Of a stretch of DNA of 64,000 bases, positions 1-64,000 are shown piece by piece (the first letter of the stretch is position 1; each line of letters opens with the position of its first letter). The stretch spans positions 152,168-216,167 of the forward strand of contig MFEK01000014.1 in NCBI GenBank assembly GCA_001779925.1, in the 5' to 3' direction. The DNA comes from Candidatus Doudnabacteria bacterium RIFCSPHIGHO2_01_FULL_46_14. Its GTDB lineage: Bacteria; Patescibacteriota; Doudnabacteria; UBA920; 2-01-FULL-46-14. The position numbers were made by a program, and so were the translations under genes. The notes beneath the pieces are model-generated. The model was given only the letters and a program-made list of their open reading frames with translations. It did not search any database and had not been told where the DNA came from.

Positions 1-2777
1 CGAGTGTTTCGACCAAGCTCAACATAAAAAACGCCAAACGGCAGGTGCAAAGTTGGGGCGTAGGTTTTGATTGGTCGCGCGAGATAAATACCACTGATCC
101 GGAATATTACAAATGGACACAGTGGATTTTCCTGCAGTTCTACAAAGCGGGACTCGCGTACGAAGCCGCGGGGCTTATCAACTGGTGTCCGCAGGACAAA
201 ACAGGACTCGCGAACGAAGAGGTGATAGACGGCAAATGCGAACGTTGCGGAACAGTGGTTGAGAAAAAAGAACTGCGCCAATGGTATCTGAAAATCACAG
301 CGTACGCCGAAAAGCTTCTTGAGGGATTGAAAAATCTTCCCGAATGGCCGGATCAGGTCAAGCTCCAGCAGGAAAACTGGATCGGGAAAAGCGAGGGCGC
401 GGAAATTGATTTTCCATTATTTGTTATTCCGGCCGCCGAGCCGGAATCCAGTCCGCCTCAGGCGGATGGATCCCGAAGACCCAAGTCCGGGATGACAAAC
501 TTTTTAATTCTCCATGGGTACACGGGCTCGGCAGGCAGGAATTTTATACCCTGGCTGAAAACAGAGCTTGAAAAACAGGGTTATAAAGTGCAAACACCTG
601 AGCTGCCGAATTCTGATGACCCAAAAGAATCTGAGCAGGTTGATTATATTTTAAAAAAATGCAGCATTGATGAGAATACGATTATAGTTGGTCATAGCCT
701 TGGCTGTATAGTCGCCATGAAAGCCCTGCAAAAATACGGAAAATCCGTTAAGGGGTTAATATTGCTGGATGCGGCCGTAGATCCTGCGTTTTCTGGCGCT
801 ACGCCTCGACCGTTCCACAAGAATTTTTCCTGGAATTTCGACTACGAAAGGTTAAAAAAATACGCACCTGCGCGGACCATACTTTCAGATTTAAAAGAGG
901 GCGAGCCGCGGGTGGGATATCTGAAAACTTTATCAAAGAAACTGGATGCGCAATTGATAACTGGGCGATCAACGGAGAATCACTTCACAGCTGAGCGAGA
1001 ACCATTGGTGTTAGAAATTCTCACCCCTCCCTCAATCCCTCCCCATCAAGGGGAGGGAAGAGGGGAAGGGATAAAAATTTTTACCACCAGGGTTGATACT
1101 TTACCAGGTGCGACCTTTATTGTAATTGCCCCGGAGCACCCTCTTATACAGAATTTTGCCTCAAGGATTTCGAATTTCAGCGAGGTGAGTAAATATATCG
1201 AGGAGGCAAAAAAGAAAACTGATATTGTCCGCTCCGCCAGGGACAAAGAAAAAACCGGGGTGGAATTGAAAGGTGTTAAAGTGGTTAATCCGGTTAATGG
1301 TGAAAAATTGCCGATTTGGGTTGCGGACTATGCTTTGATGGATTTTGGCACAGGCGCGTTATTTGGCGATGCGCACGACGAACGCGATCAAGCATTCGCC
1401 AAGAAATATAAAATTCCTTTAAAAGTAACTCTGAAGCCTGCAAACGGACGCGATGATTCAAAAATTCGGAATTTAGAAGAAGTCTTTATCGATGATGGTG
1501 TTTTGTATAATTCCGGAGAGTTCGATGGTCTATCTTCTGAAGAGGCTCGAAAAGTAATAACTAAATGGTTGGTAGATAAAAAATCAGGACGAGCGACTGT
1601 TTCTTACAAACTCCGCGATTGGGTGTTTTCCAGGCAGAGATATTGGGGCGAGCCGATTCCTATCATTCACTGCCCTGCGTGCGGAATAGTACCAGTACCG
1701 GAAAAAGATTTGCCGGTTCGGCTTCCGAACGTGAAAAAATATGAACCAACCGGAACAGGGGAATCGCCGCTCGCCGCGATAGACAAATGGGTGAAAGTGA
1801 AATGTCCAAACTGCAAAGGCCCAGCCAAACGCGAAACCAATACCATGCCGCAGTGGGCCGGCAGCTCTTGGTATTATTTGCGATACACTGACCCGAAAAA
1901 CAAGAACGAATTGGCAGATGATGAATTGATGAAACATTGGCTGCCGGTTGATGTGTATTTTGGCGGCACGGAACATACGACGCTTCACCTTTTGTATTCG
2001 CGTTTTTGGAATTTGTTTTTGCATGATCAGGGAATCGTGCCGGTAAGCGAGCCGTATACAAAGCGCGTGCCGCACGGGATTATTCTCGCCGAAGACGGGG
2101 AGAAGATGAGCAAAAGCCGGGGCAATGTAGTGAACCCTGATGAAATTGTGAACATATACGGCGCAGACACTTTGCGGATGTATGAGCTATTTTTGGGACC
2201 GCATGGGCAGACTGTTAGTTGGCATAGTCGCGGGATAATCGGTGTAAGGAGATTTTTGGAGAAAGTTTGGCGTCTCGCAAGCATAAAAGAATCATCAACA
2301 TCGCGGATTCAGAGTGATAAATTAGAGAGCATTATTCACAAGACTATTAAAAAAGTTACCGACGATATCGAAAATTTTCGTTTTAACACTGCGGTATCCG
2401 CACTGATGATTTTGGCGAATGAAATGGAAGGAAAACAAGTAAGCAAAAATGACATAACAAGACTGTTGAAATTATTAGCTCCATTTGCCCCCCATATGGC
2501 CGAAGATCTGTGGCGCGAATTGGGAAACAAAGTTTCAATTCATCTCGCACAGTGGCCGGAACATGATCCTGCTTTAGCTAAAGATGAATTTGTAAATGTT
2601 GCAGTGCAGATCAATGGCCGGGTTCGGGATACAGTGCGGATTGCAGTCGCGGCCAGCGAAGCCGAAGCAAGAAATTTTGCAGAAGCAAGCTCCCAAGTTC
2701 AAAAGCATCTGGTCGGTAAGCAAGTTGGGAAATTTATTTATATTCCCGGAAAAATTATTAATTTCGTCGTGAAATAA
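1..2777 (+). CDS. leuS: Leucyl-tRNA synthetase, 5'-truncated by the window edge; carries an inserted alpha/beta-hydrolase domain before the CP1 editing domain
   Basis: The frame is open from nt 3, so the N-terminus lies upstream of the window. Class-I LeuRS motifs are present: GFDWSRE, WCPQD, the CP1 entry motif FTTRxDTL, a KMSKS-like MSKSRGN, and a conserved C-terminal region. An extra stretch of about 220 aa lies between EGAEIDF and IFTTR. Confidence 0.9.
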   Translation, partial: SVSTKLNIKNAKRQVQSWGVGFDWSREINTTDPEYYKWTQWIFLQFYKAGLAYEAAGLINWCPQDKTGLANEEVIDGKCERCGTVVEKKELRQWYLKITAYAEKLLEGLKNLPEWPDQVKLQQENWIGKSEGAEIDFPLFVIPAAEPESSPPQADGSRRPKSGMTNFLILHGYTGSAGRNFIPWLKTELEKQGYKVQTPELPNSDDPKESEQVDYILKKCSIDENTIIVGHSLGCIVAMKALQKYGKSVKGLILLDAAVDPAFSGATPRPFHKNFSWNFDYERLKKYAPARTILSDLKEGEPRVGYLKTLSKKLDAQLITGRSTENHFTAEREPLVLEILTPPSIPPHQGEGRGEGIKIFTTRVDTLPGATFIVIAPEHPLIQNFASRISNFSEVSKYIEEAKKKTDIVRSARDKEKTGVELKGVKVVNPVNGEKLPIWVADYALMDFGTGALFGDAHDERDQAFAKKYKIPLKVTLKPANGRDDSKIRNLEEVFIDDGVLYNSGEFDGLSSEEARKVITKWLVDKKSGRATVSYKLRDWVFSRQRYWGEPIPIIHCPACGIVPVPEKDLPVRLPNVKKYEPTGTGESPLAAIDKWVKVKCPNCKGPAKRETNTMPQWAGSSWYYLRYTDPKNKNELADDELMKHWLPVDVYFGGTEHTTLHLLYSRFWNLFLHDQGIVPVSEPYTKRVPHGIILAEDGEKMSKSRGNVVNPDEIVNIYGADTLRMYELFLGPHGQTVSWHSRGIIGVRRFLEKVWRLASIKESSTSRIQSDKLESIIHKTIKKVTDDIENFRFNTAVSALMILANEMEGKQVSKNDITRLLKLLAPFAPHMAEDLWRELGNKVSIHLAQWPEHDPALAKDEFVNVAVQINGRVRDTVRIAVAASEAEARNFAEASSQVQKHLVGKQVGKFIYIPGKIINFVVK

Positions 2778-3451
2778 TGCAGGCTGTAATATTGGCTGCA
2801 GGATTCGGCACGCGAATGGGCGAGTTGACCAAAACCACGCCGAAGCCTCTTCTAAAAATCGGGAATAAAACCATTCTCGAACATAATCTTGAACAGCTTC
2901 CGGAAGAAATCGAAGAGGTGATTTTGGTTACTGGTTATTTGGGTGGACAAATTAAAAAAGCGATCGGGAATAATTTTGCGGGTAAAAAAATCACCTATGT
3001 AGATCAAAAAGAACTAAAGGGAACTGCTCACGCGCTTTATCAGAGCAAAGATTTGATTCGCGGGCGGTTTTTGGTGCTCATGGGCGATGATCTATATCAC
3101 AAACGCGATCTGGAAAAGCTTATTAAATATCCCCTGGCGATTCTTGTATGGCAGCTGCAAAATGGTGAAAGCGGGGAGGACCGGCACGCAATCGTGAAGG
3201 TCGATGAGGCTGGGGAACTTAGTGATATTGTCGAGCGACAACCTGCAAGAGAAGGGTCCCTAGTTAACACAGCGGCCTATATTTTAAATCAGAATTATTT
3301 CAACTACCCACTCGTTGGCGCTGGCATACCCGCGAAAGAATTTGGATTGCCTCAGACATTTTTGCAGATGGTTCGCGATGGCGCAAAATTTGCCGTAGTT
3401 CCTGCGGAAAAATGGCACAAGGTTGCTTCTCCTGAAGATTTAAAATTGTAA
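2777..3451 (+). CDS. Sugar-phosphate nucleotidyltransferase (NTP-transferase domain protein)
   Basis: The N-terminus MQAVILAAGFGTRMGELTKTTPKPLL matches the G-x-G-T-R nucleotidyltransferase signature. The ATG overlaps the leuS stop. Confidence 0.7.
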   Translation: MQAVILAAGFGTRMGELTKTTPKPLLKIGNKTILEHNLEQLPEEIEEVILVTGYLGGQIKKAIGNNFAGKKITYVDQKELKGTAHALYQSKDLIRGRFLVLMGDDLYHKRDLEKLIKYPLAILVWQLQNGESGEDRHAIVKVDEAGELSDIVERQPAREGSLVNTAAYILNQNYFNYPLVGAGIPAKEFGLPQTFLQMVRDGAKFAVVPAEKWHKVASPEDLKL

Positions 3452-3500
3452 TTCCCATTTTTGACGCAATTGCGTATATTTTGGGAATGATTTTATATTT

Positions 3501-4214
3501 ATGAATAAAGAACAAATAAGAATTGCTATTAATTACGTTAAAAATGGAAAGGCGGTGGTGTTTCCCACGGATACCGCCTATGGTCTTGGCGTGGATGCGA
3601 CGAACTCGAAAGCAGTAATGAGATTATTTAAGATTAAGAAGCGACGACCGACAAAACCGGTGCATATTGTAGTTTCAGGATTCGCAATGGCGAAGCGTTA
3701 TGCCAAGTTTTCGCCGCAGGCAGAGAAATTATTTAGAAAGTTTTTACCGGGAAAATTGACTTTGATTTTACCGTTCAAACCCCCTCCCTCCAGCCTTCGC
3801 GCGAGGCTACGGCGGACGCGGTCAGTCCCTCCCCAGATGGGGGAGGGAAGTTCATATCGAACTCTTTCCGCTGGCACCGGCACAATTGGTATCCGCATGC
3901 CGAAAGACAAGATTGCTCTGGGATTGGTGAAAAAATTGGGCAGGCCGATTACGGCAACCAGCGCCAATATATCCAGCGCGCCGACAGCTTATTCTGTTTC
4001 GCAAATAAAATGGCAGTATCGCAATAAAAAATTGAAACCGGATTTTTACCTGGATGGTGGAAAACTAAATAAGGTCAGGCCATCCACTATGGTAAGATTA
4101 ACTGGTAGCCGAATTGAAATTCTCAGACGCGGGCCGATAACCAAGAAGCAAATACTAAAATGTATCATTTCCGTTTCCCCCAATATTTCTCAATCTCGCC
4201 GAACCGCGAAGTAA
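3501..4214 (+). CDS. tsaC: L-threonylcarbamoyladenylate synthase (YrdC/Sua5 family), with an in-frame insertion of about 20 aa encoded by a palindromic repeat
   Basis: YrdC motifs are present: VVFPTDTAYGLG, KxRxxxKP and TSANxS. Relative to E. coli YrdC, an extra segment PPPSSLRARLRRTRSVPPQMGEGSS is encoded by the GC-rich palindrome at 3780-3850. Confidence 0.75.
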   Translation: MNKEQIRIAINYVKNGKAVVFPTDTAYGLGVDATNSKAVMRLFKIKKRRPTKPVHIVVSGFAMAKRYAKFSPQAEKLFRKFLPGKLTLILPFKPPPSSLRARLRRTRSVPPQMGEGSSYRTLSAGTGTIGIRMPKDKIALGLVKKLGRPITATSANISSAPTAYSVSQIKWQYRNKKLKPDFYLDGGKLNKVRPSTMVRLTGSRIEILRRGPITKKQILKCIISVSPNISQSRRTAK

Positions 4215-4258
4215 CTGAGGTCTACTGGTTCACGATCATTTCCAACCTGGCTTTGTCC

Positions 4259-5317
4259 ATGGTTTTTATTTTCGAGCCGATCTATCTCTATACCCTCGGC
4301 TACAGCCTCATAAAAATCATGGTGTTTTATCTCATGCTTTATGCCTGGTACCTGGTGCTGATCGGCTTTGGTGCGAAATTTGCCAGCCGTTTCGGATACA
4401 AACACTCGATTTTTTTGTCTACCATTTTTTTTGTCCTGTTTTGGTTCGCGCTTTATTTTACAAAAATCCATCCTTTTCTTTTTTATGTCGCGCCTTTTTT
4501 ATTCGCGATGCAAAAATCCTGGTTTTGGCCGGCGTATGATACTGACATGTCGCTTTTTTCCGCTAAGACTCAGCGCGGGCGCGAGGTGGGTGTGCTTTTC
4601 TCTTTGGTGCAAATTGCGTTTATCGCCGGCCCGTTTCTAGGTGGCATGATTTCGGAAAATTTCGGTTTTATGACCCTCTTTGTTTGCTCCTCGATATTAA
4701 TGATTCTCTCCGCGTACCCGCTCTTTTCCAGTCCGGAAATCTATTCGCCTCATCAATTCCGATTCACCAATCTCTGGAAAATGTTTCGGCTTTATCCTTC
4801 CAATTTTTTCGGCTATTGGGGTTATGCCGAGGATTTGATGCTTATGAGTTTGTGGCCGATCTTTATGTATACGGTTGTCGGTGATTTTCAGAGTATGGGC
4901 TTTATTACGACCATTGCGACCATAATCGGAACTGTTATAATGCTCTATGTGGGCAAGCTTATTGACCGCCGCGGCCACAGGCACCGACTCATCGAAAAAT
5001 CCGCCATAGTGTACGGGGTGACCTGGGTTTTGCGGTTTACCGCAAAAGTTCTCCCAATCGTTTTGTTGTTTGATATTTTGACCAAGACTGCCAAGAATAT
5101 CGTGGACGTGCCTATGTATTCTGTTACTTTTGAGAGAGCCTCCGAGCGCGACCCGGATCATGCCATCGCTTATAGCGTATTTTACGAATTCAGCTCGTCA
5201 GTTGGTAAGGTTATCACAGCTCTCGGGGCGATCGGTATTCTTGCCTGGACTGGAAACATTTTTTACGTTTTTGCTTTTGCTGGAGTCTTAACAATGTTTT
5301 ACGGGTTTCTCAAGTAG
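4259..5317 (+). CDS. Multi-pass membrane protein, MFS-transporter-like
   Basis: The whole ORF is strongly hydrophobic with about 10 predicted TM segments. The ORF-track start at 4160 overlaps tsaC; the internal Met at 4259 is the more likely start, but this is uncertain. Confidence 0.5.
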   Translation: MVFIFEPIYLYTLGYSLIKIMVFYLMLYAWYLVLIGFGAKFASRFGYKHSIFLSTIFFVLFWFALYFTKIHPFLFYVAPFLFAMQKSWFWPAYDTDMSLFSAKTQRGREVGVLFSLVQIAFIAGPFLGGMISENFGFMTLFVCSSILMILSAYPLFSSPEIYSPHQFRFTNLWKMFRLYPSNFFGYWGYAEDLMLMSLWPIFMYTVVGDFQSMGFITTIATIIGTVIMLYVGKLIDRRGHRHRLIEKSAIVYGVTWVLRFTAKVLPIVLLFDILTKTAKNIVDVPMYSVTFERASERDPDHAIAYSVFYEFSSSVGKVITALGAIGILAWTGNIFYVFAFAGVLTMFYGFLK

Positions 5318-5502
5318 CGACCCTAATTTACGAATCACATCCGAATGTCACGAATAAAGATCAAAAAACTGAATTTGAAAATACTGCCCTTTGTGTGAAA
5401 CAATCTCGCAACCCTCGCCCGTAATCGGGAGAGGGGGGAACTCCGATCCAGATCGGGGGTGGGTGAGGGTTTGGGGGGTAATATTATTAAATTTGAATCA
5501 AC

Positions 5503-6837
5503 ATGAAATATGAAGCACTAAAAAAAGAGGATCCGGAGATTTATGGTCTGATCCAAAAAGAAGCGAGGCGACAAAAAGAGGGTTTGGAAATGATTCCCTC
5601 GGAAAATTATGCTTCGTCCGCGGTTCTTGAAGCAATGGGTAGCATCCTCAACGTTAAATATGCTGAAGGCTATCCGGGAAAAAGATATTATGGAGGCAAC
5701 ATTTACATTGACGAGATTGAGAGGCTTTGCCAGAAGCGGGCACTCAAGGCGTTTGGGGCCGAAGGTTATCACGTCAATGTTCAGCCGCTTTCGGGAAGCC
5801 CGGCAAACCTGGCCGTGTATTTTGCGCTGCTCACACCCGGGGACACGATAATGTCACTCAAGCTCGATCACGGTGGACATCTCACGCATGGTTCCCCGAC
5901 GAATTTTTCCGGAAAAAATTATAACTTCGTCTTTTATCCTGTCGATCCGAAATTGGAAACACTTGATTATGACGTGATTGAAAAACTCGCGGCCGAACAC
6001 AAGCCGAAAATTATCCTTTCCGGTTATACGGCTTATCCGCGGAGCATCGATTTCGAGCGTATCGCAAAAATCGCCAAGCAAGTCGGAGCGATTTCTATGG
6101 CTGATATCTCACATATTTCGGGCCTGATCGTCGGCGGGGTTCATTCGTCACCGTTTCCATACACCGACGTGGTCATGACCACCACTCATAAAACTCTCCG
6201 TGGTCCGCGGGCGGCCATGCTTTTTTGCCGCGAGGAGTTCAAAGATCAGATCGATAAAGCCGTATTTCCCGGTATGCAGGGCGGTCCCCACGAGCATACG
6301 ATCGCCGGTATCGCTGTTGCTCTGCGCGAGGCGATGACAGATGGATTCAAAGAGTATGTGGCACAGATCTTGAAAAACGCTACAACCTTGGCCAAAAGTC
6401 TGCAGGGCCAGGGTTTGAAGCTTGTCACTGACGGGACTGATAATCATTTGATGTTGATCGACCTGCGGCCGTTTGCCGCAGGGAGTGGAATTTTCGTGGA
6501 AAAAGCTCTCGAAGAAGCGGAAATCAGCGTAAATAAAACCACAGTACCGAATGACCCGATGCCGCCGTACTATCCTTCCGGCATCAGATTAGGGCCGCCG
6601 GCTTTGACCAGCCGGGGTATGAAAGAGCAAGAAATGGAGCAAGCTGGTAAATTGATCGCGCGAATTGTCAAAGAGTTCGCAAAAATCAAATTGCCGGAAG
6701 AGAAAGAAAAACGCGCAGCATCCGTCAAAGAATTCTCAGCCAAGCTCGCGGATAACTCCTTGATTAAAGAGGTTAAATCACAAGTCATTGAACTTGCTAG
6801 TAAATTTCCCGTTCCGGGAATAGATTTACCCCATTAG
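5503..6837 (+). CDS. glyA: Serine hydroxymethyltransferase
   Basis: Full-length SHMT with the motifs SENY, YPGKRYYGG and the PLP-site HKTLRGPR. Confidence 0.95.
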   Translation: MKYEALKKEDPEIYGLIQKEARRQKEGLEMIPSENYASSAVLEAMGSILNVKYAEGYPGKRYYGGNIYIDEIERLCQKRALKAFGAEGYHVNVQPLSGSPANLAVYFALLTPGDTIMSLKLDHGGHLTHGSPTNFSGKNYNFVFYPVDPKLETLDYDVIEKLAAEHKPKIILSGYTAYPRSIDFERIAKIAKQVGAISMADISHISGLIVGGVHSSPFPYTDVVMTTTHKTLRGPRAAMLFCREEFKDQIDKAVFPGMQGGPHEHTIAGIAVALREAMTDGFKEYVAQILKNATTLAKSLQGQGLKLVTDGTDNHLMLIDLRPFAAGSGIFVEKALEEAEISVNKTTVPNDPMPPYYPSGIRLGPPALTSRGMKEQEMEQAGKLIARIVKEFAKIKLPEEKEKRAASVKEFSAKLADNSLIKEVKSQVIELASKFPVPGIDLPH

Positions 6838-6892
6838 ATAAGTTTGGAAAATGACCGATGATTCTACAAAATTAAAATATCTAACGGGGTAA

Positions 6893-7405
6893 ATGCGCAA
6901 TTTCGATCTTCAAGTTTTCGAGTATATTAATGGCCTTGCCCTGAAATATCCGCTCTGGGACAAGGTCGTCATTTACGCCAACGAGTATGGCCTTTATGTT
7001 TTCGCTGGGATTGTCGCGATACTGTTTTTCGTCAATCGCCGAGCTTTCTGGGGTGCTGCGATTTCCTCAATTCTTGCCCGCGGAATCATTACAGAGATCA
7101 TTCGCTATGCGTATAAACGGCCGAGGCCATTTGTCAACGATCAGTTGGAAAACGTCCGACAGCTTGTTGTAAAAAGTGTGATCAACGATTCATTTCCTTC
7201 GGGGCACGCCGCGTTCTATTTCGCAATTGCTTTCGCCGTGTATTTCCAGAACCGCAAGGCCGGTGCTGTTTTGATTATTCTGGCGGTGATTCTGGGAACG
7301 ACCCGAATCTACACGGGAATTCATTATCCATCAGATATTCTGGGGGGCGCTCTGATTGGTTTTGCTTCAGCGTGGGTTGCGGGTAAGCTGCTTTTTCGCC
7401 GGTAA
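6893..7405 (+). CDS. PAP2-family phosphatase, likely undecaprenyl/lipid-phosphate phosphatase
   Basis: PAP2 motifs KRPRPF, PSGH and SRxxxxxHxxxD are present in a membrane protein. Confidence 0.75.
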   Translation: MRNFDLQVFEYINGLALKYPLWDKVVIYANEYGLYVFAGIVAILFFVNRRAFWGAAISSILARGIITEIIRYAYKRPRPFVNDQLENVRQLVVKSVINDSFPSGHAAFYFAIAFAVYFQNRKAGAVLIILAVILGTTRIYTGIHYPSDILGGALIGFASAWVAGKLLFRR

Positions 7406-7451
7406 AAACTGTGCTAGTCTAAGAATAGACACGAGTAAAGAATCGCCAGAA

Positions 7452-7853
7452 ATGAAACAAAATCAACAATCCCTGCCAATTCTGTTTTTTGCTTGGTTTT
7501 TTGTTGCCCAGCCCGGTAAAATAATCGCCAGCGGTAAGAACACCATGCATTGGGTCTGGCAGTATTTTTCTATCGGCTTTTTACTGCCGCGGCTGTTTGC
7601 GTCCTGGCATCGGGATATTACCTCATACGGCCGCGGTTTTGATTTGAAGCGTTCCTTGCACGCGCTTGGCTGGAACATGATTTCCCGCGTAATCGGCGCG
7701 TTTCTGCGGGTGGTGTTTATCATTCTGGGATTGGCTTTTGAGCTTTGTGTTCTGATAGGAACAATTTTCGCGCTGGTCTTATGGTACTCTTTTCCTATTA
7801 TTGTCCTGTTTTTAGCCATTGGTAAAATCTCGCTCGAGATTCTTCAAACATGA
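7452..7853 (+). CDS. Hypothetical membrane protein
   Basis: An ORF with predicted TM segments; the start was chosen at the MKQNQQ Met. No recognisable family. Confidence 0.35.
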   Translation: MKQNQQSLPILFFAWFFVAQPGKIIASGKNTMHWVWQYFSIGFLLPRLFASWHRDITSYGRGFDLKRSLHALGWNMISRVIGAFLRVVFIILGLAFELCVLIGTIFALVLWYSFPIIVLFLAIGKISLEILQT

Positions 7854-7965
7854 CCACGTAATACATTTTGAGTTTACCAAGTAAGTATTAAAATATGTAT
7901 TTAAGTATAACTAATTCAGGATCAGCTTTTGTTCTCCGGCAGCAGTCGAAGATCTCCCAAGGCTG

Positions 7966-10425
7966 ATGTACGAGATGAATGATTATCTAAAACAATCCGG
8001 ATATCTTGGCGCGGCTCATTTGGAAAAAATATTTCCACGGCAGATCACTGCTGTCATGACAACCGTGTGCTTGGTAGCGGTTCTGGCTTGCGCTGTCATT
8101 GCGGTTATTTTGGGCAGCAAGTCTTTGTTCACAGTTGCGCTACTGCTGCTAGTTTTATTTTATTTTCTGGCAGCTTATTTCTTGTTTACAAATTTTTTGC
8201 AGGAAGATCGCAGTCTTAGCGCGAATGAAATCGCAGAGGCGCGTGCGGCAAAAAAGCTTGGCATGATTTTAAATTTCTCAGCTGTTCAGGTTTTGGAGAC
8301 AAGCGTGCAAGGGAATACTCTAAAGCTCTATGATTTTTTTAATCATACATTCAAGCTTCCGGAATTTGTCTGGATTTTACGCCGGCTGAACATTCTGCCT
8401 CAGGATTTTCAAAAAAGAGTTTTGATGAGCTGTGATACAAACTCAACCATGCTGATGACAGACGTGCTCGAAACTGCCTGGCAAATAGCCTTGTCGGCAA
8501 ACCATCTGAATATCAGCGAGTACGAGATTCTGGCCGCAGTTTACGAGCTTGATAAGAATTTTCAAAAAGTTCTTTTTAGTTTTGAGGCAGAACAGAAAGA
8601 TTTTTTCGAAGTGATATATTGGAGGCGCAGAAAAGACTTAGAGACGAAAATCAGGCGTCTCGATATCAAAGGCATTGGCAAAGATTGGTCAGGCGGATAT
8701 ACGGTTCAGCTCGACGAAACTGCGACAGATATAACAGCGGCTCTGGAAACCAGGCGCGTACCTTCGCATTTATACGGACAAAGCGCCAATCTTGAGCTTT
8801 TACAGCGAATGCTGGTGCGCGGAGCGGGATCCAGCAATGTCGTGCTGGTGGGACCGCCCGGCGTGGGTAAACATCATTTGATCGACGCTCTAGCGGAGCT
8901 CATCAATTCCGGGCAGACGTTCCCGTCCCTTCGTTATATGAGGCTGCTGCAAATCGATTCTTCCTCTCTTATTGCCGGCACGCTTTCGCCAAACCAGATT
9001 CTCTCTAAAATTGGAGCATTATTTATGGAAGCGTACGCCGCCGGAAACGTGATATTGGTGGTCAATGATATTGACGCGCTTCTTGATTCGGGACGGGACG
9101 CCGTGGGGCGCGTTAACGCCACGGAAGCGTTGCTGCGCTTTTTCCAGTCCAGCTTGCATATAATTGGTCTTACGACGCCTAGCGGATACCAAAATACAAT
9201 TGGTCGTAATCCCATGTTGCAAAAACTTATTGCCAAGCTGGAGCTTGATGAGCCGACGAACGCTGAGACCCTGATGATTTTGCAGGACCACGCGGTCCAA
9301 TTGGAAAGGGATTCAGGCTTATTTTTCACGCACCAGGCTTTGCAACAAATCGTGTTGCTTGCAGGCAAGCTGATCCAAAACCTGCCCAATCCGGAAAAGT
9401 CTCTTGAAGTGCTTTCCGAAACTGCGGTTTACGTTGCGGTTGATATTTCGTCACGGATCGTTTTGCCGGAGCATGTGCAGCATGTGGTTGCTGAGAAAAC
9501 CAAGGTTCCCGTGGAAAAAATTTCCATGGGAGAAAAAGATAAACTTCTAAACCTTGAGGAGATTTTGCATCGCAGGATAATTGGCCAGGATGAGGCTGTT
9601 AGGGAGCTCGCCGATTCTCTGCGGCGTGCACGGTCAGGCATTCGTTCCGAGAAAAAACCAATCGGTAGTTTTCTTTTCTTGGGGCCGACCGGCGTTGGCA
9701 AAACCGAAACTACTAAGGCGCTCGCGGAAACATATTTTGGCGACTATTCAAAGATCCTACGCTTTGATATGTCAGAATTTCAGGAAATTCATGCACTGAA
9801 CCGGCTCATTGGCGATGCTGATACCGGAACAGGCGGTCTGCTCACCGAGCAGGTCGTCGCAAATCCGTTTTCGTTGGTACTTCTTGATGAGCTGGAAAAA
9901 GCTCATCCCAAGATTCTCGATTTATTTTTGCAGGTTCTCGATGACGGCATCCTTACGGATTTTTTGGGCAGGAAAATCAGTTTTATTAACACCATGATAA
10001 TTGCGACCTCGAACGCCGGCTCGGAGATGATCCGCAATATAGTGAAAGAAGGGAACGACCCTCAGGCTTTCCGTGAACAGATTTTAGGCTCCTTGCAGAG
10101 CCAAAATATTTTCCGTCCGGAATTTCTAAATCGTTTTGACGGAGTGGTAATTTTCAAACCGCTCTCCCCGGAAGATCTCCTTCGTGTGGCTGGATTGCTT
10201 CTTGCCGAACTAAACAGCAGGCTGGCGGAAAAAGAGATTCAGGTCGAGATAACAGACGAGCTTTGTCAGACTGTAGTTTCCGGCGGTTATCAGCCCGAAT
10301 TTGGCGCGCGGCCCCTGCGGCGCTACATTCAGGAGCATTTGGAAAATTTTGTCGCCCGCGGCCTCATTGACGGCTCAATCAAAAAAGGCGATACGATAAG
10401 AATTGATCCGGGTCAATTGTCTTGA
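7966..10425 (+). CDS. Clp/Hsp100-family AAA+ ATPase (ClpB/ClpC-like) with an N-terminal transmembrane anchor and a degenerate first nucleotide-binding domain
   Basis: Two AAA modules are present. D2 is canonical: RIIGQDEAV, GPTGVGKTE, LLDELEKAH, a sensor region and ATSNAG. D1 has GPPGVGKH in place of GKT and VVNDID in place of the hhhhDE Walker-B motif. The first roughly 75 aa are hydrophobic (TM). There is no long M-domain coiled coil and no IGF loop. Confidence 0.8.
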   Translation: MYEMNDYLKQSGYLGAAHLEKIFPRQITAVMTTVCLVAVLACAVIAVILGSKSLFTVALLLLVLFYFLAAYFLFTNFLQEDRSLSANEIAEARAAKKLGMILNFSAVQVLETSVQGNTLKLYDFFNHTFKLPEFVWILRRLNILPQDFQKRVLMSCDTNSTMLMTDVLETAWQIALSANHLNISEYEILAAVYELDKNFQKVLFSFEAEQKDFFEVIYWRRRKDLETKIRRLDIKGIGKDWSGGYTVQLDETATDITAALETRRVPSHLYGQSANLELLQRMLVRGAGSSNVVLVGPPGVGKHHLIDALAELINSGQTFPSLRYMRLLQIDSSSLIAGTLSPNQILSKIGALFMEAYAAGNVILVVNDIDALLDSGRDAVGRVNATEALLRFFQSSLHIIGLTTPSGYQNTIGRNPMLQKLIAKLELDEPTNAETLMILQDHAVQLERDSGLFFTHQALQQIVLLAGKLIQNLPNPEKSLEVLSETAVYVAVDISSRIVLPEHVQHVVAEKTKVPVEKISMGEKDKLLNLEEILHRRIIGQDEAVRELADSLRRARSGIRSEKKPIGSFLFLGPTGVGKTETTKALAETYFGDYSKILRFDMSEFQEIHALNRLIGDADTGTGGLLTEQVVANPFSLVLLDELEKAHPKILDLFLQVLDDGILTDFLGRKISFINTMIIATSNAGSEMIRNIVKEGNDPQAFREQILGSLQSQNIFRPEFLNRFDGVVIFKPLSPEDLLRVAGLLLAELNSRLAEKEIQVEITDELCQTVVSGGYQPEFGARPLRRYIQEHLENFVARGLIDGSIKKGDTIRIDPGQLS

Positions 10426-10519
10426 TCTAAGAGCGGAATTTTGATAAAGTATTTAAACGATTATCATCCAGACCGAGGCTGGTAAAGTGGCGCTGGTAGA
10501 TTTACCCCGTACAGCTGGT

Positions 10520-10606
10520 GCCCGGGTGGCGGAACTGGCAGACGCAATGGACTCAAAATCCATCGGTCGCAAGATCATGAGGGTTCGACTCCCTCCTCGG
10601 GCACCA
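10520..10606 (+). tRNA. tRNA-Leu (anticodon CAA), type II with a long variable arm; CCA is encoded
   Basis: A 7-bp acceptor stem (one G-U pair), D-arm GGCGGAACTGGCAGACGC, anticodon loop CTCAAAA, a long variable arm, T-arm GAGGGTTCGACTCCCTC and 3' ACCA. The ORF track's 10487 ORF translates across this tRNA. Confidence 0.9.
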
Positions 10607-10672
10607 TTTGTACAGGACTCTTTACCCGCCTCTGGCGAGCCTCCTCGGGCACCGAAGTGCTATACTATATGC

Positions 10673-11578
10673 ATGGTATTTAATCCGCAAAATTTTAATT
10701 TTTCCAATATGCAAAACCGTTCCAAAAACCCAATAGGGTCGCTAGTTAGCACACTCATTTTTTTCTTTATTATTGCCACAGTGATTTCAGAAACTGGATT
10801 CGTCAGCGGCACGTCCGTGTTTGTACTGGTGATCGTTTTGCTGGTTTTAGTCTTCTTGCTTGGGGGACTGCGCATTGTTGACCAGTACGAGAGGGGAGTA
10901 GTACTAACCTTGGGAAAATATACAGGCACCAGGTCGCCGGGACTGACCTGGATTTTCATGGGTATTCAGCAGATGCAAAAGGTTGACCTGCGTATCACTA
11001 CAGTGGATATTCCCCAGCAGGAGGTTATCACTAAAGACAATGTGCCGGTCGGCATTAACGCAGTGGTTTATTTCCAGGTTGAATCTGCCGAACATGCCAT
11101 TCTCAATATCAAAGATTACACGCTGGCTGTTTCACAGTACGCGCAGGCTGCGCTTCGCGACGTTATCGGCGGCATCGAGCTTGATCCGCTTCTCTCTGAG
11201 CGCGAGCATATTTCTGAGGCCATCAAAAAAATCGTGGACGAAGCCACCAAGGTTTGGGGCATTAATATCACTGACATAAAGATCCAGGATATAGAGCTTC
11301 CGGCAGACATGAAACGCATCATGGCCAAACAGGCCGAGTCCGAGCGGGAACGCCGGGCTACGATAATCCGCGCGGAAGGCGAATTTGCCGCTGCTGAAAG
11401 GCTCGCCCAGGCGGCCGAGCGGCTAAGCCAGGTTCCAGGCGGTCTGTCCATGCGAACCTTGCAGACCATAGAGCGAATCAATCCTGATCCGTCCAAGACC
11501 GTGATCTTTGCCCTGCCCATAGAGTTTATGGAAGGCGTAAAATCGCTTACCGAGTACATGAGAAACAAGGTAAAGTAG
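10673..11578 (+). CDS. SPFH/Band-7 (stomatin/prohibitin-like) membrane protein
   Basis: An N-terminal TM segment precedes an SPFH domain (RIVDQYERGVVLTLGKY...) and a coiled-coil C-terminus. The start was moved to the first ATG downstream of the tRNA. Confidence 0.8.
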   Translation: MVFNPQNFNFSNMQNRSKNPIGSLVSTLIFFFIIATVISETGFVSGTSVFVLVIVLLVLVFLLGGLRIVDQYERGVVLTLGKYTGTRSPGLTWIFMGIQQMQKVDLRITTVDIPQQEVITKDNVPVGINAVVYFQVESAEHAILNIKDYTLAVSQYAQAALRDVIGGIELDPLLSEREHISEAIKKIVDEATKVWGINITDIKIQDIELPADMKRIMAKQAESERERRATIIRAEGEFAAAERLAQAAERLSQVPGGLSMRTLQTIERINPDPSKTVIFALPIEFMEGVKSLTEYMRNKVK

Positions 11579-11793
11579 ATGGATGGAATTTATTTAGCTG
11601 TTATCGTTATTCTTATGTTGTCCTTAGTTTTTTATCGCAGTCGAAAAAAACCTCTTTAGTAAATGAGAAGAAAGCCCAGCTGAAAAGCCTTCATAGGCAG
11701 GAGGTATTTTTTTTATGCGATGCTGCAGAAGAGCTTGGTGAAAATCTTATACAATTATATGGCGAACCTTTTGGGACGGCTGTTCGCCCTGGT

Positions 11794-11994
11794 ATGAAAA
11801 TTGTCGGCCCGAACGGCGTTCAGTACACAATCAAAGAAGTTTATTCAGATGATGATACTCCAAATGAGCCCGATGTGGAAATCCCGAATGGAACCGTAAA
11901 TTCAGCGATTGTTATTCAAACAGACCATTGGGACTGGACAAGTTTTCGGGAAAATAAAAAAAGGGAGGGTGTAATTGCGCTTAAATTAGGCTAG
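11794..11994 (+). CDS. Small hypothetical protein, possibly the C-terminal remnant of an NfeD-like partner of the Band-7 gene
   Basis: A 66-aa ORF with a weak RBS. Its reading frame is open with no start codon all the way back to the Band-7 stop (11579-11793). Confidence 0.25.
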   Translation: MKIVGPNGVQYTIKEVYSDDDTPNEPDVEIPNGTVNSAIVIQTDHWDWTSFRENKKREGVIALKLG

Positions 11995-11999
11995 GAGTT

Positions 12000-12701
12000 T
12001 CATTTGATTTCTTTGAGAAAATCCTCAATCAGACTAACGGTTTCTGAAGTGCTCTGAAAAACGGTTTTCCAGATGACGACTATGTCAGCGTCATTAAAGA
12101 TCGACCGCTGGACCTCGCGGATCGTGTCTCCGCCCGCGATAGAAATCATAATGTCATAAGCCCCCTTGATCCGCCGGATCTCATGAAGGGGAATTTGTTT
12201 TTCTCGGTTAAACTGCTCTTCGTCCACGCCGCGGTGGAGGATGACCACGGGCGGGAGTTTTTTGAGCTTGGAGAGAGTGTTTACCGGGTATTCAACATTC
12301 ATCATGTCAATCATGGCATCAATCCCAGCGCGTTCGCAGTTTTCCACAAATGAATTCAGAGTTTCAACCGGTGCGCTTCCGAGGGCAATGGCGGCCGTCG
12401 CTCCGGCATTGGCCGCAATATCCACCTCAGTGCTACCGCGGTCCATGGTTTTGAGGTCTGCGACCACATAAGGGGGAATCGGAACCTCGGCGTTTGCCAA
12501 GTGGCTCTGGTACCAATGAGTAATTTGTTCAATGCCGCGCGCGCCATAGCGCTTGATGAGCGGCGTTCCAGCCTCAACAATGATCCGATCGCTAAGCGGC
12601 AGATGTGAGATAATATTTTGCGCATCATCCAGCGTGCCGTTGAGCGCGATCTGCAAATACCGCTTTCGCTTGTCGAGTTTTGATTGTGGTGCAAAACGCA
12701 T
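12000..12701 (-). CDS. 3-hexulose-6-phosphate synthase-like (OMP-decarboxylase/KGPDC family)
   Basis: Motifs IIVEAGTPLIK and DLKTMD match the HPS/KGPDC TIM-barrel family. Confidence 0.55.
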   Translation of the reverse strand: MRFAPQSKLDKRKRYLQIALNGTLDDAQNIISHLPLSDRIIVEAGTPLIKRYGARGIEQITHWYQSHLANAEVPIPPYVVADLKTMDRGSTEVDIAANAGATAAIALGSAPVETLNSFVENCERAGIDAMIDMMNVEYPVNTLSKLKKLPPVVILHRGVDEEQFNREKQIPLHEIRRIKGAYDIMISIAGGDTIREVQRSIFNDADIVVIWKTVFQSTSETVSLIEDFLKEIK

Positions 12702-12782
12702 GAAATAATTATATATAAAAAATCAGAGTCCTGCGAGCGTGAAGCAAGCAGGACTCTTGAGATCCAATTTGGCGAACATTAC

Positions 12783-13265
12783 TCATTGCGGCGGCCGCCT
12801 CTGCTGGCGGCGGTTCATTTCCCGCATGGCATGAAGTCCATCGTGAACTTCGGGGTTATGGCGGTGGCATACCGATATACCCGAAATAAAGGCAATAGCG
12901 AACGCTGTGTCAGCTAAACTGGTAATTACCGCTGGGACCTTGATCCCCATCTTGATTATTACCGAGAACAGCAATGCCCCTGTTGCGCTAATGCTGAGAG
13001 CGAGCATGGTGCCACCGATCGGACCGTGGCTCAAAGAATACGGTCCGACGAGCAAGGCGCTCGCCATGATCCAGGGGATAAGACCGCCGATTGCTTTTGC
13101 CTTTTCGAATAGACAGATGACAACCATTAACCCCAAAAGCGCCATTGTGCTGACTATCATGAGGATCTGCAATGGCAAGACGAGGCTGTGAAAATCAGTG
13201 GTTAGCTTCTGTAAAAGCCATAAGATCACCAAGGCTAACATGAAAACCAAATGCTTCTTTTTCAT
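12783..13265 (-). CDS. Hypothetical membrane protein
   Basis: A 160-aa ORF with four predicted TM helices; family unknown. Confidence 0.4.
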   Translation of the reverse strand: MKKKHLVFMLALVILWLLQKLTTDFHSLVLPLQILMIVSTMALLGLMVVICLFEKAKAIGGLIPWIMASALLVGPYSLSHGPIGGTMLALSISATGALLFSVIIKMGIKVPAVITSLADTAFAIAFISGISVCHRHNPEVHDGLHAMREMNRRQQRRPPQ

Positions 13266-13366
13266 TGTTCATCTCCTCCTTTAGGATTTGCTTACTTTGG
13301 TTTATCAGAATTCCCACCTTAGGTCAAATTTGCTATATTATTACATCAATGTGCTAAGGAGGATAT

Positions 13367-13948
13367 ATGGACGAGAATATTCCCTATAGAGCAAGGCATC
13401 TGTATGAAAGAGCCGCGCTTTTTATTAAGCAAGATATGGAATTGTGCGCTGAATCATACCTTGTTGAGGCAATCGAAATCGAGCCTAATTACAATGAGGC
13501 TCTTTTGACACTGGCCATCATATATTGCCGTTTCCAATCATGGACTAAAACCAAAAACCTTTTGGAAAAGGCAGTGAAGCGCGGAGCAGAAGAGACCATG
13601 ATATTAACGCTTTACGCTCTAGCTTGTTGGCAGACAGGATTACTCTCGGAAGCTGAAAGCGTATGCAGGCGGGCATTGCAAATCCACGAAGCTGATTATC
13701 ATGCCAATTACATTCTGGGCATGATCATGATCGAGGCTGGAGCTTACCATACCGGCATAGTTTATCTACTGCGAGCTGTTCGTGTATTTTCCCGATTTGG
13801 TTACACGTGGTATGGCTTGGCTGTGGGATACTCAAAAGTCGGGCAAAACTCTACAGCTTGCCGTTGTTTGGCAAAAGCGCGGGCTTTATTGCCGGGATAT
13901 TATCCGATCGCCATGTTCGCCACTGAGCTGGGCATGGACAAGAATTAG
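13367..13948 (+). CDS. TPR-repeat protein
   Basis: Repeated 34-aa helical units with A/L/Y spacing typical of TPR repeats (e.g. EALLTLAIIYCRF, ACWQTG). Confidence 0.4.
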   Translation: MDENIPYRARHLYERAALFIKQDMELCAESYLVEAIEIEPNYNEALLTLAIIYCRFQSWTKTKNLLEKAVKRGAEETMILTLYALACWQTGLLSEAESVCRRALQIHEADYHANYILGMIMIEAGAYHTGIVYLLRAVRVFSRFGYTWYGLAVGYSKVGQNSTACRCLAKARALLPGYYPIAMFATELGMDKN

Positions 13949-14189
13949 GAGTGCGACATGCAAAGACAAAAGCTCCCGCTGGAACTGTTCATTCTGCTCG
14001 CCCTTGATAAGGAGGATTGGGATCAGTTTAGCGTTCTTTTAACCTGCGAGTTTCGTTCGCGGCCGCCGGGGTACTTTCCCAGGCGGTCTTTTTTTGCCCA
14101 CCCGAGACGGACAAGCTATAATAATTAACCAAATCCGGTATGGATTTGATGTTGTTTTACGCAGTTTTACATGCCAAAGGAGAGAACAT

Positions 14190-15644
14190 ATGGAGATGCA
14201 TGAAGTCAGAACAGCGCTCAACACCACTCTGCCTGGAAACCCTCGTTATCAACCCAAGCAGTTGGTTCCTTACTTCGGGTACGATTACACTTATAGAGGT
14301 GTTGGAGAGGTGGAGATTGCCACGATTCAGGTACTCGGTGATATTGAGGTGATTCCCAAGGGAGAAATCGAATTGCTGACGGCTGACTTGATCGAGGCCG
14401 TCCTTCGGATTACCGCGACGGAAGTTGATCACATCGAGAGAACTATCACAAAGCATGATATGCGAGCTTGGGTTAGAGCGGCTCAAGCCGTTGTGCAGAA
14501 TCGTCTGGGACAGTGGTTTCATATCCCATTGACCAGTTACGATCCTTTGACGACTGGCCGCGCTCTGCAGTTCCTGAGAGCGTATCGCGAAGTGATTCGG
14601 AAATCGCTCAAGGAAGTGATCACCCTGTTCGCCAAAATGACTCATGATTTCGCCGGTGACATTCAGATTGGCAGGACTCACGGCCGCCATGCTTTACCGA
14701 TCACTGTTGGTTTCTGGCTGGCTACTATTCTCGATCGGATTATTTTCAATTACGAAAAAATCGAACAGCATTCTCGCGAGCTCGTCGGCAAGATTTCTGG
14801 TGCTGTTGGGGCTAACAATGCTGTATTCGGTCTGAAGATCGCCGAGAAATGCGGCACGAAGAGCTTTGAGAATCGGGTGCTGGAAAAACTCGGCCTCCCG
14901 GCGCCGCGTATCAGTACTCAGATTGCCCCGCCCGAATCGCTTGCCTATTTCTTGTTTTCACATTGCATGCTCTCGGCCTCATTCGCGCAGTTCGGCGATG
15001 ATGCCCGCAATCTCATGCGCAGTGAAATAGACGAGCTTGCCGAGGGGTTTGACGCCACCCAAGTTGCCTCCTCGACCATGGCCCACAAACGCAATCCCTG
15101 GAATCTTGAGGAACTCGTGGGGCAGTGGATCAGGACAAAAAATGAGTTCGGCAAGGTTATGGATACGCTTAACTCTGGGCATCAACGCGATCTGATCGCT
15201 AGCTGTGTTTATCGGGATTTTCCGATCATTATGGTCAACGTTCAGGTGCAGATGAATAAAATGCTCGAGCGCGGCGATAAGGATGTGCCTTTTTTGTCCA
15301 GGCTGACCATTGATCGGCAAATCTGCCGAAGGAATTTCGATCACAGCGCCCACCTCATCTTGGCGGAGCCAATTTATATCGCTCTGCAAATGGCAGGCTA
15401 CCCTAAAGATGCTCATTTGTTGGTGGCGAAGAAACTCATGCCAGTCGCGGAAAAAAGACATATCTTGCTGGTGGAAGCTCTAGAGGAATTTGCAGCGCAG
15501 GATCCGGAAGTTGCAACCGCGCTGAGTGATATTCCGCCAGCTATAATAGAGCTTTTCCGTCATCCTGAGCAATACATAGGAAACGCGGAACAAAAGGCTA
15601 TTGAAATAGCGGAGTTGGCAGAATCGGTTGCGAATGAAATGTAA
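14190..15644 (+). CDS. purB: Adenylosuccinate lyase (fumarate-lyase family)
   Basis: Signatures HALPITVG, GKISGAVG and SSTMAHKRNP (the SSxMPxKxN lyase signature) are present. The start was set to the ATG at 14190, which follows an AAGGAG RBS. Confidence 0.8.
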   Translation: MEMHEVRTALNTTLPGNPRYQPKQLVPYFGYDYTYRGVGEVEIATIQVLGDIEVIPKGEIELLTADLIEAVLRITATEVDHIERTITKHDMRAWVRAAQAVVQNRLGQWFHIPLTSYDPLTTGRALQFLRAYREVIRKSLKEVITLFAKMTHDFAGDIQIGRTHGRHALPITVGFWLATILDRIIFNYEKIEQHSRELVGKISGAVGANNAVFGLKIAEKCGTKSFENRVLEKLGLPAPRISTQIAPPESLAYFLFSHCMLSASFAQFGDDARNLMRSEIDELAEGFDATQVASSTMAHKRNPWNLEELVGQWIRTKNEFGKVMDTLNSGHQRDLIASCVYRDFPIIMVNVQVQMNKMLERGDKDVPFLSRLTIDRQICRRNFDHSAHLILAEPIYIALQMAGYPKDAHLLVAKKLMPVAEKRHILLVEALEEFAAQDPEVATALSDIPPAIIELFRHPEQYIGNAEQKAIEIAELAESVANEM

Positions 15645-15687
15645 ACCCGAGCGCTCCGGCGCTCAAACTAACTGAAAGGAGAAGAAT

Positions 15688-16239
15688 GTGGACAAGCCAG
15701 AGTTCAGAGTTTTTATTGTTTTGGGAAGTGAGACGGATGATAAAATTTTAATTGAGTCCAAAATGACCGATATGCTGGATGCGGTCGGTTTGTATTGGGA
15801 AGTATGGATAGCTTCATCTCATCGGCACCTTCGAGAGCTCACAGAAGCGATTAACCTTAACAAGAGAACCTCGCAAGCCGCTAAATCAATCTTCGTTTCT
15901 GCAGCCAGCATGTCTGCTGCGTTACCAGGCGTGATGGAAGCAATCCTTGAAGGCGGTTGGCCGGTTATTGGCATAGCTTTGCCTTCGCCAGAGTTTCCCA
16001 ATGCCATGGATGCACTGCTTTCCATGGTGAGAATGCCGGGACGAATGCCAGTGATGTGCGCTGGCATTGGAAAATCCGGGTTCGTAAACGCCGCTACGAT
16101 CGCGTGTCAGCTTGTCGCATTTGCCGACTCGGATTTCGTAGGAGTTTTGGAAAGGAATCAACGGGATGCAAGCGAGGAAAAGCCGGCGAAAATCCCACTG
16201 CGTATTTCAACAAGAGTAATCCCAGGAGGAGGCGAGTGA
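15688..16239 (+). CDS. purE: PurE-family (N5-)carboxyaminoimidazole ribonucleotide mutase/carboxylase
   Basis: PurE motifs are present: VLGSETD, SSHRHL and AASMSAALPGV. The start codon is GTG. Confidence 0.7.
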   Translation: MDKPEFRVFIVLGSETDDKILIESKMTDMLDAVGLYWEVWIASSHRHLRELTEAINLNKRTSQAAKSIFVSAASMSAALPGVMEAILEGGWPVIGIALPSPEFPNAMDALLSMVRMPGRMPVMCAGIGKSGFVNAATIACQLVAFADSDFVGVLERNQRDASEEKPAKIPLRISTRVIPGGGE

Positions 16240-16299
16240 TGGCGTGAATACTGCCGCAAGCGGTTTAGAGCGGGAAAACGGAGGAAAGAGCTTATTTAT

Positions 16300-16362
16300 C
16301 TGGAGGAAAAGGGGACGGATTTTTGCAAAGCGCAATTCGCGCCGTGCAATCGTCTGCCCCTT
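16300..16362 (+). terminator. Rho-independent terminator after purE
   Basis: An A-run, a GGGGACGG...CGTCTGCCCC hairpin and a T6 tract. Confidence 0.5.
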
Positions 16363-16428
16363 TTTTCGTTAATTAAATTATTTGAAACTCCAAGCAATTG
16401 CCGGGTTTTTAAATATGTTTATGTTTGT

Positions 16429-16543
16429 GTAAAATTCGCGCGGCCACGCGAATTTTACACTTGGGGTTCAAAATTTCTATTGTACAATTCTAGCGAATTG
16501 TACAATGTCCGCAGTCAACGGCTCAAATCTGTTTGAGCCGTTG
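16429..16543. promoter_or_regulatory. Three consecutive perfect palindromes upstream of parB (candidate centromere/operator sites)
   Basis: GTAAAATTCGCG-N6-CGCGAATTTTAC at 16429-16458, TTGTACAATTC-N4-GAATTGTACAA at 16480-16505, and CAACGGCTCAAA-N4-TTTGAGCCGTTG at 16516-16543. Confidence 0.45.
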
Positions 16544-16583
16544 AATTGCTCTTTGCCAGTATTTTTGATAAGTTTAATTCACT

Positions 16584-17642
16584 ATGCCAGACGATGTTTT
16601 TAAATTGGGCAATTTCGAGGATTTAACCGGTTCGGACATGAAGGACGAGTTTGATAAATTCGACAAGCTCGACCAGGACATGTCGCAGGAGGTGGCCGCG
16701 GATATGCAGAGGATTGAGGATAGGCTGGAGGAGGCAGATTCTACACCTCCCGGCCATACGGTCATTCTCCCCTCTGACAAGGAGAGGGAAACAAGGAATG
16801 TAACTTTGCATTCAAAGATCAAAGCTGATCCGCAGGCCAAGTTTCGCTCGCCCTGGGACGGCCAGGCTCTTTTGGAAATAGATGTCAATAATATCGTGCC
16901 CAATGAATTTCAGCCGCGACGGATATTCAATCCCGAAAAACTTCAGGAGCTGGCGGAATCCATAAAAGAACACGGCATCATCCAGCCGATGGTTGTGACA
17001 GAGCGTGATGACGGCAAATACGAAATCCTTGTGGGGGAACGGCGGTTTCGCGCCTCCAAGCTGGCAGGACTCACGAAAGTCCCCGCTTTGGTCTCGCCAA
17101 AGATTAACGCAGAGCAGAAATTAGAAATCGCGCTTATTGAAAACGTCCAGCGCGCAGAGCTCAATCCCATTGAAGAAGCAAAGGCTTATGAGAGGCTGAT
17201 TAACGAATTTGGCTTGAAGGTTATTGATATTGCCAAACGCGTAGGTAAAAATCAATCGACTGTGTCGAATTTACTCCGCTTGCTTAACCTCCCTGTTGAG
17301 GTTCAGCGTGCGCTTATTGAGGAGAAAATCGCTGAGGGTCAAGCCCGGCCGCTCTTAACGCTGCGCGATAAAGAAGAGATGCTGGAAATGTTCAAGGTCG
17401 TTATGCGAGAGGGGATGAAGGTTCGGGACATCGAGGCCAAGGTTCGCGAGATTTCCCGGCGTAAAATCAAAGTGCGGGAAATGTTCACAGCAGACCCTTT
17501 CCTGACCTCGCTTGAGAACATGCTCCGAGGCAAGCTCGGTACTCGCGTTGAGGTCAGCAAAGGCGCAAAAGGCGCGGGTAGAATTACTATTGAGTTTTTC
17601 TCAGATGAAGAATTGAATAATATTGTGGGAAAAATTTCTTGA
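16584..17642 (+). CDS. parB: ParB/Spo0J-family partition protein with an acidic N-terminal extension; no adjacent parA
   Basis: ParB box motifs GERRFRAS and ENVQR, and an HTH segment KNQSTVSNLLRLL. Confidence 0.8.
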   Translation: MPDDVFKLGNFEDLTGSDMKDEFDKFDKLDQDMSQEVAADMQRIEDRLEEADSTPPGHTVILPSDKERETRNVTLHSKIKADPQAKFRSPWDGQALLEIDVNNIVPNEFQPRRIFNPEKLQELAESIKEHGIIQPMVVTERDDGKYEILVGERRFRASKLAGLTKVPALVSPKINAEQKLEIALIENVQRAELNPIEEAKAYERLINEFGLKVIDIAKRVGKNQSTVSNLLRLLNLPVEVQRALIEEKIAEGQARPLLTLRDKEEMLEMFKVVMREGMKVRDIEAKVREISRRKIKVREMFTADPFLTSLENMLRGKLGTRVEVSKGAKGAGRITIEFFSDEELNNIVGKIS

Positions 17643-17645
17643 TTT

Positions 17646-17736
17646 AATTTCCCCTCCTCATGAGGAGGGGCAGGGGAGGTCTGTGATTGCTCTGCGACCC
17701 CCTCTTAATCTCCCCCTCATGAGGGGGAGAAAACGG
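17646..17736. repeat. GC-rich double-hairpin repeat element (copy 1, directly after the parB stop)
   Basis: Contains the hairpins CCCCTCCTCATGAGGAGGGG and CTCCCCCTCATGAGGGGGAG. It is about 80% identical to 62091-62180. Confidence 0.7.
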
Positions 17737-18009
17737 ATTGAGATTGTGTTTATACCCTGTTTATATCTTGTGGAAAAGCTGTGAATTTGTGCTTGACGCC
17801 TCTCCTTGCTGCTGTTAATATTGCCATCAGAGATTAACTAATAGCGCAGAATGAAAGAGTTTCGCCACATTGTAGTCGCTACCCGCAAGCCGAGCATTCT
17901 CGGTCTTGTTGAGTTTCGGCTGCATTATCGCGGAACCTAAAATCTTAGCTAAAAGCTAATCCCGCAGCAAAAACCAAGGTTCCGCCAAAAGCGGAATTTT
18001 GGTTAATAT

Positions 18010-18081
18010 GACGAGATAGTTCAATTGGTAGAACGGCGGCTTCCAAGCCGTAGGTTGTAGGTTCGATGCCTGCTCTCGTCG
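18010..18081 (+). tRNA. tRNA with a non-canonical anticodon loop: probably Trp(CCA), alternatively Gly(UCC)
   Basis: A perfect 7-bp acceptor stem GACGAGA/TCTCGTC, a tRNA-Trp-like D-arm TAGTTCAATTGGTAGAAC and a T-arm GTAGGTTCGATGCCTGC. The anticodon region GGCGGCTTCCAAGCCGT folds only with a 6- or 8/9-nt loop. Confidence 0.6.
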
Positions 18082-18199
18082 TTCAAGCAGTACATCTCAC
18101 CCCTAAAGGAGGACAAATTTAGTTTCGAGAAAGAAGTATTCGCACTGCCCAGCAACATCGGGTTCACGTTAACATTCGAAAGTAGGATTAGCAGGGCTT

Positions 18200-18340
18200 A
18201 TGGCGTCACAAGGAATACAACAGGTAGGAAAAGCTGAACCGTTGGAAATTAACGGACACAAAGTCAAATGGTGTCGAGGTGAAACCAGCGGCACCGTTCG
18301 CACTCCAGGCGTTTTTCAGTGCCAGAAATGCGGCGAGTAA
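18200..18340 (+). CDS. Small zinc-ribbon protein (46 aa, absent from the ORF track)
   Basis: Translation MASQGIQQVGKAEPLEINGHKVKWCRGETSGTVRTPGVFQCQKCGE contains a CxxG...CxxC zinc-ribbon pattern. Confidence 0.35.
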   Translation: MASQGIQQVGKAEPLEINGHKVKWCRGETSGTVRTPGVFQCQKCGE

Positions 18341-18450
18341 CACAAGGATACGAAGCATTTTGAAAGCGAGCGCTGCCCAAAAATTCAGCCAAATCATTCG
18401 GTCGGTAAAATGTACATCGCGGAATAGAATACGGAGGAAAAGAAGCAGAA

Positions 18451-18753
18451 ATGGATCAAAGAATCACAATCCCTACTGAGTTGTTAAGGCAAATCGAGAC
18501 CAGAGAATCTCCCGATCTCGAGGCCTGGCTGAACAAAAGTGAGAAGATATTGCAGAATGTTCAGGATTACATTGTCCGTTTGGAATCGAAAGGTGATCCA
18601 CGTCATAAAGGCTCAATAGCGTACTTACAACCACGCTGTGATCGTCGGAAGCTGATGAATGAGCACATGCGTCGGGTCCTCAAGGAGCGGAATGATTCAG
18701 AAACCACCACACAACCGGCGCTAACTCTGAATTTTCGCGCCGCTGAAACTTAG
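18451..18753 (+). CDS. Hypothetical protein (100 aa)
   Basis: Preceded by a good GGAGG RBS 8 nt upstream of the ATG; no recognisable domain. Confidence 0.45.
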   Translation: MDQRITIPTELLRQIETRESPDLEAWLNKSEKILQNVQDYIVRLESKGDPRHKGSIAYLQPRCDRRKLMNEHMRRVLKERNDSETTTQPALTLNFRAAET

Positions 18754-18764
18754 AAAGGAGAATC

Positions 18765-18953
18765 ATGCGAACGACAGTGCAGAAAAGTCCGGAAGAAGAG
18801 CTGCGCGAAATTGACAGCAAGCTCGCAAGAATCTGTTTGCAGCTCCAGAGCCCCAGGACAAAAGTATGTCGACTTACACTTTTGAACGATCGCCAACATC
18901 GTCTGAACCTTGAAGCCGCAAAGTTAGCGAAGCAATTGCGATTTGTTAACTAA
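18765..18953 (+). CDS. Hypothetical small protein (62 aa), helical/coiled-coil
   Basis: Preceded by an AAAGGAG RBS; the start lies 12 nt after the previous stop. Confidence 0.4.
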   Translation: MRTTVQKSPEEELREIDSKLARICLQLQSPRTKVCRLTLLNDRQHRLNLEAAKLAKQLRFVN

Positions 18954-19004
18954 CAGACTTCGCCTGGTCTCGAAACAATACATAGCGTTTAGGCGCTGGC
19001 GGCC

Positions 19005-19055
19005 GCATGATTTTGGATGATTCCAAAATTGAGCGGCCGTTTCTCTTTTTTTATT
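19005..19055 (+). terminator. Rho-independent terminator
   Basis: A GGCGGCCGC...GAGCGGCCG hairpin with an inner ATTTTGG/CCAAAAT stem, followed by TTTCTCTTTTTTT. Confidence 0.55.
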
Positions 19056-19132
19056 GGTATAAAAATGATAAAATGACGAAGTCATTCTCGCGAAAGTGGG
19101 AATCCATCTCCTGATCGCAGTCGAGGACAAGT

Positions 19133-19161
19133 CTGGATTCCGGATCAAGTCCGGAATGACA
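19133..19161. repeat. 29-bp hairpin repeat CTGGATTCCGGATCAAGTCCGGAATGACA (copy 1)
   Basis: Identical 29-mer to 33515-33543; contains the hairpin TTCCGGA-N5-TCCGGAA. Confidence 0.8.
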
Positions 19162-19169
19162 ATACATGA

Positions 19170-19243
19170 CGGGCTGTCGTATAGTGGTAGTACGCATGCA
19201 TGGGGTGCATGTAGTCCGAGTTCGATTCTCGGCAGCCCGACCA
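19170..19243 (+). tRNA. tRNA-Pro (anticodon GGG); CCA is encoded
   Basis: Acceptor CGGGCTG/CAGCCCG with a C1:G72 pair, anticodon arm CATGC-ATGGGGT-GCATG, T-arm CCGAGTTCGATTCTCGG and 3' ACCA. Confidence 0.85.
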
Positions 19244-19265
19244 AAGGTGAATTAAGTTATTTAGC

Positions 19266-20453
19266 ATGAGCAAATACTTAGCAGATTATGGAGATAACAC
19301 AAATTTCGTGGACGGCGAAGGTTGTTTTTTGATTGATAAGAATGGTAAAAAATATATTGATTTTCTCGGCGGGTGGTGCGTTTCCACGGTAGGCTGGAAG
19401 CATCCGAAAATGATGGAGGTCTTGCAAAGCACGGGGAATCGCGGGTTCTATATCCCTCCTTCTTACAGTTGGCCGGAATGGGAGAGTTTTGCAAAACTTT
19501 TGGCAGATATCACACCTGGTAAATTGCAAAAAGTATTTCGCACAACGTCTGGATCAGAAGCAGTGGAGATGGCCATAAAAATTGCGAGAGCCGCAACTGG
19601 CAGAAAAAAAATCGTCTCTATTGATGAGGAGTACCATGGTCATACATACGGCGCGTTATCAGTCGGCTCGGCTTTGACCTCTGCTATTGCTCCAGGCGTG
19701 CCGGAGATGCTCAAGCTTCCGCTGCCGAACGTGGGCAACGCCGAGGACGTAATCGCGCAGTTTGAAAAAATAGCCAGTGCCGGAGATCTGGCCGCCTTTC
19801 TGGGCGAGCCGGTTTTTACGAACAGTGGTACATTTGTTCCCCCGGCAGATTTTTACCCGCGCATTGCTGAGATTTGTAAACAAAACGGCACCCTGTTCGT
19901 CATGGATGAGGTGGCAACCGGCTTTGGCAGAACAGGAAAATTGTTTGCCTCCGAGCATTGGAATCTCGAGCCAGACATTATGTGTCTGGCAAAAGGTTTT
20001 TCCGGCGGGTATGCAACCATTGGCGCTACCATTGTTACCGAGGAGGTGGCAAATAGAGTTTTTGAAAAAGGCGGATATTTTCCGTATTACTCGACCTTTG
20101 GGTGGATGCCTGATGATATGATTATAACCCGCAAGAATGTTGAGCTGGTTTGCGAGCTGAAACTTTGGGAAAACGCGGAATCGGTCGGAAAATATTTACT
20201 GACACTGCTCAAGCCACTCGAGGATCTCGCGAAAGTCAAAGAGGTCAGAGGTATCGGCATGTTGTTTGCTATTGAGCTAAAAGATAAAAGTTTAACAGGG
20301 AAGATTTCTTCTGAAGTTTTAAAAAATGGTCTGGTGGTAGATACTGCTTCACCGGAAATTTTATTTTTCAGCCCGCCGCTGATCATGGATAAGGAAACTG
20401 CGACAAAAGGCGCGAGGATTTTATCGGAAGTAATTAAAAAACACTGCTCATGA
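19266..20453 (+). CDS. Class-III PLP-dependent aminotransferase
   Basis: Motifs EEYHGHT, DEVATGFGRTGKLFA and the PLP-lysine context CLAKGFSGG. Confidence 0.8.
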   Translation: MSKYLADYGDNTNFVDGEGCFLIDKNGKKYIDFLGGWCVSTVGWKHPKMMEVLQSTGNRGFYIPPSYSWPEWESFAKLLADITPGKLQKVFRTTSGSEAVEMAIKIARAATGRKKIVSIDEEYHGHTYGALSVGSALTSAIAPGVPEMLKLPLPNVGNAEDVIAQFEKIASAGDLAAFLGEPVFTNSGTFVPPADFYPRIAEICKQNGTLFVMDEVATGFGRTGKLFASEHWNLEPDIMCLAKGFSGGYATIGATIVTEEVANRVFEKGGYFPYYSTFGWMPDDMIITRKNVELVCELKLWENAESVGKYLLTLLKPLEDLAKVKEVRGIGMLFAIELKDKSLTGKISSEVLKNGLVVDTASPEILFFSPPLIMDKETATKGARILSEVIKKHCS

Positions 20454-21652
20454 GAAATAAGATTATAATTGCAATATTAGGATTAGTAGTCGCAGGAATG
20501 GTTGCATACAAGATAACCTCCCTCAGCCATGTTCCTTCCCGAGGAGGGGAGAAGGAGGGAGCCGCGGAGTCTGTTCAGGATTTTGTAAATCAAACTTTCG
20601 TGGATAACAGGGGGGCGGATGTTGCGACTTCGACAACCCCCTCCCAACCCTCACACCGGCCGAATACAGCCGATCCCTCTCCCGAACCGGGAGAGGGTAA
20701 TAATGTTGCCGGTGCTGTGTGCACCGGCGCTGAACAGTCGGACTTTGATTGCTACCAGCTCTATTATCAGGGCATTGTCAAAGATCAGGGCTTGGCCATA
20801 GCTTTCGCAGATTTGCGTAAACGCTATGGCGAGAACAGTTATGTGCAGTCCCAATGCCACCCCTTAACGCACGTCATCGGCAATGAGGCTGCCAAAAAAT
20901 TCGCAGATGTGGCCGATGCATACGCGCAAGGCGATGCGTTTTGCTGGTCAGGTTATTATCACGGCGTACTCGAAGGAATCATCGGCCGAATTGGCCTCGG
21001 GAAACTCAATTCGCAAATGGATGATATCTGTAAATCGCTAGCGCAAAAAAGCCGTTATTCTTTTGACCATTACAACTGCGTGCACGGTTTAGGTCATGGG
21101 GTTATGGCAATTTATGATAATGAGCTATTTGAATCACTCGAGGTTTGCGATAAAGTCTCGGACAGCTGGGAGCGTTCTTCCTGCTGGAGCGGGGCGTTTA
21201 TGGAAAACGTAATCGTGGATAATAAATACCATTTTTCAAAATATTTGAAACCTGAGGATCCGCTTTATCCGTGCAATGCCGTGGGCGAGAATTACCGCGG
21301 AATCTGCTACCTCATGCAGACCTCATACATGCTCAAGGTCACCAACGGCGATTTTGCGCGGGTTTTTGAGCTGTGTTCCACAGTGGAAGAAATTCACCGC
21401 AATACCTGTTACCAGAGCCTTGGTCGTGATGTGTCAGGTCGCAGTCTTTCCAATGTCGCGCAGACCAAACTCAACTGCGGTCTCGGCAAAACCATAGATC
21501 AGCGGGAGCACTGCATCATTGGCGCGGTGAAAGATTTCATTTCATATCTGCATGATGATGTGCGCGCCAAAGAGCTTTGCGAGGTCATGGACGAGCAAAA
21601 ATTAAAAGACACCTGCTACAGTACCGCAGACTCGTACTACAAACTTTTTTGA
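20450..21652 (+). CDS. Secreted/membrane-anchored cysteine-rich protein with three internal domain repeats
   Basis: An N-terminal TM/signal segment, a Pro/Ser-rich linker, and three roughly 80-aa repeats each carrying C..H..G and C.S/W patterns. Confidence 0.5.
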   Translation: MRNKIIIAILGLVVAGMVAYKITSLSHVPSRGGEKEGAAESVQDFVNQTFVDNRGADVATSTTPSQPSHRPNTADPSPEPGEGNNVAGAVCTGAEQSDFDCYQLYYQGIVKDQGLAIAFADLRKRYGENSYVQSQCHPLTHVIGNEAAKKFADVADAYAQGDAFCWSGYYHGVLEGIIGRIGLGKLNSQMDDICKSLAQKSRYSFDHYNCVHGLGHGVMAIYDNELFESLEVCDKVSDSWERSSCWSGAFMENVIVDNKYHFSKYLKPEDPLYPCNAVGENYRGICYLMQTSYMLKVTNGDFARVFELCSTVEEIHRNTCYQSLGRDVSGRSLSNVAQTKLNCGLGKTIDQREHCIIGAVKDFISYLHDDVRAKELCEVMDEQKLKDTCYSTADSYYKLF

Positions 21653-22827
21653 AGGCGGCGGCGAAACCGCCATTCGTTGAGAAAATCCGCGAACAGAACA
21701 GTGAGGCCGGCGACTATTGACTCGGTAGAGCCGATACCTGCCAAAACCCAGCCGTTATGCATGAGTCCTGAGAGCGCGCCTGCGATGCCCATGAAAGGAG
21801 CAAGGCCAGCTCCCAACAACAGCCCCAGCCGGGCAGGGTTGGTAAAGTCTTGGCGGAGGGCGAGCCGGGCCAAGGAAGTGTTTCTGTTGGTTACAACCTT
21901 TCCTTCAATGGAGAGTTTTTTTAGGTTGGATAAATACATGAAATAGGACTGGATTGCCGTGGTTAGAGACAAAGCCACAGCAGACAGACCAAAGACAACA
22001 CCTGCGAGGATTAGCCTATCATGCTCAATAAAGCCTTCCACGGAAAAAGCGCCCCATGTAGCCAGTGCAAATACCGGAATAAGTATGCGCGATCTTTTAG
22101 CGAGTTGTTTCCAGGTAAATCCGCTTCCGCGCAGGGCGGAAAGTTCTGCGGTTTCGCCTAAAAGGTCGTCAGCGCTAGCCGCAAAGATTTTGCCGATCCC
22201 AGCCGCGAATTTTTCCAGGATATGGGCAACAGGACCGATGATCAAAAGCGCTTTGATGATGCCCTGGGCAATGCGGGTGCGCTCGCGCGCGTTGTCCGCA
22301 ACTACGCGGAACACCGAATAATCGATCGCGAGCGGGTAAATTATCTCGGAAAGCTCGGTCATGAATTGCTGTTCGTTTGGGGTGATGCCGATGTTTTCTT
22401 CGTCAATGAGCACGAGTCTTTTAAATCGCAGACGGTCGCGCAATATCGTTTCGACTGCTTTTTCCAGATTTTCGCCGCGCTCATTGGCTGCTTCCAAATC
22501 CTGGCGTATAAAAACCGGGCGGTGCTTGCTGCGCAGAAGCTCCGGAAGCCAGGTGATGATGTAATTGCCCTGGCTATGGACGCTGATGGTATGCACGGCC
22601 TGTAGAATATTTTCCGGCGTCCGGAGCACTGTACGAACGCCTATCGCTTTGCCCTCAGAGAGGATTTTTTTAATCCGGGGCTGGTACTGCGGATATTTTC
22701 TGAGAATGTATTGAATCTCGATAGGCAGATCGATTTCAAAATCGAGTTCTTCCGGCAGAGAAACCACGTCCACGCGGTATGTTCCGGCAGGCGATATTTT
22801 TTTTGGTCTAGTGAAGCGTTCGAGCAT
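21637..22827 (-). CDS. Hypothetical protein with a soluble N-domain and a C-terminal multi-TM region
   Basis: A 396-aa ORF, hydrophobic over its C-terminal roughly 200 aa; no recognised family. Confidence 0.5.
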   Translation of the reverse strand: MLERFTRPKKISPAGTYRVDVVSLPEELDFEIDLPIEIQYILRKYPQYQPRIKKILSEGKAIGVRTVLRTPENILQAVHTISVHSQGNYIITWLPELLRSKHRPVFIRQDLEAANERGENLEKAVETILRDRLRFKRLVLIDEENIGITPNEQQFMTELSEIIYPLAIDYSVFRVVADNARERTRIAQGIIKALLIIGPVAHILEKFAAGIGKIFAASADDLLGETAELSALRGSGFTWKQLAKRSRILIPVFALATWGAFSVEGFIEHDRLILAGVVFGLSAVALSLTTAIQSYFMYLSNLKKLSIEGKVVTNRNTSLARLALRQDFTNPARLGLLLGAGLAPFMGIAGALSGLMHNGWVLAGIGSTESIVAGLTVLFADFLNEWRFRRRLQKSL

Positions 22828-22938
22828 TTACCCGCCTAAATTTCCTGAATAAGTTGATGGAAAATTTTGATCATTGTATCTTTGTAAATTGCCCCGCCCC
22901 TCAAATTAAATCGCAAGGAAATTTTGGAGGGTAAATCA

Positions 22939-22960
22939 AATACCCCGTTAAACGGGGTAT
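22939..22960 (-). terminator. Terminator hairpin after rpmB
   Basis: ATACCCCG-TTAA-ACGGGGTAT, a perfect 8-bp stem flanked by A and T tracts. Confidence 0.5.
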
Positions 22961-23167
22961 TTATGCTGGCTGCAGGGTTTTAATTTTGCCAGCGGTAAAA
23001 GATTTGATACATTTGGTGCAGGCCTTGATTCTCTTGCCTGGGGCGATGGTCAGCCACTGAAGATTGACCTGCTGGCGTCTGATCGTTGCCTGCATTGAAT
23101 GTGAGCGGTCAAAAATTTTTTTGTATCCTTTGCCGCAGAGTCTGCAAGCTTTATTAGGTGTAATCAT
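22961..23167 (-). CDS. rpmB: 50S ribosomal protein L28
   Basis: C-terminal 68 aa MITPNKACRLCGKGYKK...SHSMQATIRRQQVNLQ... matches L28 (CxxCGKG, SHS, NLQ). The ORF-track N-terminal extension to 23299 is not supported. Confidence 0.75.
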   Translation of the reverse strand: MITPNKACRLCGKGYKKIFDRSHSMQATIRRQQVNLQWLTIAPGKRIKACTKCIKSFTAGKIKTLQPA

Positions 23168-23298
23168 AATTGTTCGTATATAATAACTAATGTTGGGGTT
23201 TTTGTAAAGTGCGAGCATTAACTTAGAACTCATAAGCTCAGATGTCAAAACATAATTCAAAGTTCTGAGTTCTGACATATAAGATTTAACATAAGCCA

Positions 23299-23916
23299 AT
23301 GGAAATCATAATCACGTTAGTCATTCTCTTATTTTCTGCAGTCATCCACGAGGTCTGCCACGGCGTTATGGCTTACCGGCTTGGAGATGACACTGCAAAG
23401 ATGTCCGGACGGCTGACCCTAAACCCTATTCCCCATCTCGACCCATTCGCCTCGATCTTACTCCCTCTTTTTCTCGTCTGGGCTGGTTCCCCGATCATTT
23501 TCGGTTCGGCCAAACCCGTGCCAGTAAATTTTTTCAACCTCAGAAATCCCAAGCGCGACATGGCGCTTGTGTCGCTTGCGGGTCCTGCGTCCAATTTTCT
23601 CCTAGCCCTGGCATTCGCAATTCCCATTCGTTTGGGATTTATTGATAGTTCCACTCTCGGTTACGCAATCCTCATTCAGGCCGTGATTTTGAATCTTTCT
23701 TTGGGGATTTTCAATCTCCTACCCATCCCGCCTCTCGACGGCTCGAAAATTTTTGCCAGTTTTCTGCCAGGGAATATGATGTACCAGATTCTAAGCCTGG
23801 AGCGGTTCGGATTTATTTTGATAATTTTATTTCTCTACACCGGAATCATCCACAGTGTTCTCATCCCGATTTTGAATTTTTTTCTTCAGCTTTTCGCGGG
23901 GATTTCGATTTTTTAA
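23299..23916 (+). CDS. Site-2 protease family (M50) membrane metalloprotease
   Basis: HEVCHG (HExxH) and the NLLPIPPLDGSKI motif in a multi-TM protein. Confidence 0.8.
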   Translation: MEIIITLVILLFSAVIHEVCHGVMAYRLGDDTAKMSGRLTLNPIPHLDPFASILLPLFLVWAGSPIIFGSAKPVPVNFFNLRNPKRDMALVSLAGPASNFLLALAFAIPIRLGFIDSSTLGYAILIQAVILNLSLGIFNLLPIPPLDGSKIFASFLPGNMMYQILSLERFGFILIILFLYTGIIHSVLIPILNFFLQLFAGISIF

Positions 23917-23990
23917 ACCTAAAATGACATAGTACAATTCCCTCCAAAGGCGGGCAAGCGCGCGAGTTGTACTATGCACAAAAAAATAAA

Positions 23991-24030
23991 AAACGGCCTT
24001 CAAGCATACTGTTTTAGCGAAGGCCGTTTT
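23991..24030. terminator. Bidirectional terminator between convergent genes
   Basis: ACGGCCTTC...GAAGGCCGT hairpin followed by TTTT. Confidence 0.55.
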
Positions 24031-24040
24031 GTAGTTGATA

Positions 24041-25573
24041 CTAGAGAGCGCTTTTTACGCGGCGGTTGAGTTCCGCGTCCGTTGCGGAAAGCGCGAGGCT
24101 TTTCGGCAGGGGAACCAGGTCATAACCGAAATGCTTCCGGCGCAGAGCGCGGTAGTCAGCGGCTGAATCCAGGCGGATGCGCCACACGCCGCCGGACATG
24201 GGATGAATGTGTTTGTGTCCCATGAACCGATTGAAAATCTGGAAAGCCCCCCCTTGCAGGCAAATGGAATCGAATTTGTTGCGCCCGAATCTCCGTAGCA
24301 TAGTCGCGCCCAGATGTGGCAGGGAATAAAACCTGCGGTAGCTTTCAAACAGCAGATCGTCGAGCTCGGTGCTGGAGAGATCGTGTTTCCAGGTGAGAGT
24401 CGTGGCATCGAAGCGGTCCAGGTTTGGCTCGGTGATCCGGCCTTCTGCCAGGAACTCGTCGTACTGCGCTGTGCCCGGGATCGGACAGAGGATGTAAAAC
24501 GAGACGATGTCAGGATCGATTTCACGCAGAATACGATTGTGATCGAGGATATCTTGGCGGCTCTGCCCGGGAAACCCGATGATGTTGGAAAAGTGGGTGG
24601 TAATGCCGTTTTCGCGGCATAGACGGACGATGTTTTTGTATTGACTGGGATGATTTTGGGTTTTGTGCGCGGCCAGCAAAACATCCCGCCGGAACGATTC
24701 CACCCCGACAAACATCTGGAAACAGCCGGCCCGTCCCAGCAGCCGCACCAGATTTTCATCCTTTGATATCTGAGTATCGCATTGCACGAAAAACGGAATG
24801 TTGATCTGTTCGGCAATCATCTGTTCGAGGAGTTCTTCTATTTCCGCGTATTTGTTGGCATTGTCCGAAACGAACGCGACCATTCGAATTTTAGCCGTTT
24901 TTGCCGCGCGGAGACTTGCCATGGTTGTTTCCACGCTTTGACTACGGATCTGCCGCCCCGCGATTTTGATCACGGAACAGAAATTGCATGTGAATGGGCA
25001 GCCGCGTGCCGGGTAAATCCCAAGCATCGGTACCACGTAGCGCCGCAGGGCCTCCCGGGAAGGCGGGATGAGCACTGGCGCATCAAGTTCTTTGGCCCAT
25101 CTCTGCGCGGCGCCGTAAACTGGCTGGAGCTGGCCGCGGATTGCATCTCTCAAAATCGTTGGCCAGATTGTTTCCGCTTCAGCGAGGGCAAAACTCACGC
25201 CACGGTTTTGGAGCATGCTGGTATCGCAAGTCATCGCATGCGGCCCGCCGATCACACAGTTTTGCACCCCGCTCTCGCGAGCCAAGGCCGCCAGGTCAAG
25301 CGATCGCTGGAATTGGTGGGACTGAGCCCCGACCACAGCCAGCAGAGTGGGGGTCGCTGGGTTTTTTAGCAGATCCAGGTAAGCGAGATCTGTCTGGACG
25401 TATTCATCGATAGAGTGCGTGTTTATCAGCACGCTATCCACCACGTCCGGAGTCATGCTCCGAATATACGGGACCGTGCTGTTCGGCATGAAACCTTTGA
25501 GGAATCTTTCAACATAGCCATCCGGTCCGTACTTGCTGGGTTTCAGGATCACTACATCTAGTGTCTGTTTCAT
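24041..25573 (-). CDS. B12-binding-domain radical SAM protein
   Basis: A CPFTCNFC (CxxxCxxC) radical SAM cluster motif preceded by a B12-binding-like N-domain. The start was set to the Met preceded by a GGAGG RBS. Confidence 0.75.
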   Translation of the reverse strand: MKQTLDVVILKPSKYGPDGYVERFLKGFMPNSTVPYIRSMTPDVVDSVLINTHSIDEYVQTDLAYLDLLKNPATPTLLAVVGAQSHQFQRSLDLAALARESGVQNCVIGGPHAMTCDTSMLQNRGVSFALAEAETIWPTILRDAIRGQLQPVYGAAQRWAKELDAPVLIPPSREALRRYVVPMLGIYPARGCPFTCNFCSVIKIAGRQIRSQSVETTMASLRAAKTAKIRMVAFVSDNANKYAEIEELLEQMIAEQINIPFFVQCDTQISKDENLVRLLGRAGCFQMFVGVESFRRDVLLAAHKTQNHPSQYKNIVRLCRENGITTHFSNIIGFPGQSRQDILDHNRILREIDPDIVSFYILCPIPGTAQYDEFLAEGRITEPNLDRFDATTLTWKHDLSSTELDDLLFESYRRFYSLPHLGATMLRRFGRNKFDSICLQGGAFQIFNRFMGHKHIHPMSGGVWRIRLDSAADYRALRRKHFGYDLVPLPKSLALSATDAELNRRVKSAL

Positions 25574-25730
25574 TATTGCCTCCTTGGGCAAAGGTTGTAC
25601 TGGCACAATCGTCCCATAAAATCGCCATATATACAAGATTTTTAACACCTCAACCGCTGGATGAGGCGTTGCTTCTACTGCTGGTATTTGCTAGTATTGT
25701 TTCTTGTTGACAAAAAAAGGGGGATTTGTG

Positions 25731-25952
25731 ATGGACGCAAAAATGAGCAGTTTGGAAAAAAAGGTGACCGTGGGCTTTGTATTCATGGGTTTCGGTTTGG
25801 GAGGGCTGGTAGGCATCGCAACCGTCGTCCTCTTCACCAATATAAAAGATCTATTGTCTGCGATTCTGGCCTCGCTGGCATCAGCCATCGTTGTGTCCTG
25901 GGTATTTACCGCAATGATGGTGCCAAGGCTGAAACGATTGAATCTGAAATGA
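25731..25952 (+). CDS. Small membrane protein
   Basis: Two predicted TM helices; preceded by an AAAGGGGGA RBS. Confidence 0.4.
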   Translation: MDAKMSSLEKKVTVGFVFMGFGLGGLVGIATVVLFTNIKDLLSAILASLASAIVVSWVFTAMMVPRLKRLNLK

Positions 25953-26241
25953 GAAAAAGGAGGTAAACGCGAATCGAACCAGACTTTGTTTTCCGAATGT
26001 GCCGCATGAGCGTACGCTAATGCGGCACTAATTTTATTATTGACAGCGTGGTATGTTATTTGTATAATATCTCTAATTGAATAAGAAACCCCTTAATTTA
26101 TTAAGGAAATCACTTTTTCAGTCGATTTTTCTGGGAATACATTATCCCGCGGTTTCGGGAGAGTACCAGCAAAACGAAATAGGCGAGAGCTGACTCGAGT
26201 CAGTTTTTATTACGCCCAACATCTAATCAATAAAGAACAGA

Positions 26242-26661
26242 ATGCCTACAATAAACCAGTTAATTCGAAAAAAGCGCCGGCCGCTGATTGCCAAATCAAA
26301 ATCTCCGGCTATGATGCGCGCCCTGAACCTGATCCACAACCGACCAGTGCTGTTGAAATTTGGCAGTCCGTTCAAACGCGGCGTCTGTCTCAAGGTCACT
26401 ACCACTACCCCGAAAAAGCCAAACTCTGCTCTCCGGAAGATTGCTCGTGTCCGATTGACCAATGGCATGGAGGTTACAGCTTACATTCCCGGAGTCGGAC
26501 ATAATCTCCAGGAACACTCAGTAGTAATGATCCGCGGCGGCCGCGTGAAAGATTTGCCGGGCGTTCGTTATCACATTGTCAGAGGAAAACTTGATGCCGC
26601 CGGAGTCGACGGGCGCAGACGCGGACGAAGCAAATACGGAACCAAGAGACCCAAACAATAA
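26242..26661 (+). CDS. rpsL: 30S ribosomal protein S12
   Basis: Near-universal S12 sequence: [11 protein letters not shown]...[10 protein letters not shown]. Confidence 0.97.
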
Positions 26662-26733
26662 GGCAGTAGGTGGTAGCTGGTAGTCAGTAGGAAATTCCTA
26701 CAAGCTACAAGCTAATCCCTACAAGCTAAACAT

Positions 26734-27219
26734 ATGCCACGCAAAGCACGATCATATAAAAAACATAAGATAGACCCAGATCCGAAATACAATAATGTTA
26801 AGGTTGCCAAATTCATCAACAACATTATGGAACGCGGCAAAAAATCTGTCGCGCAAAAAATCGTTTATGAGTCTTTCAATTACATTAAGGAAAAAATGAG
26901 CACAGAGCCGCGCCAGGTTTTTGACACAGCCCTCAAAAACGTCAGTCCGATTTTAGAAGTAAAAAGCAGGCGCATCGGCGGCGCCAATTACCAGGTGCCG
27001 CTTGAGGTTACAGAGCCGAGAAAAACCACTCTCGGCATGCGTTGGTTGATAAAAGCTGCGCGTTCCCAAAAAGGCAAGCCAATGCATATCAAGCTTGGCG
27101 AAGAAATAATGTCTGCTTACAAGAACGAAGGTGCAGCTATCAAAAAGAAAGAAGATACTCACAAAATGGCAGAAGCGAATAGAGCGTTCGCGCATTTCGC
27201 AAGATTTCAAAGAAAATAA
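26734..27219 (+). CDS. rpsG: 30S ribosomal protein S7
   Basis: S7 motifs, including the N-terminus [10 protein letters not shown]. Confidence 0.95.
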
Positions 27220-27227
27220 TTAAACCT

Positions 27228-27285
27228 CTCTCCCGTCCCTCGGTAAGCTCGGGACGGCACTCTCTCCTCGTCAGGAGAGAGTAAT
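27228..27285. repeat. Double-hairpin GC-rich element between rpsG and fusA
   Basis: CCGTCCCTCGG-TAAGC-TCGGGACGG and CTCTCTCCTCG-TC-AGGAGAGAG. Confidence 0.5.
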
Positions 27286-27299
27286 AATGAATAATACTA

Positions 27300-29435
27300 A
27301 TGCCTCGCGAAATACCAATAGAACAAACACGTAATATAGGAATCATTGCTCATATTGATGCCGGAAAAACTACTGTAACTGAGGGCATTTTGTATAACAC
27401 GGGTCTTATACACACAATTGGTTCAGTGCACGAGGGCGAAACCACCACAGACTGGATGGAACAGGAGCGCGAGCGCGGCATCACTATAACCGCCGCGGCG
27501 GTGACCTGTTTTTGGACGCCGAAATGGAGCTCTTCGACGGGCTCAGAGCAGGCAAAGAAGCACAAGATCAACATCATTGATACCCCAGGCCACGTCGATT
27601 TTACGGTAGAGGTTGAACGTAGCCTTCGCGTGCTCGACGGCGCGGTCGTGGTTTTTGACGGCAAAATGGGCGTAGAGCCCCAGTCCGAGACTGTCTGGCG
27701 CCAGGCAGATAAATATCATGTGCCGCGCATGTGTTTCATCAACAAGATCAACCAGACCGGCGGCGATTTTTATAAATCACTCGATTCCATACACAAACGC
27801 TTGTCTGAGGACGCACACCCGATCCAGATCCCCATTGGTTTTGAAAAAGAAATAGTCGGCTTCGTGGACCTCGTGCAGATGAAAGGCTATACGTACAAAG
27901 ACTACACTGACAAAGAGTTCACCATTGTTGATATTCCCGCTGACATGAAAGAGAAAGCCGAAAAGTACCGCCACAACCTTTTGGAAAAAGTTTTGGAGAG
28001 CGATGACGTGCTCATGGAAAAATATTTGGCCGGCGGCGAGATCACAGAAAAAGAATTTCTCGGCGCGATCCGCAAAGCTACGCAGTCCGGTAAATTTTTT
28101 CCAGTACTCGGCGGAGACGGTCGCGGCATTATCGTTCAGACCATTCTCGATGGCGTAACCAATTTTTTACCAAACCCCATTGATAAGGGAGCGGTGAAGG
28201 GAATCGATCTGAACACTCAGGTCGAAATTGAACGCCAGCCGAACGACAGCGAGCCTTTCGCCGCGTTGGCTTTTAAAATCGCGACTGATCCGTTCGTGGG
28301 CAAGCTGGCGTTTTTCCGAGTTTATTCTGGCACGCTCGCCGCAGGAAGCTACGTGCTCAATGGTCGCTCGCAAAATAAAGAACGTGTGGGCCGCATCGTG
28401 CGTATGCACGCGGACAGCCGCGAGGAGATTAAAGAAGTTTTTGCCGGAGATATTGCCGCGCTTGTCGGTCCGAAAGATACTTTCACGGGCGACACGCTTT
28501 GTGACATTGATAAACCAGTAGCGCTGGAAAATATTACTTTCCCTGAGCCGGTCATTTCCCAAGCCATTGAACCAAAAACTAAAGCTGACCAGGAGAAAAT
28601 GGGTATTGCCCTGCAAAAACTCGGCGAAGAAGACCCGACTTTTCATATCAAATCTGACGAGGAAACCGGGCAGACGATTATTTCCGGAATGGGCGAGCTG
28701 CATCTCGAAATCATTGTGGACCGGATGAAGCGCGAGTTCAAGGTGGAGGCTAATGTGGGCGCTCCCCAAGTGGCTTACAAGGAAACCTTCCGCAAAACTG
28801 TGGAGGTCGAAGGCAAATACATTCGCCAAACCGGCGGGCGCGGACAATACGGACATGTTTGGTTGCGCCTTGAGCCGCAAGAGCCAGGTCTTGGCCGCGA
28901 GTTTGTGGACGAGATTGTTGGAGGCACTATTCCCAAAGAATATATTCCCGCGGTCGGCAAAGGCATTATGGAAGCCGCGGACAACGGCGTAATCGCCGGG
29001 TTTCCGGTGGTAGATTTCAAGGTCGCGTTATATGACGGCTCTTTCCATGAGGTTGATTCTTCAGAAATCGCTTTCAAAATCGCAGGCAGCAAAGCTTTCC
29101 AGGAAGGCATGAAGCGCGCGGGTCCTGTGATCCTGGAGCCGGTTATGAAGGTAGAGGTTATCACGCCCGAAGAATATATGGGCGACGTGATGGGAGACAT
29201 CTCTGCCAAGCGCGGTGAAATAAAAGAAATGGCAGATCGTGGCAAAAACAAAATCATCACCGCCACAGTGCCTCTGGGCAGTATGTTTGGCTATGCTACC
29301 ACGATAAGAAGCATGTCCCAGGGACAGGCTTCTTATGTCATGGAATTTTCTCATTACGCCGAAGTGCCAAAGAATGTGGCCGAGAAGATCATAGGCGAAG
29401 GTGCAAAGATCCGCGTCGGCCAGGTTGGAAATTAA
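27300..29435 (+). CDS. fusA: Elongation factor G
   Basis: The G-domain signature AHIDAGKTT plus full-length EF-G domains. Confidence 0.97.
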
Positions 29436-29446
29436 AATCCAGAGTT

Positions 29447-29773
29447 ATGGAACTGAAAAATCTCGTAAATATTTTACGATTCGGCGGACGGTTTATCATC
29501 ATTGATACTGATGGTAATCCCAAGGCAGTACTCATGAGTTATCAAGAGTTTGAAGAGCTTATGGTTGATAAGGTCGCCGGAAAACTGATTGACGAACTCA
29601 AAGAGGTAGAGCGAGTCAACGAAGAGATAACCCGCGCCCAGCTCACTGATCTGCGCGAAGAGGTACTCAAAGAAGATTTCGTGATCACCACCCAGCAAAC
29701 CATGGCCTTTTCTCAATATCCTGAAATCCGCGTTGAACCCCTGCCTGACAACATCGAAGAAGAATTTGATTAA
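29447..29773 (+). CDS. Phd/YefM-antitoxin-like small protein with an acidic C-terminal tail; no cognate toxin
   Basis: The N-terminal region GRFIIIDTDGNPKAVLMSYQEFEEL resembles the YefM/Phd fold signature. It starts 11 nt after the fusA stop. Confidence 0.45.
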   Translation: MELKNLVNILRFGGRFIIIDTDGNPKAVLMSYQEFEELMVDKVAGKLIDELKEVERVNEEITRAQLTDLREEVLKEDFVITTQQTMAFSQYPEIRVEPLPDNIEEEFD

Positions 29774-29776
29774 AGC

Positions 29777-29803
29777 AAAACCCGCCGATGAGGCGGGTTT
29801 TAT
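29777..29803 (+). terminator. Rho-independent terminator
   Basis: AAAACCCGCC-GATG-AGGCGGGTTTT. Confidence 0.8.
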
Positions 29804-29857
29804 CATGCCCTATTTGGTGTTATACTCTGATTTATGTTTCAGACCAAAGGAGGTCAA

Positions 29858-30337
29858 ATGCTCGAAGACATGCTTGCTAATATGGACGACGGATTTTTGA
29901 TCCGGCAAAGCACTGCCATCGGTTCGGATAGTATCGGATACATTGATGAAGCTCGCAGCTTTCTCACTGTGCGCGCGAGGCCTGTATTTATTTTCCTCAC
30001 ATTCATCAATTCTGTCCTTAACGAGGCTGGAGTTATGGGTTGTTTGGTGATGGTGACAATGCTGAGGCGACAGCAACAATCTACCACGGACAGCAATTGG
30101 CTTGAGGATATACTTCCGCGATTGGATCACGATACCTGCATTCGCTATGCTGGGGAAATCGGTCAAGATCTGAAGATGTTTTCCGAATCTGTAAGACAAT
30201 TGATAGACAACAGGGCGGGTGCATTCAAAGCAGTGCTATCATGCATGACTCAGGTTTTTGGCGATGAATTCCTTGTCGGTGCTTTGGTCATGCTCGAAAT
30301 GATCCGCCGTGCCGAAGCAATGAAGGTGAATACTTGA
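29858..30337 (+). CDS. Hypothetical protein (island gene B)
   Basis: AAAGGAGG RBS 6 nt upstream of the ATG; no recognised domain. Confidence 0.5.
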   Translation: MLEDMLANMDDGFLIRQSTAIGSDSIGYIDEARSFLTVRARPVFIFLTFINSVLNEAGVMGCLVMVTMLRRQQQSTTDSNWLEDILPRLDHDTCIRYAGEIGQDLKMFSESVRQLIDNRAGAFKAVLSCMTQVFGDEFLVGALVMLEMIRRAEAMKVNT

Positions 30338-30437
30338 AAACAATGGATTCATTGAACGCGGTGCCACAATGCCCGCGTTTTTTTCACCCTTGTACCGCAC
30401 TTTAACCGATCGCGTAAACTGCAGTATATCCTAGCTA

Positions 30438-30475
30438 CCCTGCCAGTAATCCTCGGCCGAGGATTACTGGCAGGG
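30438..30475. repeat. 38-bp perfect palindrome with no spacer: CCCTGCCAGTAATCCTCGG|CCGAGGATTACTGGCAGGG
   Basis: Read directly from the sequence: two exact 19-bp reverse-complement arms with no spacer. Confidence 0.9.
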
Positions 30476-30494
30476 TGTTCCTGCAAAATCTTGG

Positions 30495-30559
30495 GCAAAA
30501 TAAAAAAAGCTGTCTCGCGTCGTGCGAAACAGCTTTTTAAAAACGAATCAAACTCCTCC
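30495..30559. terminator. Bidirectional terminator module (copy 1 of a roughly 65-bp direct repeat)
   Basis: A-run, GCTGTCTCGCG...GCGAAACAGC hairpin and T-run. It is nearly identical to 31419-31481. Confidence 0.7.
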
Positions 30560-30568
30560 GTAAAAACG

Positions 30569-31330
30569 TCAACGCACAATACTTAAATCGTGCAGATACT
30601 GCTTGCGGAACTCGAATATTTCGCTTAGCCGCCTTCCATCAAACTCGCGGCCGAATCGGAACACTATGGTATCGTCGGGAATTTCGTAGGAATAGACTCC
30701 GTTGACACCTCCGCCCACTACTTTCCAGCCCTCCATCCGAGATTCATCTATCTGGTTTGAGTATACGAGGACTGAAAATTCGGTTCCTTTGAAGAAGCGG
30801 GTTCGCCCAAGTTCAGCTTCATCAGCTTTTTCTTCGCTCCAGAGCATAATGGAATTGGGGACCTGCGGGTCCTGACTTTTTTTAGGGTAGAACACGAGAG
30901 TTCCGTCCCTCCTCCATAGCAAAGGTTGATTTCGGTTAAGGCCAACGTTCAGAAGATTTGGCCATAGCGCGTGCAGTGTTACCACGATCTTGTCGTGATG
31001 TTCGGCGAACCATCCCGAGAGAATCATAGGAAACGAGAACATCATGTTTTCATTCTTTCCGACAGACTCGCGGAGCCTCTTGCTCGTCAAGGCGGCCATG
31101 ACTCCATTGTTTTCTTCTTCTGTTTTGCGCTGGCAGACGCACAAACAGCATATGATCATAGACGCAAGTGTGTCATGACCGTACGTTACCAATAGACTCA
31201 ACGCCCACGCCAGAGTTGTGAATCCTTGCGTTTGAACCGTTTCTCGTATTTTCCTGCTATATAGCATGGCTTCTCTCCTCCTTCGGAGATTCTTTATGTA
31301 ATTCTGTTCTGTAATCCGTCCAATGGACAT
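30569..31330 (-). CDS. Hypothetical protein (island gene C)
   Basis: The start was set at the ATG at 31330 (GAGGA RBS, plus an upstream TTGCTT-17-TATTAT promoter-like sequence). A strong-RBS ATG at 31267 is an alternative. The ORF-track start at 31483 reads through the terminator repeat. Confidence 0.5.
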   Translation of the reverse strand: MSIGRITEQNYIKNLRRRREAMLYSRKIRETVQTQGFTTLAWALSLLVTYGHDTLASMIICCLCVCQRKTEEENNGVMAALTSKRLRESVGKNENMMFSFPMILSGWFAEHHDKIVVTLHALWPNLLNVGLNRNQPLLWRRDGTLVFYPKKSQDPQVPNSIMLWSEEKADEAELGRTRFFKGTEFSVLVYSNQIDESRMEGWKVVGGGVNGVYSYEIPDDTIVFRFGREFDGRRLSEIFEFRKQYLHDLSIVR

Positions 31331-31418
31331 TGGATCGGTGTCCTCACTATCTTCAGAATTAACAAAATATAATACATCGTTTTTCCCAAAAAAGCAAGGG
31401 CACAGTTTTCTCGACTTT

Positions 31419-31481
31419 GGCAAAATAAAAAAGCTGTCTCGCGTCGTGCGAAACAGCTTTTTAAAACGATCAAACTCCTCC
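31419..31481. terminator. Bidirectional terminator module (copy 2)
   Basis: Same A-run/hairpin/T-run sequence as 30495-30559; it ends the minus-strand operon. Confidence 0.7.
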
Positions 31482-31492
31482 ATAGAGTTTTG

Positions 31493-31690
31493 TTAGTAAG
31501 CTCCGACCGGGTTTCGAAGCCAATCAGCGCACTCCTTTCGATCGCGGCCGATATAGATCTCAGCACCGTTGAGAGAATGATCAACGATCACGAACGTTCC
31601 GTCGGTCGCGTTTTCAATCGTGCATTCGAGTGCGTTCCAGTGAGCCTGAAACTCAGGTGGGTACACAAATCCGAATTGTTTGTTTTCCAT
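31493..31690 (-). CDS. Hypothetical small protein (island gene G)
   Basis: A 65-aa ORF 22 nt downstream of gene F with a GAGGT RBS. Confidence 0.4.
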   Translation of the reverse strand: MENKQFGFVYPPEFQAHWNALECTIENATDGTFVIVDHSLNGAEIYIGRDRKECADWLRNPVGAY

Positions 31691-31712
31691 TTCTGGACCT
31701 CGTTTTTTGGGA

Positions 31713-32021
31713 TTACCAAGGTTTGATTTTCCAGTCGTCGGCTTGACCGGCTGTGGTGGCGAGAAAAGCAGATTTGAAGCTTTCGTAGTCAGCCCGCGTT
31801 AGTTCATCGTGTTGCCCGTACCCATCGATCGTCAGCCTTTCCGGCACGGTCTCACCTTCTCTCACGAGAAAATGATGTTTGCTGTACAGGTAGTCCCGAA
31901 GAGCCGGAAACTCGCCGATAGCGCCATTCCTTAGACTACTGAGCGCAAATAAGGCATCGTTGAATTGCTTGCGGTCTCGGGCCTTTGCGTCCTGGTTATT
32001 CCAAAATCTTCTGGCGTTCAT
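31713..32021 (-). CDS. Hypothetical protein (island gene F)
   Basis: GAGGAGG RBS; a 102-aa ORF with no recognised domain. Confidence 0.5.
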   Translation of the reverse strand: MNARRFWNNQDAKARDRKQFNDALFALSSLRNGAIGEFPALRDYLYSKHHFLVREGETVPERLTIDGYGQHDELTRADYESFKSAFLATTAGQADDWKIKPW

Positions 32022-32052
32022 GTGTCCTCCTCTAGAAAATTAGGGATCGTCT

Positions 32053-32137
32053 TTCTCCCTTCAAAATCCACTTTAGAAAAATGAACTTGGAAGGTCATAG
32101 AGCGAACCGCACGAATTGCGCGATTCGCTCTGTTGGG
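32053..32137. promoter_or_regulatory. Repeated operator-like module, copy 1
   Basis: An IR CCCTTCAAA-N-TTGGAAGG plus the nested palindrome AGAGCGAACCGC-N-GCGATTCGCTCT at 32098-32130. Confidence 0.5.
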
Positions 32138-32139
32138 TA

Positions 32140-32457
32140 TCACTGCGTTGGCTGGCTCGAGAGAATTCTGATGCTCAAAAACAAGAACACGACCCAGACT
32201 CCGTAAAACTTTATCCGGAACCAGAAGGCGGCGTTTCGCAGATTCTGGATTTCCATCCAAGCGCGGCCTGGGTTGGCGACTATCCAAGCCTGGGCTGGAT
32301 CAGCGGCTGGATGGCAAAGTGCCGTGAGCGACCGGCGAAGTCGCCGCTGGAAATGCATTTCAAAGACGATCGTGGCTGTCATGGTCGTGACTGCGAGAGC
32401 CATGACGTACCACAAGATTCCCGAAAGCCGGATTACATCTTCCATTTTCTCCTCCAA
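32140..32457 (-). CDS. Hypothetical small membrane protein (island gene E)
   Basis: GGAGG RBS; central TM helices. Confidence 0.45.
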   Translation of the reverse strand: MEEKMEDVIRLSGILWYVMALAVTTMTATIVFEMHFQRRLRRSLTALCHPAADPAQAWIVANPGRAWMEIQNLRNAAFWFRIKFYGVWVVFLFLSIRILSSQPTQ

Positions 32458-32479
32458 ACAATTGAATTTAGGTTTGCTG

Positions 32480-32571
32480 TCCCTTCCAAACCCACCTTAC
32501 TTAAATTTAAAAGTTGAACTTGGAAGGGTCACAGAGCGAATCGCAAATTGCGCGATTCGCTCTGTTGTGTT
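32480..32571. promoter_or_regulatory. Repeated operator-like module, copy 2
   Basis: An IR CCCTTCCAAA-N30-TTGGAAGGG plus the palindrome AGAGCGAATCGC-AAATTGC-GCGATTCGCTCT at 32533-32563, which overlaps the gene D stop. Confidence 0.5.
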
Positions 32572-33049
32572 ACTTGGTCGTTCGAGACATGAGCGCGAAA
32601 ATTTTTCCTGAACCGTCGCTGTAAAGGCCGCTTTTCTTGTTGCTATAGTGCGCGGTCAGAATAACTTTTCGTTTTGCCGGGATCAGGGTTGGGATGCCGC
32701 TCGCGTATACCCAGCCGGTATTAGCTCCCAAAGGGTAATTTGTCCCATTAGCCATGATTTCGAAATTGAGCGTACGCTCATGGGCGCAGACCTGCAGCAA
32801 GACTGCAGCGTCAGCGTATTGAAAACCCACAGGGCGCATCCAATCTCTCTCCACCTCCCACATGGGCCGATGGAAACGGCAGATCAAAACTTCCCGATTC
32901 ACGACTCCATGTCCCCAGTTGCGGAAATGTCCGAAGTGCTGGTCATCGAAATAATCAAAGGTGTCGACGATCTCAGCTTTTAAGAGCATTTCAGGAATTG
33001 TAAGGTCATAGTCAACGTGGCCAAAAAGTCTTGCCAATTTTTCAATCAT
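32570..33049 (-). CDS. Hypothetical protein (island gene D)
   Basis: The start was set at the Met preceded by AAAGGAG; His/Trp-rich; no confident family. Confidence 0.45.
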   Translation of the reverse strand: MIEKLARLFGHVDYDLTIPEMLLKAEIVDTFDYFDDQHFGHFRNWGHGVVNREVLICRFHRPMWEVERDWMRPVGFQYADAAVLLQVCAHERTLNFEIMANGTNYPLGANTGWVYASGIPTLIPAKRKVILTAHYSNKKSGLYSDGSGKIFALMSRTTK

Positions 33050-33218
33050 TTGGAATCTCCTTTCAAATTCAGACTTCACAGGTGCACTATGCACCTCCGT
33101 CCAAACCCTATTCAGAAACTCCGCAAAAAAAGTTTCGAAGGTGCTGTTTTAGAATATCCTCATTTTCATCTATACTAGGTCATGATTTCCTCCTTTAGAA
33201 AATCTCGGGTTTTGCATT

Positions 33219-33262
33219 CTCCTTTCCAAATTCACTAAACTCTTGTAGCAAACTTGGAAGGA
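33219..33262. promoter_or_regulatory. Repeated operator-like module, copy 3 (IR part only)
   Basis: CCTTTCCAAA-N-ACTTGGAAGG upstream of gene D. Confidence 0.4.
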
Positions 33263-33514
33263 AAAACGACTTCCAATCCTAGCATATTTTTGCGGTTTTG
33301 TCGAGCGGGGCTCCATCCTTCATAATCTCCCCCTTATCATGGGGGAGAGAACAGCGGAACATCAAAAAACCCGCCTAATTGGCGGATTGGGATTTTTGGG
33401 CACAGAGTATTATTTTACTCCTTTTTGGCGGTATTGTCAATACTCGAGTTGCTGCTTTTGGCTTAGATAAGCGAAAAGGGAACTTTATTTTGGCTAGGGT
33501 TAGCCAAAAGATGC

Positions 33515-33543
33515 CTGGATTCCGGATCAAGTCCGGAATGACA
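33515..33543. repeat. 29-bp hairpin repeat (copy 2)
   Basis: Identical to 19133-19161. Confidence 0.8.
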
Positions 33544-33670
33544 GGAATTAGGGGGAGAAAATAGCGGAAATCCTTGACTCTGCTGTTCGGAACTGCTATA
33601 TTTTGACAGTTAGCCTGAATTTAATTATAATCTTTAAACAATATTAATCTTTTAGGAGTTACATAAACGC

Positions 33671-34861
33671 ATGGCTGAAGGGAAATTTTCACGAAATAAG
33701 CCCCACATCAACGTTGGAACCATTGGACACGTTGACCACGGCAAGACCACGCTGACCGCAGCGATTACGCATTATTTGGTGTCCAAGGGCATTGCCGGAA
33801 ACAAAGAGCGCTCTTATGACTCCATTGATAACGCGCCGGAAGAAAAGGCTCGCGGCATCACTATCAACACCTCGCACGTCGAATACGAGAGCGAAAAGCG
33901 CCACTACGCGCACGTTGACGCTCCGGGACATGCTGATTACATCAAAAACATGATCACTGGCGCGGCCCAAATGGACGGCGCGGTTTTGGTCGTGTCTGCC
34001 GCTGACGGCCCAATGCCGCAGACTCGCGAACACATTCTGCTTGCGAGACAGGTAGGCGTGCCGCACATCATTGTGTTCCTCAACAAAGTAGACATGGTTG
34101 ATGATAAAGAACTTATTGACCTCGTAGAAGAAGAGGTCCGCGATTTGCTTAACAAATATCAGTACCCGGGTAAAGACACTCCGATCATCCGCGGCTCTGC
34201 TCTCAAAGCTGTTGAAAACGATGCTGCCGGCCTCGAATCTATCGGCAAGCTTGTCGAAACCATGGACACTTATTTCCCAGAGCCGACACGTGACACTGAC
34301 AAGCCGTTCCTCATGCCGATCGAAGACATTTTTTCCATTGAAGGACGCGGCACTGTGGTTACCGGAAGAATCGAGCGTGGCATGATCAAGCTTAACGATG
34401 AGGTGGAAATCATCGGTCTCAAAGACACACAGAAGACTGTGGTGACCGGCATTGAAATGTTCAACAAATCCCTGGACGAAGGCAGAGCTGGCGACAACGC
34501 CGGCATCCTTATCCGCGGCACCAAAAAAGAAGACGTGGAACGAGGCCAGGTTTTGGCCAAGCCCGGTTCAATCACTCCGCATACCGAGTTCGAAGCTGAG
34601 GTATACATTCTGACCAAAGAAGAAGGCGGCAGACATACAGCATTCTTTTCCGGTTACAAACCGCAGTTTTATATCCGCACCACTGATGTTACCGGTGATG
34701 TTACCTTGGCTGCCGGCAAAGAAATGGTTATGCCTGGCGATACAGTTAACCTTACAATCAAGCTCATCAGCCCGGTTGCTTTGGAAGAGAAATCCAAATT
34801 CGCCATCCGCGAAGGCGGGCACACTGTCGGCGCGGGCGTTGTAACCAAGATTCTGAAATAA
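33671..34861 (+). CDS. tuf: Elongation factor Tu
   Basis: [17 protein letters not shown] and NKVD motifs; full-length EF-Tu. Confidence 0.98.
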
Positions 34862-34865
34862 CACA

Positions 34866-35204
34866 GTGAGCGCCAAGGCAAAAATAGCAACAGAAGAGGC
34901 AGTTCAGCGGATTCGGATTAAGATCCGGGCATATGACCACAAACTCATAGATCAAAGCGCAAAGCAGATTGTGGATACCGCGCGCAAAAGCGGTGCCTCG
35001 ATCGCAGGACCAGTGCCGTTGCCGACCGAAAAAACCAAATACACGGTTCTGAAATCCACGTTTGTGCACAAAGATTCCCGAGATCAGTATGAGATGCGCA
35101 TTCATAAACGTCTTATAGATATTCTTTCTCCAACGCAAAAAACTATTGATTCGCTAACAAACCTGAATCTCCCGGCGGGCGTGGATGTAGAGATAAAAAT
35201 GTAG
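34866..35204 (+). CDS. rpsJ: 30S ribosomal protein S10
   Basis: The [16 protein letters not shown] motif; GTG start. Confidence 0.95.
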
Positions 35205-35401
35205 TAAGCTTGACGAATTACGAATAGGTGCGAATATATAATCCGTACCAAAGTAAGTAGGTTCTAAGAAGATTTAGTTTAGAAAACTCTTCTTCTCAGA
35301 TAACGATTTACTGGTGATAAAATCTGACATTCAAGATTTATTGCTGGTCGATCATGACCAGCTTTTTCGTAAATTCATAAACATTCGTTATTCCTAAAAC
35401 T

Positions 35402-35965
35402 ATGGATAAATATATCCAAGCAAAAAAAGTAAATATGACCCAGGTGTGGACAGCAGAAGGCAAGGTTGTGCCAGTGACGGTGTTGCACGTTGACGCAGGC
35501 TCTGAAATTTCTGATCTGCAACCAGGAACAGTCATTCACATCAGCGGGCGTAGCCGCGGCCGCGGTTTTGCCGGGCCGGTAAAGCGGCATGGGTTTCATG
35601 GTGCTCCGGCATCCCACGGACATGACCATCCTCGAGCTGTCGGGTCTATTGGTAACCGCTTTCCCCAGCACACTAGGCCTGGGATGCGCATGGCCGGCCG
35701 CATGGGCGGGAAGAACGCGACTGTAAAAAATTCGATTGTCATTACCGTGGATGTGGAAAACAAGCTCATTGTTGTTAAAGGCGGAGTGCCGGGGCACCCG
35801 GAGAGTAAGGTTAAAATCGGCGTAACTGCAGAAAAAAAGACTGCTCCGGAGATAGTGAAATACGTGACAGCACCGACCAGCCAAACCTTTCTCACTGAAA
35901 CCAAAGCTCAGACTGAGGTTCCAGAGAGTCCGAAAGCTCAAGAAGGAGAAGCAAATGCAAGCTAA
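35402..35965 (+). CDS. rplC: 50S ribosomal protein L3
   Basis: KVNMTQVW...GKVVPVTV, matching the L3 N-terminus. Confidence 0.9.
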   Translation: MDKYIQAKKVNMTQVWTAEGKVVPVTVLHVDAGSEISDLQPGTVIHISGRSRGRGFAGPVKRHGFHGAPASHGHDHPRAVGSIGNRFPQHTRPGMRMAGRMGGKNATVKNSIVITVDVENKLIVVKGGVPGHPESKVKIGVTAEKKTAPEIVKYVTAPTSQTFLTETKAQTEVPESPKAQEGEANAS

Positions 35966-36620
35966 GGTTTATAGTCAATCAGGTGAAGATAAAGGCACGG
36001 TCGAGCTGAACTCGAAGATCTTTGGCTTGGAAAAAATTAAACCAGAGGTCGTGCATCAGACAGTAACGAGCTTACTGTCTTCGAGGCGTAATGTAGTAGC
36101 CAGCACTAAAACCAAAGGCGAGGTCAGAGGCGGCGGCAAAAAACCGCACCAGCAAAAAGGCACGGGACGGGCGCGCGCCGGTTCGATTCGTTCTCCATTG
36201 TGGCGCGGCGGCGGTATCACTTTCGGACCGCGGGCCAATCGTAATTTTGAGCGCAAGATTAATAAAAAAGAGAAGATTCTCACATTGTTTTCTGTTTTGA
36301 GCGATAAAGCCAAAAGCGGACAGCTCGTGGTTCTTGATGACCTCGCACTTTCAGCCCCGAAAACCAAGGAGCTGGCAGGTAAGCTCAAAGACTTGCAGGC
36401 CAAAATTCCGGCTCTCGGCCGTTCACTTACTATTGTTATTTCCGAGAAGCAAAAGGATTTGGTCAGAGCAGGAAAAAATCTGCCGAACATTAATATATTA
36501 TCGGCTTCGAGCCTGAATATTTTACAGCTTTTGTCAGCGCAGGGAGTTGTGGTCATGCAGGACGCGCTCGCTGGCATTGAAAAAACTTATTTAAGGAATA
36601 AGGCAGCTAAGGGTAATTAG
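35955..36620 (+). CDS. rplD: 50S ribosomal protein L4
   Basis: L4 family similarity and the expected position after rplC. Confidence 0.9.
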   Translation: MQAKVYSQSGEDKGTVELNSKIFGLEKIKPEVVHQTVTSLLSSRRNVVASTKTKGEVRGGGKKPHQQKGTGRARAGSIRSPLWRGGGITFGPRANRNFERKINKKEKILTLFSVLSDKAKSGQLVVLDDLALSAPKTKELAGKLKDLQAKIPALGRSLTIVISEKQKDLVRAGKNLPNINILSASSLNILQLLSAQGVVVMQDALAGIEKTYLRNKAAKGN

Positions 36621-36626
36621 GGAAAT

Positions 36627-37031
36627 ATGGGACTATTTGATAAATTCAAAAAGAAACCAGAGATCAAACCAGCGCAGACGGGCGGAGAAGGCGTGCCTTC
36701 GGCAGTGCCTGCTTCTTCAGAAAAAAAGGCTGATATCGTCTCACATGCCTCCGAAGTTTTAGTTAAACCGTTGTTGTCTGAGAAAGGCACGCACCTTGCA
36801 AGCACCGGACGTTACGTGTTTATGGTAAAAAAACAGGCCAACAAGCCGGAAATCAAGAAAAGCATTCAGCGAGTCTATAAGGTCCATGTGGAAGGCATAA
36901 GAATCGTGAACTTGCCGGCGAAAAAACGCCGCTATGGCCGAGCGAGCGGGCAAACTTCGGAACACAAGAAAGCCATCATCACCCTTAAGAAAGGGGAAAA
37001 GATCCCCGGCATCATTGAATCAGTAGGATGA
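36627..37031 (+). CDS. rplW: 50S ribosomal protein L23 with an N-terminal extension of about 35 aa
   Basis: The L23 core (VLVKPLLSEKG...) and its position between rplD and rplB. Confidence 0.85.
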   Translation: MGLFDKFKKKPEIKPAQTGGEGVPSAVPASSEKKADIVSHASEVLVKPLLSEKGTHLASTGRYVFMVKKQANKPEIKKSIQRVYKVHVEGIRIVNLPAKKRRYGRASGQTSEHKKAIITLKKGEKIPGIIESVG

Positions 37032-37108
37032 ATTAGCGAGCAGCGATAAGCAATCAGCGAGTGGGGAAGCACAAATCGCTCATCGCCGGTCGCTCATCGC
37101 AAACAATT

Positions 37109-37945
37109 ATGGCAATTAAAATCTACAAACCAACAACGGCAGGCAGACGCAAACATTCGGTTACGGATTATTCCGTTCTGCGCTCCACATCCAAAGCCCC
37201 TCGAGGTTTGTTTGTGGCGAAAAAACGTAGCGGCGGCCGTAATTCCAGCGGTAAAATAACAGTCCGGCATATTGGCGGCGGATTCAAAAAAATGCTGCGT
37301 GTTATTGACAGCAAACGCGACAAACTCGATATACCGGCCAGAGTTGCCTCCCTGGAATATGATCCGGGAAGAAGCGCATTTCTTTCTTTGCTTGTTTACC
37401 GCGACGGGGAAAAGCGTTATATTATATCACCGGCAGGAGTGAAAATCGGCGATACAATCATGGCCTCAGAAAAGTCTGTGGAAATCAAACCAGGCAACCG
37501 TTCCCGATTAGGCAACATGCCTGGAGGCACATTTGTGCATGATATTGAGCTGACCGCAGGCCGCGGCGGGCAAATGGCCAGGGGGGCCGGGAACTACGCC
37601 ATCGTTACAGCGGTTGAGGGCGGTATGGTGATATTGAAACTTCCCTCCGGCGAGATTCGCCGCGTGTTTGCAAACAACATGGCCACTATCGGTCAAGCTT
37701 CCAACACTGACCACATGAATGTTCGCATTGGCAAAGCCGGCCGTTCGCGCCTTATGGGGATACGTCCAACGGTTCGCGGCAAGGCTATGAACCCGGTTGA
37801 TCACCCGCACGGTGGTGGCGAAGGCCGCAACCCGATCGGTATGAAATATCCGAAAACTCCATGGGGCAAACACGCGCTCGGGGTTCATACTCGCAAAAAG
37901 AAGAAATCTTCCAGTAAATTTATAGTTCAGCGCAGAAAGAAATAA
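37109..37945 (+). CDS. rplB: 50S ribosomal protein L2
   Basis: The start was set at MAIKIYKPTTAGRR; the GMKYPKTPWGK motif is present. Confidence 0.95.
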   Translation: MAIKIYKPTTAGRRKHSVTDYSVLRSTSKAPRGLFVAKKRSGGRNSSGKITVRHIGGGFKKMLRVIDSKRDKLDIPARVASLEYDPGRSAFLSLLVYRDGEKRYIISPAGVKIGDTIMASEKSVEIKPGNRSRLGNMPGGTFVHDIELTAGRGGQMARGAGNYAIVTAVEGGMVILKLPSGEIRRVFANNMATIGQASNTDHMNVRIGKAGRSRLMGIRPTVRGKAMNPVDHPHGGGEGRNPIGMKYPKTPWGKHALGVHTRKKKKSSSKFIVQRRKK

Positions 37946-38047
37946 TTAACCCACCAAAATTTTTAAACTATGATTAAATTGATTAACATCCCAGTAAATA
38001 ACCCTAGAAATATGCTTTATTTTAGAATTAAAAATTTAGGCGGGTAA
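37946..38047 (+). promoter_or_regulatory. Leader repeat, family 1 copy A (upstream of rpsS)
   Basis: A roughly 100-bp element ending in AATTTAGGCGGGTAAATG, about 85% identical to 40961-41062. Its ends are complementary (ACCCACC / GGCGGGT). Confidence 0.6.
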
Positions 38048-38383
38048 ATGTCGAGATCACTGAAAAAAGGTCCATATGTTGACCCAAGGCTTCTCAAAAA
38101 GATGGCGAACCTCAAGCCGGGCGTGAAAACCGCGATTAAAACCTGGTCGCGCGACTCTACGATCACTCCGGAAATGGTGGGCTTTACCTTTGCGGTTCAC
38201 AATGGCAAGATTTTTATAGATGTGTTCGTTACAGAAGACATGGTGGGCTATAAACTCGGCAGTTTTGCGCTTACTCGTAAATTCACGAGACACGGCGGAA
38301 GAATGGCCCGCGAAGAAGCAGCTGCAGCCGCGGAAGCGGACAAAGCCAAACTGGCTGCAGTTCAGGCTGAGCCGAAAAAGTAA
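38048..38383 (+). CDS. rpsS: 30S ribosomal protein S19 with an Ala/Lys-rich C-terminal tail
   Basis: S19 core ([11 protein letters not shown]...). Confidence 0.95.
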
Positions 38384-38416
38384 CTTATAACTGATAATTG
38401 ATAACTCATAACTAAC

Positions 38417-38977
38417 ATGGCGGAAGAAGTAAAGAAAACCACAGAAGTCAAAGCATTTGCACGCGGCATTCACATGTCCGCGCGCAAAGTCAGGCTCGTG
38501 GCAAATCTGCTTCGAAACATGCCGGTTGACGAAGCCCTCAATAATCTGACATTCATGACCAAAAAAGCCGCATTACCGATCAGAAAGCTTGTTGATTCCG
38601 GCGTGGCCAATGCCAAGCATAACTTTCAGGTTGAAATGGAAAGATTGTTTGTAAAAAGTTTGACCGTTGATTCCGGGCAGGTTATGAAACGGTTCCGGCC
38701 ACGAGCGCAAGGACGAGCTTTCCCGGTGCGTCGCCGCACCAGCCATATCAATTTGGTTTTAGGGGTCTTGGAAAAGGCGCGTGCACCCAAGCGCAAAGTC
38801 GTCGAAGCTCCGAAATCTGATAAGCCAAAGCCGGTAAAGACTCCCGCTGCTGAGGAGCCCAAGAGCAGGTTTGGCATTTTTAGGCCCAAGACCGAAGGAC
38901 ACACTGAACAGAAACCCGCCAAATTGGATCCAGAAGGCAAACATTATACTTCATTTGATAGAAGGGCGGGCGAGTAA
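38417..38977 (+). CDS. rplV: 50S ribosomal protein L22 with a long basic C-terminal extension
   Basis: L22 core (ARGIHMSARKVRLVANLLRNMPV). Confidence 0.9.
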   Translation: MAEEVKKTTEVKAFARGIHMSARKVRLVANLLRNMPVDEALNNLTFMTKKAALPIRKLVDSGVANAKHNFQVEMERLFVKSLTVDSGQVMKRFRPRAQGRAFPVRRRTSHINLVLGVLEKARAPKRKVVEAPKSDKPKPVKTPAAEEPKSRFGIFRPKTEGHTEQKPAKLDPEGKHYTSFDRRAGE

Positions 38978-38979
38978 AT

Positions 38980-39660
38980 ATGGGTCATAAAGTCAATCCG
39001 CAAAGTTTTAGAATGAAAATCACTGATACGTGGAAATCACGGTGGTTTGCTCGTGGTAAAAAATTCTCGACTGCTCTCCGGGAAGATAATTCGATTCGCG
39101 ACATGGTTGTAAAGAAAATGTCACGTGCGGGATTGGTACGAGTGGATATCGAACGGCTGAATCGCGAAATCAATGTGATCATTCATTCCACCAGACCGGG
39201 GATGATTATCGGCAAGGGCGGTGCTGGCATTGAGGATCTCAAAAAGCAGCTTAAAAAAATGTTGAAGCTTAAAACCGATCTGAAGGTCACTATTGAGGAA
39301 TCAAAGAATATTAATCTTGAATCACAGGTTTGGGCCAATACTCTTGCCGAGCAGATTGAAAAACGCATGTCTTTTCGGCGCATTGTAAAAAACGCTTTGG
39401 AACAAATTATGGATGCCGGCGCTCAGGGCGTAAAGATCGCGGTTTCCGGCAGGCTTGGCGGTGCTGAGATTGCCCGCACTGAATGGCTGTACCGCGGCAA
39501 ATTGCCACTACACACGTTGAGAGCTAATATTGATTTTGCCCGCGCCACAGCATTTACTACATACGGCACGGTCGGAATCAAAGTCTGGATTAATAAGGGG
39601 GAGGTTTTTTCCGCCCAAGGTGGATCGGCCTCTGGCCGGGAAAAGGCCGGGTTGAAATAA
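38980..39660 (+). CDS. rpsC: 30S ribosomal protein S3
   Basis: KH/S3 motifs: [11 protein letters not shown] and [12 protein letters not shown]. Confidence 0.95.
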
Positions 39661-39661
39661 T

Positions 39662-40075
39662 ATGCTTATTCCAAAAAAATTAAAACACCGCAAAGCGCAT
39701 CGCGGTCATACCAAGGGCAAAGCCACTGCAGGAAACTATCTCAGCTTTGGCCAGTATGGACTGCGAGCGCTTTCCAACGGCTGGGTAACGTCTCGGCAGA
39801 TCGAGGCGGCCCGCAGAGCCATGACCCGTTATGTTCAACGCGGGGGCAAGATTTGGATTCGGATTTTTCCCGATAAACCCATTACCATGAAAGGCAATGA
39901 AATTCCTATGGGCGGGGGTAAAGGCGCGGTGGATCATTTTGTGGCGATTGTAAAAAAAGGTAGAATGCTTTTTGAAATCGACGGGGTAACGCCGCCTCAG
40001 GCCCGTGAAGCCATGAGGCTAGCCAGCCACAAATTGCCGGTTGAAACACGTTTTGAAGAAAGGAAGTCCGTATGA
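39662..40075 (+). CDS. rplP: 50S ribosomal protein L16
   Basis: [15 protein letters not shown], matching the L16 N-terminus. Confidence 0.95.
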
Positions 40076-40269
40076 GCCAAGCGGCGGATATTAGAAAGAA
40101 ATCTGAAAGCGATCTGAAAAAAATGCTTGTCGAAATGCAGGCTAGCGTTCGCGATCTGCGTTTTCGCAACGCAGCTAAAGAGCTGAAGAATCATCAGCAA
40201 ATGCGTGGTGTACGCAAAGACATAGCGCGCATCCTCACGATTTTAAAAGAGAAAGGGGCAAAGTTATGA
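40072..40269 (+). CDS. rpmC: 50S ribosomal protein L29
   Basis: Size, helical character and position between rplP and rpsQ. Confidence 0.85.
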
Positions 40270-40502
40270 GCAGCCGCAAAATGACAGGCACGGTAGTCAG
40301 CGACAAAATGACCAAGACTGTAGTGGTCAAAGTCACAACCCACAAGCGCCACCCCAAATATTTCAAACAGTATTCTGTTTCTAAAAAATATAAAGCCCAT
40401 GATGAGAAAGCCGAGTATCACACAGGCGACATGGTAGAGATACAGGAAACCAAGCCTATGTCCAAGGAAAAAAAATGGGTTGTTACGAGAAAGATTAAAT
40501 AA
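40266..40502 (+). CDS. rpsQ: 30S ribosomal protein S17
   Basis: GTVVSDKMTKTVVVKV, matching the S17 OB-fold. Confidence 0.9.
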   Translation: MSSRKMTGTVVSDKMTKTVVVKVTTHKRHPKYFKQYSVSKKYKAHDEKAEYHTGDMVEIQETKPMSKEKKWVVTRKIK

Positions 40503-40588
40503 TCCACCCACCAAAATTTCTCCGGTGGGAGAGCAAATACTATGAATTACGTTCAAACAATAATTAATCAAGAAATTTAGGCGGGTAA
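40503..40588 (+). promoter_or_regulatory. Leader repeat, family 1 copy B (upstream of rplN, shorter)
   Basis: Shares the CCACCCACCAAAATTT start and the AATTTAGGCGGGTAAATG end with copies A and C; contains the hairpin CCCACC-N11-GGTGGG. Confidence 0.55.
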
Positions 40589-40960
40589 ATGCTTCATTTA
40601 CGTAGTAGGTTAAAAGTCGCGGATAATACAGGCGCAAGAGAGATAGCTTTGTTCAGCATGTCCGGAAAGAACGGCCAGCGCCATGTGCGGCTTGGCGATG
40701 TAGTTGTGGCTTCGGTAAAGATCGCTGCGCCAACCGGCAGTGTAAAAAAAGGTGAAAAAGTCTACGCAGTGATTGTCCGTACCCGCAAAGAGGTGCGAAG
40801 GTCTGACGGTTCTTACATTCGATTTGATGAAAATGCGGCCGTGCTCATTAATAAGGAATCCAAAGAACCGAAAGGTACTCGCATTTTTGGACCGATCCCC
40901 AGGGAGCTACGAGACCTTGGGTTTACCAAGATCGTTAGCCTTGCCCCAGAGGTAATTTAA
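40589..40960 (+). CDS. rplN: 50S ribosomal protein L14
   Basis: [13 protein letters not shown], matching the L14 signature. Confidence 0.95.
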
Positions 40961-41062
40961 TTCACCCACCAAAATTTCCCAATTATGATTATACTGATTA
41001 ACATCCAAGTAAATAACCCAAGAAATATGCCTTATATTAGAAGTAAAAATTTAGGCGGGTAA
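40961..41062 (+). promoter_or_regulatory. Leader repeat, family 1 copy C (upstream of rplX)
   Basis: About 85% identical to 37946-38047 over roughly 105 bp. Confidence 0.6.
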
Positions 41063-41377
41063 ATGACCCACATCAAAAAAGGCGACATGGTAAAAATATT
41101 GTCAGGAAAGGACCGTACAAAAACCGGGAAGGTTTTGTCTGTGGACGGCCAGCAAGGCAAAGCAATCGTGGAAGGACGAAATATCATGACCCGCCATGAA
41201 CGACCAAAAAAATCCGGACAAAAAGGCCAAAAGGTTCAGTTCCCGGGAGCGATTAATATTTCTAACCTAACTATTATTTGCCCAAACTGCGGTAAACCGA
41301 CAAGAGCTGGAAGTAAAATTGATGATAAGAGTGTTAAGGTTCGTATTTGTAAAAAGTGCGGGAAGGGGATCAAATGA
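41063..41377 (+). CDS. rplX: 50S ribosomal protein L24 with a C-terminal CxxC...CxxC zinc-ribbon extension
   Basis: KOW motif KKGDMVKILSGKD; the C-terminal segment reads CPNCGKPTRAG...CKKCGKG. Confidence 0.9.
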   Translation: MTHIKKGDMVKILSGKDRTKTGKVLSVDGQQGKAIVEGRNIMTRHERPKKSGQKGQKVQFPGAINISNLTIICPNCGKPTRAGSKIDDKSVKVRICKKCGKGIK

Positions 41378-41928
41378 GCAGATTAATCCAGCAATATAAA
41401 GAAAAAATTCTGCCTGAGCTCAAAGAAGAGCTAAAGGTTAGCAATATACATGCTGTACCGCGCATTGAAAAGATTGTTATTAACGCAGGTATTGGTAAGG
41501 TCCTCCAGCAGAATCCTAAAGCGCTCGATACACTGACAGAGACTTTTCGTAAGATTACCGGACAGCAGCCGGTGGTGACCCGTGCTTCCAAAGCAATCGC
41601 GGGGTTTAAAATCAGGCAAGGGCAGACGGTTGGCCTGACTGTTACGCTACGCAGCAAGCGAATGTATGACTTTTTGGATAAATTTATTAACGTAGTAATG
41701 CCTCGTACGCGAGATTTTCGGGGATTGTCACCTAAAGGTTTTGACGGGCGAGGCAATTATAACTGCGGAATAAAAGAAGTGCTGGTATTCCCGGAAGCTG
41801 GAGAAACAGCAGAAGCGAGTTTTGGTCTCGAGATAACGATCGTCACGACCGCCAAGAGTAACGCCCAAGGTTTTGCCCTTCTTAAAAAATTTGGCTTTCC
41901 ATTTAACGATTCAGTAACTCAAAAATAG
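41374..41928 (+). CDS. rplE: 50S ribosomal protein L5
   Basis: The start was set at [11 protein letters not shown], overlapping the rplX stop; L5 family. Confidence 0.9.
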
Positions 41929-41929
41929 T

Positions 41930-42115
41930 ATGGCTACTAAATCACAGATCGCAAAATCGAAAAGAAAGCCAAAGTTCTCCACTAGGCTAGTCAGGCGTTG
42001 CAACCGCTGCGGCCGGCACCGCGGTTATATGCGTGATTTTGACATTTGCAGAATTTGTTTTCGCGAATTGGCAAGCAAAGGGGAAATTCCCGGTATTATT
42101 AAATCAAGCTGGTAA
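41930..42115 (+). CDS. rpsN: 30S ribosomal protein S14, zinc-binding (type Z)
   Basis: [23 protein letters not shown], a 61-aa Zn-ribbon S14. Confidence 0.95.
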
Positions 42116-42120
42116 AAAAT

Positions 42121-42510
42121 ATGGATCCAATATCAGATATGCTAACAAGAATACGAAATGCCCTTGCTGTGAAAAAAACAGAGGTGGTGCTTCCGTATTC
42201 GAAGCTGAAATTCAATCTGGCCCAGGTTTTACAGAGAAGCGGATGGATTGGAAAGGTTGCCGATGACCAGGAAGGCAAGATGAAAGTATTGCGCATCGGG
42301 CTGCGCTATGACGAAACAGGTATGCCGACAATCTCCGGAATCACAAGGCTTTCCAAGCCTGGCCAGCGGATTTATTCTAAGGTGACAAAAATCCCGCGCG
42401 TGACCTTGGGAAGTGGTGCGACCATTGTTTCGACCTCAAAGGGACTGATGACCTCTGACCAGGCGCGTAAAGAAAAACTCGGCGGCGAATTAATCTGCCA
42501 GATATGGTAA
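42121..42510 (+). CDS. rpsH: 30S ribosomal protein S8
   Basis: MDPISDMLTRIRNA, matching the S8 N-terminus. Confidence 0.95.
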   Translation: MDPISDMLTRIRNALAVKKTEVVLPYSKLKFNLAQVLQRSGWIGKVADDQEGKMKVLRIGLRYDETGMPTISGITRLSKPGQRIYSKVTKIPRVTLGSGATIVSTSKGLMTSDQARKEKLGGELICQIW

Positions 42511-42576
42511 GATAGTAGTTCGTAGCCAGTAGACAGTAAAAATTGTTAACTAGCTACATCTCCACCACCTACAAAT

Positions 42577-43125
42577 ATGTCCAAAATTGGCAAAAAAATA
42601 ATAGTTATTCCAGACAGCGTGCAGACCACTGTGAGCGATCAAATCGTGTCTTTCAAGGGTCCAAAAGGAGAGCTTAGCGTCGTGGTGCATCCCAAAGTAA
42701 AGGCCGTACTCGCAGATTCACAGCTTCAGGTCAGCGTTAAAAACCCCGATGACCGTCGTCAAAAAGCTTTGTGGGGTACGTTTCGTTCTCTTCTCAACAA
42801 CGCGCTCGTTGGGGTGACCGCCGGTTTTGGGAAAAAGCTGGAAATTGTCGGCGTGGGGTACAAGGCGCAGGCTACTGCTGACAAACTCACATTGAACCTT
42901 GGATATTCCCATCCGATAGAGCTTTCAGTGCCGAAAGGACTGGAGGTTAAGGTTGAAAAAAATACAATCACTGTGGGGGGCATTGATAAGCAACTGGTCG
43001 GTGAGTTTTCGGCACTCATCCGCAGCAAGCGTAAACCAGAACCGTATAAGGGCAAGGGGATTAAATATTCCGACGAAGTGATCCGCCGCAAGGCAGGAAA
43101 AGTTGTTAAAGCAGTCGGAGGATAG
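42577..43125 (+). CDS. rplF: 50S ribosomal protein L6
   Basis: SKIGKKIIVIPDSV, matching the L6 N-terminus. Confidence 0.95.
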   Translation: MSKIGKKIIVIPDSVQTTVSDQIVSFKGPKGELSVVVHPKVKAVLADSQLQVSVKNPDDRRQKALWGTFRSLLNNALVGVTAGFGKKLEIVGVGYKAQATADKLTLNLGYSHPIELSVPKGLEVKVEKNTITVGGIDKQLVGEFSALIRSKRKPEPYKGKGIKYSDEVIRRKAGKVVKAVGG

Positions 43126-43199
43126 AGAGCGAATAGCGATAAGCTATCAGCGATCAGAAAAACAGTCGCTCATCGCTCGTCGCCGATTGCAAAGATATT

Positions 43200-43514
43200 A
43201 TGAATAATAAACGCAACAAGAGAATAACAAGACACAGAAGGATCCGAGCAAAGGTTCACGGTACTGCTTCTCGTCCGCGCTTGGCGGTTTTTCGAAGCAA
43301 TAAGCATTTGCATCTTCAGCTTATCGATGACGCGGCCAGTAAAACGCTTGCCTCAGCCTCCACGCTCAAGAGCAAGGATGTCGCCAAAGCTCTTTCCGAT
43401 AAGGCCGACTCCTTGGGAATAAAAGAGATAGTATTTGATAGAGGCGGCTATCAATATCATGGGCGGATTACAAAAATTGCAGAAGCGCTTCGCGGTTCAG
43501 GATTAAAATTTTAA
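43200..43514 (+). CDS. rplR: 50S ribosomal protein L18
   Basis: [20 protein letters not shown], matching L18. Confidence 0.9.
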
Positions 43515-43516
43515 AC

Positions 43517-44029
43517 ATGAGACCAAGAGATCAAAAACGAGACGGCAGAGAATTTGTCAAGAGGGAATTCGAAACCAAGGTAGTAGAGATTAAACGTGTT
43601 ACTCGCGTAGTTGCCGGTGGCAAGCGCATGCGTTTTCGCGCGTTGGTTGTAATCGGAGACCGCAATGGCCGAGTTGGCATTGGCCTGAAAAAAGGCACGG
43701 ATGTTGCGGAGGCGGTCGCCAAAGCTACCTCGCAAGCCAAAAAAACCATGGTGCGGGTGCTAATCAAAGAAGGCACGATCCCGCATGCGGTGAAGCTCAA
43801 ATATAAAGCCGCAGTAGTGTTCCTAAAACCTGCAAGGACCGGATCAGGTATTACTGCCGGCGGCCCGGTTCGTGCTGTTGTGAATCTCGCGGGAATCAAG
43901 AATATCTCGAGTAAGATGTTAGGTGCATCTAACAAGGTTAGCAACGTGAGAGCTACATTCGAGGCATTAAAGACATTTAAGAATAAGGAATCTGAAATTA
44001 CGAATCAAGGGCAAAGCCTTAATTCTTAA
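43517..44029 (+). CDS. rpsE: 30S ribosomal protein S5
   Basis: KRVTRVVAGGKRMRFRALVVIGD, matching S5. Confidence 0.95.
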   Translation: MRPRDQKRDGREFVKREFETKVVEIKRVTRVVAGGKRMRFRALVVIGDRNGRVGIGLKKGTDVAEAVAKATSQAKKTMVRVLIKEGTIPHAVKLKYKAAVVFLKPARTGSGITAGGPVRAVVNLAGIKNISSKMLGASNKVSNVRATFEALKTFKNKESEITNQGQSLNS

Positions 44030-44053
44030 TTCTTACCTCATAATTTTAAAGCT

Positions 44054-44491
44054 ATGTTCAATCTTTCAAACCTCAAGCCGAAAATAAAAAAACCTAAACA
44101 GGTGCGGCGCGGGCGGGGACTCGGCAGCGGACGCGGTGCATATTCTGGACGCGGTATCAAGGGGCAGAAGGCCCGCACAGGCGGCAATATCAAGCCTGGT
44201 TTTGAAGGCGGTCGTCAGCCAATGATCCGGCAGATGCCGAAAATCAAAGGCTTCCGCTCAATGCATAGTAAATCCCAGACTGTGGATTTGGCCTTGCTGG
44301 CTAAAGCGTTTGCGGACGGAGCGCTCGTTTCCCCTAAAACTCTTGAAAGCAAAGGACTCATCCGATCTGCTGGAAAACCAATCAAAATATTGGGCAAGAC
44401 GGAATTAACGCGGCGTTTTCAGTTCGAAGGCGTACGCTTTTCTGAATCTGCAAAAGCCGCGATAACTAAGGCTGGCGGAACAATCAAATAG
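44054..44491 (+). CDS. rplO: 50S ribosomal protein L15; no L30 gene lies between rpsE and rplO
   Basis: [17 protein letters not shown], matching L15. Confidence 0.9.
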
Positions 44492-44501
44492 TAGAATACT
44501 A

Positions 44502-45785
44502 ATGATCAAAAAGTTTTTTCAAATCTGGCGACTGGCTGACCTGAGGAAAAAGATCCTTATGGTTCTATTTTTACTCGCCGCGACCAGGGTGCTAGCCGCG
44601 ATCCCGATTCCCGGGGTCAACGCGGGCGCTCTTCAGCAGTTTTTTGCGCAAAACCAGCTTTTTGGGCTTTTGGATATTTTTTCCGGCGGCGGTCTTTCCA
44701 ATTTTTCCATTGCCATGCTTGGCGTGGGGCCCTACATTACCGCCTCGATCATAATGCAGCTTTTGGCCATCATTGTGCCGTCACTGGCAGAACTGCAAAA
44801 GGAAGGAGAACAGGGCCGCGCCAAGGTTAACCAGTACACGCGTTATCTTGCAGTGCCTTTGGCTATTCTCCAGGGCTTCGGCACGATTTCGCTCATTGCT
44901 AGAGGCGCGGGCGGTGGGCCGAGAGTTCTGGGCCTTTTAACGCCGATTGACTGGGCAGTGATTCTTGTCTCCATTACTGCCGGTACCATGATCCTGATGT
45001 GGATCGGCGAGCTTATTACCGAATATGGCATTGGCAACGGACTGTCACTGATAATTTTCGCAGGTATAGTTGCACAAGTTCCGACATTTATTTCTCAGAC
45101 TGCTTTGACCTTCAACCCTTCTCTACTCCCTACAATAATCGGTTTTGTGTTGATTAGCGCGGTCGTGATTCTGGCTGTGGTGGTGATGACAGAAGCCACG
45201 CGCAATATTCCGATTTCGTACGCCAAACGCGTGCGCGGCAACAAGCTTTATGGGGGCGTTGATACGCATCTGCCGATCCGACTCAATACTGCGGGCGTTA
45301 TCCCTATAATTTTTGCGATTTCTGTTTTGCTGTTTCCGGGAGTGATCGCCAATTTTTTGGTTAACGCCAAGACTCCGGCGATCGCGGATTTTGCCCAGAA
45401 AATTACCGCGCTTTTTCAAAACCAGACTTTTTACGGCATCGCATATTTTGTATTGGTCATTGCTTTTACCTATTTTTATACTGCGGTTATTTTTAACCCT
45501 CAGGATATTTCAGAAAATATTCAAAAACAGGGCGGGTTTATCCCGGGATTGCGTCCCGGACAGCAGACTGCCGCGTTTTTGTACCGGGTTTTGAATCGCA
45601 TTACTCTGGCGGGAGCAATTTTTTTGGGACTTATAGCTGTCCTGCCGTTTCTGATGCAGGTTGTGACCAAGAGCCAAGCCCTGACCCTGGGCGGAACTTC
45701 CTTGCTCATCGTGGTCGCGGTTGTAATCGAAACTGTCAAACAAATCGAATCCCAGCTCGTCATGCGCGATTACGAGGGGTTCTAG
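44502..45785 (+). CDS. secY: Preprotein translocase subunit SecY
   Basis: Ten TM helices and SecY-conserved segments (GVNAGALQ..., SQLVMRDYEGF). Confidence 0.95.
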   Translation: MIKKFFQIWRLADLRKKILMVLFLLAATRVLAAIPIPGVNAGALQQFFAQNQLFGLLDIFSGGGLSNFSIAMLGVGPYITASIIMQLLAIIVPSLAELQKEGEQGRAKVNQYTRYLAVPLAILQGFGTISLIARGAGGGPRVLGLLTPIDWAVILVSITAGTMILMWIGELITEYGIGNGLSLIIFAGIVAQVPTFISQTALTFNPSLLPTIIGFVLISAVVILAVVVMTEATRNIPISYAKRVRGNKLYGGVDTHLPIRLNTAGVIPIIFAISVLLFPGVIANFLVNAKTPAIADFAQKITALFQNQTFYGIAYFVLVIAFTYFYTAVIFNPQDISENIQKQGGFIPGLRPGQQTAAFLYRVLNRITLAGAIFLGLIAVLPFLMQVVTKSQALTLGGTSLLIVVAVVIETVKQIESQLVMRDYEGF

Positions 45786-45812
45786 GCCAAGCGCCAACAA
45801 ATAACCGATAAC

Positions 45813-45838
45813 AAACCCGCCAACCATGTTTGGCGGGT
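45813..45838 (+). terminator. Rho-independent terminator after secY
   Basis: AACCCGCCAA-CCATG-TTTGGCGGGTT. Confidence 0.7.
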
Positions 45839-46021
45839 TAAATTAGTATAAGAAGTTAGTCGCAAGGCCAATGAGGTTGCTTTCAGCTAGCCCCCGGGAA
45901 GCTTTTCATTTTCAATAGTCATCAGACGGCGCGAATGACACATTCTACGCCAATTTGAATTTGACCGTCAACATCTTAACCACGGTTGAGGTGTTTGTTT
46001 TTTCACGGTATAATTGTACGC

Positions 46022-46591
46022 ATGGACAAGCCTTTAAATTTAATAATTCTCGGACCGCAAGGATCAGGCAAGGGAACGCAGGCGCAGATGCTGGCCAAGC
46101 GATTCAATTTGGCATTTCTGGGTTCTGGTGATTTACTGCGCGAGATTGCCAAAACCGACACACTGCTAGGGCGAGAAGTGCACCAAACGATTAATGTCGA
46201 AGGGCGCCACATGCGATCCGAGGTTATCTCCCAGGTGATAAAGGAAAAATTGCATGCACTGCCCAGAGATCAAGGCGTGATCCTCGAAAGCTACCCGCGC
46301 AACCTTGAGCAGTACGAAGAATTTAAAAAATTCTGGCCGGAAACCGAACGGGGCGATTATCTTATTCTCTATATTCATCTCTCGGAAGAGGAATCGATCA
46401 AAAGAATGATGCTCCGCAAGCGGCTTGACGATACAGATGACACTATCCATAAACGTTTGGAATTGTTTAATAGCCTGACAAAGCCTATGATTGAAGAAAT
46501 GGACAAGCAGAATCGAGTGATCCGCATAGACGGCGCGCCGTCAATCGAGCAGGTCAATGAGGAAATATTGTCGAAACTAAATGAAAAATAA
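46022..46591 (+). CDS. adk: Adenylate kinase
   Basis: The start was set at MDKPLNLIILGPQGSGKGTQ (P-loop). A TTGAGG-17-TATAAT promoter ends 8 nt before the ATG, so the mRNA is probably leaderless or nearly so. Confidence 0.85.
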   Translation: MDKPLNLIILGPQGSGKGTQAQMLAKRFNLAFLGSGDLLREIAKTDTLLGREVHQTINVEGRHMRSEVISQVIKEKLHALPRDQGVILESYPRNLEQYEEFKKFWPETERGDYLILYIHLSEEESIKRMMLRKRLDDTDDTIHKRLELFNSLTKPMIEEMDKQNRVIRIDGAPSIEQVNEEILSKLNEK

Positions 46592-47156
46592 AAACTCAAT
46601 TACTTTAGTGCTTTTAGGCGACATTGCGGCAGGCAAGGGCACGCAGGCCAAGATTTTAGCAAAAACATACAAGCTGAAATATATCGGAGTGGGCGATTTT
46701 TCCCGCAAAATGGCTCGCAAAAACTCCAGCTTTACTCGAATCAACAAAGGAGTGCTGGCGCCCTCGGATGCGGTGCAGAGCTATCTCAAATCTCAAATTT
46801 CAAAACTCAAAACTAATCAAGGCGTGCTCGTGGACGGCGGAAAGATGCCGGCTGAGGCAAGGCTCATCCGAGATTTGTTGCGAAAGCAGAAGCGCAGAGT
46901 CTTAGTAATTTATCTGAACCTTTCTCATAAAGAAAGTTTTCGACGCACCGCGGGGCGCCTCAAACACCAGGGCCGTGCAGACGATACGCCGCAAGCCCTC
47001 CGAAACCGTATCAAATATTACCGGCTGGTGTATTCCAAGACCGTGAGATTTTGGCAGAAACAGGGGGTATTACGAAGAGTAAGCGGTCTAGGTACTGTCG
47101 AGTCGGCGACTCAAAGATTGAAAGGAATCATAAATAAATATTGTGGCGATAATTAA
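46581..47156 (+). CDS. Adenylate-kinase-like paralog (divergent second P-loop NMP kinase)
   Basis: Motifs LLGDIAAGKGTQ, VDGGKMP and ADDTPQALRNR; in tandem with and overlapping adk. Confidence 0.7.
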   Translation: MKNKNSITLVLLGDIAAGKGTQAKILAKTYKLKYIGVGDFSRKMARKNSSFTRINKGVLAPSDAVQSYLKSQISKLKTNQGVLVDGGKMPAEARLIRDLLRKQKRRVLVIYLNLSHKESFRRTAGRLKHQGRADDTPQALRNRIKYYRLVYSKTVRFWQKQGVLRRVSGLGTVESATQRLKGIINKYCGDN

Positions 47157-47910
47157 AACCGCGAAAGAAATTGAGCTGCTCGCTGAAGGCGGCAAAATCC
47201 TCGCCGATATTTTACATACAGTGGCCGCGGCTGTAAAACCGGGCGTATCGACTCTGGATTTGGATCATCTTGCCCGCGAGGAAATGAAAAAATTCGGGGT
47301 AAAGCCGGCTTTCGAAGGTTATCGGATGGGCAACCAGGGGCCTAAATACCCTGCCGTGCTTTGCTCTTCAGTAGATCACGAGGTTGTACATGGGATACCT
47401 AGCCATAAGAAAATTTTAAAGGAAGGGCAAATAATAGGGCTTGATCTTGGAATAATTCATAAAGAACTATATACAGATTCGGCGCTATCAGTGGCTGTTG
47501 GTAAAGCGAGCAAGGAGAATGAAAAATTACTGCGGGTCACACGTGAAGCGTTAGAGGCAGGAATTGCCCAGGTAAGGCCTGGAAATAAAATCGGGGACAT
47601 AGCACATGCGATTCAATCGTGTGCAAAAAAAGCGGGATTTGCCGTGATTCGGGATCTCATCGGGCACGGTGTGGGACATGAATTGCATGAAAAACCAGAT
47701 GTGCCAAACTATGGCCGTGCAGGTACGCTTGAAGAACTAATGCCCGGTATGGTCATTGCCATCGAGCCAATGTTTACGAGAGGGGATTGGCGCATTACTT
47801 TTTTGGACGATGGTTGGACAGTGGTCACAGCTGACGGTAGTCCTTCAGCGCATTTTGAACATACAGTGGCAGTTACAACAGCAGGTCATAAGGTCTTGAC
47901 AGCAAAATAA
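47143..47910 (+). CDS. map: Type I methionine aminopeptidase
   Basis: MetAP pita-bread motifs, including the GHGVGHELHE metal-site context; GTG start. Confidence 0.9.
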   Translation: MAIIKTAKEIELLAEGGKILADILHTVAAAVKPGVSTLDLDHLAREEMKKFGVKPAFEGYRMGNQGPKYPAVLCSSVDHEVVHGIPSHKKILKEGQIIGLDLGIIHKELYTDSALSVAVGKASKENEKLLRVTREALEAGIAQVRPGNKIGDIAHAIQSCAKKAGFAVIRDLIGHGVGHELHEKPDVPNYGRAGTLEELMPGMVIAIEPMFTRGDWRITFLDDGWTVVTADGSPSAHFEHTVAVTTAGHKVLTAK

Positions 47911-47983
47911 ACCCCTTTCAGACAGTCTCCGGTAATGTTATTCTATGGGTACAAAGTCCACATTTGAGAAGGAGGTCCCAACT

Positions 47984-48190
47984 ATGCGTCGAGATATATC
48001 TTGGCAGTTTTTACGGGTTGCCCTGTTCGTCCTTTCTGTGTTTGTTGGCATTCAGTTTGGCAAGTCTCTTCAGAAACAGAACGCCCAAGCGCAGATTGCG
48101 AAACCTGTTTCAGTAAGTTTCACTATCCAAGTTCCACCTCATGTTGCCGCTCAGATTGCCGAACAATTTGTGAGGCAAAATGAGCGTTAG
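47984..48190 (+). CDS. Small membrane protein
   Basis: GAAGGAGG RBS; one TM helix. Confidence 0.4.
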   Translation: MRRDISWQFLRVALFVLSVFVGIQFGKSLQKQNAQAQIAKPVSVSFTIQVPPHVAAQIAEQFVRQNER

Positions 48191-48344
48191 ACCTCGACCA
48201 TATTGGAAAGCAGTAGAAAGGCATGTCTTTTCTACTGCTACGCTTCTCAAAAAAAAAGCGGCAAAAAAAGAAGGCGAGCTCGTGGAGGCCGCCTTCTTTG
48301 GATTGTGTGTGAGAATTTATTTCTCTCCTCTGGAAGCTGTTCGT

Positions 48345-48650
48345 TCATGTCCTCTCTGCGGGCCGTTTGGAAGGCTGTACGCGGACTTTTGTGGGACTAA
48401 CATGCCGTGAAATAGAGATCGAAGGCTTATCTGTAGTTGTGGGATGAGTCATCACGCAGACCAGCCCCGAGCCCTTGGTATTTAGCAGTTCGCGTTTGTC
48501 TCTCGGCGCCCTCCAGACACCGTTCTCAACAAAGAGTTTTGTAAAATACTCTTCTCCAAAAGACATCTTTTCGCAAGGTATCACGTAGCCGGGGTTCCCC
48601 GGGTAGGTAATCACCATACCAACATTAGGCAGTTTCCGATTCAGCTCCAT
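48345..48650 (-). CDS. Hypothetical protein
   Basis: GGAGG RBS; a hairpin terminator at about 48257-48300 lies downstream of the stop. Confidence 0.4.
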   Translation of the reverse strand: MELNRKLPNVGMVITYPGNPGYVIPCEKMSFGEEYFTKLFVENGVWRAPRDKRELLNTKGSGLVCVMTHPTTTDKPSISISRHVSPTKVRVQPSKRPAERT

Positions 48651-48659
48651 GTTTAATCC

Positions 48660-49460
48660 TCCGTTTTTAGTAGTCGTGCCAGTTATTTTGCCCTTTAATT
48701 CCCAAGCTTAGCTTAAAGAGGTTGTTTCGTCAAAAGTGTTTCGTAATCTCCACGGACACGGACATCATTCCTGCGATTTTAGATGCCATTTCTCTAGGCA
48801 AAGCCGTAATTTACGCTGAAGGCTAATTCATCCGATACCAAAATTATCACCAAAGATATGTTAACCTCTTGTTTAAAAATAAATAGGTTGAGCATAAATT
48901 AAATTAGTCTTTTGCCAGGACGTTTTGATACGCCGGACAAAACATGAAATTGCGCAGTGTGGTGCAAAACGAACTGTATGCGTTTCGCCGAGCCCTCTCT
49001 GACAAGATTTCTTACGTACCATACCGCCATTCCTGGGCTCACTCTGACAAAATGAATCCGTTCGCTGAAATCATATTCAGGAACGGATTTTGAGAAATTG
49101 AGCGGTTGAGGTTCAAGGGGAATTTGGGCTAAAGAAAGAGAAAAATCAAGGAGAGGGTGTCCCAACTTTAGAAAAGAGAATAGAGAGTAGTGGTTTTGGC
49201 CATCTCTCTTCTATTGCTCCTCCTTGCTCATTTTAGGGGCTTCCAAGCTCAGCTTGGAGATTTACGGGGTTTTCCCACAAACTTAAAGCTTCGAGAATAG
49301 CGTCATTTAAGCCGCTACCCTGGTATGGGCAGGCCGGTTACGAATCCCCGGGGCTTTTATCTTCCCCGGGCGACCTGGAAGAACAGTGCAGGGTAAGGAG
49401 AAGGGGGAGTCAAGGGAGTTTTAGTATTGGCATAGGGAGTTATTTTATATAAGATTAACT
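48660..49460. ncRNA. ORF-poor, hairpin-dense region of about 800 bp; candidate structured RNA gene(s), identity unresolved
   Basis: There is no convincing ORF. GC-rich stems include TCCAAG-CTCAG-CTTGGA and CCCGGGG-N10-CCCCGGG, plus the segments GGGCAGGCCGGTTACG and AACAGTGCAGGGTAAGG. Weak resemblance to RNase P and SRP consensus motifs was noted; no assignment could be made. Confidence 0.3.
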
Positions 49461-49461
49461 T

Positions 49462-49671
49462 ATGATGTATTACATTTGTACTGGCGGGTGCCACGGGGAA
49501 TCAGACGTCCCTGGAACTTGTCAGGCCATAATCAGCCCCAAACATGGTCAGCCTCTCACCGCGTGCGATTGTAGGGATGGCAAGCACTACGGCCGCATGG
49601 ACCAGGATACGGCTTCCGGCCTCGACTCGTCTCAGCGAGGCGGGCAAACACCGTCTGAACCGAAATCATGA
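49462..49671 (+). CDS. Small cysteine-rich, putative metal-binding protein
   Basis: ICTGGCHG...C...CDC Cys pattern; the stop overlaps the next start. Confidence 0.45.
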   Translation: MMYYICTGGCHGESDVPGTCQAIISPKHGQPLTACDCRDGKHYGRMDQDTASGLDSSQRGGQTPSEPKS

Positions 49672-50228
49672 CCAGAAAATATCTCCTCGTTTCTCTGCTG
49701 ATAATCATCGCGGCCGCAGTGATTCTGTTGGCTATGGGACGGATTCCGTTTTGTAAATGCGGGGTTATCAGCATCTGGTCGAGCGACGTAACCTCCAACC
49801 AGCAGTCCCAGCAGTTTGCTGATCCCTATACCGTGACGCACATATTGCACGGCACTATTTTATATTTGTTCATCTGGATAGCGTTTGGCAGGCGTTTGTC
49901 TGTCGGGCAGCGCCTAGTCCTTGCCGTAGCCGTTGAAGGGGTATGGGAGATTCTGGAAAATACGGATTTTATCATCAATCGTTACCGCGAACAGACATTT
50001 TCTTATGACTATTACGGAGATAGCGTGTTCAACTCGGTTGGCGATATTATTGCCATGATGATTGGTTTCATAGCGGCCGCCAAGCTGCCAGTGAAGGTAT
50101 CTGTTATCTGCTCGATCCTTCTCGATCTAGCACTTTTGTTTTTAATCCGAGACAGTTTAGCTGTAAATATCATCATGCTTATCCATCCGATTGAGGCAAT
50201 TAAAACTTGGCAGCTGGGGAAACTATGA
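49668..50228 (+). CDS. Membrane protein (DUF2585/UPF0314-like)
   Basis: Four or five TM helices; translationally coupled to its neighbours. Confidence 0.5.
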   Translation: MTRKYLLVSLLIIIAAAVILLAMGRIPFCKCGVISIWSSDVTSNQQSQQFADPYTVTHILHGTILYLFIWIAFGRRLSVGQRLVLAVAVEGVWEILENTDFIINRYREQTFSYDYYGDSVFNSVGDIIAMMIGFIAAAKLPVKVSVICSILLDLALLFLIRDSLAVNIIMLIHPIEAIKTWQLGKL

Positions 50229-50758
50229 TAAAAACCATTGCCTTTGGCGGCGGGTGTTTTTGGTGTACCGAGGCGGTTTTTAAAATGCTCAAAGGCGTTT
50301 CATCTGTATTGCCGGGGTACTCGGGCGGGCAGTCAGCAAATCCGACTTATGAACAAATTTCCACAGGTAGCACCGGCCATGTTGAGGTGGCAAAGGTCGA
50401 TTACGACCCTTCGCTGGTGTCATTTCGGGATTTACTGACAGTATTTTTTTCTTCGCATGACCCTACAACCCTGGATCGCCAAGGTGATGACATTGGATCC
50501 CAGTACCGGTCAGTTATTTTTTATGAGGACCCAGAGCAGAAACGGGAGATTGAAAAATTCATCGCTGAATTGAATGCTGCAAACGAACACGGAGCACCTA
50601 TAATCACCCAAATCGAGCAGTTGGGAAAATTTTATCCAGCGGAGGATTACCACCGGGATTATTACGCTCAAAACTCAGACAAGCCGTACTGTCAGATTGT
50701 CATTAACCCGAAACTCGCCAAACTTCGAGGAAAATTTGCCAAGCTCTTGAAAGGTTGA
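50225..50758 (+). CDS. msrA: Peptide methionine sulfoxide reductase MsrA
   Basis: GGGCFWC active-site motif; the start was set at MIKTIAF. Confidence 0.9.
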   Translation: MIKTIAFGGGCFWCTEAVFKMLKGVSSVLPGYSGGQSANPTYEQISTGSTGHVEVAKVDYDPSLVSFRDLLTVFFSSHDPTTLDRQGDDIGSQYRSVIFYEDPEQKREIEKFIAELNAANEHGAPIITQIEQLGKFYPAEDYHRDYYAQNSDKPYCQIVINPKLAKLRGKFAKLLKG

Positions 50759-50855
50759 GTGGTTTAATATATGAGCCACGTATGGAATCTAAAGTTGCTA
50801 ACGGGAGGAGGAAATGAGGCTTCTAATTAACTAAGATTACAGGATTTTTAACAGA

Positions 50856-51692
50856 GTGAAGCACTTCAAACTTTTCGTGATACTAGTCTTTATCCTAGTT
50901 GGTTTTACCCTCAAGGACCGTTTCACTTTGCCCAAGGTGGAATATCTTGGCGCTCGGATAGATGATCTGGAAAAACGGATTTCCACGTCTGATCCTTTGC
51001 GCGCTGGTGGAGATTCCCCAGCCGCTTTTCTCACACGCGCCGGGATCATAAAACACACGAATGACCATCGCCAGGAAAACGGTTTGGCGATATTGCTGGG
51101 AAATACAAAACTCAATGAAGCTGCCAGCAAAAAGGTTCAGGATATGTTTGCTGGCCAGTATTTTGCCCATGTTTCGCCGGAAGGCAAACAAGCTTCGGAT
51201 TTGGCGACATTTGTTGGTTATGAATACATTGCCATAGGCGAGAACCTCGCGCTTGGTAATTTTGAAAATGACCAGGTTCTTGTCCAGGCTTGGATGGATT
51301 CCCCAGGACACCGAGCAAACATTTTAGATAAAAAATTTCAAGAGATTGGGGTGGCGGCATCCAAAGGAATTTTTGAAGGAAAGAGCACATGGCTGGCGGT
51401 GCAGATTTTTGGTTTATCCAAATCGGCTTGCCCAACACCAAACTCTGACCTAAAAACCAGAATCGATAATAACGAAAAAACCTTAAAAGAAATACAGACA
51501 CAGCTCGTAGAGTTGAAAAACGAAATTGAAGCGAGTGGATGGTCGCCGCGCCGCAGGGACGAATACAATCAAAAAGTCAAAGAGTACAACGATCTGGCGG
51601 AGAAATATAATTCTCTTTTGGAAATGACCAAAAATTTAATCGAACAGTACAACGAACAGGCAAAGGCGTTTAATTCTTGCGTAAAAAGGTAG
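50856..51692 (+). CDS. CAP/SCP/PR-1-domain secreted protein with a C-terminal coiled coil
   Basis: N-terminal signal/TM segment; CAP motifs GHRANIL and FQEIGVA. Confidence 0.7.
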   Translation: MKHFKLFVILVFILVGFTLKDRFTLPKVEYLGARIDDLEKRISTSDPLRAGGDSPAAFLTRAGIIKHTNDHRQENGLAILLGNTKLNEAASKKVQDMFAGQYFAHVSPEGKQASDLATFVGYEYIAIGENLALGNFENDQVLVQAWMDSPGHRANILDKKFQEIGVAASKGIFEGKSTWLAVQIFGLSKSACPTPNSDLKTRIDNNEKTLKEIQTQLVELKNEIEASGWSPRRRDEYNQKVKEYNDLAEKYNSLLEMTKNLIEQYNEQAKAFNSCVKR

Positions 51693-51825
51693 TCAGATTT
51701 TGACATTGCGCGCACGCCAAACCAGCGAGATTCGTCGTTGCGCGGTACATGGTGGAATCTGATTCCCGAGCATCTCCATTTTTTTGAGTTTTTTGAGTTT
51801 TGTGTTATAGTTTATTTTACTTGTT

Positions 51826-53028
51826 ATGATAGAAAACGAAACAAAACCGTCGGAAAACCCAATAAAAAAACCCATTAATCCAAGACAACTCACGGCCTTG
51901 ATCGGTATAGTTGCGGGTTTTGCAGGTGGGGTTATCGGCTCGCTCTATTTGGCCCCGTGGTACCAGCAGAATATTCTTCACCAGATGCCAGGCCAGTCTG
52001 TCGAGCGCAAGCAGGTAGTAATTGACGAGCAATCAGCGATTATCAGCGCGGTAGAAAAGGTGAACCCGAGCGTGGTTTCGATAGTTATCAGCAAGGATTT
52101 GCCCGAGTTTGAACAGTTCGGCTCTCCGTTCGGATTTTTTCGGGCGCCATCGGGCGAAATTCAGGAACAACAGATCGGCGCTGGCAGTGGATTTATTATT
52201 ACTGCAGACGGGATGATCGTGACCAACAAGCATGTGGTTTCCGATACAGAAGCAGAATACACAGTTGTAACCAACGATAACAAAAAATATCCAGCCCGCG
52301 TGGTCGCGACCGATCCCGTTAACGATGTGGCAGTAGTCAAGATTGAGGTAAAAAATTTGCCGGTTGTGACCTTTGGCGATTCAGACAAACTCAAACTCGG
52401 GCAAGGAGTGGTGGCCATAGGAAATGCGCTCGGCGAGTTTCAGAATACCGTTACCTCAGGCGTGGTTTCGGGAATCGGTCGCAATATTACAGCGGGCGGC
52501 GGCGCGCAGACAGAGAATCTCTTGGAGGTCATCCAGACTGACGCGGCCATCAATCCAGGCAATTCCGGAGGGCCGCTTGCAGATATGGATGGCAATGTCA
52601 TTGGGGTGAACTCGGCGGTCAGCATGCAAGGGCAGCTTATTGGTTTTGCGATTCCCATAAACCAAGTGAAAAAAGCTGTGGATGATATCAAGCAGTTTGG
52701 AAAAGTGCGCCGGGCGTTTCTTGGCGTACGGTATGTCATTGTGACTGAATCTGTGGCTCGCGAAGAAAATCTGTCGGTAGATTATGGAGCGCTTATCCTT
52801 CGCGGGCAAAACCCACGCCAGCCCGGGGTCGTGCCGGACAGCCCGGCGGACAAATCAGGCCTCAGGGAAAGAGATATCATTTTAGAGGTTGATGCTCAGA
52901 AAATTACCGCAGACAATACGCTTTCCGAGATTATGAGGGACTACAATCCGGGAGACAGAGCGACTCTGAAAATCAGAAGAGAAGCCAGGGAAATGTCTGT
53001 GGCAGTAATTTTGGGAGATGCTGAGTAG
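51826..53028 (+). CDS. htrA: HtrA/DegP-family serine protease with a PDZ domain
   Basis: Catalytic context TNKHVV, D..., GNSGGPL; a C-terminal PDZ domain. Confidence 0.9.
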   Translation: MIENETKPSENPIKKPINPRQLTALIGIVAGFAGGVIGSLYLAPWYQQNILHQMPGQSVERKQVVIDEQSAIISAVEKVNPSVVSIVISKDLPEFEQFGSPFGFFRAPSGEIQEQQIGAGSGFIITADGMIVTNKHVVSDTEAEYTVVTNDNKKYPARVVATDPVNDVAVVKIEVKNLPVVTFGDSDKLKLGQGVVAIGNALGEFQNTVTSGVVSGIGRNITAGGGAQTENLLEVIQTDAAINPGNSGGPLADMDGNVIGVNSAVSMQGQLIGFAIPINQVKKAVDDIKQFGKVRRAFLGVRYVIVTESVAREENLSVDYGALILRGQNPRQPGVVPDSPADKSGLRERDIILEVDAQKITADNTLSEIMRDYNPGDRATLKIRREAREMSVAVILGDAE

Positions 53029-53052
53029 TTTTAAGAAACTTATAACTAATAA

Positions 53053-53445
53053 TTGATAACTTATAACTTGGGCAGGATATTAGCTTTAGATTACGGCACG
53101 AAAAGAATAGGGATCGCAGTTACCGATGAAACAAAAACCATAAGCATCCCCAAACCTTATATTTTAAATGCTGAAAAAGAAAAATTAAATGAATTCGTCA
53201 AAGAAAATGAAGTGGAAGAAATTTTGCTCGGGTTGCCATTGGGCCTCTCCGGCCAGGAAACTGAATCAACGAAAAAAGTGCGCGAGTTTGGAGCTTGGCT
53301 GAAAGAAACAATCAATTTACCGGTGAGACTTATTGACGAAAGACTGACTACTCAGGAAATAAGAAGAACAGAAACAAATAAAGAATTAATTGACAGTTTG
53401 GTGGCGCAAAAAATGCTGGAAAGATATTTGGAAAAAATAAGATGA
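53053..53445 (+). CDS. ruvX: Holliday-junction resolvase-like YqgF/RuvX
   Basis: ALDYGTKRIGIAV, matching the YqgF N-terminal motif. Confidence 0.8.
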   Translation: MITYNLGRILALDYGTKRIGIAVTDETKTISIPKPYILNAEKEKLNEFVKENEVEEILLGLPLGLSGQETESTKKVREFGAWLKETINLPVRLIDERLTTQEIRRTETNKELIDSLVAQKMLERYLEKIR

Positions 53446-54437
53446 GTGAATTTCGCCAAGATATCGTCACAAAAAATTGGGTTTTGATCGCACAAGGCCG
53501 GGATAAACGACCTACGGATTTCAAACAGCTGGCAGCAAGCCCCATCGAAATGCCGGAAATTTCCAAAGAATGTGCGTTTTGTCCTGGTAATGAGGAAAAG
53601 ACAGGCCAGGAAATAGTGCGCTATCCGGAGACCGGTGATTGGCAGGTTCGTGTCGTTCCTAACAAATATGAAGCAGTCGGCCATATAATCGGCAAACGTA
53701 CTGAGGATTTTTATATCTCCCGACCGGGAATCGGCGATCACGAAGTGGTTATTTCCAGGTATCATAATCAGCCCGTTGCCCAGCAAGATATAGAACTCAT
53801 AGACACAACCCTGCGAGCGTACATTGACCGTTATCATGACCTTGCGCTTCATGATGAGGTGCAGTATATTCACATCATTCAAAATCACGGTATGCAGGCC
53901 GGCGCTTCGGTTGTGCATCCGCATTCTCAGATTTTTGCGATTCCGTTTTTCCCCCACCGCATCTCCGGGGAGATTTCCGGAACGCGGGATTTTTTTGAAG
54001 TAAATAACGCTTGCGTTTATTGCGAGATGATCATGTTCGAAATGAAGGAAGGGTCGCGGGTGATTTTTGATACCCCGGATTTTTTAGTAGTCGCCCCGTA
54101 CGCTTCAAAAATGCCTTTTGAGATTCACATTCTGCCGAAAATTCACCGCTCGTCTTTCAGCAAGATCACCATTTCAGAACGAAAAGCCTTGGCGTGGGTC
54201 ATGAAAGACGTATTTGGGCGGCTTTATGAACGCATGAAAAATCCTGCGTATAATTATTACATCCACACTTTACCTACCAGGCTCAGCTCGGGACGGCGTA
54301 CATTTTCTGATCAGGAATGCTATCATTGGCATATTGTTGTTTTGCCGCGCGTAAATGTCTGGGCGGGCTTTGAGCTTGGCACAGAGGTGTACGTCAACCC
54401 CATGCCTCCGGAAAAAGCCGCGAAGTTTTTTCATTAA
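53442..54437 (+). CDS. GalT-family hexose-1-phosphate uridylyltransferase (HIT superfamily)
   Basis: CAFCPGNE zinc motif and the HPHSQI (HxHxQ) active site. Confidence 0.75.
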   Translation: MSEFRQDIVTKNWVLIAQGRDKRPTDFKQLAASPIEMPEISKECAFCPGNEEKTGQEIVRYPETGDWQVRVVPNKYEAVGHIIGKRTEDFYISRPGIGDHEVVISRYHNQPVAQQDIELIDTTLRAYIDRYHDLALHDEVQYIHIIQNHGMQAGASVVHPHSQIFAIPFFPHRISGEISGTRDFFEVNNACVYCEMIMFEMKEGSRVIFDTPDFLVVAPYASKMPFEIHILPKIHRSSFSKITISERKALAWVMKDVFGRLYERMKNPAYNYYIHTLPTRLSSGRRTFSDQECYHWHIVVLPRVNVWAGFELGTEVYVNPMPPEKAAKFFH

Positions 54438-55184
54438 TTGAATACAATGCGTTTAATCGCCGCAAATTGGAAAATGAATCCGCAGACCATGGAAGAAGCA
54501 AGGCGTCTTGCTTCGCAGATGGAGCATGGCAGCATGCATGAGAGCCACAAGGTGGAAATTGCGCTATGCGTGCCGTTCGTATTTCTGACTGCGCTGAAGC
54601 ACACGGTCCATCACGTGAAACTTGGCGCGCAAAACATGAGCGAGCACGAGAAAGGACCGCATACCGGGGAAATTTCTGCACTCCAGCTCAAACATCTGGG
54701 AATAAAATATGTAATCGTCGGTCATTCGGAGCGCAGAGCGCTTGGCGAAGACGATGAATTCATCAGTAATAAATTGAAAATGGCGCACGCACACAAGCTT
54801 CATCCGATTTTGTGCGTAGGTTACGGCACTACCCAAAAAACCATGTTCACTGCGGAAAAAAAACTTCTAACCAAACAGTTGCAAGCTGCGCTCAAAGGCG
54901 TAAATTTTGAGCGCGGAGGTTTGACGATTGCTTATGAGCCGGCTTGGACTATCAGCCGGGGCTTAGGCACCGCAAAGCCTGTGGCTGCCGAGCGCTCTGC
55001 CAGCGTTATCGAATTTATTAAAGATAAATACCCGGAAGCGCGGGTCATCTATGGAGCGAGTGTTACGGGCGAGAATGTTGATACGCTTTCCAGATTTCGA
55101 GTCATCGAAGGAGCGCTCGTGGGCGGCGCAAGCCTTGATGCTATACAATTTCTAAAAATTATTAAATCGTTTGCAAAGGAGTAA
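54438..55184 (+). CDS. tpiA: Triosephosphate isomerase
   Basis: Motifs NWKMN, GHSERR and AYEPAWTI. Confidence 0.9.
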   Translation: MNTMRLIAANWKMNPQTMEEARRLASQMEHGSMHESHKVEIALCVPFVFLTALKHTVHHVKLGAQNMSEHEKGPHTGEISALQLKHLGIKYVIVGHSERRALGEDDEFISNKLKMAHAHKLHPILCVGYGTTQKTMFTAEKKLLTKQLQAALKGVNFERGGLTIAYEPAWTISRGLGTAKPVAAERSASVIEFIKDKYPEARVIYGASVTGENVDTLSRFRVIEGALVGGASLDAIQFLKIIKSFAKE

Positions 55185-55187
55185 AAT

Positions 55188-55631
55188 ATGGTTTATTTAG
55201 GGGCAGATCACAGGGGGTTCAAACACAAAGAAAAATTAAAAGCGTTTCTGGATGAGCAGGGTTACCAAGTAACGGACATTGGCACCAATTCGGAAAAATC
55301 CGTGGACTATCCGGTAATCGCGCAAAAGGTAGCCAAGAAAGTTTCCGAGGATCCAAACAACCGCGGCATTTTGCTGTGTGGTTCAGGCGTGGGCGTGTGT
55401 ATTGCGGCCAACAAATTCAAAGGCATCCGCGCAGGCAGCGCCTGGACAGAAGAGGTGGCAAGATCCGCGCGTGCGGATGACAATGTCAATGTTCTCTGTT
55501 TGGCCGCTGATGATATTACCGTTGATGATACCAAGCAAATTGCGCGTGCTTTTCTAAATACCTCGTTTCGTGGTGAGGACCGTTACAAGCGCCGCATCGC
55601 ACAGATTGAGGAAATAGAGAAGGGAAATTAA
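55188..55631 (+). CDS. rpiB: Ribose-5-phosphate isomerase B
   Basis: RpiB/LacAB motifs GADHRGF and LLCGSGVGV. Confidence 0.9.
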   Translation: MVYLGADHRGFKHKEKLKAFLDEQGYQVTDIGTNSEKSVDYPVIAQKVAKKVSEDPNNRGILLCGSGVGVCIAANKFKGIRAGSAWTEEVARSARADDNVNVLCLAADDITVDDTKQIARAFLNTSFRGEDRYKRRIAQIEEIEKGN

Positions 55632-55743
55632 CAATTTCTAATTACTCTAATTTCTAATTGACCTAAATAATGACCCAAATTCCAATTTCCCAAGCATTAA
55701 ACACTAGTTATTATTTAGAAATTAGGTCAATTAGAAATTCATC

Positions 55744-56391
55744 ATGGCTCAATTAATTCCTGCAATTCTATCTAAAGAAGTAAGTGAGGTGGAGGAAAAA
55801 ATCCGCTTCCTGGAACAGATCCCCGAGATCACCGAGGTTCATATTGATTTTGAAGACGGGCTGTTTGTGCCGAATGACACGGTTTTGCCAAAAGATCTTT
55901 TTGGCATTAAAACCCGCCTTGCGATTGACGCGCACATGATGGTCGTGAGTCCGCAGGATTATTTTCATGACCTTGAACATCTGGGAGCATCTGCCGCTGA
56001 CATTCATTTCGAAAGTTTCATCGGATTTACTGAGCTCCTCAATGCAGTGAGTAATCTTCACACCATGAAAATAAAGGTTGGCGTGGTGGTGAACCCGGAG
56101 ACAGATGTGGAAATATTTAAAAGTTTGATTCCGGAAATTGACGTCGCGTTTATTATGAGCGTGTATCCCGGGTTCCAGGGCAAGCCTTTTTTACCGCAGA
56201 GCCTTGATAGGTGTTCTGTTTTGCGAAAAAGCTATCCGAATGCCATAATACAAATAGATGGCGGCGTGAGCAAAGCCAATATTGAAGCCGTTCGCGCGCA
56301 CGGCGCGGACCGCATCGTGGTAGGTAGCGGCATCTGGAAGAATCTCGATCCGAAACAAACAATTTATGAACTATTGGAAAAGATTAAATAG
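55744..56391 (+). CDS. rpe: Ribulose-phosphate 3-epimerase
   Basis: RPE motifs: HIDFEDG, MSVYPGFQGKPF and IQIDGGV. Confidence 0.85.
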   Translation: MAQLIPAILSKEVSEVEEKIRFLEQIPEITEVHIDFEDGLFVPNDTVLPKDLFGIKTRLAIDAHMMVVSPQDYFHDLEHLGASAADIHFESFIGFTELLNAVSNLHTMKIKVGVVVNPETDVEIFKSLIPEIDVAFIMSVYPGFQGKPFLPQSLDRCSVLRKSYPNAIIQIDGGVSKANIEAVRAHGADRIVVGSGIWKNLDPKQTIYELLEKIK

Positions 56392-56453
56392 GAGCATGTC
56401 ATCCTGAGGTACTTGCGAAGGATCATGAGTTTCTTCGGCGATTACGCTTCAGA

Positions 56454-57668
56454 ATGACAGATAAAAAAATGGAAACACAAACACCAATTCAAACACAAAA
56501 CCCTGTGATCATAACCCCACCTCCTCCTGAGGTTCCTCTACTTTCCAAGGAGGGGCCTAGTGAGGTAAAACCGCATCACCACATCACCTCCTGGGTGGCT
56601 TTGGTGATCATTGCTACAATCGCAGCTACGACTGGTTATCTGCTCTGGGCCAAATCTCAGGAAGCCTGGCCGTTTGATTTTGACGGGCCGTGGAGTGAGG
56701 TCAAGAGAATAGGTTCTCAAAGTGAAACTGCAGGGTGGAACATATGCAAGAATGAGGCTTACGGTTTTGAGGTAAAATATCCTCCGAATTGGAAAGTATG
56801 GAGAGTTGGCGCTCCTGAAGCAAGCGTAAGCTCGTGCGAAGTTGGCTTGCGAACTGCAGGATTTTCGCCTAATCTCCTTGAATTGTCTCTTGAAACGATA
56901 CAACAAATTAATGTTGACGTTGATAGCGAGACGGTAAAAACAATCGAAGATTATAGAGCCAAGCACCCCGAGTTTTTCTATTTTAACGAGATAACTCGAG
57001 AGTCCACTATTGATGGACAGAAGCTGTACTGGTTTGGAGAGAGACTAGCGATTACTTTTTACGATGGCAAGATGTTCAGATTTAGTATGATTCAAAACAT
57101 TGACGAGTCAACCCTCAATCTTTTTTTCTCTACTTTTAAATTTATTAAACAGACCCCGAAGGTGAATGCTTCGAATTGGAATGAGTACTACTATGAAGAT
57201 CAGTTTGAGATACGGTACCCTACAGATTTTCGTTTTATTGATGCCGATGATTCAGGTACTTATCATAATAATTTTTTTCCAAATGACGGCATTGTCATGG
57301 GAACAATTTTGTTTCCCGATCAAAAAGGAACAAATCTTTCCAGCGCTTCAATCAGCATGGCCCGCTATGATGGGTATTTGACCGCAGAAGATTGTAAACT
57401 GTATCGCAACGTCGACAAAATTTCAAAAATGACAGAAACAGAAACTGTTGAATATGAGTTTTATAAGGCAACGATAACTGGTGCAGCAGCTGGTACAAAA
57501 GTTACCCAGTATATTTATCGGCTTTACAATAGCAATTGTTTTGAAATTTCCTTGGATATACGCGTAGGCAACATTGCAAATTATGAGACGGGAACAGTTA
57601 ATGAAGTTGATGAAGACACAATCCTGGATCAATTTAAATCTATATTATCAACCGTTGGAATAATATGA
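56454..57668 (+). CDS. Hypothetical membrane-anchored protein, AT-rich
   Basis: N-terminal TM helix; no recognised domain; noticeably lower GC than its neighbours. Confidence 0.5.
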   Translation: MTDKKMETQTPIQTQNPVIITPPPPEVPLLSKEGPSEVKPHHHITSWVALVIIATIAATTGYLLWAKSQEAWPFDFDGPWSEVKRIGSQSETAGWNICKNEAYGFEVKYPPNWKVWRVGAPEASVSSCEVGLRTAGFSPNLLELSLETIQQINVDVDSETVKTIEDYRAKHPEFFYFNEITRESTIDGQKLYWFGERLAITFYDGKMFRFSMIQNIDESTLNLFFSTFKFIKQTPKVNASNWNEYYYEDQFEIRYPTDFRFIDADDSGTYHNNFFPNDGIVMGTILFPDQKGTNLSSASISMARYDGYLTAEDCKLYRNVDKISKMTETETVEYEFYKATITGAAAGTKVTQYIYRLYNSNCFEISLDIRVGNIANYETGTVNEVDEDTILDQFKSILSTVGII

Positions 57669-58534
57669 TCGGCGAAGACATACACGAAAAGAAAATAAAA
57701 AAGCTTGAAAAGATCGCGAACCAGATTCGCGAGGATATTATTGTCGCGCTTCTGAATGCCAAATCTGGTCATTCTGCGGGACCTTTGGGTATGGCTGATG
57801 TTTTTACCGCGTTATATTTTCACGTTTTAAATATCCGTCCCAAACAGCCGAAATGGGAGGATCGCGACCGGCTAACGCTATCGTGCGGGCACATTAACCC
57901 TGTGCTGTACGCTGCTTTGGCCAATGCAGGATATTTTTCGCGTGATGAGTTCCGGAAAACACTTCGCCGGTTTGGTACGCGCCTTCACGGGCACCCGCAT
58001 AACCTTGTGACTCCTGGCGTGGAAAATTCTTCTGGCCCTTTGGGACAGGGGCTGTCGCAGGCGATTGGTATGGCACTTGCTGCCAAAATGGACGGCAAGA
58101 AGCGCCAGATTTACTGCATCATGTCTGATGGGGAACAGCAGGAAGGGCAGATCTGGGAAGCTGTGATGTTTGCCGGCAAAAACCGCCTGGACAACCTCAC
58201 CGCGATTATGGATCGCAATAGCATTCAGATCGATGGCTTTACTGAGGATGTTATGCCGCTCGAGCCTCTGCGTGCCAAATACGAAGCCTTCAACTGGCAT
58301 GTCATTGAAATTGATGGCAATAACATTCGTCAGGTGGTGGAAGCTTGTAACCAGGCTTATGGTATTTACGAGCGTCCGGTTTTGATTATCGCTCACACAG
58401 TACCGGGCAAGGGCGTGGATTTTATGGAGCAGGATTATAAATGGCATGGAAATCCGCCGAATAAAGATCAGGCTGGCGAGGCGCTAAAACAACTGCGCAC
58501 TTTGGGCGGAAAAATTAAATCCGAGCACGAATAA
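57665..58534 (+). CDS. Transketolase, N-terminal subunit (split tkt)
   Basis: TPP-binding motifs GHSAGPLGMAD, DGEQQEG and NLTAIMDRN. Confidence 0.9.
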   Translation: MIGEDIHEKKIKKLEKIANQIREDIIVALLNAKSGHSAGPLGMADVFTALYFHVLNIRPKQPKWEDRDRLTLSCGHINPVLYAALANAGYFSRDEFRKTLRRFGTRLHGHPHNLVTPGVENSSGPLGQGLSQAIGMALAAKMDGKKRQIYCIMSDGEQQEGQIWEAVMFAGKNRLDNLTAIMDRNSIQIDGFTEDVMPLEPLRAKYEAFNWHVIEIDGNNIRQVVEACNQAYGIYERPVLIIAHTVPGKGVDFMEQDYKWHGNPPNKDQAGEALKQLRTLGGKIKSEHE

Positions 58535-60274
58535 ATGACTGTATTAGTTTTATTTTTGGTAATTTTTTGTTTGATGTGGATCGCGCGGCTTAGCGGCCGG
58601 TTAAGCGATTTGGAAAAGGAAAGGTCTCCCGCGCAGACAAAACAAGGAGCATCCGCGTCTATAGCACCTTCTATCCCACAGGCGCCGGTCACGCAGCCGA
58701 TGTCTAAGCAGGAAGCCGCTGCTCCAAAGCCGCAAACAGAAAAGCGTGCGGAGGAGGAGATTGCCACCAATTGGCTGACAAGGATCGGGGTAGTGGCCTT
58801 GCTCTTTGGCGTGGGCTTTTTTTTGAAATACGCGATTGACCAAGGCTGGATCAATGAGCTTATGCGCGTCATGATTGGTGTTTCAGTAGGTGTGCTCCTC
58901 ATCATCCTCGGCGAGATATGGAAATCAAAATATCGAGATTACGCGCTCAGCCTTTCCGGCGGCGGAATTGGCATTTTATATTTCAGCGTTACCGCGGCTT
59001 ACCAGTTTTACGGGCTTGTTTCACATGGCGCAGCTTTCGGGCTTGCGATTCTGATCACCCTGGTGGCTGCGTTTTTAGCGTATCGTTATCAGAGCCTGCC
59101 GCTCGCCCTTCTTTCTACTATTGGCAGCTACGCCTCGCCGCTCTTGCTTTATTCTGGCAGAGACCAGCAGATCCAACTTTTTTTTTACATGACGATTCTC
59201 AATATGGGAATACTTACTGTTCTGGTAAAAAAATACTGGTTCGAGCTTTTGTACGTGGCGTTTATCGGCACGGGTTTGAATTTTTTGGTTTGGGTTTTGA
59301 GATTTTCCAATTCCGATAACACCCTGGAAAGCGTAGTATTTTTGCTAACCACTCTCGCCCTATTCTGGGTGATCACTATGCTTCTCCTGCGGCTCCATGA
59401 AACCGAACAACCCCTGCAAAAAAGTGCGGACGACAAGCAGGGTATGTTTATGGTGTTGAGCGCGATTTATTTTGTGATTGCTGTGTTTACCCTGCTTTAT
59501 GGCAATTTCCATCATCGCCTAGCTCTTGTTTCTTTTTTGGAAGCCGCAGTAGCGCTCGTTACCTATCTTTTTGCAGCTAGACAAAACTGGCCTGTGACGC
59601 GTTATACCGCGGCCTTTAGTGCATTTGTGTTGTTCGTAATGTTTAATTTTTGGCAGTTTGACGGAGCAGGAACAGATGTTTCAATTTTCGTATTGGCAAT
59701 AGCAGGAATCTTTGCCGGGGCTTTTCTCGGCAAACCAGAGCTGCGCGTGGCAGGCGTATCAACGCTCTTTTTCGGCATGATCAAGACTTTTGCCAATTCA
59801 TACGAAATGCAATCGTATACCTTTCTTTTAAATGAAAAGTTTTCGCTTTCTGCCTTATATATTGTTGGCGGTTGGATTGTTTCCCGATTCTGGAACCGGG
59901 ATGGTCAAAAAATCAAAGCAATTTCGGCTTTGGCTTTATGGTTTGCAGTAACCTGGGAAATCGTGGCGTATTTCCAGCAATTCCCTGGTTCAGGTAATAG
60001 TTTAAACCTGTCTATCAGTATATGGTGGATTACCTACGCGGTTGTTGTATTGATATATGGGGTGATGATGCGCGACGCGTTTTTCCGCAAACTTGCAATA
60101 ATCTTATTCGGGCTGAGTATAGTGAAAGTTTTTGTTTATGATGTGCAAAGTCTTGACACGGGATACCGCATCGTTTCATTTATAACGCTCGGTGTGATTT
60201 TATTGTCCGTATCATTTGCCTATCACAAAAATAAAGAAAAAATCACGTTTTTTTTGGAAGGTAAAAGCAAATGA
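58535..60274 (+). CDS. Large polytopic membrane protein (DUF2339-like)
   Basis: At least 12 TM helices and an N-terminal Pro/Ala/Gln-rich region; the start directly abuts the tktN stop. Confidence 0.6.
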   Translation: MTVLVLFLVIFCLMWIARLSGRLSDLEKERSPAQTKQGASASIAPSIPQAPVTQPMSKQEAAAPKPQTEKRAEEEIATNWLTRIGVVALLFGVGFFLKYAIDQGWINELMRVMIGVSVGVLLIILGEIWKSKYRDYALSLSGGGIGILYFSVTAAYQFYGLVSHGAAFGLAILITLVAAFLAYRYQSLPLALLSTIGSYASPLLLYSGRDQQIQLFFYMTILNMGILTVLVKKYWFELLYVAFIGTGLNFLVWVLRFSNSDNTLESVVFLLTTLALFWVITMLLLRLHETEQPLQKSADDKQGMFMVLSAIYFVIAVFTLLYGNFHHRLALVSFLEAAVALVTYLFAARQNWPVTRYTAAFSAFVLFVMFNFWQFDGAGTDVSIFVLAIAGIFAGAFLGKPELRVAGVSTLFFGMIKTFANSYEMQSYTFLLNEKFSLSALYIVGGWIVSRFWNRDGQKIKAISALALWFAVTWEIVAYFQQFPGSGNSLNLSISIWWITYAVVVLIYGVMMRDAFFRKLAIILFGLSIVKVFVYDVQSLDTGYRIVSFITLGVILLSVSFAYHKNKEKITFFLEGKSK

Positions 60275-60576
60275 GCAGCCACGGCCCGAGCTGGTACAAA
60301 GTTTTTGCTACCGGCCTCGCGATTACCTATCTGTTTTTTCTCATCATGGTTTCGCAGTGCACATTTTCTCTTTCCGATCCAATCTCGCTTTTCAACACAT
60401 TTCTCTGTGTGCTGTACGTCGGATTTTCCTTGCTTTGTTTGATTATGGGGCTGGCAGTATCATTGGTCGGCTTTGAACATGCAAAAAAACAGGGAAAAAA
60501 CCGGGGTTTTTATCTGATGTTGATGGTTTATTTAATCGCAGGTTTGTTTGCCATCATTTTTTATCGCTTCCTATGA
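60271..60576 (+). CDS. Small membrane protein
   Basis: Three TM helices; overlapping start and stop (ATGA) with its neighbours. Confidence 0.45.
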   Translation: MSSHGPSWYKVFATGLAITYLFFLIMVSQCTFSLSDPISLFNTFLCVLYVGFSLLCLIMGLAVSLVGFEHAKKQGKNRGFYLMLMVYLIAGLFAIIFYRFL

Positions 60577-60818
60577 GTATTCAGATAACGCAAAATGACA
60601 AAAAGGTCATCAGCGCTGCCCTGCTTGCTGTGGTTTTACTCGTCGGACTATTCTATGCGGAACGCGCAAGGAAAGAGCAGTCAAAGAGCGTTAAAAATGA
60701 TATGATATGCATACAGGTCGTCACGAAGGCCCGCAATCCCAAAACTGGAGAGATTCGAGAATTTTCCACTCCGTGTGATGTGCCTGTCGGCTGGATTAAA
60801 TCGGGTATTAATAATTAA
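60573..60818 (+). CDS. Small membrane-anchored protein
   Basis: One TM helix; overlapping start. Confidence 0.45.
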   Translation: MSIQITQNDKKVISAALLAVVLLVGLFYAERARKEQSKSVKNDMICIQVVTKARNPKTGEIREFSTPCDVPVGWIKSGINN

Positions 60819-60832
60819 TTGACAATTAACCC

Positions 60833-60905
60833 CGTTAGAAATCTAAGCAAGATCTTTAGCGGCATCTCACGTTTTTAGGACCTCTAGCCACAGAGATTTC
60901 TAACG
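60833..60905. promoter_or_regulatory. 12-bp inverted repeat whose 3' arm overlaps the RBS of the next gene
   Basis: Arms CGTTAGAAATCT (60833-60844) and AGATTTCTAACG (60894-60905). Confidence 0.5.
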
Positions 60906-60907
60906 AG

Positions 60908-61096
60908 GTGAATCAAAATAAAATGAAAGCAATGAAAAAAAATCTATCGCCGGAATTCTGGGTTACGACCATTGTTCTTGCTGCGTTTATGGCCGGATTT
61001 GTGGTCTGGACAAAGACCGCCGCGTTAGCAAGCGATGATTTTGGCAGCTTTACTTATCATAAAAAACTGCTCCCCAAAAAAGCCAGCAGAAGATAA
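60908..61096 (+). CDS. Small membrane protein
   Basis: One TM helix; GAGGTG RBS. Confidence 0.4.
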   Translation: MNQNKMKAMKKNLSPEFWVTTIVLAAFMAGFVVWTKTAALASDDFGSFTYHKKLLPKKASRR

Positions 61097-62083
61097 ATGC
61101 TTAGCGCAAAGGCAAAACTTTCAAAAAAAATTTTTCACGGCGGCATTGATATGTTGCCGACCCGAGATGGGTATGGCCTCGGCTTGGTTTGGCTTGGGGA
61201 AAACAACCCGAACGTTGTTGTATTGACTGGGGATTTGTCAGAGTCAACAAGGTCCAGCTGGTTCGCGGAAAAATTTCCAAAACGGTTTATCGAGGTTGGC
61301 GTGGCCGAGCAGAATATGATGGGCATTGCCGCGGGTCTAGCGCTATCAGGGAAGATTCCGTTTGTCTCCTCTTATGCGACGTTTAACCCTGGCCGCAATT
61401 GGGATCAGTTGCGAGTCTCGGTTTGTTACAGCGGAGCAAACGTAAAAATCGCAGGAGCGCATGCCGGTATTTCAGTGGGTCCGGACGGCGCGACTCACCA
61501 GGCTTTGGAGGATATTGCGATTACGCGCGTCCTGCCCGATCTGGTGGTAATCGTTCCCTGTGACAAAATAGAAGCGCAGAAAGCCACGATTGCTATGGCG
61601 GTAGAGATAAAAGGACCCGCATACATTCGTTTTGGCCGGGAAAAGAGTCCGGTTTTTACCACAGAAGATACGCCTTTTAAAATCGGCCGGGCAGAGGTTT
61701 TTCGGGAGGGAGATGATGTTGCCATCATTGGCAGTGGGATGCTAGTTTATAACGCGCTCCAGGCAGCTGAGGAGTTACATAAAGAAGGGATTAGCTGTCA
61801 GGTAGTCAACAACCATACTATCAAGCCGATTGACCGAAAAACCATTGCTGCGGCAGCTAGGAAATGCGGCGCAGTGGTGACAGTCGAGGAACATCAGATA
61901 AACGGGGGAGCCGGGAGCGCAGTCATCGAGGTTCTCGCTGAGGAATATCCTGTCCCAGTGGAGCGGGTAGGCATGCCTGACAGTTTTGGGCAGTCAGGCC
62001 AGCCGGCGGAGCTCATTGAACATTATGGCATGGGCAAGAGTGCTATAATCAAAGCAGTGAAGAAAGTGTTAAAGAGAAAATAA
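61097..62083 (+). CDS. Transketolase, C-terminal subunit (split tkt)
   Basis: Pyrimidine-binding/C-terminal domain motifs GADGATHQ and MPDSFGQSG; the internal ATG at 61151 is an alternative start. Confidence 0.9.
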   Translation: MLSAKAKLSKKIFHGGIDMLPTRDGYGLGLVWLGENNPNVVVLTGDLSESTRSSWFAEKFPKRFIEVGVAEQNMMGIAAGLALSGKIPFVSSYATFNPGRNWDQLRVSVCYSGANVKIAGAHAGISVGPDGATHQALEDIAITRVLPDLVVIVPCDKIEAQKATIAMAVEIKGPAYIRFGREKSPVFTTEDTPFKIGRAEVFREGDDVAIIGSGMLVYNALQAAEELHKEGISCQVVNNHTIKPIDRKTIAAAARKCGAVVTVEEHQINGGAGSAVIEVLAEEYPVPVERVGMPDSFGQSGQPAELIEHYGMGKSAIIKAVKKVLKRK

Positions 62084-62090
62084 TCTCAAT

Positions 62091-62180
62091 TAATTTCCCC
62101 TCCTTATGAGGAGGGGTTAGGGGAGGTCAAAGTGATTCGCTATGACCCCCTCTCAATCTCCCCCTCATGAGAGGGAGAAG
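62091..62180. repeat. GC-rich double-hairpin repeat element (copy 2, directly after the tktC stop)
   Basis: About 80% identical to 17646-17736. Confidence 0.7.
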
Positions 62181-62191
62181 GAAAGGCAAAA

Positions 62192-62932
62192 ATGGAACCG
62201 CCAAAAGTCGGAGAGCTTTTCAAACAAGCCTGGGAAATATTCAAACAAAAAATAAAACCTTTGGTGCTTATTCAACTACCTTCCTTTGTGGTCGGCACTT
62301 TATTCGGCGGGTTTATTGGTTTCGCAGGGTTTGTTGACGTTAATGGTAGATTTGTGATGCCAGCGGTCTGGGACGAGAAAACAATCGCAATCGCGTCGAT
62401 TGGGGGCGTGTTGGCGATCGCTACCTTGGTAGTATCGATCTGGACGCAGATGGCCACAATGGTAGCGATAAAAGATTTAGATACTGTATTGAGTTTTAGA
62501 GAAGCCTACAAACAGAGCTCCGGTCTGATCTTATCGTCTCTTGTAATCTCAATACTAACCGGACTGGCTTTAATGGGAGGGTTTATTCTTTTGGTGATAC
62601 CGGGGATTATTTTCCTAGTGTGGTTTTCTTTTGGAAATTACGTTCTGGTCAACGAAGGCAAAAAAGGCAGCGAGGCTTTACAAGCGAGCAAGGAATACGT
62701 GAAAGGTAATTTTTGGGCAGTACTGGGCAGGTACATTGTGCTCATTTTGGTGGCAATCGTTGTTTTTGCGGTCCCTTCAGGGATTTTGAGCATGACCGGT
62801 TTAAAAATCCTCGAGGATGTCTACACGACAGTTGCGTCCCTGTTTTTTTCACCGCTCGCTGTAATATATACTTTTCTGATGTATCGAAGCTTGCGTGATA
62901 TGAAATTAACCCCAACTCTACACAGTGTCTAA
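62192..62932 (+). CDS. Hypothetical multi-TM membrane protein
   Basis: Five or six TM helices; no recognised family. Confidence 0.5.
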   Translation: MEPPKVGELFKQAWEIFKQKIKPLVLIQLPSFVVGTLFGGFIGFAGFVDVNGRFVMPAVWDEKTIAIASIGGVLAIATLVVSIWTQMATMVAIKDLDTVLSFREAYKQSSGLILSSLVISILTGLALMGGFILLVIPGIIFLVWFSFGNYVLVNEGKKGSEALQASKEYVKGNFWAVLGRYIVLILVAIVVFAVPSGILSMTGLKILEDVYTTVASLFFSPLAVIYTFLMYRSLRDMKLTPTLHSV

Positions 62933-63917
62933 AAAATACGATCTGATTTCCATAGGCGACACGACGATTGATGCTTTTATTAGACTCCACGAAGCATCAA
63001 TCCATTGCGATATCAACAAAAAGAACTGCCAGATCTGCATGTCTTTTGCTGACAAAATTCCCTACGAAACTCTGGACGTTGTCCCGGCTGTGGGCAATTC
63101 TTCAAATGTCGCGGTTGGTGTCGCGAGGTTAGGACTCAAATCCGCGCCTTTTACTGCTGTAGGCGGCGATGTTTTTGGTAAGCAAATTTTGGATACCTAC
63201 CACAAAGAAAAGGTCAGCACAGAGTTTGTAAAGATTAATCCCAAAGCCCAGACTAATTATCATTTTGTCCTAAATTTTCAAGCAGAGCGAACCATCCTCA
63301 TCAAACATAACGAGTTTCAATATTTTGACGTAAAGAAAATCGGGGACACGCCATGGGTTTATTTTTCCTCCATGCCGCCGAATTTGTTTTCCTTTCACGA
63401 AAAACTAGCAACCTATCTGGTGAAACATCCAAAAATCAAAATGGGCTTCAATCCTGGAAACCAGATGAAACTTGGTGTGGAAAAAATAAAGAAAGTTTAC
63501 CGTCAGACCCATGTGCTTTTTGTGAACCGCGAGGAAGCGCAAAAAATACTGAAAATAAAAAATCCCAACCCAAAGGTTTTATTCGCTGGCCTGCACAAGC
63601 TTGGTCCGAAAATCATTCTCATCACTGACGGTCCGGACGGCTCGTATGTTTCTGACGGCAAAGATGCATTCTACATGCCAATTTACCCTGATCCCAAGCC
63701 GCCGATCTCCCGGACTGGGGCAGGGGATGCCTCTTCAAGCAGTTTTATGGCCGCCTTGATTTACGGATTGTCGCCTGTGGAGGCAGCTCAGTGGGCGCCG
63801 ATCAACAGCATGAATGTAGTTCAGCACATTGGCGCGCAAAAAGGATTACTGACGAAATCCCAACTTTTAAGTCTGCTCAAAAAATCCCCGAAGAATTATT
63901 TGCCGAAAAAAATATGA
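62925..63917 (+). CDS. PfkB-family carbohydrate kinase (ribokinase-like)
   Basis: C-terminal TGAGDA ATP-binding motif and N-terminal sugar-binding region. Confidence 0.8.
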   Translation: MSKKYDLISIGDTTIDAFIRLHEASIHCDINKKNCQICMSFADKIPYETLDVVPAVGNSSNVAVGVARLGLKSAPFTAVGGDVFGKQILDTYHKEKVSTEFVKINPKAQTNYHFVLNFQAERTILIKHNEFQYFDVKKIGDTPWVYFSSMPPNLFSFHEKLATYLVKHPKIKMGFNPGNQMKLGVEKIKKVYRQTHVLFVNREEAQKILKIKNPNPKVLFAGLHKLGPKIILITDGPDGSYVSDGKDAFYMPIYPDPKPPISRTGAGDASSSSFMAALIYGLSPVEAAQWAPINSMNVVQHIGAQKGLLTKSQLLSLLKKSPKNYLPKKI

Positions 63918-64000
63918 AAAAATATATCGGAATCGTACCCCTGATTTTAAGTCTCGTGATGTCCTATCAAGCTTTCTACTCGCGCGATGCAAGCGCTGAT

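Follow-up and report, generated by a model that had tools for sequence, protein, structure and literature searches.

A predicted serine hydrolase nested at the entrance to the editing domain of a Patescibacterial leucyl-tRNA synthetase

What is a second enzyme doing at the doorway of the editing domain of a leucyl-tRNA synthetase (LeuRS)? Synthetases are known to acquire extra domains. The leuS gene that opens the window (the whole stretch of Candidatus Doudnabacteria DNA that was analysed, 64,000 nucleotides) puts the question in an acute form: a segment with the marks of a complete hydrolase lies in frame within CP1, the editing domain. The features concerned are:

3..2777, + strand: leuS, last 924 codons and stop (ORF and translation, Pfam, match to 1H3N)
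393..413, + strand: EGAEIDF, the beta-strand from the catalytic body into CP1 and the final LeuRS residues before the insert (T. thermophilus residues 230-236)
414..497, + strand: N-terminal linker, P233-T260, of low complexity and predicted to be disordered (homologue alignment)
498..1022, + strand: predicted hydrolase core, N261-L435, of the YdeN/RBBP9 type, PF06821 (Pfam, PDB 1UXO, AF2 and Foldseek)
696..698, + strand: Ser327, predicted nucleophile of the GHSLG elbow (147 of 148 embedded copies have Ser and one has a gap)
897..899, + strand: Glu394, predicted triad acid (of 148 embedded copies, 111 have Asp at this position and 32 have Glu)
981..983, + strand: His422, predicted catalytic histidine (His in 147 of 148 embedded copies; alignment A3)
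1023..1070, + strand: C-terminal linker, holding a 39-nt in-frame insertion (homologue alignment, palindrome search)
1071..1571, + strand: remainder of the CP1 editing domain (tRNA-synt_1_2), with FTTRVDT at 1080-1100 and HDERD, including the catalytic Asp554, at 1374-1388
2103..2117, + strand: KMSKS of the synthetic site, residues 796-800 (sequence; K796-K799 invariant in alignment A3)

Is the host an ordinary LeuRS? Frame 3 is open from window position 3 to a stop codon at 2775-2777, that is, for 924 codons by ORF analysis and not for the 910 amino acids of the original prediction. The full gene encodes 1019 amino acids; the window misses its start and its first 95 codons, which lie upstream and encode the HMGH motif, and an identical full-length leuS of the same genome (L001:6942-10001) places HMGH at LeuRS residue 47. 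The whole protein aligns with T. thermophilus LeuRS (1H3N; E 6e-235) from residue 1 to residue 1019, the insert excepted, at approximately 50-60% local identity in the matched segments, and matches the Pfam families tRNA-synt_1, tRNA-synt_1_2 (E 1e-53, profile positions 18-184) and Anticodon_1 (E 2e-23). It has the marks of a class Ia enzyme: HIGH and KMSKS, the CP1 T-rich motif and catalytic Asp, and anticodon-binding and C-terminal domains. HIGH, KMSKS, TTRxDT, HDxRD and these last domains are shared with the LeuRS of T. thermophilus (1H3N/2BYT) and of E. coli (4AQ7). The differences from the T. thermophilus enzyme run both ways: the latter lacks 218 residues that are present here between its residues 236 and 237, while its leucine-specific domain (residues ~594-636) has no counterpart in this LeuRS. 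The CP1 residues T456, T457, R458, T461, H553, D554, R556 and D557 are invariant among 64 aligned insert-bearing LeuRS. Judged by sequence, this LeuRS has kept HIGH, KMSKS, the catalytic residues of CP1 and the anticodon domain intact, as had been predicted for the CP1, KMSKS and anticodon-binding regions downstream of the insert. A gene neighborhood, MetRS-TatD-LeuRS, is common to this LeuRS and to its insert-less relatives, and the host is probably the orthologous housekeeping enzyme.

The extra segment takes up window positions 414-1070 (P233-G451, ~218 amino acids, in frame): EGAEIDF ends at 413 and IKIFTTRVDT begins at 1071, and the distance from NWIG to TTR is 235 residues compared with 24 in insert-less relatives. 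In the 1H3N alignment the insertion point falls 10 residues before T247. The insert lies where the first beta-hairpin of CP1 turns, ahead of the TTRxDT editing motif by 10 residues and at the place where the N-terminal beta-strand linker enters CP1; the AF2 model of the full-length protein predicts a strand (E224-236) around EGAEIDF. The original prediction of an in-frame insert of approximately 220 amino acids at the entrance to the editing domain is borne out by this alignment. Modeling LeuRS together with its insert, as had been proposed, yields a confident hydrolase core (pLDDT mostly 83-97) between two linkers of low confidence (pLDDT <50 at residues 238-248, 251-258 and 438-448). Both linkers are expanded and predicted to be disordered in this LeuRS, the N-terminal one being ~21 residues longer than in most homologues, whose linkers mostly comprise 2-4 residues. 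Such short linkers would hold the domain rigidly on CP1.

The identity of the insert is established by several lines of comparison. Searching Pfam with the 220-amino acid stretch returns Abhydrolase_1 (47.6 bits, gathering score 25.8; E 2e-12) and Ser_hydrolase, PF06821 (39.2 bits, gathering score 22; E 9e-10, with the alignment spanning profile positions 1-94 only). Only alpha/beta-hydrolase families are matched down to E = 1; the known editing and trans-editing families (AlaX/tRNA_SAD, YbaK/INS, Dtd) are absent from the matches over that range. By phmmer, the insert matches YdeN (PDB 1UXO) with E 9e-13 over insert residues 28-194. The AF2 model of the insert (pLDDT 85.8) predicts a compact, lid-less alpha/beta-hydrolase of ~180 residues, for which the top Foldseek matches are 1UXO and RBBP9 (target-normalised TM 0.77-0.83, E values 2e-10 or better). 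The closest solved structures are those of human RBBP9 and of B. subtilis YdeN (the attribution of YdeN to E. coli in the original prediction has to be corrected), so that the YdeN/RBBP9-like assignment, GHSLG elbow included, stands. With YdeN 1UXO and RBBP9 (2QS9, 7OEX, 9FCR) the insert shares the lid-less fold of ~180 residues, the G-H-S-x-G elbow, the oxyanion HG and the Ser-acid-His order. It differs in being nested in another enzyme instead of free-standing, in having Glu where their triad acid is Asp (the counterpart of Glu394 in 1UXO is the second Asp in its KDD segment), and in the residue following the nucleophile: Leu here (GHSLG), Ser in RBBP9 (GHSSG).

Taken together, sequence and model identify the insert as a YdeN/RBBP9-family (PF06821) serine hydrolase that is complete, with the predicted triad Ser327-Glu394-His422. 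It is also apparently an active one. Ser327 is invariant in alignment A3, 143 of the 148 embedded copies have Asp or Glu as the triad acid, and 90-95% of copies retain the oxyanion HG motif. The embedded domains are ~41% identical on average, and the triad and ~20 further positions are conserved among copies that are 30-60% identical, which indicates selection on the hydrolase as an enzyme. With the synthetic and CP1 sites intact and the hydrolase triad complete, the polypeptide carries three predicted catalytic centers. One could suppose instead that the domain is a pseudoenzyme, an accessory structure that tunes the movement of CP1 or the binding of tRNA. Its position at the hinge between the beta-strand linker and CP1 and the embedded subfamily's own conserved surface residues suit that role, but the near-invariance of Ser, acid and His and the persistence of the oxyanion motif do not, nor does the fact that close relatives dispense with the domain; we regard a non-catalytic function as very improbable.

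Is the fusion real? The window derives from a metagenome, and an assembly chimera or a frameshift could in principle mimic a nested domain. The leuS sequence is, however, identical in four independent assemblies that span the full gene (the ENA scaffold, two MEGAHIT assemblies and JGI), two further Logan contigs overlap its 3' end, and the frame and the insertion site recur in more than 100 divergent homologues, drawn from numerous studies. Misassembly is thereby effectively excluded. The insert is also not an intein (the junction residues vary between homologues, splice motifs are lacking, and Pfam yields no Hint or intein match) or a self-splicing intron (the window's sole Rfam matches are three tRNAs, none of them in leuS, whose frame is conserved in those same homologues).

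The alignment against candidate-phyla-radiation (CPR) LeuRS that had been called for finds the insert to be widespread: a hydrolase domain is present in 107 of the 120 nearest LeuRS clusters, which are Patescibacterial, and the extra length at the insertion site has a median of 178 residues among 83 parsable LeuRS with one copy of the domain there. The architecture is evidently inherited and not private to this genome. (A caution about methods: a word-indexed search with the insert alone returns only free-standing proteins of ~187 amino acids and misses every LeuRS-embedded copy, that of this protein included, which on its own would falsely point to a unique fusion; embedded copies are recovered by a full HMMER scan and by a full-length LeuRS query. 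When GTDB genomes are scanned with the whole LeuRS, generic LeuRS motifs swamp the result: the hydrolase is present in only 4 of 80 loci, and several of the seemingly long matches are adjoining MetRS, TatD and LeuRS genes.)

The distribution of the insert is patchy. In a rough neighbor-joining tree, insert-less LeuRS are scattered in at least 5 places inside insert-bearing clades. The LeuRS whose core is closest (P0030) shares 91% and 80% identity in the two catalytic-core segments, yet its hydrolase is just 45% identical; hydrolases that are 58-60% identical reside in LeuRS with cores that are 57-79% identical. Around the insert, the LeuRS sequences of most of the nearest homologues are 80-97% identical. 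On these comparisons, the hydrolase behaves as a cassette that has been lost and swapped between lineages. A caution is that the identity of the LeuRS core correlates only weakly with that of the hydrolase, and likewise with that of CP1.

Patchiness and replacement are what one might expect of a selfish element: a non-splicing, intein-like parasite of essential genes that confers no benefit, spreads through conserved flanks and is retained because its imprecise deletion is lethal. The conservation of the flanks fits, as does the fact that every host is a highly conserved essential protein; DUF559/Vsr-like endonuclease domains are moreover nested in related ValRS genes. The parallel with inteins is instructive up to a point. 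Both are autonomous folds, in frame in very conserved regions of essential genes, patchily distributed and apparently replaced horizontally. In contrast to an intein, the insert lacks a Hint fold, splice-junction residues and a homing endonuclease in this gene, and the hydrolase guest remains in the mature protein with its own triad. Endonuclease domains are absent from this leuS and from the LeuRS matches listed; credible direct or inverted repeats flanking 414-1070, target-site duplications and terminal repeats were not found, and the base composition of the insert region shows no anomaly. It is the enzyme that appears to be under selection. The suggestion in the original prediction of a domesticated selfish insertion accommodates the patchy evolution of the cassette better than a deacylase does, but the invariant triad argues for a selected activity, and pure parasitism seems to us unlikely.

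LeuRS is not the only host, and this hydrolase is not the only guest. Counted among the 150 best matches listed to a LeuRS-embedded query (a census biased by that choice), LeuRS is by far the commonest host, with three sites in use: 1) the site described here, which elsewhere holds tandem hydrolases or a Ham1 domain; 2) a second CP1 site, holding NUDIX, HAD, methyltransferase or a second hydrolase; and 3) a site following the RDW motif, holding the hydrolase. The same hydrolase subfamily is nested in ValRS, AlaRS, TsaD, an Fmt-like protein, SecA and UvrA, so that 5 of 7 host families act on tRNA or aminoacyl-tRNA. In ValRS the hydrolase is found in 40 of 120 clusters, ~70 residues before KMSKS, and other ValRS carry HAD, GNAT, Ham1, NUDIX or DUF559 (counted from a precomputed Pfam column). 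The nesting of small enzymes in synthetases is seemingly a widespread habit of CPR bacteria. A free-standing protein, P0161 in L211, also belongs to the clade of the embedded type.

What, then, might the hydrolase do? We favor, at a probability of roughly one half, an autonomous and active hydrolase that is carried at a permissive loop of the synthetase. According to this proposal, the domain would fold by itself at the protein surface, cleave, as the analogy with RBBP9 suggests, a small ester or amide of an acyl or aminoacyl group, and work apart from leucylation and CP1 editing; LeuRS would serve as its essential, constitutively expressed "carrier". The cassette would be a swappable unit, subject to precise loss, to replacement by divergent subtypes, to tandem duplication and to moves into other loops and other essential proteins, and would probably spread by homologous recombination in the strongly conserved synthetase sequence on either side. 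It would be one instance of a CPR habit of nesting hydrolase, NUDIX, HAD, Ham1, GNAT, methyltransferase and DUF559 endonuclease domains in class Ia synthetases.

The analogy with RBBP9 deserves a comment. RBBP9 activates an L-valyl ester prodrug and removes N-terminal amino acids. It is an aminopeptidase that requires a free alpha-amine (PMC8866121), and is also reported to activate valacyclovir (Shenoy 2020, in the reference list of PMC7730578). As a guide to the substrate the analogy is weak: the embedded subfamily has conserved residues of its own (F358, R364, D391 and E428-P429) and lacks the Ser after the nucleophile, the alpha-amine-binding residues of RBBP9 are not conserved in it, and the loop that matches the Glu108 loop of RBBP9 bears a conserved Arg.

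The dominance of LeuRS among hosts, the use of three LeuRS sites, the tRNA-linked functions of other hosts and the short linkers hint at some connection with tRNA or adenylate chemistry more than at a neutral carrier. This is the substance of a competing proposal, that the hydrolase is coupled to its synthetase as a third site of proofreading or clearance, acting on mischarged aminoacyl-tRNA(Leu), on non-cognate adenylate or on adenylate-mimicking inhibitors. The domain sits on CP1, close before the T-rich editing motif; its family cleaves aminoacyl amides and esters with a free alpha-amine; editing synthetases and tRNA enzymes are over-represented among its hosts (LeuRS at three sites, ValRS, AlaRS, TsaD, the Fmt-like protein); and in most homologues it combines an invariant triad with short linkers. 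There is precedent in microcin C immunity, in which MccF, a serine peptidase, and MccE/RimL, a GNAT, act on aminoacyl-nucleotide mimics of synthetase intermediates (PMC8323819). A hydrolase and GNAT domains (the latter in ValRS) are also among the guests of CPR synthetases, but MccF is of the S66 family and the LeuRS hydrolase of PF06821, and the likeness is one of analogy only. Several considerations weigh against coupling: 1) the CP1 editing residues are invariant, leaving no editing gap to fill; 2) the domain is found in SecA and UvrA as well, and the ValRS copy is far from CP1 in the sequence; 3) unrelated enzymes occupy the same loops; 4) close relatives have repeatedly lost the insert; 5) the linkers of this particular LeuRS are long and predicted to be disordered; and 6) the residues with which RBBP9 binds the alpha-amine are not conserved, as just described. 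The occurrence of the same hydrolase at other sites and in other hosts, and of unrelated enzymes in the same loops, means that a place beside the editing site does not specifically point to an editing role. The extra aminoacyl-ester deacylase of the original prediction is thus not established, and coupling to the synthetase is possible, though with the odds against it.

Domains accreted by synthetases and free-standing trans-editing factors offer the same idea, a hydrolytic domain physically associated with a synthetase, without the same ancestry: ProRS INS, AlaX, YbaK and Dtd have no homology to the insert, which is an alpha/beta hydrolase with a Ser-acid-His triad. This hydrolase is nested within an existing editing domain and not appended. 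A bolder, and in our estimate doubtful, generalization would treat the guests of CPR class Ia synthetases collectively (the PF06821 hydrolase here; GNAT, NUDIX, HAD, Ham1 and methyltransferase elsewhere) as quality-control or immunity modules directed against aminoacyl esters, adenylates or adenylate-mimic antibiotics. Each substrate would be destroyed or modified on the very enzyme that produces or binds it, the hydrolase would constitute a third hydrolytic center of LeuRS, proofreading or detoxifying, and each mobile cassette would move between essential genes by recombination through conserved flanks.

Either outcome has its interest. A catalytically conserved alpha/beta serine hydrolase nested in CP1 seemingly has no prior description (none was found in targeted full-text literature searches), and the wider CPR nesting of small enzymes in tRNA synthetases is apparently undescribed. 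The hydrolase-bearing LeuRS is the majority state in a large Patescibacterial clade. Should the hydrolase prove to act on aminoacyl esters or on adenylates, quality control in translation, or immunity to antibiotics, would have a new layer. Otherwise, the domain would provide a clear natural system for the insertion, swapping and loss of whole enzymes inside essential genes of very small genomes, and would reveal synthetase loops that tolerate insertions of ~20 kDa. There is a practical consequence for annotation: such genes are variously called "leucine--tRNA ligase", "alpha/beta fold hydrolase" or "hypothetical protein". As to the free-standing homologues, NUDIX, Macro and HAD genes lie near them; these surroundings are suggestive of "house-cleaning" neighborhoods, too thinly for a pathway to be proposed.

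Finally, the C-terminal linker has a history of its own. A palindrome, TCCCTCCCC-N5-GGGGAGGGA, lies at window positions 1036-1058 (hairpin arms 1036-1044 and 1050-1058), and a further copy at 3826-3848: 2 matches compared with 0.02 expected. (A metagenome scan for the pattern gave >120 scattered matches, nearly all with one site per locus, and was uninformative.) The arms are contained in a 39-nt in-frame insertion of 13 codons at 1029-1067, PSIPPHQGEGRGE, which is absent from all 16 of the aligned homologues. The palindrome does coincide with the C-terminal junction, as originally noted, but does not account for the far older insertion of the hydrolase, and can be rejected as its cause on the strength of that absence. 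By this comparison it is a separate, species-specific insertion in the linker.

The leuS gene is open in frame 3 of the + strand from window 3 to a stop at 2775-2777 (924 codons by ORF translation); the window begins within the gene, whose 5' part lies outside it. In public assemblies of the same genome the full product is a 1019-residue LeuRS with HMGH at residue 47, in which Pfam recognizes, besides a catalytic domain of class I and an anticodon-binding domain, the LeuRS editing domain (CP1; E 1e-53). The hydrolase-bearing insert, at 414-1070, and its surroundings comprise the following features (residue numbers are those of the 1019-residue protein):

ending at 413, + strand: EGAEIDF, last LeuRS residues ahead of the insert (from the sequence)
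696-698, + strand: Ser327 in GHSLG, predicted catalytic residue
897-899, + strand: Glu394, predicted catalytic acid
981-983, + strand: His422, predicted catalytic residue
1029-1067, + strand: 13-codon in-frame insertion, PSIPPHQGEGRGE, in the C-terminal linker (from alignment)
1036-1058: palindrome TCCCTCCCC-N5-GGGGAGGGA, within the 13-codon insertion
from 1071, + strand: IKIFTTRVDT, where LeuRS resumes (from the sequence)

The insertion point is the turn of the first CP1 hairpin. Alignment with T. thermophilus LeuRS is interrupted exactly between residues 236 and 237 (…EGAEILFPV / EGKEVRIPVFTTRPDT…), 10 residues ahead of T247 in that enzyme's threonine-rich editing motif, and the Pfam editing-domain profile is broken between its positions 17 and 18. 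The distance from the NWIG motif to TTR is 235 residues, as against 24 in insert-less relatives. Across 64 insert-bearing LeuRS, the CP1 editing residues T456, T457, R458, T461, H553, D554, R556 and D557 are invariant, and so are the first four KMSKS residues (K796-K799). The original prediction, a serine hydrolase nested at the entrance to the editing domain with the downstream LeuRS intact, was right, its coordinates included. To judge by these residues, CP1 editing is not replaced by the hydrolase; the comparison shows one polypeptide with three predicted sites intact: the synthetic site, CP1 and the Ser-Glu-His triad. The full-length model (pLDDT 86, pTM 0.73) has very low confidence only in linkers 238-258 and 438-448 and in a short loop, 860-864.

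Two other features of the gene may be noted. The alignment skips T. thermophilus residues about 594-636 at window about 2090-2105 (residues about 790-800), so that the leucine-specific domain preceding KMSKS appears to be absent from this LeuRS. The leuS stop (TAA) shares one base with the ATG of the next gene, NTP_transferase (2775-2779), which suggests translational coupling within an operon.

Could the insert be an artefact of assembly, a possibility raised with the original prediction? It is not. The genome was recovered by a lookup with the downstream neighbour of leuS (2777-3451): six public assemblies match at 100% identity, and the four independent assemblies that hold the whole of leuS are identical in it. 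The domain is, moreover, widespread: of the 120 LeuRS clusters closest to this one, 107 have it, at a site common to nearly all of them. Their reported identities to the present LeuRS, where given, are 51-67%, and those with a name are called Doudnabacteria, Paceibacterota, Taylorbacteria, Patescibacteria group bacterium or plain bacterium. Parsing of 83 LeuRS that have just one copy here gave a median of 178 extra residues. The present LeuRS has 211, about 21 of the surplus lying in its N-terminal linker and 13 in its C-terminal one; homologues' linkers are usually just 2-4 residues long. (A technical note: a word-indexed search with the 220-residue insert alone missed every LeuRS-embedded copy, even in the identical protein P0028, while a full-length LeuRS query of the same database did return such copies.)

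The family assignment of the insert bears scrutiny. Two Pfam profiles match it above their cut-offs: Ser_hydrolase (PF06821), with 39.2 bits against a cut-off of 22, and Abhydrolase_1, with 47.6 bits against 25.8. Its nearest solved structure by sequence is YdeN (1UXO; E 9e-13, residues 28-194 of 220), followed by human RBBP9. The predicted likeness to YdeN stands; YdeN itself comes from B. subtilis and not, as had been written, from E. coli. An AlphaFold model of the insert (mean pLDDT 85.8, above 90 across most of residues 30-180) finds 1UXO and four RBBP9 entries as its top PDB matches, at target-normalised TM of 0.77-0.83. Among 148 embedded copies (copies nested within a host protein) gathered from relatives, the Ser and the His are each conserved in 147, the lone exception in either column being a gap in the alignment; at the acid position 111 copies have Asp and 32 have Glu. 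That the triad is kept at a mean identity among hydrolase domains of only about 41% argues that the predicted enzyme activity is under selection.

What might such an enzyme do in this place? The reading that we favor, at a probability of roughly one half, makes the hydrolase an autonomous, active enzyme for which a permissive loop of LeuRS would serve as the carrier; its predicted substrate would be an ester or an amide. RBBP9 strips N-terminal amino acids and needs a free alpha-amine (PMC8866121); activation of valacyclovir, an L-valyl ester, has also been reported for it (PMC7730578, reference 5). This chemistry makes an aminoacyl-ester substrate plausible by analogy, but the residues that hold the amine in RBBP9 differ in the embedded subfamily, whose equivalent loop bears a conserved Arg364. 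Functional coupling of the hydrolase to the clearance of aminoacyl-tRNA, aminoacyl-adenylate or adenylate mimics is a less likely reading; it is kept alive by the enrichment of tRNA-handling proteins among the hosts and by the precedent of the immunity enzymes MccF and MccE (PMC8323819).

Carriage by LeuRS is evidently changeable. Insert-less LeuRS (about 800 residues, with a common MetRS-TatD-LeuRS neighbourhood) turn up in at least five separate places within insert-bearing clades of a rough core tree. The closest LeuRS core, that of the homologue P0030, is 91% (N-terminal) and 80% (C-terminal catalytic part) identical but its hydrolase only 45%, and hydrolases 58-60% identical occur in LeuRS with cores 57-79% identical; this discordance suggests that hydrolase cassettes have been replaced. 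The pattern as a whole shows cassette-like gain, loss and replacement, as read from homologous proteins. Some homologues carry other or additional nested enzymes (among them P0042, P0038, P0056/P0087, P0143, P0029, P0142, P0201): 1) at the hairpin site, tandem hydrolases, Ham1 instead of the hydrolase, or NUDIX plus hydrolase; 2) at another CP1 site, which lies between HDxRD and RDW, NUDIX, HAD, methyltransferase or a second hydrolase; 3) following the RDW…SRQRYWG motif, a hydrolase.

Nor is LeuRS the only host. When 1.84 billion cluster representatives were scanned in full by HMMER, with the insert as query, and the matches were then examined with Pfam, its subfamily was found, among the matches listed, nested in ValRS, AlaRS, TsaD, an Fmt-like formyltransferase, SecA and UvrA, and fused end to end with NUDIX, peptidase S51, glyoxalase, Smr and nucleotidyltransferase. 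On the domain tree LeuRS copies are mixed with those from other hosts, and a few true free-standing genes (e.g., P0161 in locus L211) are also interspersed. Of the 120 ValRS clusters nearest to one hydrolase-bearing ValRS, 40 have the hydrolase about 70 residues ahead of KMSKS; a manual tally from precomputed Pfam annotation adds HAD (about 21), GNAT (about 13), a DUF559/Vsr-like endonuclease (about 7), Ham1 (about 4) and NUDIX (about 3). Given these other hosts and varied guests, the LeuRS insert is, on predicted domain content, one case of a wider phenomenon among candidate-phyla-radiation bacteria. Its general category, domain accretion on synthetases, is known; targeted full-text literature searches turned up no account of a LeuRS with a nested hydrolase, nor of enzymes nested in candidate-phyla-radiation synthetases. 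Public databases do contain the proteins, under automatic names that run from 'leucine--tRNA ligase' and 'alpha/beta fold hydrolase' to 'valyl-tRNA synthetase/predicted alpha/beta hydrolase family esterase'.

Pfam scans of seven proteins of the ValRS set confirmed nested DUF559. The endonuclease lies in frame in the ValRS relatives P0351, P0355, P0390, P0399 and P0401 (also at locus L213), at times beside the hydrolase and at times near the N-terminus; such guests may be a sign that nested cassettes move in a homing-like way. Free-standing PF06821 genes (P0001, P0003; loci L087, L088) have Macro-domain, NUDIX and HAD genes beside them or close by, and P0012, P0023 and P0271 are two-domain NUDIX-hydrolase proteins, suggesting that the hydrolase-NUDIX association is recurrent.

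The palindrome in leuS does lie in the C-terminal linker of the insert, where it had been noticed at the outset, but it is not a scar of hydrolase insertion: the 13 codons that contain it are absent from all 16 aligned homologues and are thus a recent in-frame addition to a linker that was flexible already. A second copy of the hairpin, at 3826-3848, lies in the Sua5/TsaC (threonylcarbamoyl-AMP synthase) ORF, 3501-4214, inside a stretch of about 22 residues inserted in frame (KPPPSSLRARLRRTRSVPPQMGEGSSY); at that point 6F89, a homologue of solved structure, has 5 residues. Small GC-rich palindromes of this genome thus seem to enter coding loops in frame, in a manner reminiscent of the Rickettsia palindromic elements. 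A GC-rich inverted repeat of similar flavour, TTTCCCCTCCTCATGAGGAGG … CCCCCTCATGAGGGGGAGAAA, occupies 17648-17732, directly past the stop of a 352-residue ORF (16584-17642) whose product we take, from its sequence, to be ParB-like; the repeat is probably a terminator. A perfect 40-nt palindrome (ACCCTGCCAGTAATCCTCGG/CCGAGGATTACTGGCAGGGT) is found at 30437-30476.

Follow-up and report, generated by a model that had tools for sequence, protein, structure and literature searches.

REP-like palindromic repeats as the probable origin of in-frame inserts in three Doudnabacteria genes, among them leuS and tsaC

Two housekeeping genes of this Doudnabacteria genome, leuS and tsaC, carry GC-rich palindromes inside their reading frames, which raises the question of where such segments come from and how the encoded proteins accommodate them. 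Repeats of the REP/RPE kind usually lie in intergenic DNA. Palindromic 'selfish DNA' that sits in-frame within housekeeping genes has been regarded as a speciality of Rickettsia and a few REP-rich bacteria. CPR genomes, about 1 Mb in size and about 90% coding, have little intergenic space. Our analysis of the window, that is, of the whole 64-kb stretch of DNA, leads us to consider with good confidence that each insert is a copy of a REP-like miniature palindromic repeat; these repeats comprise a main family of polypyrimidine/polypurine (Py/Pu) hairpins and a second, CGTC-tagged family (Table 1).

The hairpins that the earlier note had described in leuS (1024-1070) and tsaC (3780-3850) were indeed found there. 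Both follow the pattern TCCCTCCCC-N5-GGGGAGGGA, a perfect 9-bp Py/Pu hairpin with a C-box (CCCCTCCCTC) on its 5' side, which matched twice in the window as against 0.00 expected from 100 dinucleotide shuffles. The peptides PPSIPPHQGEGRGEG (leuS) and PPPSSLRARLRRTRSVPPQMGEGSS (tsaC) had been given correctly, and ORFs 45-2777 and 3501-4214 both read through the copies. A census of the 64 kb for C-rich Py/Pu hairpins (9-bp stem, at most one mismatch) returned 10, against 0.07 expected from third-order Markov controls; of these at least 10, three are intragenic and seven intergenic. Together with three intergenic CGTC-type REPs and a two-unit dimer in leuS they make a multi-copy set of palindromes; the earlier note had named a motif unique to its loci as grounds for refutation. 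The copies in leuS, tsaC and ORF 20450-21652 and the seven intergenic ones have a common multi-part layout: a C-box, an optional GC hairpin (present in type 2 units) and a Py/Pu hairpin of 8-10 bp. The leuS and tsaC hairpins have a 9-bp stem starting with TC, a 5-nt loop and the heads CTCT and AACT; the CGTC head and CCA tail, and with them the CGTC-REP signature, are absent from the Py/Pu copies of the window. The units are largely free of stop codons, with open reading in three to five of six frames, and encode flexible peptides that are Pro-rich and then Gly/Glu/Arg-rich.

Table 1. Host genes and repeat units located in the 64-kb window.
Feature	Position	Strand	Parts	Basis or remark
leuS	45..2777	+		host gene; 5' end cut by window edge
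CGTC-type REP tail-to-tail dimer in leuS	422..497	+	TGTT-ATTCCGGC-loop-GCCGGAAT-CCA, central hairpin, TGG-ATCCCG...CGGGAT-GACA	signature per PMC3733652; DNA fold z=-5.35
Py/Pu REP-like unit in leuS	1024..1070	+	C-box 1024-1033, AA spacer, hairpin 1036-1058 (TCCCTCCCCatcaaGGGGAGGGA), G-box 1060-1070	orthologue alignment; DNA fold z=-4.07
tsaC (Sua5/YciO/YrdC family)	3501..4214	+		host gene
Composite type 2 Py/Pu unit in tsaC	3780..3848	+	C-box 3780-3791 (CCCCTCCCTC at 3781-3790), GC hairpin region 3792-3825, hairpin 3826-3848 (TCCCTCCCCagatgGGGGAGGGA)	orthologue alignment
Intergenic type 2 unit, inverted	5412..5469	-	hairpin 5412-5435, GC hairpin, G-box GGGTGAGGG 5461-5469	
Intergenic composite directly 3' of parB stop codon	17651..17730	+	hairpin A 17651-17670, G-box, spacer, C-box 17696-17705, hairpin B 17709-17730	repeat families, fold
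Intergenic CGTC-like REP	19081..19106	+	GTCATTCTCGCGAAAGTGGGAATCCA	imperfect stem
Intergenic CGTC-type REP	19134..19161	-	TGTC-ATTCCGGA-cttga-TCCGGAAT-CCA	
Conserved Cys-rich CPR protein	20450..21652	+		host ORF
Third segment of the earlier note	20513..20560	+	weak imperfect Py/Pu palindrome	hypervariable linker; not an established copy
Type 2 Py/Pu unit in ORF 20450-21652	20637..20697	+	C-box 20637-20645, hairpin 20675-20697 (perfect 10-bp stem)	DNA fold z=-4.96, homologue alignment
Intergenic type 2 unit	27225..27282	+	C-box 27225-27234, GC hairpin, hairpin 27259-27282	
Intergenic Py/Pu unit	33313..33348	+	hairpin 33326-33348	
Intergenic CGTC-type REP	33516..33543	-	identical to 19134-19161	
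Second intergenic composite, 3' of transketolase C-terminal subunit gene	62097..62178	+		repeat families

All four copies inside genes, two in leuS and one each in tsaC and ORF 20450-21652, are in-frame insertions specific to a lineage. LeuS carries an inserted alpha/beta-hydrolase domain, with one REP insert at each of its two junctions. The Py/Pu unit brings a net gain of 13 aa (39 nt); in the alignment of orthologues, a check proposed in the earlier note, it was missing from 18 of 20 LeuRS with the same hydrolase domain, among which a single relative has the copy. At the 5' site the CGTC-type dimer encodes VIPAAEPESSPPQADGSRRPKSGMT (net gain 20 aa), and 14 of the 20 have no insert. The dimer shows the CGTC-REP signature, with heads TGTT and TGTC and termini GTYATYCCGG, as does the leuS insert of the relative L004 (6517-6585). 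Both leuS inserts are missing in a syntenic relative (L001/L003), and comparison of the junctions with L001 gave no evident target-site duplication. The window and L004 have inserts in common at the same three sites. Where their orthologous leuS hairpins were compared, two of nine pairs differed and both changes were fully compensatory; the stems are still perfect across a protein divergence of about 35%.

In tsaC, the insert adds 20 aa to a baseline loop of 17 aa in CPR orthologues; the earlier note had proposed about 21 aa relative to E. coli YrdC. The hairpin of that proposal stands; the segment is a single composite unit rather than a hairpin next to unrelated sequence. Alignment to solved Sua5/YrdC structures skipped the insert (query residues 93-119 versus about five residues in 6f89), and in the predicted model it has a pLDDT of 49-69 between confident core elements, the mean of the whole model being 88. 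Insert-bearing and insert-free orthologues are interleaved on the TsaC tree, different hairpin inserts having been gained or lost in at least seven sister pairs, and different sequences recur at the same site. The loop inserts of seven loci are all GC-rich predicted hairpins of differing sequence (DNA-fold z = -1.7 to -6.5, strong in four of six refolded), compared with z of about 0 for insert-free loops. Every one starts at the same L-P-L codons (CCCCTC). The tsaC insert of L004 is identical at 34 of 38 positions to an intergenic copy of the window; an element that lies between genes in one genome lies within a gene in the other. The insert sites appear to be permissive for the fold, as the earlier note had supposed in proposing tolerance in surface loops: in TsaC the site is a loop modelled with low confidence, and in LeuRS the inserts sit at domain junctions.

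The third host, ORF 20450-21652, has no Pfam family. Its segment at 20513-20560, put forward earlier as a related copy, is present with the sequence given but doubtful as a copy, being weakly palindromic and showing no clear length difference from homologues in a hypervariable linker. A clean copy in the same ORF had been overlooked: the unit at 20637-20697, which encodes ...DPSPEPGEG, lies in the linker 3' of the N-terminal TM helix and is common only to the closest homologues.

Among the intergenic copies, the two composites lie 9-14 nt past the parB and transketolase stop codons. The second was 83-94% identical to 17631-17731 in the repeat families found. Each joins two different hairpins, unlike a pair of inverted identical units. 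The elements at 19134-19161 and 33516-33543 bear the CGTC-REP signature. Beyond the window, C-rich Py/Pu hairpins occurred in 18 of the roughly 45 closest loci (L001-L045), most Doudnabacteria loci included, and in none of 37 more distant ones (L046-L082), which represent further CPR lineages, archaea and other bacteria. An identical hairpin with the same flanks was found in more than 120 metagenome contigs, with a one-sided C-box in 70% and frequent inverted doublets. Near-identical units occur in Rhizobiales, CPR, IMG/VR contigs and contigs of 38-73% GC, and doublets of Py/Pu hairpin and C-box were seen in replicons of Sinorhizobium, Rhizobium, Aminobacter and Methylobacterium. Doublets are 55-115 nt apart in metagenome and Rhizobiales copies and are also common in viral ones. 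Of 94 type-1 units, 38 (40%) start with a CGTC or CGCC head, the carriers being high-GC relatives. Since many copies have the CGTC head and form inverted doublets, the unit of C-box, optional GC hairpin and Py/Pu hairpin can be called REP-like. The family is not specific to CPR: Rhizobiales and metagenomes commonly have the same unit.

A tblastn search with nine RAYT/TIRYT queries gave no RAYT or transposase in the 64-kb window, nor was a cognate RAYT flanked by REPs present there. The same queries matched in L023, L011 and L032. In L023, a related hairpin-rich Patescibacteria contig, the RAYT-like ORF belongs to Pfam Y1_Tnp, and a GTAG-type palindrome rather than Py/Pu units lies 3' of it. 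Of the mobile element proposed in the earlier note, the dispersed, lineage-specific copies are borne out, while mobility itself is deduced from their distribution and a transposase was not found in the window.

Taken together, these observations suggest that REP-like repeats are dispersed through the Doudnabacteria genome, mostly just 3' of genes, and that a minority landed in-frame at places in essential genes where the structure allows it, namely a presumably disordered loop of TsaC, both linkers of the LeuRS inserted domain and a membrane-protein linker. Judging from the intact frames, these copies would simply be translated. They may be tolerated because their homopyrimidine/homopurine arms hold no stop codon and because the encoded Pro-rich, then Gly/Glu/Arg-rich peptides are flexible. 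Spread might proceed by hairpin-dependent single-strand copying, carried out by a RAYT/Y1-HUH-type transposase or by a housekeeping replication/repair route, as debated for CGTC REPs. For the host proteins the inserts would be selfish or neutral, although the perfect stems with compensatory differences between window and L004 could argue for selection on structure over neutrality.

This last point belongs to an alternative which we consider unlikely, namely that the hairpins are functional nucleic-acid structures (mRNA stabilisers, terminator-like, pause or regulatory sites) with the peptides as by-products. The location behind the parB and transketolase stop codons, with a Py/Pu unit 3' of parB in L023 as well, is in line with it, being typical of REPs presumed to work as RNA elements (PMC3733652). 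The compensatory leuS pairs and the conservation of perfect stems despite protein divergence point the same way. The hairpins, however, matched no Rfam family, and most orthologues have none at these sites, so that leuS and tsaC do not require one. Different sub-families occupy one site according to lineage, which replacement or re-insertion explains as well as covariation does, and intrastrand repair can keep palindrome arms matched without selection.

Quite improbable in our opinion is a local and independent origin of the inserts by template-switch or fold-back errors in Pro-codon-rich tracts, for which the L-P-L codons at the start of all TsaC inserts could have served as a seed. The variation of hairpin sequences among lineages, the lack of a recognised target-site duplication at the leuS junctions and of a transposase in the window would fit. 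Such errors would not be expected to yield one multi-part layout in unrelated genes and intergenic DNA of the same genome, the near-identity of the L004 tsaC insert with an intergenic copy, or the same unit in Rhizobiales and many metagenome contigs. Hardly credible, finally, is that the segments are ancestral or adaptive at the protein level in CPR LeuRS and TsaC, for instance as interaction loops, with incidental palindromic DNA. They are kept in-frame in essential genes, and window and L004 share insert sites, but the orthologue alignments already largely refute this reading: most orthologues, close ones included, have no such segment. Moreover, the peptides are not conserved among lineages, the TsaC segment is predicted to be disordered and identical DNA units exist in non-coding DNA.

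To a broader version of the REP-like interpretation we give some, albeit low, probability: the C-box and Py/Pu unit may represent a pan-bacterial REP superfamily, produced and maintained by a conserved host process without dedicated transposase and inserting preferentially at CCCCTC-like microhomologies. If so, the repeated insertions at the TsaC L-P-L codons and LeuRS linkers would reflect targeting, and the process would generate new protein linkers and loops in gene-dense CPR genomes. In any case, a phenomenon known from Rickettsia is extended here to CPR. A natural set of insertions that hit a single enzyme loop, that of TsaC, independently of one another, the case of an element that is coding in a relative and intergenic here, and a unit almost base-for-base common to CPR and Rhizobiales make REP movement and the seeding of protein segments more tractable. 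A practical effect is that protein lengths are inflated and spurious "low-complexity" regions arise in CPR annotations and alignments.

Among known systems, the rhizobial RIMEs, Sm-repeats and A/B/C palindromes (mentioned in PMC2573895), which are intergenic repeats, may be comparable to the Py/Pu and C-box doublets of Rhizobiales replicons; in the single rhizobial case examined, in Aminobacter, the element lies between genes. REPINs and RAYTs (Bertels & Rainey 2011, PMC3116915) have in common with our units short hairpins, often in inverted doublets as in the metagenome and Rhizobiales copies, and the Y1/RAYT-like gene of the related contig, whereas the window has neither GTAG tag nor RAYT and its composites pair different hairpins. 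The palindromic elements of Rickettsia (RPEs; Ogata et al. 2000, 2002, after the summaries in PMC10969869 and PMC3733652) are likewise multi-copy palindromes, intergenic and in-frame in housekeeping genes, and translated as extra peptides compatible with the fold. Their host is Rickettsia, compared with a free-living-environment CPR bacterium here; RPE-1 has about 150 bp according to the same summaries as against 28-77 nt, and our units belong mainly to a family of Py/Pu hairpins with C-box. Intragenic REPs of other bacteria reside, among other hosts, in aminoacyl-tRNA synthetases (same sources). CGTC REPs, including intragenic ones (Di Nocera et al. 2013, PMC3733652), are listed in the accessible text for five phyla, CPR not among them, and are defined there by an unpaired CGTC, TGTC or CCTC head, an 8-9 bp stem starting with AT, a loop of 4-5 and a CCA tail. 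Measured against this description, the window's Py/Pu copies differ by lacking head and tail and by their extra C-box (G-box) module, while in their high-GC relatives a CGTC/CGCC head goes with a stem of 9 bp and a loop of 5 nt. The four elements at 422-497, 19134-19161, 33516-33543 and in L004 agree with it in the TGTC head, 8-bp AT-start stem, 4-6 nt loop, CCA tail and dimer organisation. RPE-4 and RPE-6 are assigned to the same superfamily in that text; the link between 422-497 and them is the CGTC signature. The encoded VIPA.../...GMT-type peptides match published intragenic REPs and RPE-4/6, as far as these are given there. The RPE-style analogy of the earlier note is thus supported, and for leuS 422-497 the CGTC-REP signature takes it beyond analogy.

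The window is gene-dense (~89% coding, GC ~47%), and its host region has the gene order leuS (ORF 45-2777, its 5' end cut by the window edge), a nucleotidyltransferase gene and tsaC (3501-4214). Homologues of TsaC and of the ORF20450 product assign it to Candidatus Doudnabacteria (Patescibacteria/CPR), the latter matching at 100% identity a protein from a Doudnabacteria RIFCSPHIGHO2_01_FULL MAG. The earlier note had claimed GC-rich palindromes inside leuS and tsaC. Both hairpins were recovered just as it gave them, each preceded by the C-box CCCCTCCCTC, and 0 matches are expected in shuffled sequence. Both ORFs are open throughout and encode the peptides claimed. A mismatch-tolerant scan for C-rich polypyrimidine/polypurine (Py/Pu) hairpins with a 9-bp stem and at most 1 mismatch gave 10 in the window versus 0.07 expected. 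A glyA hairpin (6462-6482) was rejected as an insertion since the alignment with the related locus L001 has no gap there, and hairpins at 19970 and 20708 were taken as ordinary coding sequence. The further insertion claimed at 20513-60 in ORF20450 is not demonstrable: the segment is weakly palindromic and the linker is hypervariable in all homologues.

Repeat elements, leuS inserts and hydrolase-bearing leuS loci (window coordinates; L numbers denote related loci)
Feature	Position	Sequence or size	Context
leuS Py/Pu hairpin	1036-1058	TCCCTCCCC-atcaa-GGGGAGGGA	genic
tsaC Py/Pu hairpin	3826-3848	TCCCTCCCC-agatg-GGGGAGGGA	genic
ORF20450 Py/Pu hairpin	20675-20697		genic
Other Py/Pu hairpins (7)	5412, 17651, 17709, 27259, 33326, 62097, 62157		intergenic
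Type 2 unit	27225-27282		intergenic
Type 2 unit	5412-5469		intergenic, inverted
Type 2 unit	20637-20697		in ORF20450
leuS insert with the earlier note's hairpin		TPPSIPPHQGEGR, 39 nt	missing from L001/L003
leuS insert	422-497	FVIPAAEPESSPPQADGSRR, 60 nt	missing from L001/L003
Insert junction peptides (predicted translation)		LEILTPPSIPPHQGEGR; SVPPQMGEGSSYR	
Orthologous L004 leuS insert		TGTC-ATTCCCGC-gcag-GCGGGAAT-CCA ... TGG-ATCCCGGG-tcaag-CCCGGGAT-GACA	peptide VIPAQAGIQDSDSGSRVKPGMT
Single CGTC REPs	19134-19161; 33516-33543		intergenic
Hydrolase-bearing LeuRS	window 45-2777; L003, L004, L006, L010, L012-L015, L018, L020, L022, L025, L026, L028, L035, L036, L039, L043, L044		

Alignment of the copies showed that in type 1 units the C-box is followed by 2-3 nt (usually YAA) and the hairpin, while in type 2 units a short GC hairpin separates the C-box from the Py/Pu hairpin. 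In alignment, the leuS copy corresponds to the 3' half of a ~100-nt intergenic composite, of which two copies lie directly 3' of the parB and transketolase gene stop codons. The leuS unit has a 3' G-box as well, and pairing of this box with the C-box lengthens the hairpin (DNA fold z=-4.07). The entire tsaC insert (3780-3848) is a single type 2 unit. Rfam at gathering threshold returned three tRNAs and nothing else for the whole window; in E-value mode the elements gave sub-threshold generic hairpin (miRNA-like) matches only, and no known RNA family fits.

The window contains other unusual features as well. For the tRNA gene at 18009-18082 (Rfam 58.6 bits), ARAGORN assigned no definite identity and called just two anticodon bases, '(cc)'; its anticodon loop may be unusual. 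Three successive long perfect AT-rich hairpins (14-, 12- and 13-bp stems; 16427-16544), intergenic and just upstream of parB, are unrelated to the GC-rich families. Two 45-nt terminator-like palindromes, 96% identical, flank the minus-strand ORF 30569-31483 (regions 30437-30542 and 31422-31466), the first region including a perfect 18-bp hairpin at 30437-30476. A 108-nt direct repeat (37943-38050 and 40958-41065; 89% identity, 3 kb separation) has shorter relatives at 40497-40519, and 22823-22941 contains matches in inverted orientation.

In leuS, the window was compared with the syntenic relative L001/L003 (Doudnabacteria RIFCSPHIGHO2_01_48_18): its LeuRS is 68% identical to that of the window and is without exactly two of its segments, the two leuS inserts listed in the table. 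Among leuS genes extracted from ~40 loci that had been fetched through tsaC, 20 carry an alpha/beta-hydrolase domain, inserted at the same site before the LeuRS editing domain. Only two of the 20, the window and L004 (isolate nzgw378), carry a Py/Pu insert where this domain ends (the 3' junction), and only six have an insert of any kind at the 5' junction. Together with the absence from L001/L003, this bears out the proposal of a lineage-specific insertion. By these counts, the palindromes came after the hydrolase domain, at its two linkers. The alternative, that they mediated entry of the domain into LeuRS, was rejected because the junctions are clean in most hydrolase-bearing orthologues. 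Between the window and L004, two of nine pairs in the orthologous leuS hairpins differ and both changes are fully compensatory, a pattern that correction of one arm by the other, replacement with a different family member or selection for the structure could each explain.

The hydrolase domain itself (window ~480-1020; Pfam Abhydrolase_1 4e-11, Ser_hydrolase 9e-9) is flanked by GAEIDF and IKIFTTR and lies at the entrance to the CP1 editing domain. Conservation of its HG, GHSxG, Asp and His motifs suggests that this aminoacyl-tRNA synthetase has incorporated an active serine hydrolase; to our knowledge, such a fusion within LeuRS has not been described. In loci L008 (~8116-8643) and L030 (~8724-9335), tblastn placed a hydrolase-like segment 3' of the editing domain and not before it, suggesting a second, independent insertion site.

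The baseline TsaC loop measures 17 aa from one bracketing motif to the other; the window's insert lengthens it by 20 aa, and in other lineages the extra length is +4 to +17 aa or more. In a TsaC tree calculated without the loop, insert-bearing and insert-free sequences are interleaved in at least seven sister pairs, and therefore repeated gain and/or loss occurred at one loop. Here, too, the claim of a lineage-specific insertion held. All inserts examined as DNA are GC-rich with a predicted hairpin, and their sequences differ: that of L004 has a perfect 20-bp stem and that of L006 is purine-first. Their DNA-fold z values range from -1.7 to -6.5, with a strong signal for four of the six inserts that were refolded, versus ~0 for insert-free loops. 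In the AlphaFold model (mean pLDDT 88.3), residues ~93-120 have block means of 49-69 and lie between a strand and a helix that are both confidently modelled; residues 93-119 are skipped in alignments to solved Sua5/YrdC structures. The model thus places the insert in what would be a fold-tolerant loop, as had been anticipated.

The strongest evidence that a single repeat family is intergenic in one genome and coding in another comes from two sequence matches. The L004 tsaC insert GACCCCCTCTCTTTCTCCCCCTCATGAGGGGGAGAAAG shares 34 of 38 positions with the intergenic copy that follows parB in the window, and the translated intergenic unit of the window, RPPLNLPLMRGR, is present as a peptide in the TsaC loop of several other Patescibacteria (P0018, P0023, P0027, P0028, P0032). 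No stop codon can occur in a homopurine or homopyrimidine arm, which leaves single Py/Pu units open in 3-5 of six frames; in the 80-nt composites just 0-2 frames are open. The encoded peptides are Pro-rich, then Gly/Glu/Arg-rich. Tolerance of the units would then rest on stop-free arms, on this peptide composition and on the low-confidence TsaC loop.

The leuS insert at 422-497 belongs to a second family. It forms three hairpins, and GTYATYCCGG termini close the structure (z=-5.35); the fold is cloverleaf-like, but ARAGORN finds no tRNA. As described by Di Nocera et al. 2013 (PMC3733652), CGTC-type REPs have CGTC or TGTC as their head, a stem of 8-9 bp that begins with AT, a loop of 4-5 nt and CCA as their tail; RPE-4 and RPE-6 are counted among them, and intragenic members encode VIPAKAGIQ or ...PGMT-type peptides. 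Judged by sequence, the window element is a tail-to-tail dimer of such REPs, and its L004 orthologue is a textbook example.

As to a mobilising enzyme, tblastn detected no Y1/RAYT-like transposase encoded in the 64-kb window. In the Patescibacteria contig L023, where Py/Pu hairpins are abundant, a RAYT-like Y1_Tnp (IS200-like) ORF (4952-5446) has a tRNA gene on one side and parB on the other; the window ORF in its place (15688-16239) encodes AIR carboxylase instead. The L023 ORF is followed by a GTAG-type palindrome, GGTAGCCGAtaaaTCGGCTGACTAC, and not by Py/Pu units. More distant Y1 transposase homologues were found in L011 (81-614) and L032 (565-1113). In the published view, CGTC REPs are without a dedicated transposase (PMC3733652).

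Of the ~45 closest loci (L001-L045), 18 have C-rich Py/Pu hairpins, with at most 8 per 20 kb (L039); the 37 more distant ones (L046-L082), from archaea, further CPR lineages and other bacteria, have none. By naive ORF calls, 29 of 45 hairpins lie within open frames, and many of these frames encode large conserved proteins. Among the matches listed, the exact window hairpin is present on more than 120 JGI metagenome contigs, and contigs carrying it have mostly 60-72% GC (range 35-73%). In 70% of these listed metagenome copies the C-box is on exactly one side, adjacent or with a GC hairpin between, which is the type 1/type 2 architecture of the window; many are inverted doublets with 55-115 nt spacing, and 40% of the listed type-1 copies have a CGTC or CGCC head. 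Some metagenome copies (L156, L173) are almost identical to that in leuS. Exact hairpin, C-box architecture and doublets recur in 67 IMG/VR predicted viral/prophage contigs (L204-L270; median GC 0.67). BLAST against plasmids and chromids located the high-GC form in Rhizobiales (Sinorhizobium, Rhizobium, Aminobacter, Methylobacterium), with 25 places in one Methylobacterium record; in Aminobacter, the sole rhizobial case examined, the element lies between genes.

All in all, the observation of the earlier note is confirmed and its interpretation supported, with corrections. Three results stand out: TsaC has a hot spot that was hit recurrently, one pair of copies is intergenic on one side and coding on the other, and units from CPR and Rhizobiales are nearly identical. 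The literature searched had nothing relevant on palindromic or REP elements in CPR/Patescibacteria, nor the Py/Pu and C-box unit under that description; the unit may be some named rhizobial repeat. Intragenic REPs and RPEs (Rickettsia palindromic elements) are already known, tRNA synthetase genes included (PMC3733652), and a 2024 review (PMC10969869) still treats RPEs as an exceptional case. The proposed likeness to RPEs is supported: for the leuS 422-497 insert there is a family-level link through the CGTC REP class, whereas the Py/Pu family is comparable by analogy and shares part of the signature.

Follow-up and report, generated by a model that had tools for sequence, protein, structure and literature searches.

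An open reading frame in the genome of Candidatus Doudnabacteria bacterium RIFCSPHIGHO2_01_FULL_46_14 raises the question of what a Clp/Hsp100-type ATPase might do when its N terminus is tethered to the membrane. Clp/Hsp100 proteins are textbook examples of motors that thread polypeptides. To our knowledge, all characterised members act with ClpP or Hsp70, and in all characterised Hsp100s the tyrosines of the pore loops grip and thread the polypeptide and are required for translocation. The literature searched, the coverage of which was incomplete, yielded no account of a bacterial Hsp100 that is anchored in the membrane or devoid of its pore loops. The protein encoded in the stretch of DNA analysed here (64,000 nucleotides, referred to as the window) represents a large natural family. 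Its members appear to retain the overall Hsp100 framework with a single functional ATPase ring, but the loops that grip the substrate have been lost, while a membrane anchor and a seemingly obligatory membrane partner have been added. Either outcome would be informative: an Hsp100 ring may be capable of ATP-driven work that involves no threading, or else threading may be accomplished by an entirely different pore chemistry.

Membrane anchor and N-terminal region of the ATPase

The ORF proposed in the original prediction is real, and its domains and motifs are listed in Table 1 with the neighbouring genes discussed below. The two hydrophobic N-terminal helices described there were recovered as Kyte-Doolittle peaks (19-aa window) at residues 30-48 (2.87) and 54-72 (2.54), with none elsewhere in the protein, and the AlphaFold (AF2) model places helices at residues 25-49 and 52-79 with a pLDDT of ~90. 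Conservation figures for the ATPase family were calculated from 32 members, 30 of which showed exactly two such peaks. The hairpin retains its hydrophobicity, though its sequence is only 27% identical among the members. The peptide preceding it is better conserved (mean pairwise identity, 40%) and contains a nearly invariant serine, Ser11; this peptide is probably cytoplasmic, because two transmembrane (TM) helices would place it on the same side as the cytoplasmic ATPase domains.

The region between the hairpin and the first AAA+ module (D1) forms an eight-helix domain in the AF2 model. Comparison of the family profile with canonical Clp_N in hhalign gave a probability of 85% (E = 5.8e-6, 108 columns), Pfam detects Clp_N in the related sister-clade ATPases L085 and L086, and UniRef labels the ATPase 'Clp R domain-containing protein'. 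Pfam Clp_N was not among the top 25 families listed for the clade of the window, and the mean identity of the N-domain within the family was 31%, against 58% for D1. This domain had been absent from the earlier description of the protein.

Table 1. Coordinates of the ATPase, its domains and motifs, and the adjacent genes in the window
Feature	Position	Strand	Residues	Remarks
PAP2-family phosphatase, neighbour gene	6893..7405	+		Pfam PAP2 5e-23; best matches are undecaprenyl-diphosphatase models
Partner gene, small membrane protein	7452..7853	+	133 aa	All-helical; family ~125 aa
Membrane-anchored class-I Clp/Hsp100-like ATPase	7966..10425	+	819 aa	OGE78242.1, deposited as 'hypothetical protein'
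Conserved short N-terminal peptide	7966..8043	+	1-26	Motif YLxQSGY..A..LEK
Two-helix transmembrane hairpin	8044..8199	+	27-78	Kyte-Doolittle peaks and AF2 helices
Diverged Clp_N (Clp repeat) domain	8209..8661	+	82-232	hhalign and AF2
D1 AAA+ module	8770..9525	+	269-520	Weak generic Pfam matches only
D1 Walker A GPPGVGKHH	8851..8877	+	296-304	Canonical GxPGVGKT/S
D1 pore-loop position LSPN	8983..8994	+	340-343	K-Y/F-R-G in ClpB/ClpC/ClpA
D1 Walker B VILVVND	9049..9069	+	362-368	Asp position is Asn; catalytic Glu position is Asp
D2 AAA+ module	9526..10155	+	521-730	Pfam AAA_2 6.4e-47; ATPase site intact by motif
D2 Walker A GPTGVGKT	9682..9705	+	573-580
D2 pore loop-1 GDADTGTGG	9811..9837	+	616-624	HMMER to 1qvr and ClpC, multiple alignment
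D2 Walker B LVLLDE	9874..9891	+	637-642
ClpB_D2-small domain	10162..10404	+	733-813	Sensor-2 GARPLRR at 780-786; Pfam 3.9e-23

D1 as a conserved pseudo-ATPase

The Walker motifs were examined by aligning the protein in HMMER with ClpB and ClpC of known structure, and in a 93-sequence alignment. The Pfam matches of D1 were weak and generic (AAA_16, 3e-10; AAA_lid_9, 0.002), and it scored 74-77 bits against D1 of ClpB/ClpC, compared with 310 bits for the second module (D2) against ClpB D2. Both of the predicted defects in its ATPase site were borne out in the alignments, in which GPPGVGKHH of Walker A corresponds to GEPGVGKTA, and VILVVND of Walker B to VILFIDE, in ClpB/ClpC. The multiple alignment also revealed replacement of the RRF arginine fingers by KLI; this loss, and that of the pore-loop KYRG, had been overlooked.

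The substitutions are shared by the family, with a mean pairwise identity in D1 of 57-58%. His303 is invariant (32/32), the preceding position is Arg in 29 members and Lys in three, and the Glu position of Walker B is Asp in 23 and Asn in nine, giving a family pattern of Gx4G(R/K)H for Walker A and hhhhN(D/N) for Walker B, with neither an arginine finger nor a pore-loop tyrosine. As these degenerate features are fixed across the family, D1 is, as far as its motifs tell, a maintained but catalytically dead pseudo-ATPase. Its most likely role is that of an assembly scaffold, by analogy with D2 of NSF and D1 of PEX1/PEX6; in these proteins, as in D1 of p97, one ring does not hydrolyse and is kept as a scaffold for assembly or regulation. 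The Clp-like proteins SMAX1/D53 provide a further parallel, in which a Clp/Hsp100 architecture has been repurposed away from unfolding. All of these belong to other lineages, however, and none has a TM-hairpin anchor or a small membrane partner.

D2 retains the ATPase site but not the pore-loop tyrosine

D2 retains Walker A (GPTGVGKT), Walker B (LLDELE), sensor-1 (ATSN), the arginine of RPEFLNRFD and sensor-2 (GARPLRR). These motifs, including D641 and E642 of Walker B, are invariant across the 32 members, and the mean identity of D2 within the family is 71%. D2, with what reads as a complete ATPase site, would be the sole motor of the ATPase. The module had been described as fully canonical, which holds for the ATPase motifs but not for pore loop-1, which is both shortened and tyrosine-less in the alignments. 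The loop region, RLIGDADTGTGGLLTE, is acidic and Gly-rich, contains no aromatic residue, and is four residues shorter than the GAPPGYVG-bearing loop of ClpB. Neither KYRG nor GYVG was present in any TM-type relative (the window, L001-L013, L015, L017, L070 and L085-L088), while both pore motifs were kept in all of the ordinary Clp loci sampled alongside them, apart from four (L028, L032, L054 and L075) in which the D1 motif deviates.

Relation to known Clp/Hsp100 and membrane-anchored AAA+ proteins

The ATPase has the tandem AAA+ modules, AAA_2-type D2 and ClpB_D2-small domain of class-I Clp/Hsp100 proteins, as well as the N-terminal Clp_N domain identified above by hhalign, in the sister clade and in the UniRef label. 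Foldseek searches with the AF2 model matched ClpC and ClpB with E values of ~1e-47, the ClpC matches being the best (~1e-47 to 1e-42). Full-length scores fell short of the family cutoffs: 438.1 bits for ClpB (TIGR03346; cutoff, 1232.1) and 412.5 bits for ClpA (TIGR02639; cutoff, 993.15), and the scores are far below the cutoffs of both the ClpA and ClpC families.

The predicted lack of an M-domain was confirmed in three ways. ClpA aligned colinearly in a single stretch (residues 154-814 to 72-733) in the order Clp_N, D1 and D2, whereas ClpB aligned in two separate stretches. The spacing between the two Walker A motifs is 277 aa, compared with 315-403 aa in ClpC/ClpB loci (~337 aa in those of ClpC, whose short M-domain docks MecA/McsB, and ~400 aa in those of ClpB). 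No long coiled coil was present in the AF2 model. The predicted absence of an IGF/IGL loop for docking to ClpP was likewise upheld, as the insertion bearing SIGF/SIGL in ClpA-type sequences is missing and the region aligns in a ClpB-like manner.

ClpA has the same domain order (Clp_N, D1, D2 and D2-small, without an M-domain) and a Walker-A spacing of ~277-281 aa, but it is soluble and has two active rings, KYRG and GYVG loops and an IGL loop for ClpP, whereas the ATPase has an N-terminal TM hairpin, an apparently dead D1, and neither pore-loop tyrosines nor an IGL loop. ClpB/Hsp104 is the best overall sequence match (1qvr, E = 4e-112), is close in D2 and D2-small, and similarly has no loop for docking to ClpP. 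It differs in its coiled-coil M-domain of ~120 aa, which docks DnaK, in its active D1 and D2, canonical Walker motifs in both, and in the tyrosine loops of both rings. The ATPase lacks the M-domain, has GKH and ND in the D1 Walker motifs beside a canonical pair in D2, whose site appears intact, and carries LSPN and GDADTGTGG at the pore-loop positions. ClpC, the best structural match, also bears a Clp_N domain, but is soluble and has a short M-domain, tyrosines in its pore loops and a loop that docks ClpP.

Like FtsH and Msp1/ATAD1, the ATPase has an N-terminal anchor that would hold its AAA+ ring, presumably a hexamer, against the cytoplasmic side of the membrane; FtsH resembles it further in having two TM helices in each subunit. 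In FtsH and Msp1/ATAD1, one classical-clade AAA module bears an aromatic pore loop and membrane proteins are threaded, and FtsH carries an M41 protease in addition. The ATPase instead combines two Hsp100-type modules whose pore loops are devoid of aromatics, and it has no protease; no Peptidase_M41 match was found in it, and no HExGH motif in the window. Torsins with LAP1/LULL1 are also membrane-associated AAA+ proteins that lack aromatic pore-loop residues and depend on a dedicated membrane-spanning partner. The analogy is one of logic only and is not meant to extend to completion of the active site by the partner: Torsins are eukaryotic, single-module proteins of the ER lumen, unrelated in sequence at the family level.

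A small membrane protein is encoded directly upstream

The gene directly upstream, which had been overlooked, encodes an all-helical membrane protein. An N-terminal W-W/F-Y helix and a loop, PRLFxxWHRDITSYGRGFDLKR (PWHRDITSYGRGFDLKR), are conserved in it, Arg86 is invariant, and the C-terminal helix region is long and hydrophobic. It is separated from the ATPase gene by 113 nt, without overlap. No Pfam, NCBIfam or PADLOC model matched this partner, whose family comprises 1,653 clusters at 50% identity. Its AF2 model (pLDDT, 90.6) gave nothing significant in a fold search against the PDB (best E = 3.7).

The partner gene lies directly upstream of the ATPase gene in all 19 testable loci, i.e., the window and 18 others. 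Orthologs with 43-50% identity were found at this position in L001-L004, and the partner HMM detected it in 14 further loci (L005, L006, L008-L013, L017, L070 and L085-L088). Reciprocally, starting from partner homologs, a TM-type ATPase was located 5-40 bp downstream in four of four cases (L085-L088). The same HMM gave no match in 67 ordinary ClpB/ClpC loci; this negative set came from a contig scan with generic D2 peptides, in which most hits were ordinary ClpB/ClpC and the closest family was not picked up.

Two fusions of the partner to the ATPase were also found, and these are independent. In L015 (E = 3.6e-14), the partner domain replaces the TM hairpin; in P0054, which was outside the training set, the partner domain was detected with the 16-sequence HMM (E = 3.8e-7), while the narrower four-sequence profile gave an hhalign probability of just 14%. 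A third candidate, P0267 (414 aa), is a fragment in which the partner domain is seemingly read through into an ATPase-type N-terminus, and it was left uncounted.

The ATPase, which the original prediction had treated as a stand-alone oddity, is thus one half of a conserved two-gene module, as indicated by the synteny in 19 loci and the two fusions. The module, defined as the partner, encoded directly upstream or as a fusion, together with a Clp-like ATPase that has N-terminal TM helices and lacks both the M-domain and the pore-loop tyrosines, is present in this form in the window and is widespread in Patescibacteria (CPR). The TM-type ATPase is an extra paralog rather than a replacement, because canonical ClpB adjoins the module in L070 and L085-L088, and a Saccharibacteria MAG (L082) carries a canonical ClpC. 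As Patescibacteria genomes are minimal, retained paralogs are likely to matter, and the module constitutes a conserved, unannotated feature of a group whose envelope biology is poorly understood.

Gene neighbourhood and regulation

The ATPase gene lies in conserved housekeeping synteny (LeuRS, Sua5, MFS, SHMT and BacA/PAP2) that extends to relatives with identities down to 45%. A PAP2 and/or BacA gene occupies the same position in five of five loci of the clade of the window. In the window, this PAP2-family gene matched the NCBIfam SepP/undecaprenyl-diphosphate phosphatase models below their cutoffs; it is counted here as a neighbour, and membership in the same machine is not implied. Envelope-related neighbours of the module comprise BacA/PAP2 in five loci, a GT4 transferase in eight, and Bac_transf, LytR-CpsA-Psr, MurT and MraZ/MraW in one locus each; within clades these represent inherited synteny, so that the envelope neighbourhoods amount to about six independent contexts of about ten. 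This neighbourhood suggests that the clients of the module may be connected with cell-envelope biogenesis.

Other neighbours include FtsH in L015, TatC in L012, and a CIRCE-regulated clpB that divergently adjoins the module in five loci (L070 and L085-L088), the CIRCE element being on the clpB side. CIRCE was confined to the clade with this divergent clpB, and no CIRCE or CtsR site was found upstream of the module in the clade of the window. The FtsH, TatC and CIRCE-clpB neighbours would fit a role in proteostasis equally well. An SPFH/HflK-like gene downstream of the ATPase (10673-11578) was considered as a partner of the FtsH-HflKC kind and rejected, as it occurs near the module in no other locus.

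Possible function of the module

We consider it moderately likely that the ATPase is the motor half of the Patescibacteria module and forms a membrane-bound remodelling machine, driven by D2 and acting with the upstream partner, which is neither a ClpP-coupled protease nor a DnaK-coupled disaggregase. This reading starts from the architecture, the motif states and their conservation, and the linkage to the partner by adjacency and fusion, all of which were observed directly. The protein derives from class-I Clp/Hsp100 and runs from a probably cytoplasmic N-peptide through the two-helix hairpin and diverged Clp_N domain to D1, D2 and D2-small, with D1 most likely serving as a scaffold for assembly and D2 as the only motor. 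It would presumably form a hexamer in physical contact with the small helical membrane protein and act without threading: most probably, ATP hydrolysis in D2 would power conformational changes, at the cytoplasmic side of the membrane, in the partner and in clients embedded in the membrane, or would act through them, and the gene neighbourhood would tie these clients to cell-envelope biogenesis. The absence of tyrosines from both rings, of the ClpP loop and of the M-domain argues against a ClpP partner or a ClpB-type disaggregase. Since both pore-loop tyrosines are absent, threading cannot be assumed, and classical threading appears doubtful from the motifs.

More tentatively, the module may constitute an undescribed, non-threading two-component membrane AAA+ machine, powered by D2 through the TM hairpin and partner, that serves undecaprenyl-phosphate-dependent envelope biogenesis, for example by regulating or recycling envelope-synthesis complexes. 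Such a machine would be closer in logic to FtsEX or Torsin-LAP1 than to ClpB, and is possibly typical of the Patescibacteria lineage.

The chief alternative, which we regard as rather unlikely, is a membrane-proximal unfoldase, extractase or disaggregase, in which the hexamer pulls misfolded or mislocalised membrane proteins from the bilayer or from membrane-associated aggregates. It would thread them in the manner of Msp1 or of the ATPase ring of FtsH, with atypical, non-aromatic loops lining its pore. This reading would account for the intact D2 site, the kept Clp_N domain, an anchor like those of FtsH and Msp1, the adjacent FtsH in L015 and CIRCE-controlled clpB in five loci, and a fold that in Foldseek is that of the subunits of substrate-bound ClpC/ClpB hexamers. 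It is weakened by the family-wide lack of pore-loop-1 aromatics, the tyrosines at these positions being required for translocation in characterised Hsp100s, by the shortened, acidic and Gly-rich D2 loop, by the lack of a protease-partner loop and of an M-domain for hand-over to Hsp70, and by the lack of CIRCE upstream of the module in the clade of the window. Of the proposal that the protein is a specialised membrane-proximal unfoldase or disaggregase rather than a standard ClpB/ClpC, the second half stands: the dead D1 and the missing M-domain and docking loop leave a specialised membrane-tethered Hsp100-type ATPase that is neither a standard ClpB nor a ClpP partner. The first half is unsupported in that form, because the pore-loop tyrosines are missing from all members examined. 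Some points run counter to the remodelling reading that we favour. Other residues could contact the substrate, such as the Leu or Tyr/Phe that just precedes LTE in the shortened D2 loop, and retention of the Clp_N domain would be in keeping with the binding of substrates or adaptors seen in genuine unfoldases.

The loss of catalysis in D1 and of the pore loops in both rings might also suggest a degenerating Clp paralog, a largely non-enzymatic scaffold whose remaining motifs are relics. This is very unlikely given the invariant motifs and 71% identity of D2, the D1 substitutions that are fixed rather than drifting, the size of the family and its conserved pairing with the partner, and the fitness phenotype of the putative ortholog described below. 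That the ATPase is of the ClpA/ClpC type and feeds membrane substrates to ClpP would agree with its colinearity with ClpA and its lack of an M-domain, but is still less probable. The docking loop and pore-loop tyrosines are absent, the scores are far below the ClpA and ClpC cutoffs, the public names of the ATPase are automatic annotations, and in the window neither the Ser nor the His motif of ClpP was found, nor was a second AAA+ Walker A. The least probable is a mobile or anti-phage defence component. The PADLOC models DolB and PDC-M37B match residues ~502-690, but only over the AAA_2 core, which is generic; no PADLOC model matches the partner, and the gene lies in housekeeping synteny.

An apparent ortholog pair in Southlakia epibionticum

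A pair with the architecture of the module, SEML1_0701/0700, is present in the cultivated Saccharibacterium Southlakia epibionticum; the two genes overlap (PMC10633639 Tables S1/S2) and divergently adjoin MurT/GatD (PMC10633639). Matched by architecture alone, they appear to be an orthologous pair with a mild growth defect, and as the organism is genetically tractable, the question raised by the module is directly testable there. Insertions in SEML1_0701 could be polar on SEML1_0700. In the Tn-seq data, SEML1_0700 and SEML1_0701 received identical calls (NE, NE, GD) with falling read counts, and the canonical ClpC and ClpP of S. epibionticum were NE throughout (PMC10633639).

A membrane-anchored Clp/Hsp100 protein

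The predicted ATPase ORF was recovered at its expected position, and its product, deposited for a Candidatus Doudnabacteria MAG as 'hypothetical protein A2751_03745', is a class-I member of the Clp/Hsp100 superfamily. Pfam matches to D1, the first AAA+ module, were weak and generic (AAA_16 at 3e-10, AAA_lid_9 at 0.002). The closest solved relatives were T. thermophilus ClpB (E = 3.7e-112) and ClpC; the ClpB and ClpC alignments each comprised two stretches, and the ClpA alignment was a single colinear one. A word-indexed search retrieved about 45 full-length relatives (45-56% identity) from Doudnabacteria, Saccharibacteria and other Patescibacteria MAGs, along with more distant TM-bearing clades, and in public annotations the label is either 'hypothetical' or the generic 'Clp ATP-binding subunit'. 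Clp_N was absent among the Pfam families listed for the window ATPase clade and was detected by Pfam in sister-clade ATPases; the family N-domain profile aligned to canonical Clp_N at 85% probability in hhalign (E = 5.8e-6, 108 columns), and the UniRef name is 'Clp R domain-containing protein'.

Features discussed in the text (window positions unless residues or another contig are named; L-numbers are contigs fetched for comparison)
Feature	Position	Strand	Details
LeuRS ORF	45-2777	+	910 aa
Partner gene	7452-7853		OGE78241.1
ATPase ORF	7966-10425	+	819 aa; OGE78242.1
ATPase D2 (AAA_2)	residues 564-725		Pfam 6.4e-47, strong Hsp100-type match
ATPase ClpB_D2-small	residues 733-813		Pfam 3.9e-23
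tRNA-Leu	10520-10606
SPFH/Band 7 gene	10673-11578	+
Atypical tRNA gene	18009-18082	+	Rfam 58.6 bits
HtrA-type protease	51826-53028	+	Trypsin_2-PDZ
DUF2339 membrane protein	58535-60274	+	large, 579 aa
TM-type ATPase ORF	L007, 95-2911
Glycos_transf_4-QueH fusion	L085, 9131-10765
CIRCE	L070, ~6769
CIRCE	L085, ~5911
CIRCE	L086, ~5862
CIRCE	L087, ~5824
CIRCE	L088, ~5854

The original prediction of two N-terminal hydrophobic helices was borne out: no Kyte-Doolittle 19-residue window outside residues 22-79 exceeded 1.6, the peaks lying at residues 30-48 (2.87) and 54-72 (2.54), and the AlphaFold2 model, generated from the 32-sequence family alignment (mean pLDDT 84.7), placed hairpin helices at 25-49 and 52-79 with pLDDT about 90. 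Exactly two peaks were present in 30 of 32 family members, with only 27% sequence identity in the segment; low identity with kept hydrophobicity is typical of membrane anchors. Given two helices, the N-terminal peptide would lie on the same side of the membrane as the ATPase body, presumably the cytoplasmic side because the ATPase needs ATP. The L007 relative carries a different N-terminal elaboration, two DnaJ-type zinc-finger repeats (CPQCHGSG ... CDNCQGMG) within its N-terminal ~70 aa, preceding the TM segments.

The M-domain is absent, as predicted, with a Walker A-to-Walker A distance of 277 aa and no long coiled coil in the model. In an 85-locus sample, this spacing was 270-282 aa in all membrane-anchored (TM-type) relatives, about 315-340 aa in ClpC-type, about 400 aa in ClpB-type and 276-289 aa in the few M-domain-less loci. 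The SIGF/SIGL-bearing loop of ClpA-type sequences is also missing, again as predicted, and the region aligns ClpB-like; docking elements for ClpP and Hsp70 are absent. No ClpP Ser or His motif, second AAA+ Walker A or GYVG was found anywhere in the 64-kb window.

Motif states of D1 and D2

The predicted departures in D1 were reproduced in HMMER alignments to ClpB/ClpC, in which GPPGVGKHH faced GEPGVGKTA at Walker A, and VILVVND faced VILFIDE at Walker B. The Walker A His is invariant in the family (32/32), the Walker lysine, kept in the window ATPase, is replaced by Arg in 29 of the 32, and the catalytic-Glu position is occupied by Asp (23) or Asn (9). D1 also lacks the KYRG pore loop and the RRF arginine fingers, with LSPN and KLI there in the window ATPase. 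As mean pairwise identity is 58% in D1 versus 31% in the N-domain, D1 is a maintained pseudo-ATPase domain rather than a decaying one.

D2 had been called fully canonical, which did not hold. Walker A, Walker B, sensor-1, the arginine and sensor-2 are all preserved in D2 without variation across the family, but pore loop-1 (RLIGDADTGTGGLLTE in the window ATPase) is four residues shorter than its ClpB counterpart, acidic, Gly-rich and devoid of aromatic residues. The pore-loop tyrosine grips substrate in characterised Hsp100s; thus, with no KYRG in D1 and no aromatic residue in the D2 loop, the gripping tyrosine is missing from both rings. These motif states are fixed in the family.

Ordinary Clp ATPases alongside

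The TM-type ATPase is an additional paralog, not a replacement of ordinary Clp ATPases. Canonical ClpB (KFRG, GYIG) adjoins the module of partner and ATPase genes in L070, ClpB-type genes, divergent and assigned by domains rather than motifs (Pfam Clp_N, AAA_2, D2-small), adjoin it in L085-L088, and canonical ClpC is present in a Saccharibacteria MAG (L082). In all five loci with a divergent clpB-partner intergenic region, this region carries a CIRCE/HrcA operator, TTAGCACTC-N9-GAGTGCTAA, with 0-1 mismatch. In the window's clade, the module has no such operator upstream, and the heat-shock link may be clpB's alone.

A partner gene linked to the ATPase gene

Four long contigs share the upstream order LeuRS, Sua5, MFS, SHMT, BacA and/or PAP2, a small ORF and the ATPase. 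The small ORF (~125 aa, no Pfam match) either runs into the ATPase start or directly adjoins it; in L003 it is present although absent from the gene calls. These partners show 43-50% mutual identity and an invariant PRxFxxWHxDIxxYGRGFDL core. The partner HMM matched the ORF immediately before the ATPase gene in L005, L006, L008, L009, L010, L012 and L013, a diverged subtype (FPxWWY...PMYG..D..GRxIS) holds this place in L011, L017 and L070, and none of 67 ordinary ClpB/ClpC loci from the same scan matched. L007, whose contig begins at the ATPase gene, lay outside this adjacency test. Reciprocally, four of four diverse homologs from the partner-family search were followed 5-40 bp downstream by a Clp-like ATPase of 886-898 aa, with two TM segments, 280-aa Walker spacing, Walker B hhhhxN, a short D2 loop and no KYRG.

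Genetic linkage extends to two independent natural fusions. In L015, the ATPase has the partner domain (E = 3.6e-14) where its TM hairpin would be, and in protein P0054, residues 6-98 match a broadened partner HMM (E = 3.8e-7) whose training set excluded it. In an exhaustive HMMER search, the partner family comprised 1,653 clusters at 50% identity, of which 516 had E <= 1e-10, and lengths were almost always 105-160 aa; homologs with a source name in the word-indexed search are called hypothetical. The partner model is all-helical (pLDDT 90.6), and a PDB fold search with it gave no significant match.

Gene neighbourhood

Inside the window, the module is surrounded by housekeeping genes. Across loci, its immediate neighbours are repeatedly cell-envelope enzymes handling undecaprenyl-phosphate-linked intermediates: BacA and/or PAP2 in the five loci belonging to the window's clade (undecaprenyl-diphosphatase models are the best matches to the PAP2 of the window, below their cutoffs), a Glycos_transf_4 enzyme directly downstream in eight, followed by a YkuD L,D-transpeptidase in L085, L087 and L088, and, at single loci, Bac_transf (L006), LytR-CpsA-Psr (L008), MurT (L009) and MraZ/MraW (L005). 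Other neighbours are FtsH (L015) and TatC (L012). Synteny being inherited within clades, we count about six independent contexts out of about ten; this is suggestive, though no proof, and a cell-envelope role for the module is a hypothesis drawn from the neighbourhood.

In L085, L087 and L088, the Glycos_transf_4 (MraY/WecA-type) enzyme carries a fused QueH (epoxyqueuosine reductase) domain, an unusual combination (512-544 aa). The window SPFH/Band 7 gene, after tRNA-Leu immediately downstream of the ATPase, encodes an HflK/HflC-like protein (below NCBIfam cutoffs) recalling the FtsH-HflKC pairing; it was dismissed as a conserved partner, none of the other loci examined having an SPFH gene close to the module.

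Possible mode of action

The original prediction was right that this is not standard ClpB/ClpC. The protein fails as ClpB on M-domain, pore loops, active D1 and score (438 bits, NCBIfam cutoff 1232), as ClpA on the ClpP loop and score (412 bits, cutoff 993), and as ClpC on the ClpP loop, cutoff and M-domain; unlike FtsH, it has no protease. We lean slightly towards a non-classical, partner-coupled ATPase. It would form a membrane-tethered hexamer with D1 as scaffold and D2 as the only motor, probably contacting the partner within the membrane, as when partner helices substitute for the TM hairpin in L015. Because the gripping tyrosines are missing, it would most likely use ATP to do conformational work on membrane clients or the partner, rather than thread processively. 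The unfoldase or disaggregase originally proposed survives as the main rival, in which atypical loops extract or unfold membrane proteins; the retained Clp_N, the overall fold and the FtsH and clpB neighbours are in keeping with it, but with no gripping tyrosine in either ring we consider it rather unlikely.

The nearest functional analogies are FtsH and Msp1 (membrane-anchored AAA+ machines), Torsin with LAP1/LULL1 (a pore-loop-less AAA+ dependent on a partner), and NSF and PEX1/6 (double-ring ATPases with one inert ring). A literature search yielded no description of such a membrane-anchored, pore-loop-less bacterial Hsp100, and there is a realistic chance that the module is a distinct two-component machine.

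A lead comes from Tn-seq tables for Southlakia epibionticum (Wang et al., Cell 2023, PMC10633639), in which SEML1_0701, a 384-bp hypothetical gene, overlaps the start of SEML1_0700, a 2583-bp 'AAA family ATPase'. SEML1_0700 showed AAA_2 (544-706), D2-small (713-792), a weak D1 match (276-381) and no Clp_N match, and the pair divergently adjoins MurT/GatD as in L009. Matched by architecture alone, without sequence, the pair is a candidate counterpart of the module. Over three passages, the HMM calls of the two genes were the same (NE, NE, GD), with normalised reads falling from 4124 to 2517 to 1638 (SEML1_0700) and from 258 to 157 to 51 (SEML1_0701), and canonical ClpC (SEML1_0512) and ClpP (SEML1_0493) were NE in all passages (PMC10633639). 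SEML1_0701 insertions may be polar on SEML1_0700.

Other features of the window

The window LeuRS contains alpha/beta-hydrolase Pfam matches (Abhydrolase_1, 4e-11) at residues ~153-278, before the editing domain; LeuRS of L003 and L004 (785-787 aa) has no alpha/beta-hydrolase match. A hydrolase domain may have been inserted or fused here, or the match may be an ORF-boundary artefact. For the atypical tRNA gene, ARAGORN returned an undetermined type and a two-base 'anticodon (cc)'; by eye, the loop closed by the anticodon stem GCGGC/GCCGT is TTCCAA, 6 nt long instead of the usual 7. Candidates are a tRNA-Trp(CCA)-like or a tRNA-Gly(UCC)-like gene whose loop has been shortened; an error in the assembly is another possibility. 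A DUF2339 protein is also encoded, and the HtrA-type protein is the sole obvious quality-control protease in the 64 kb.
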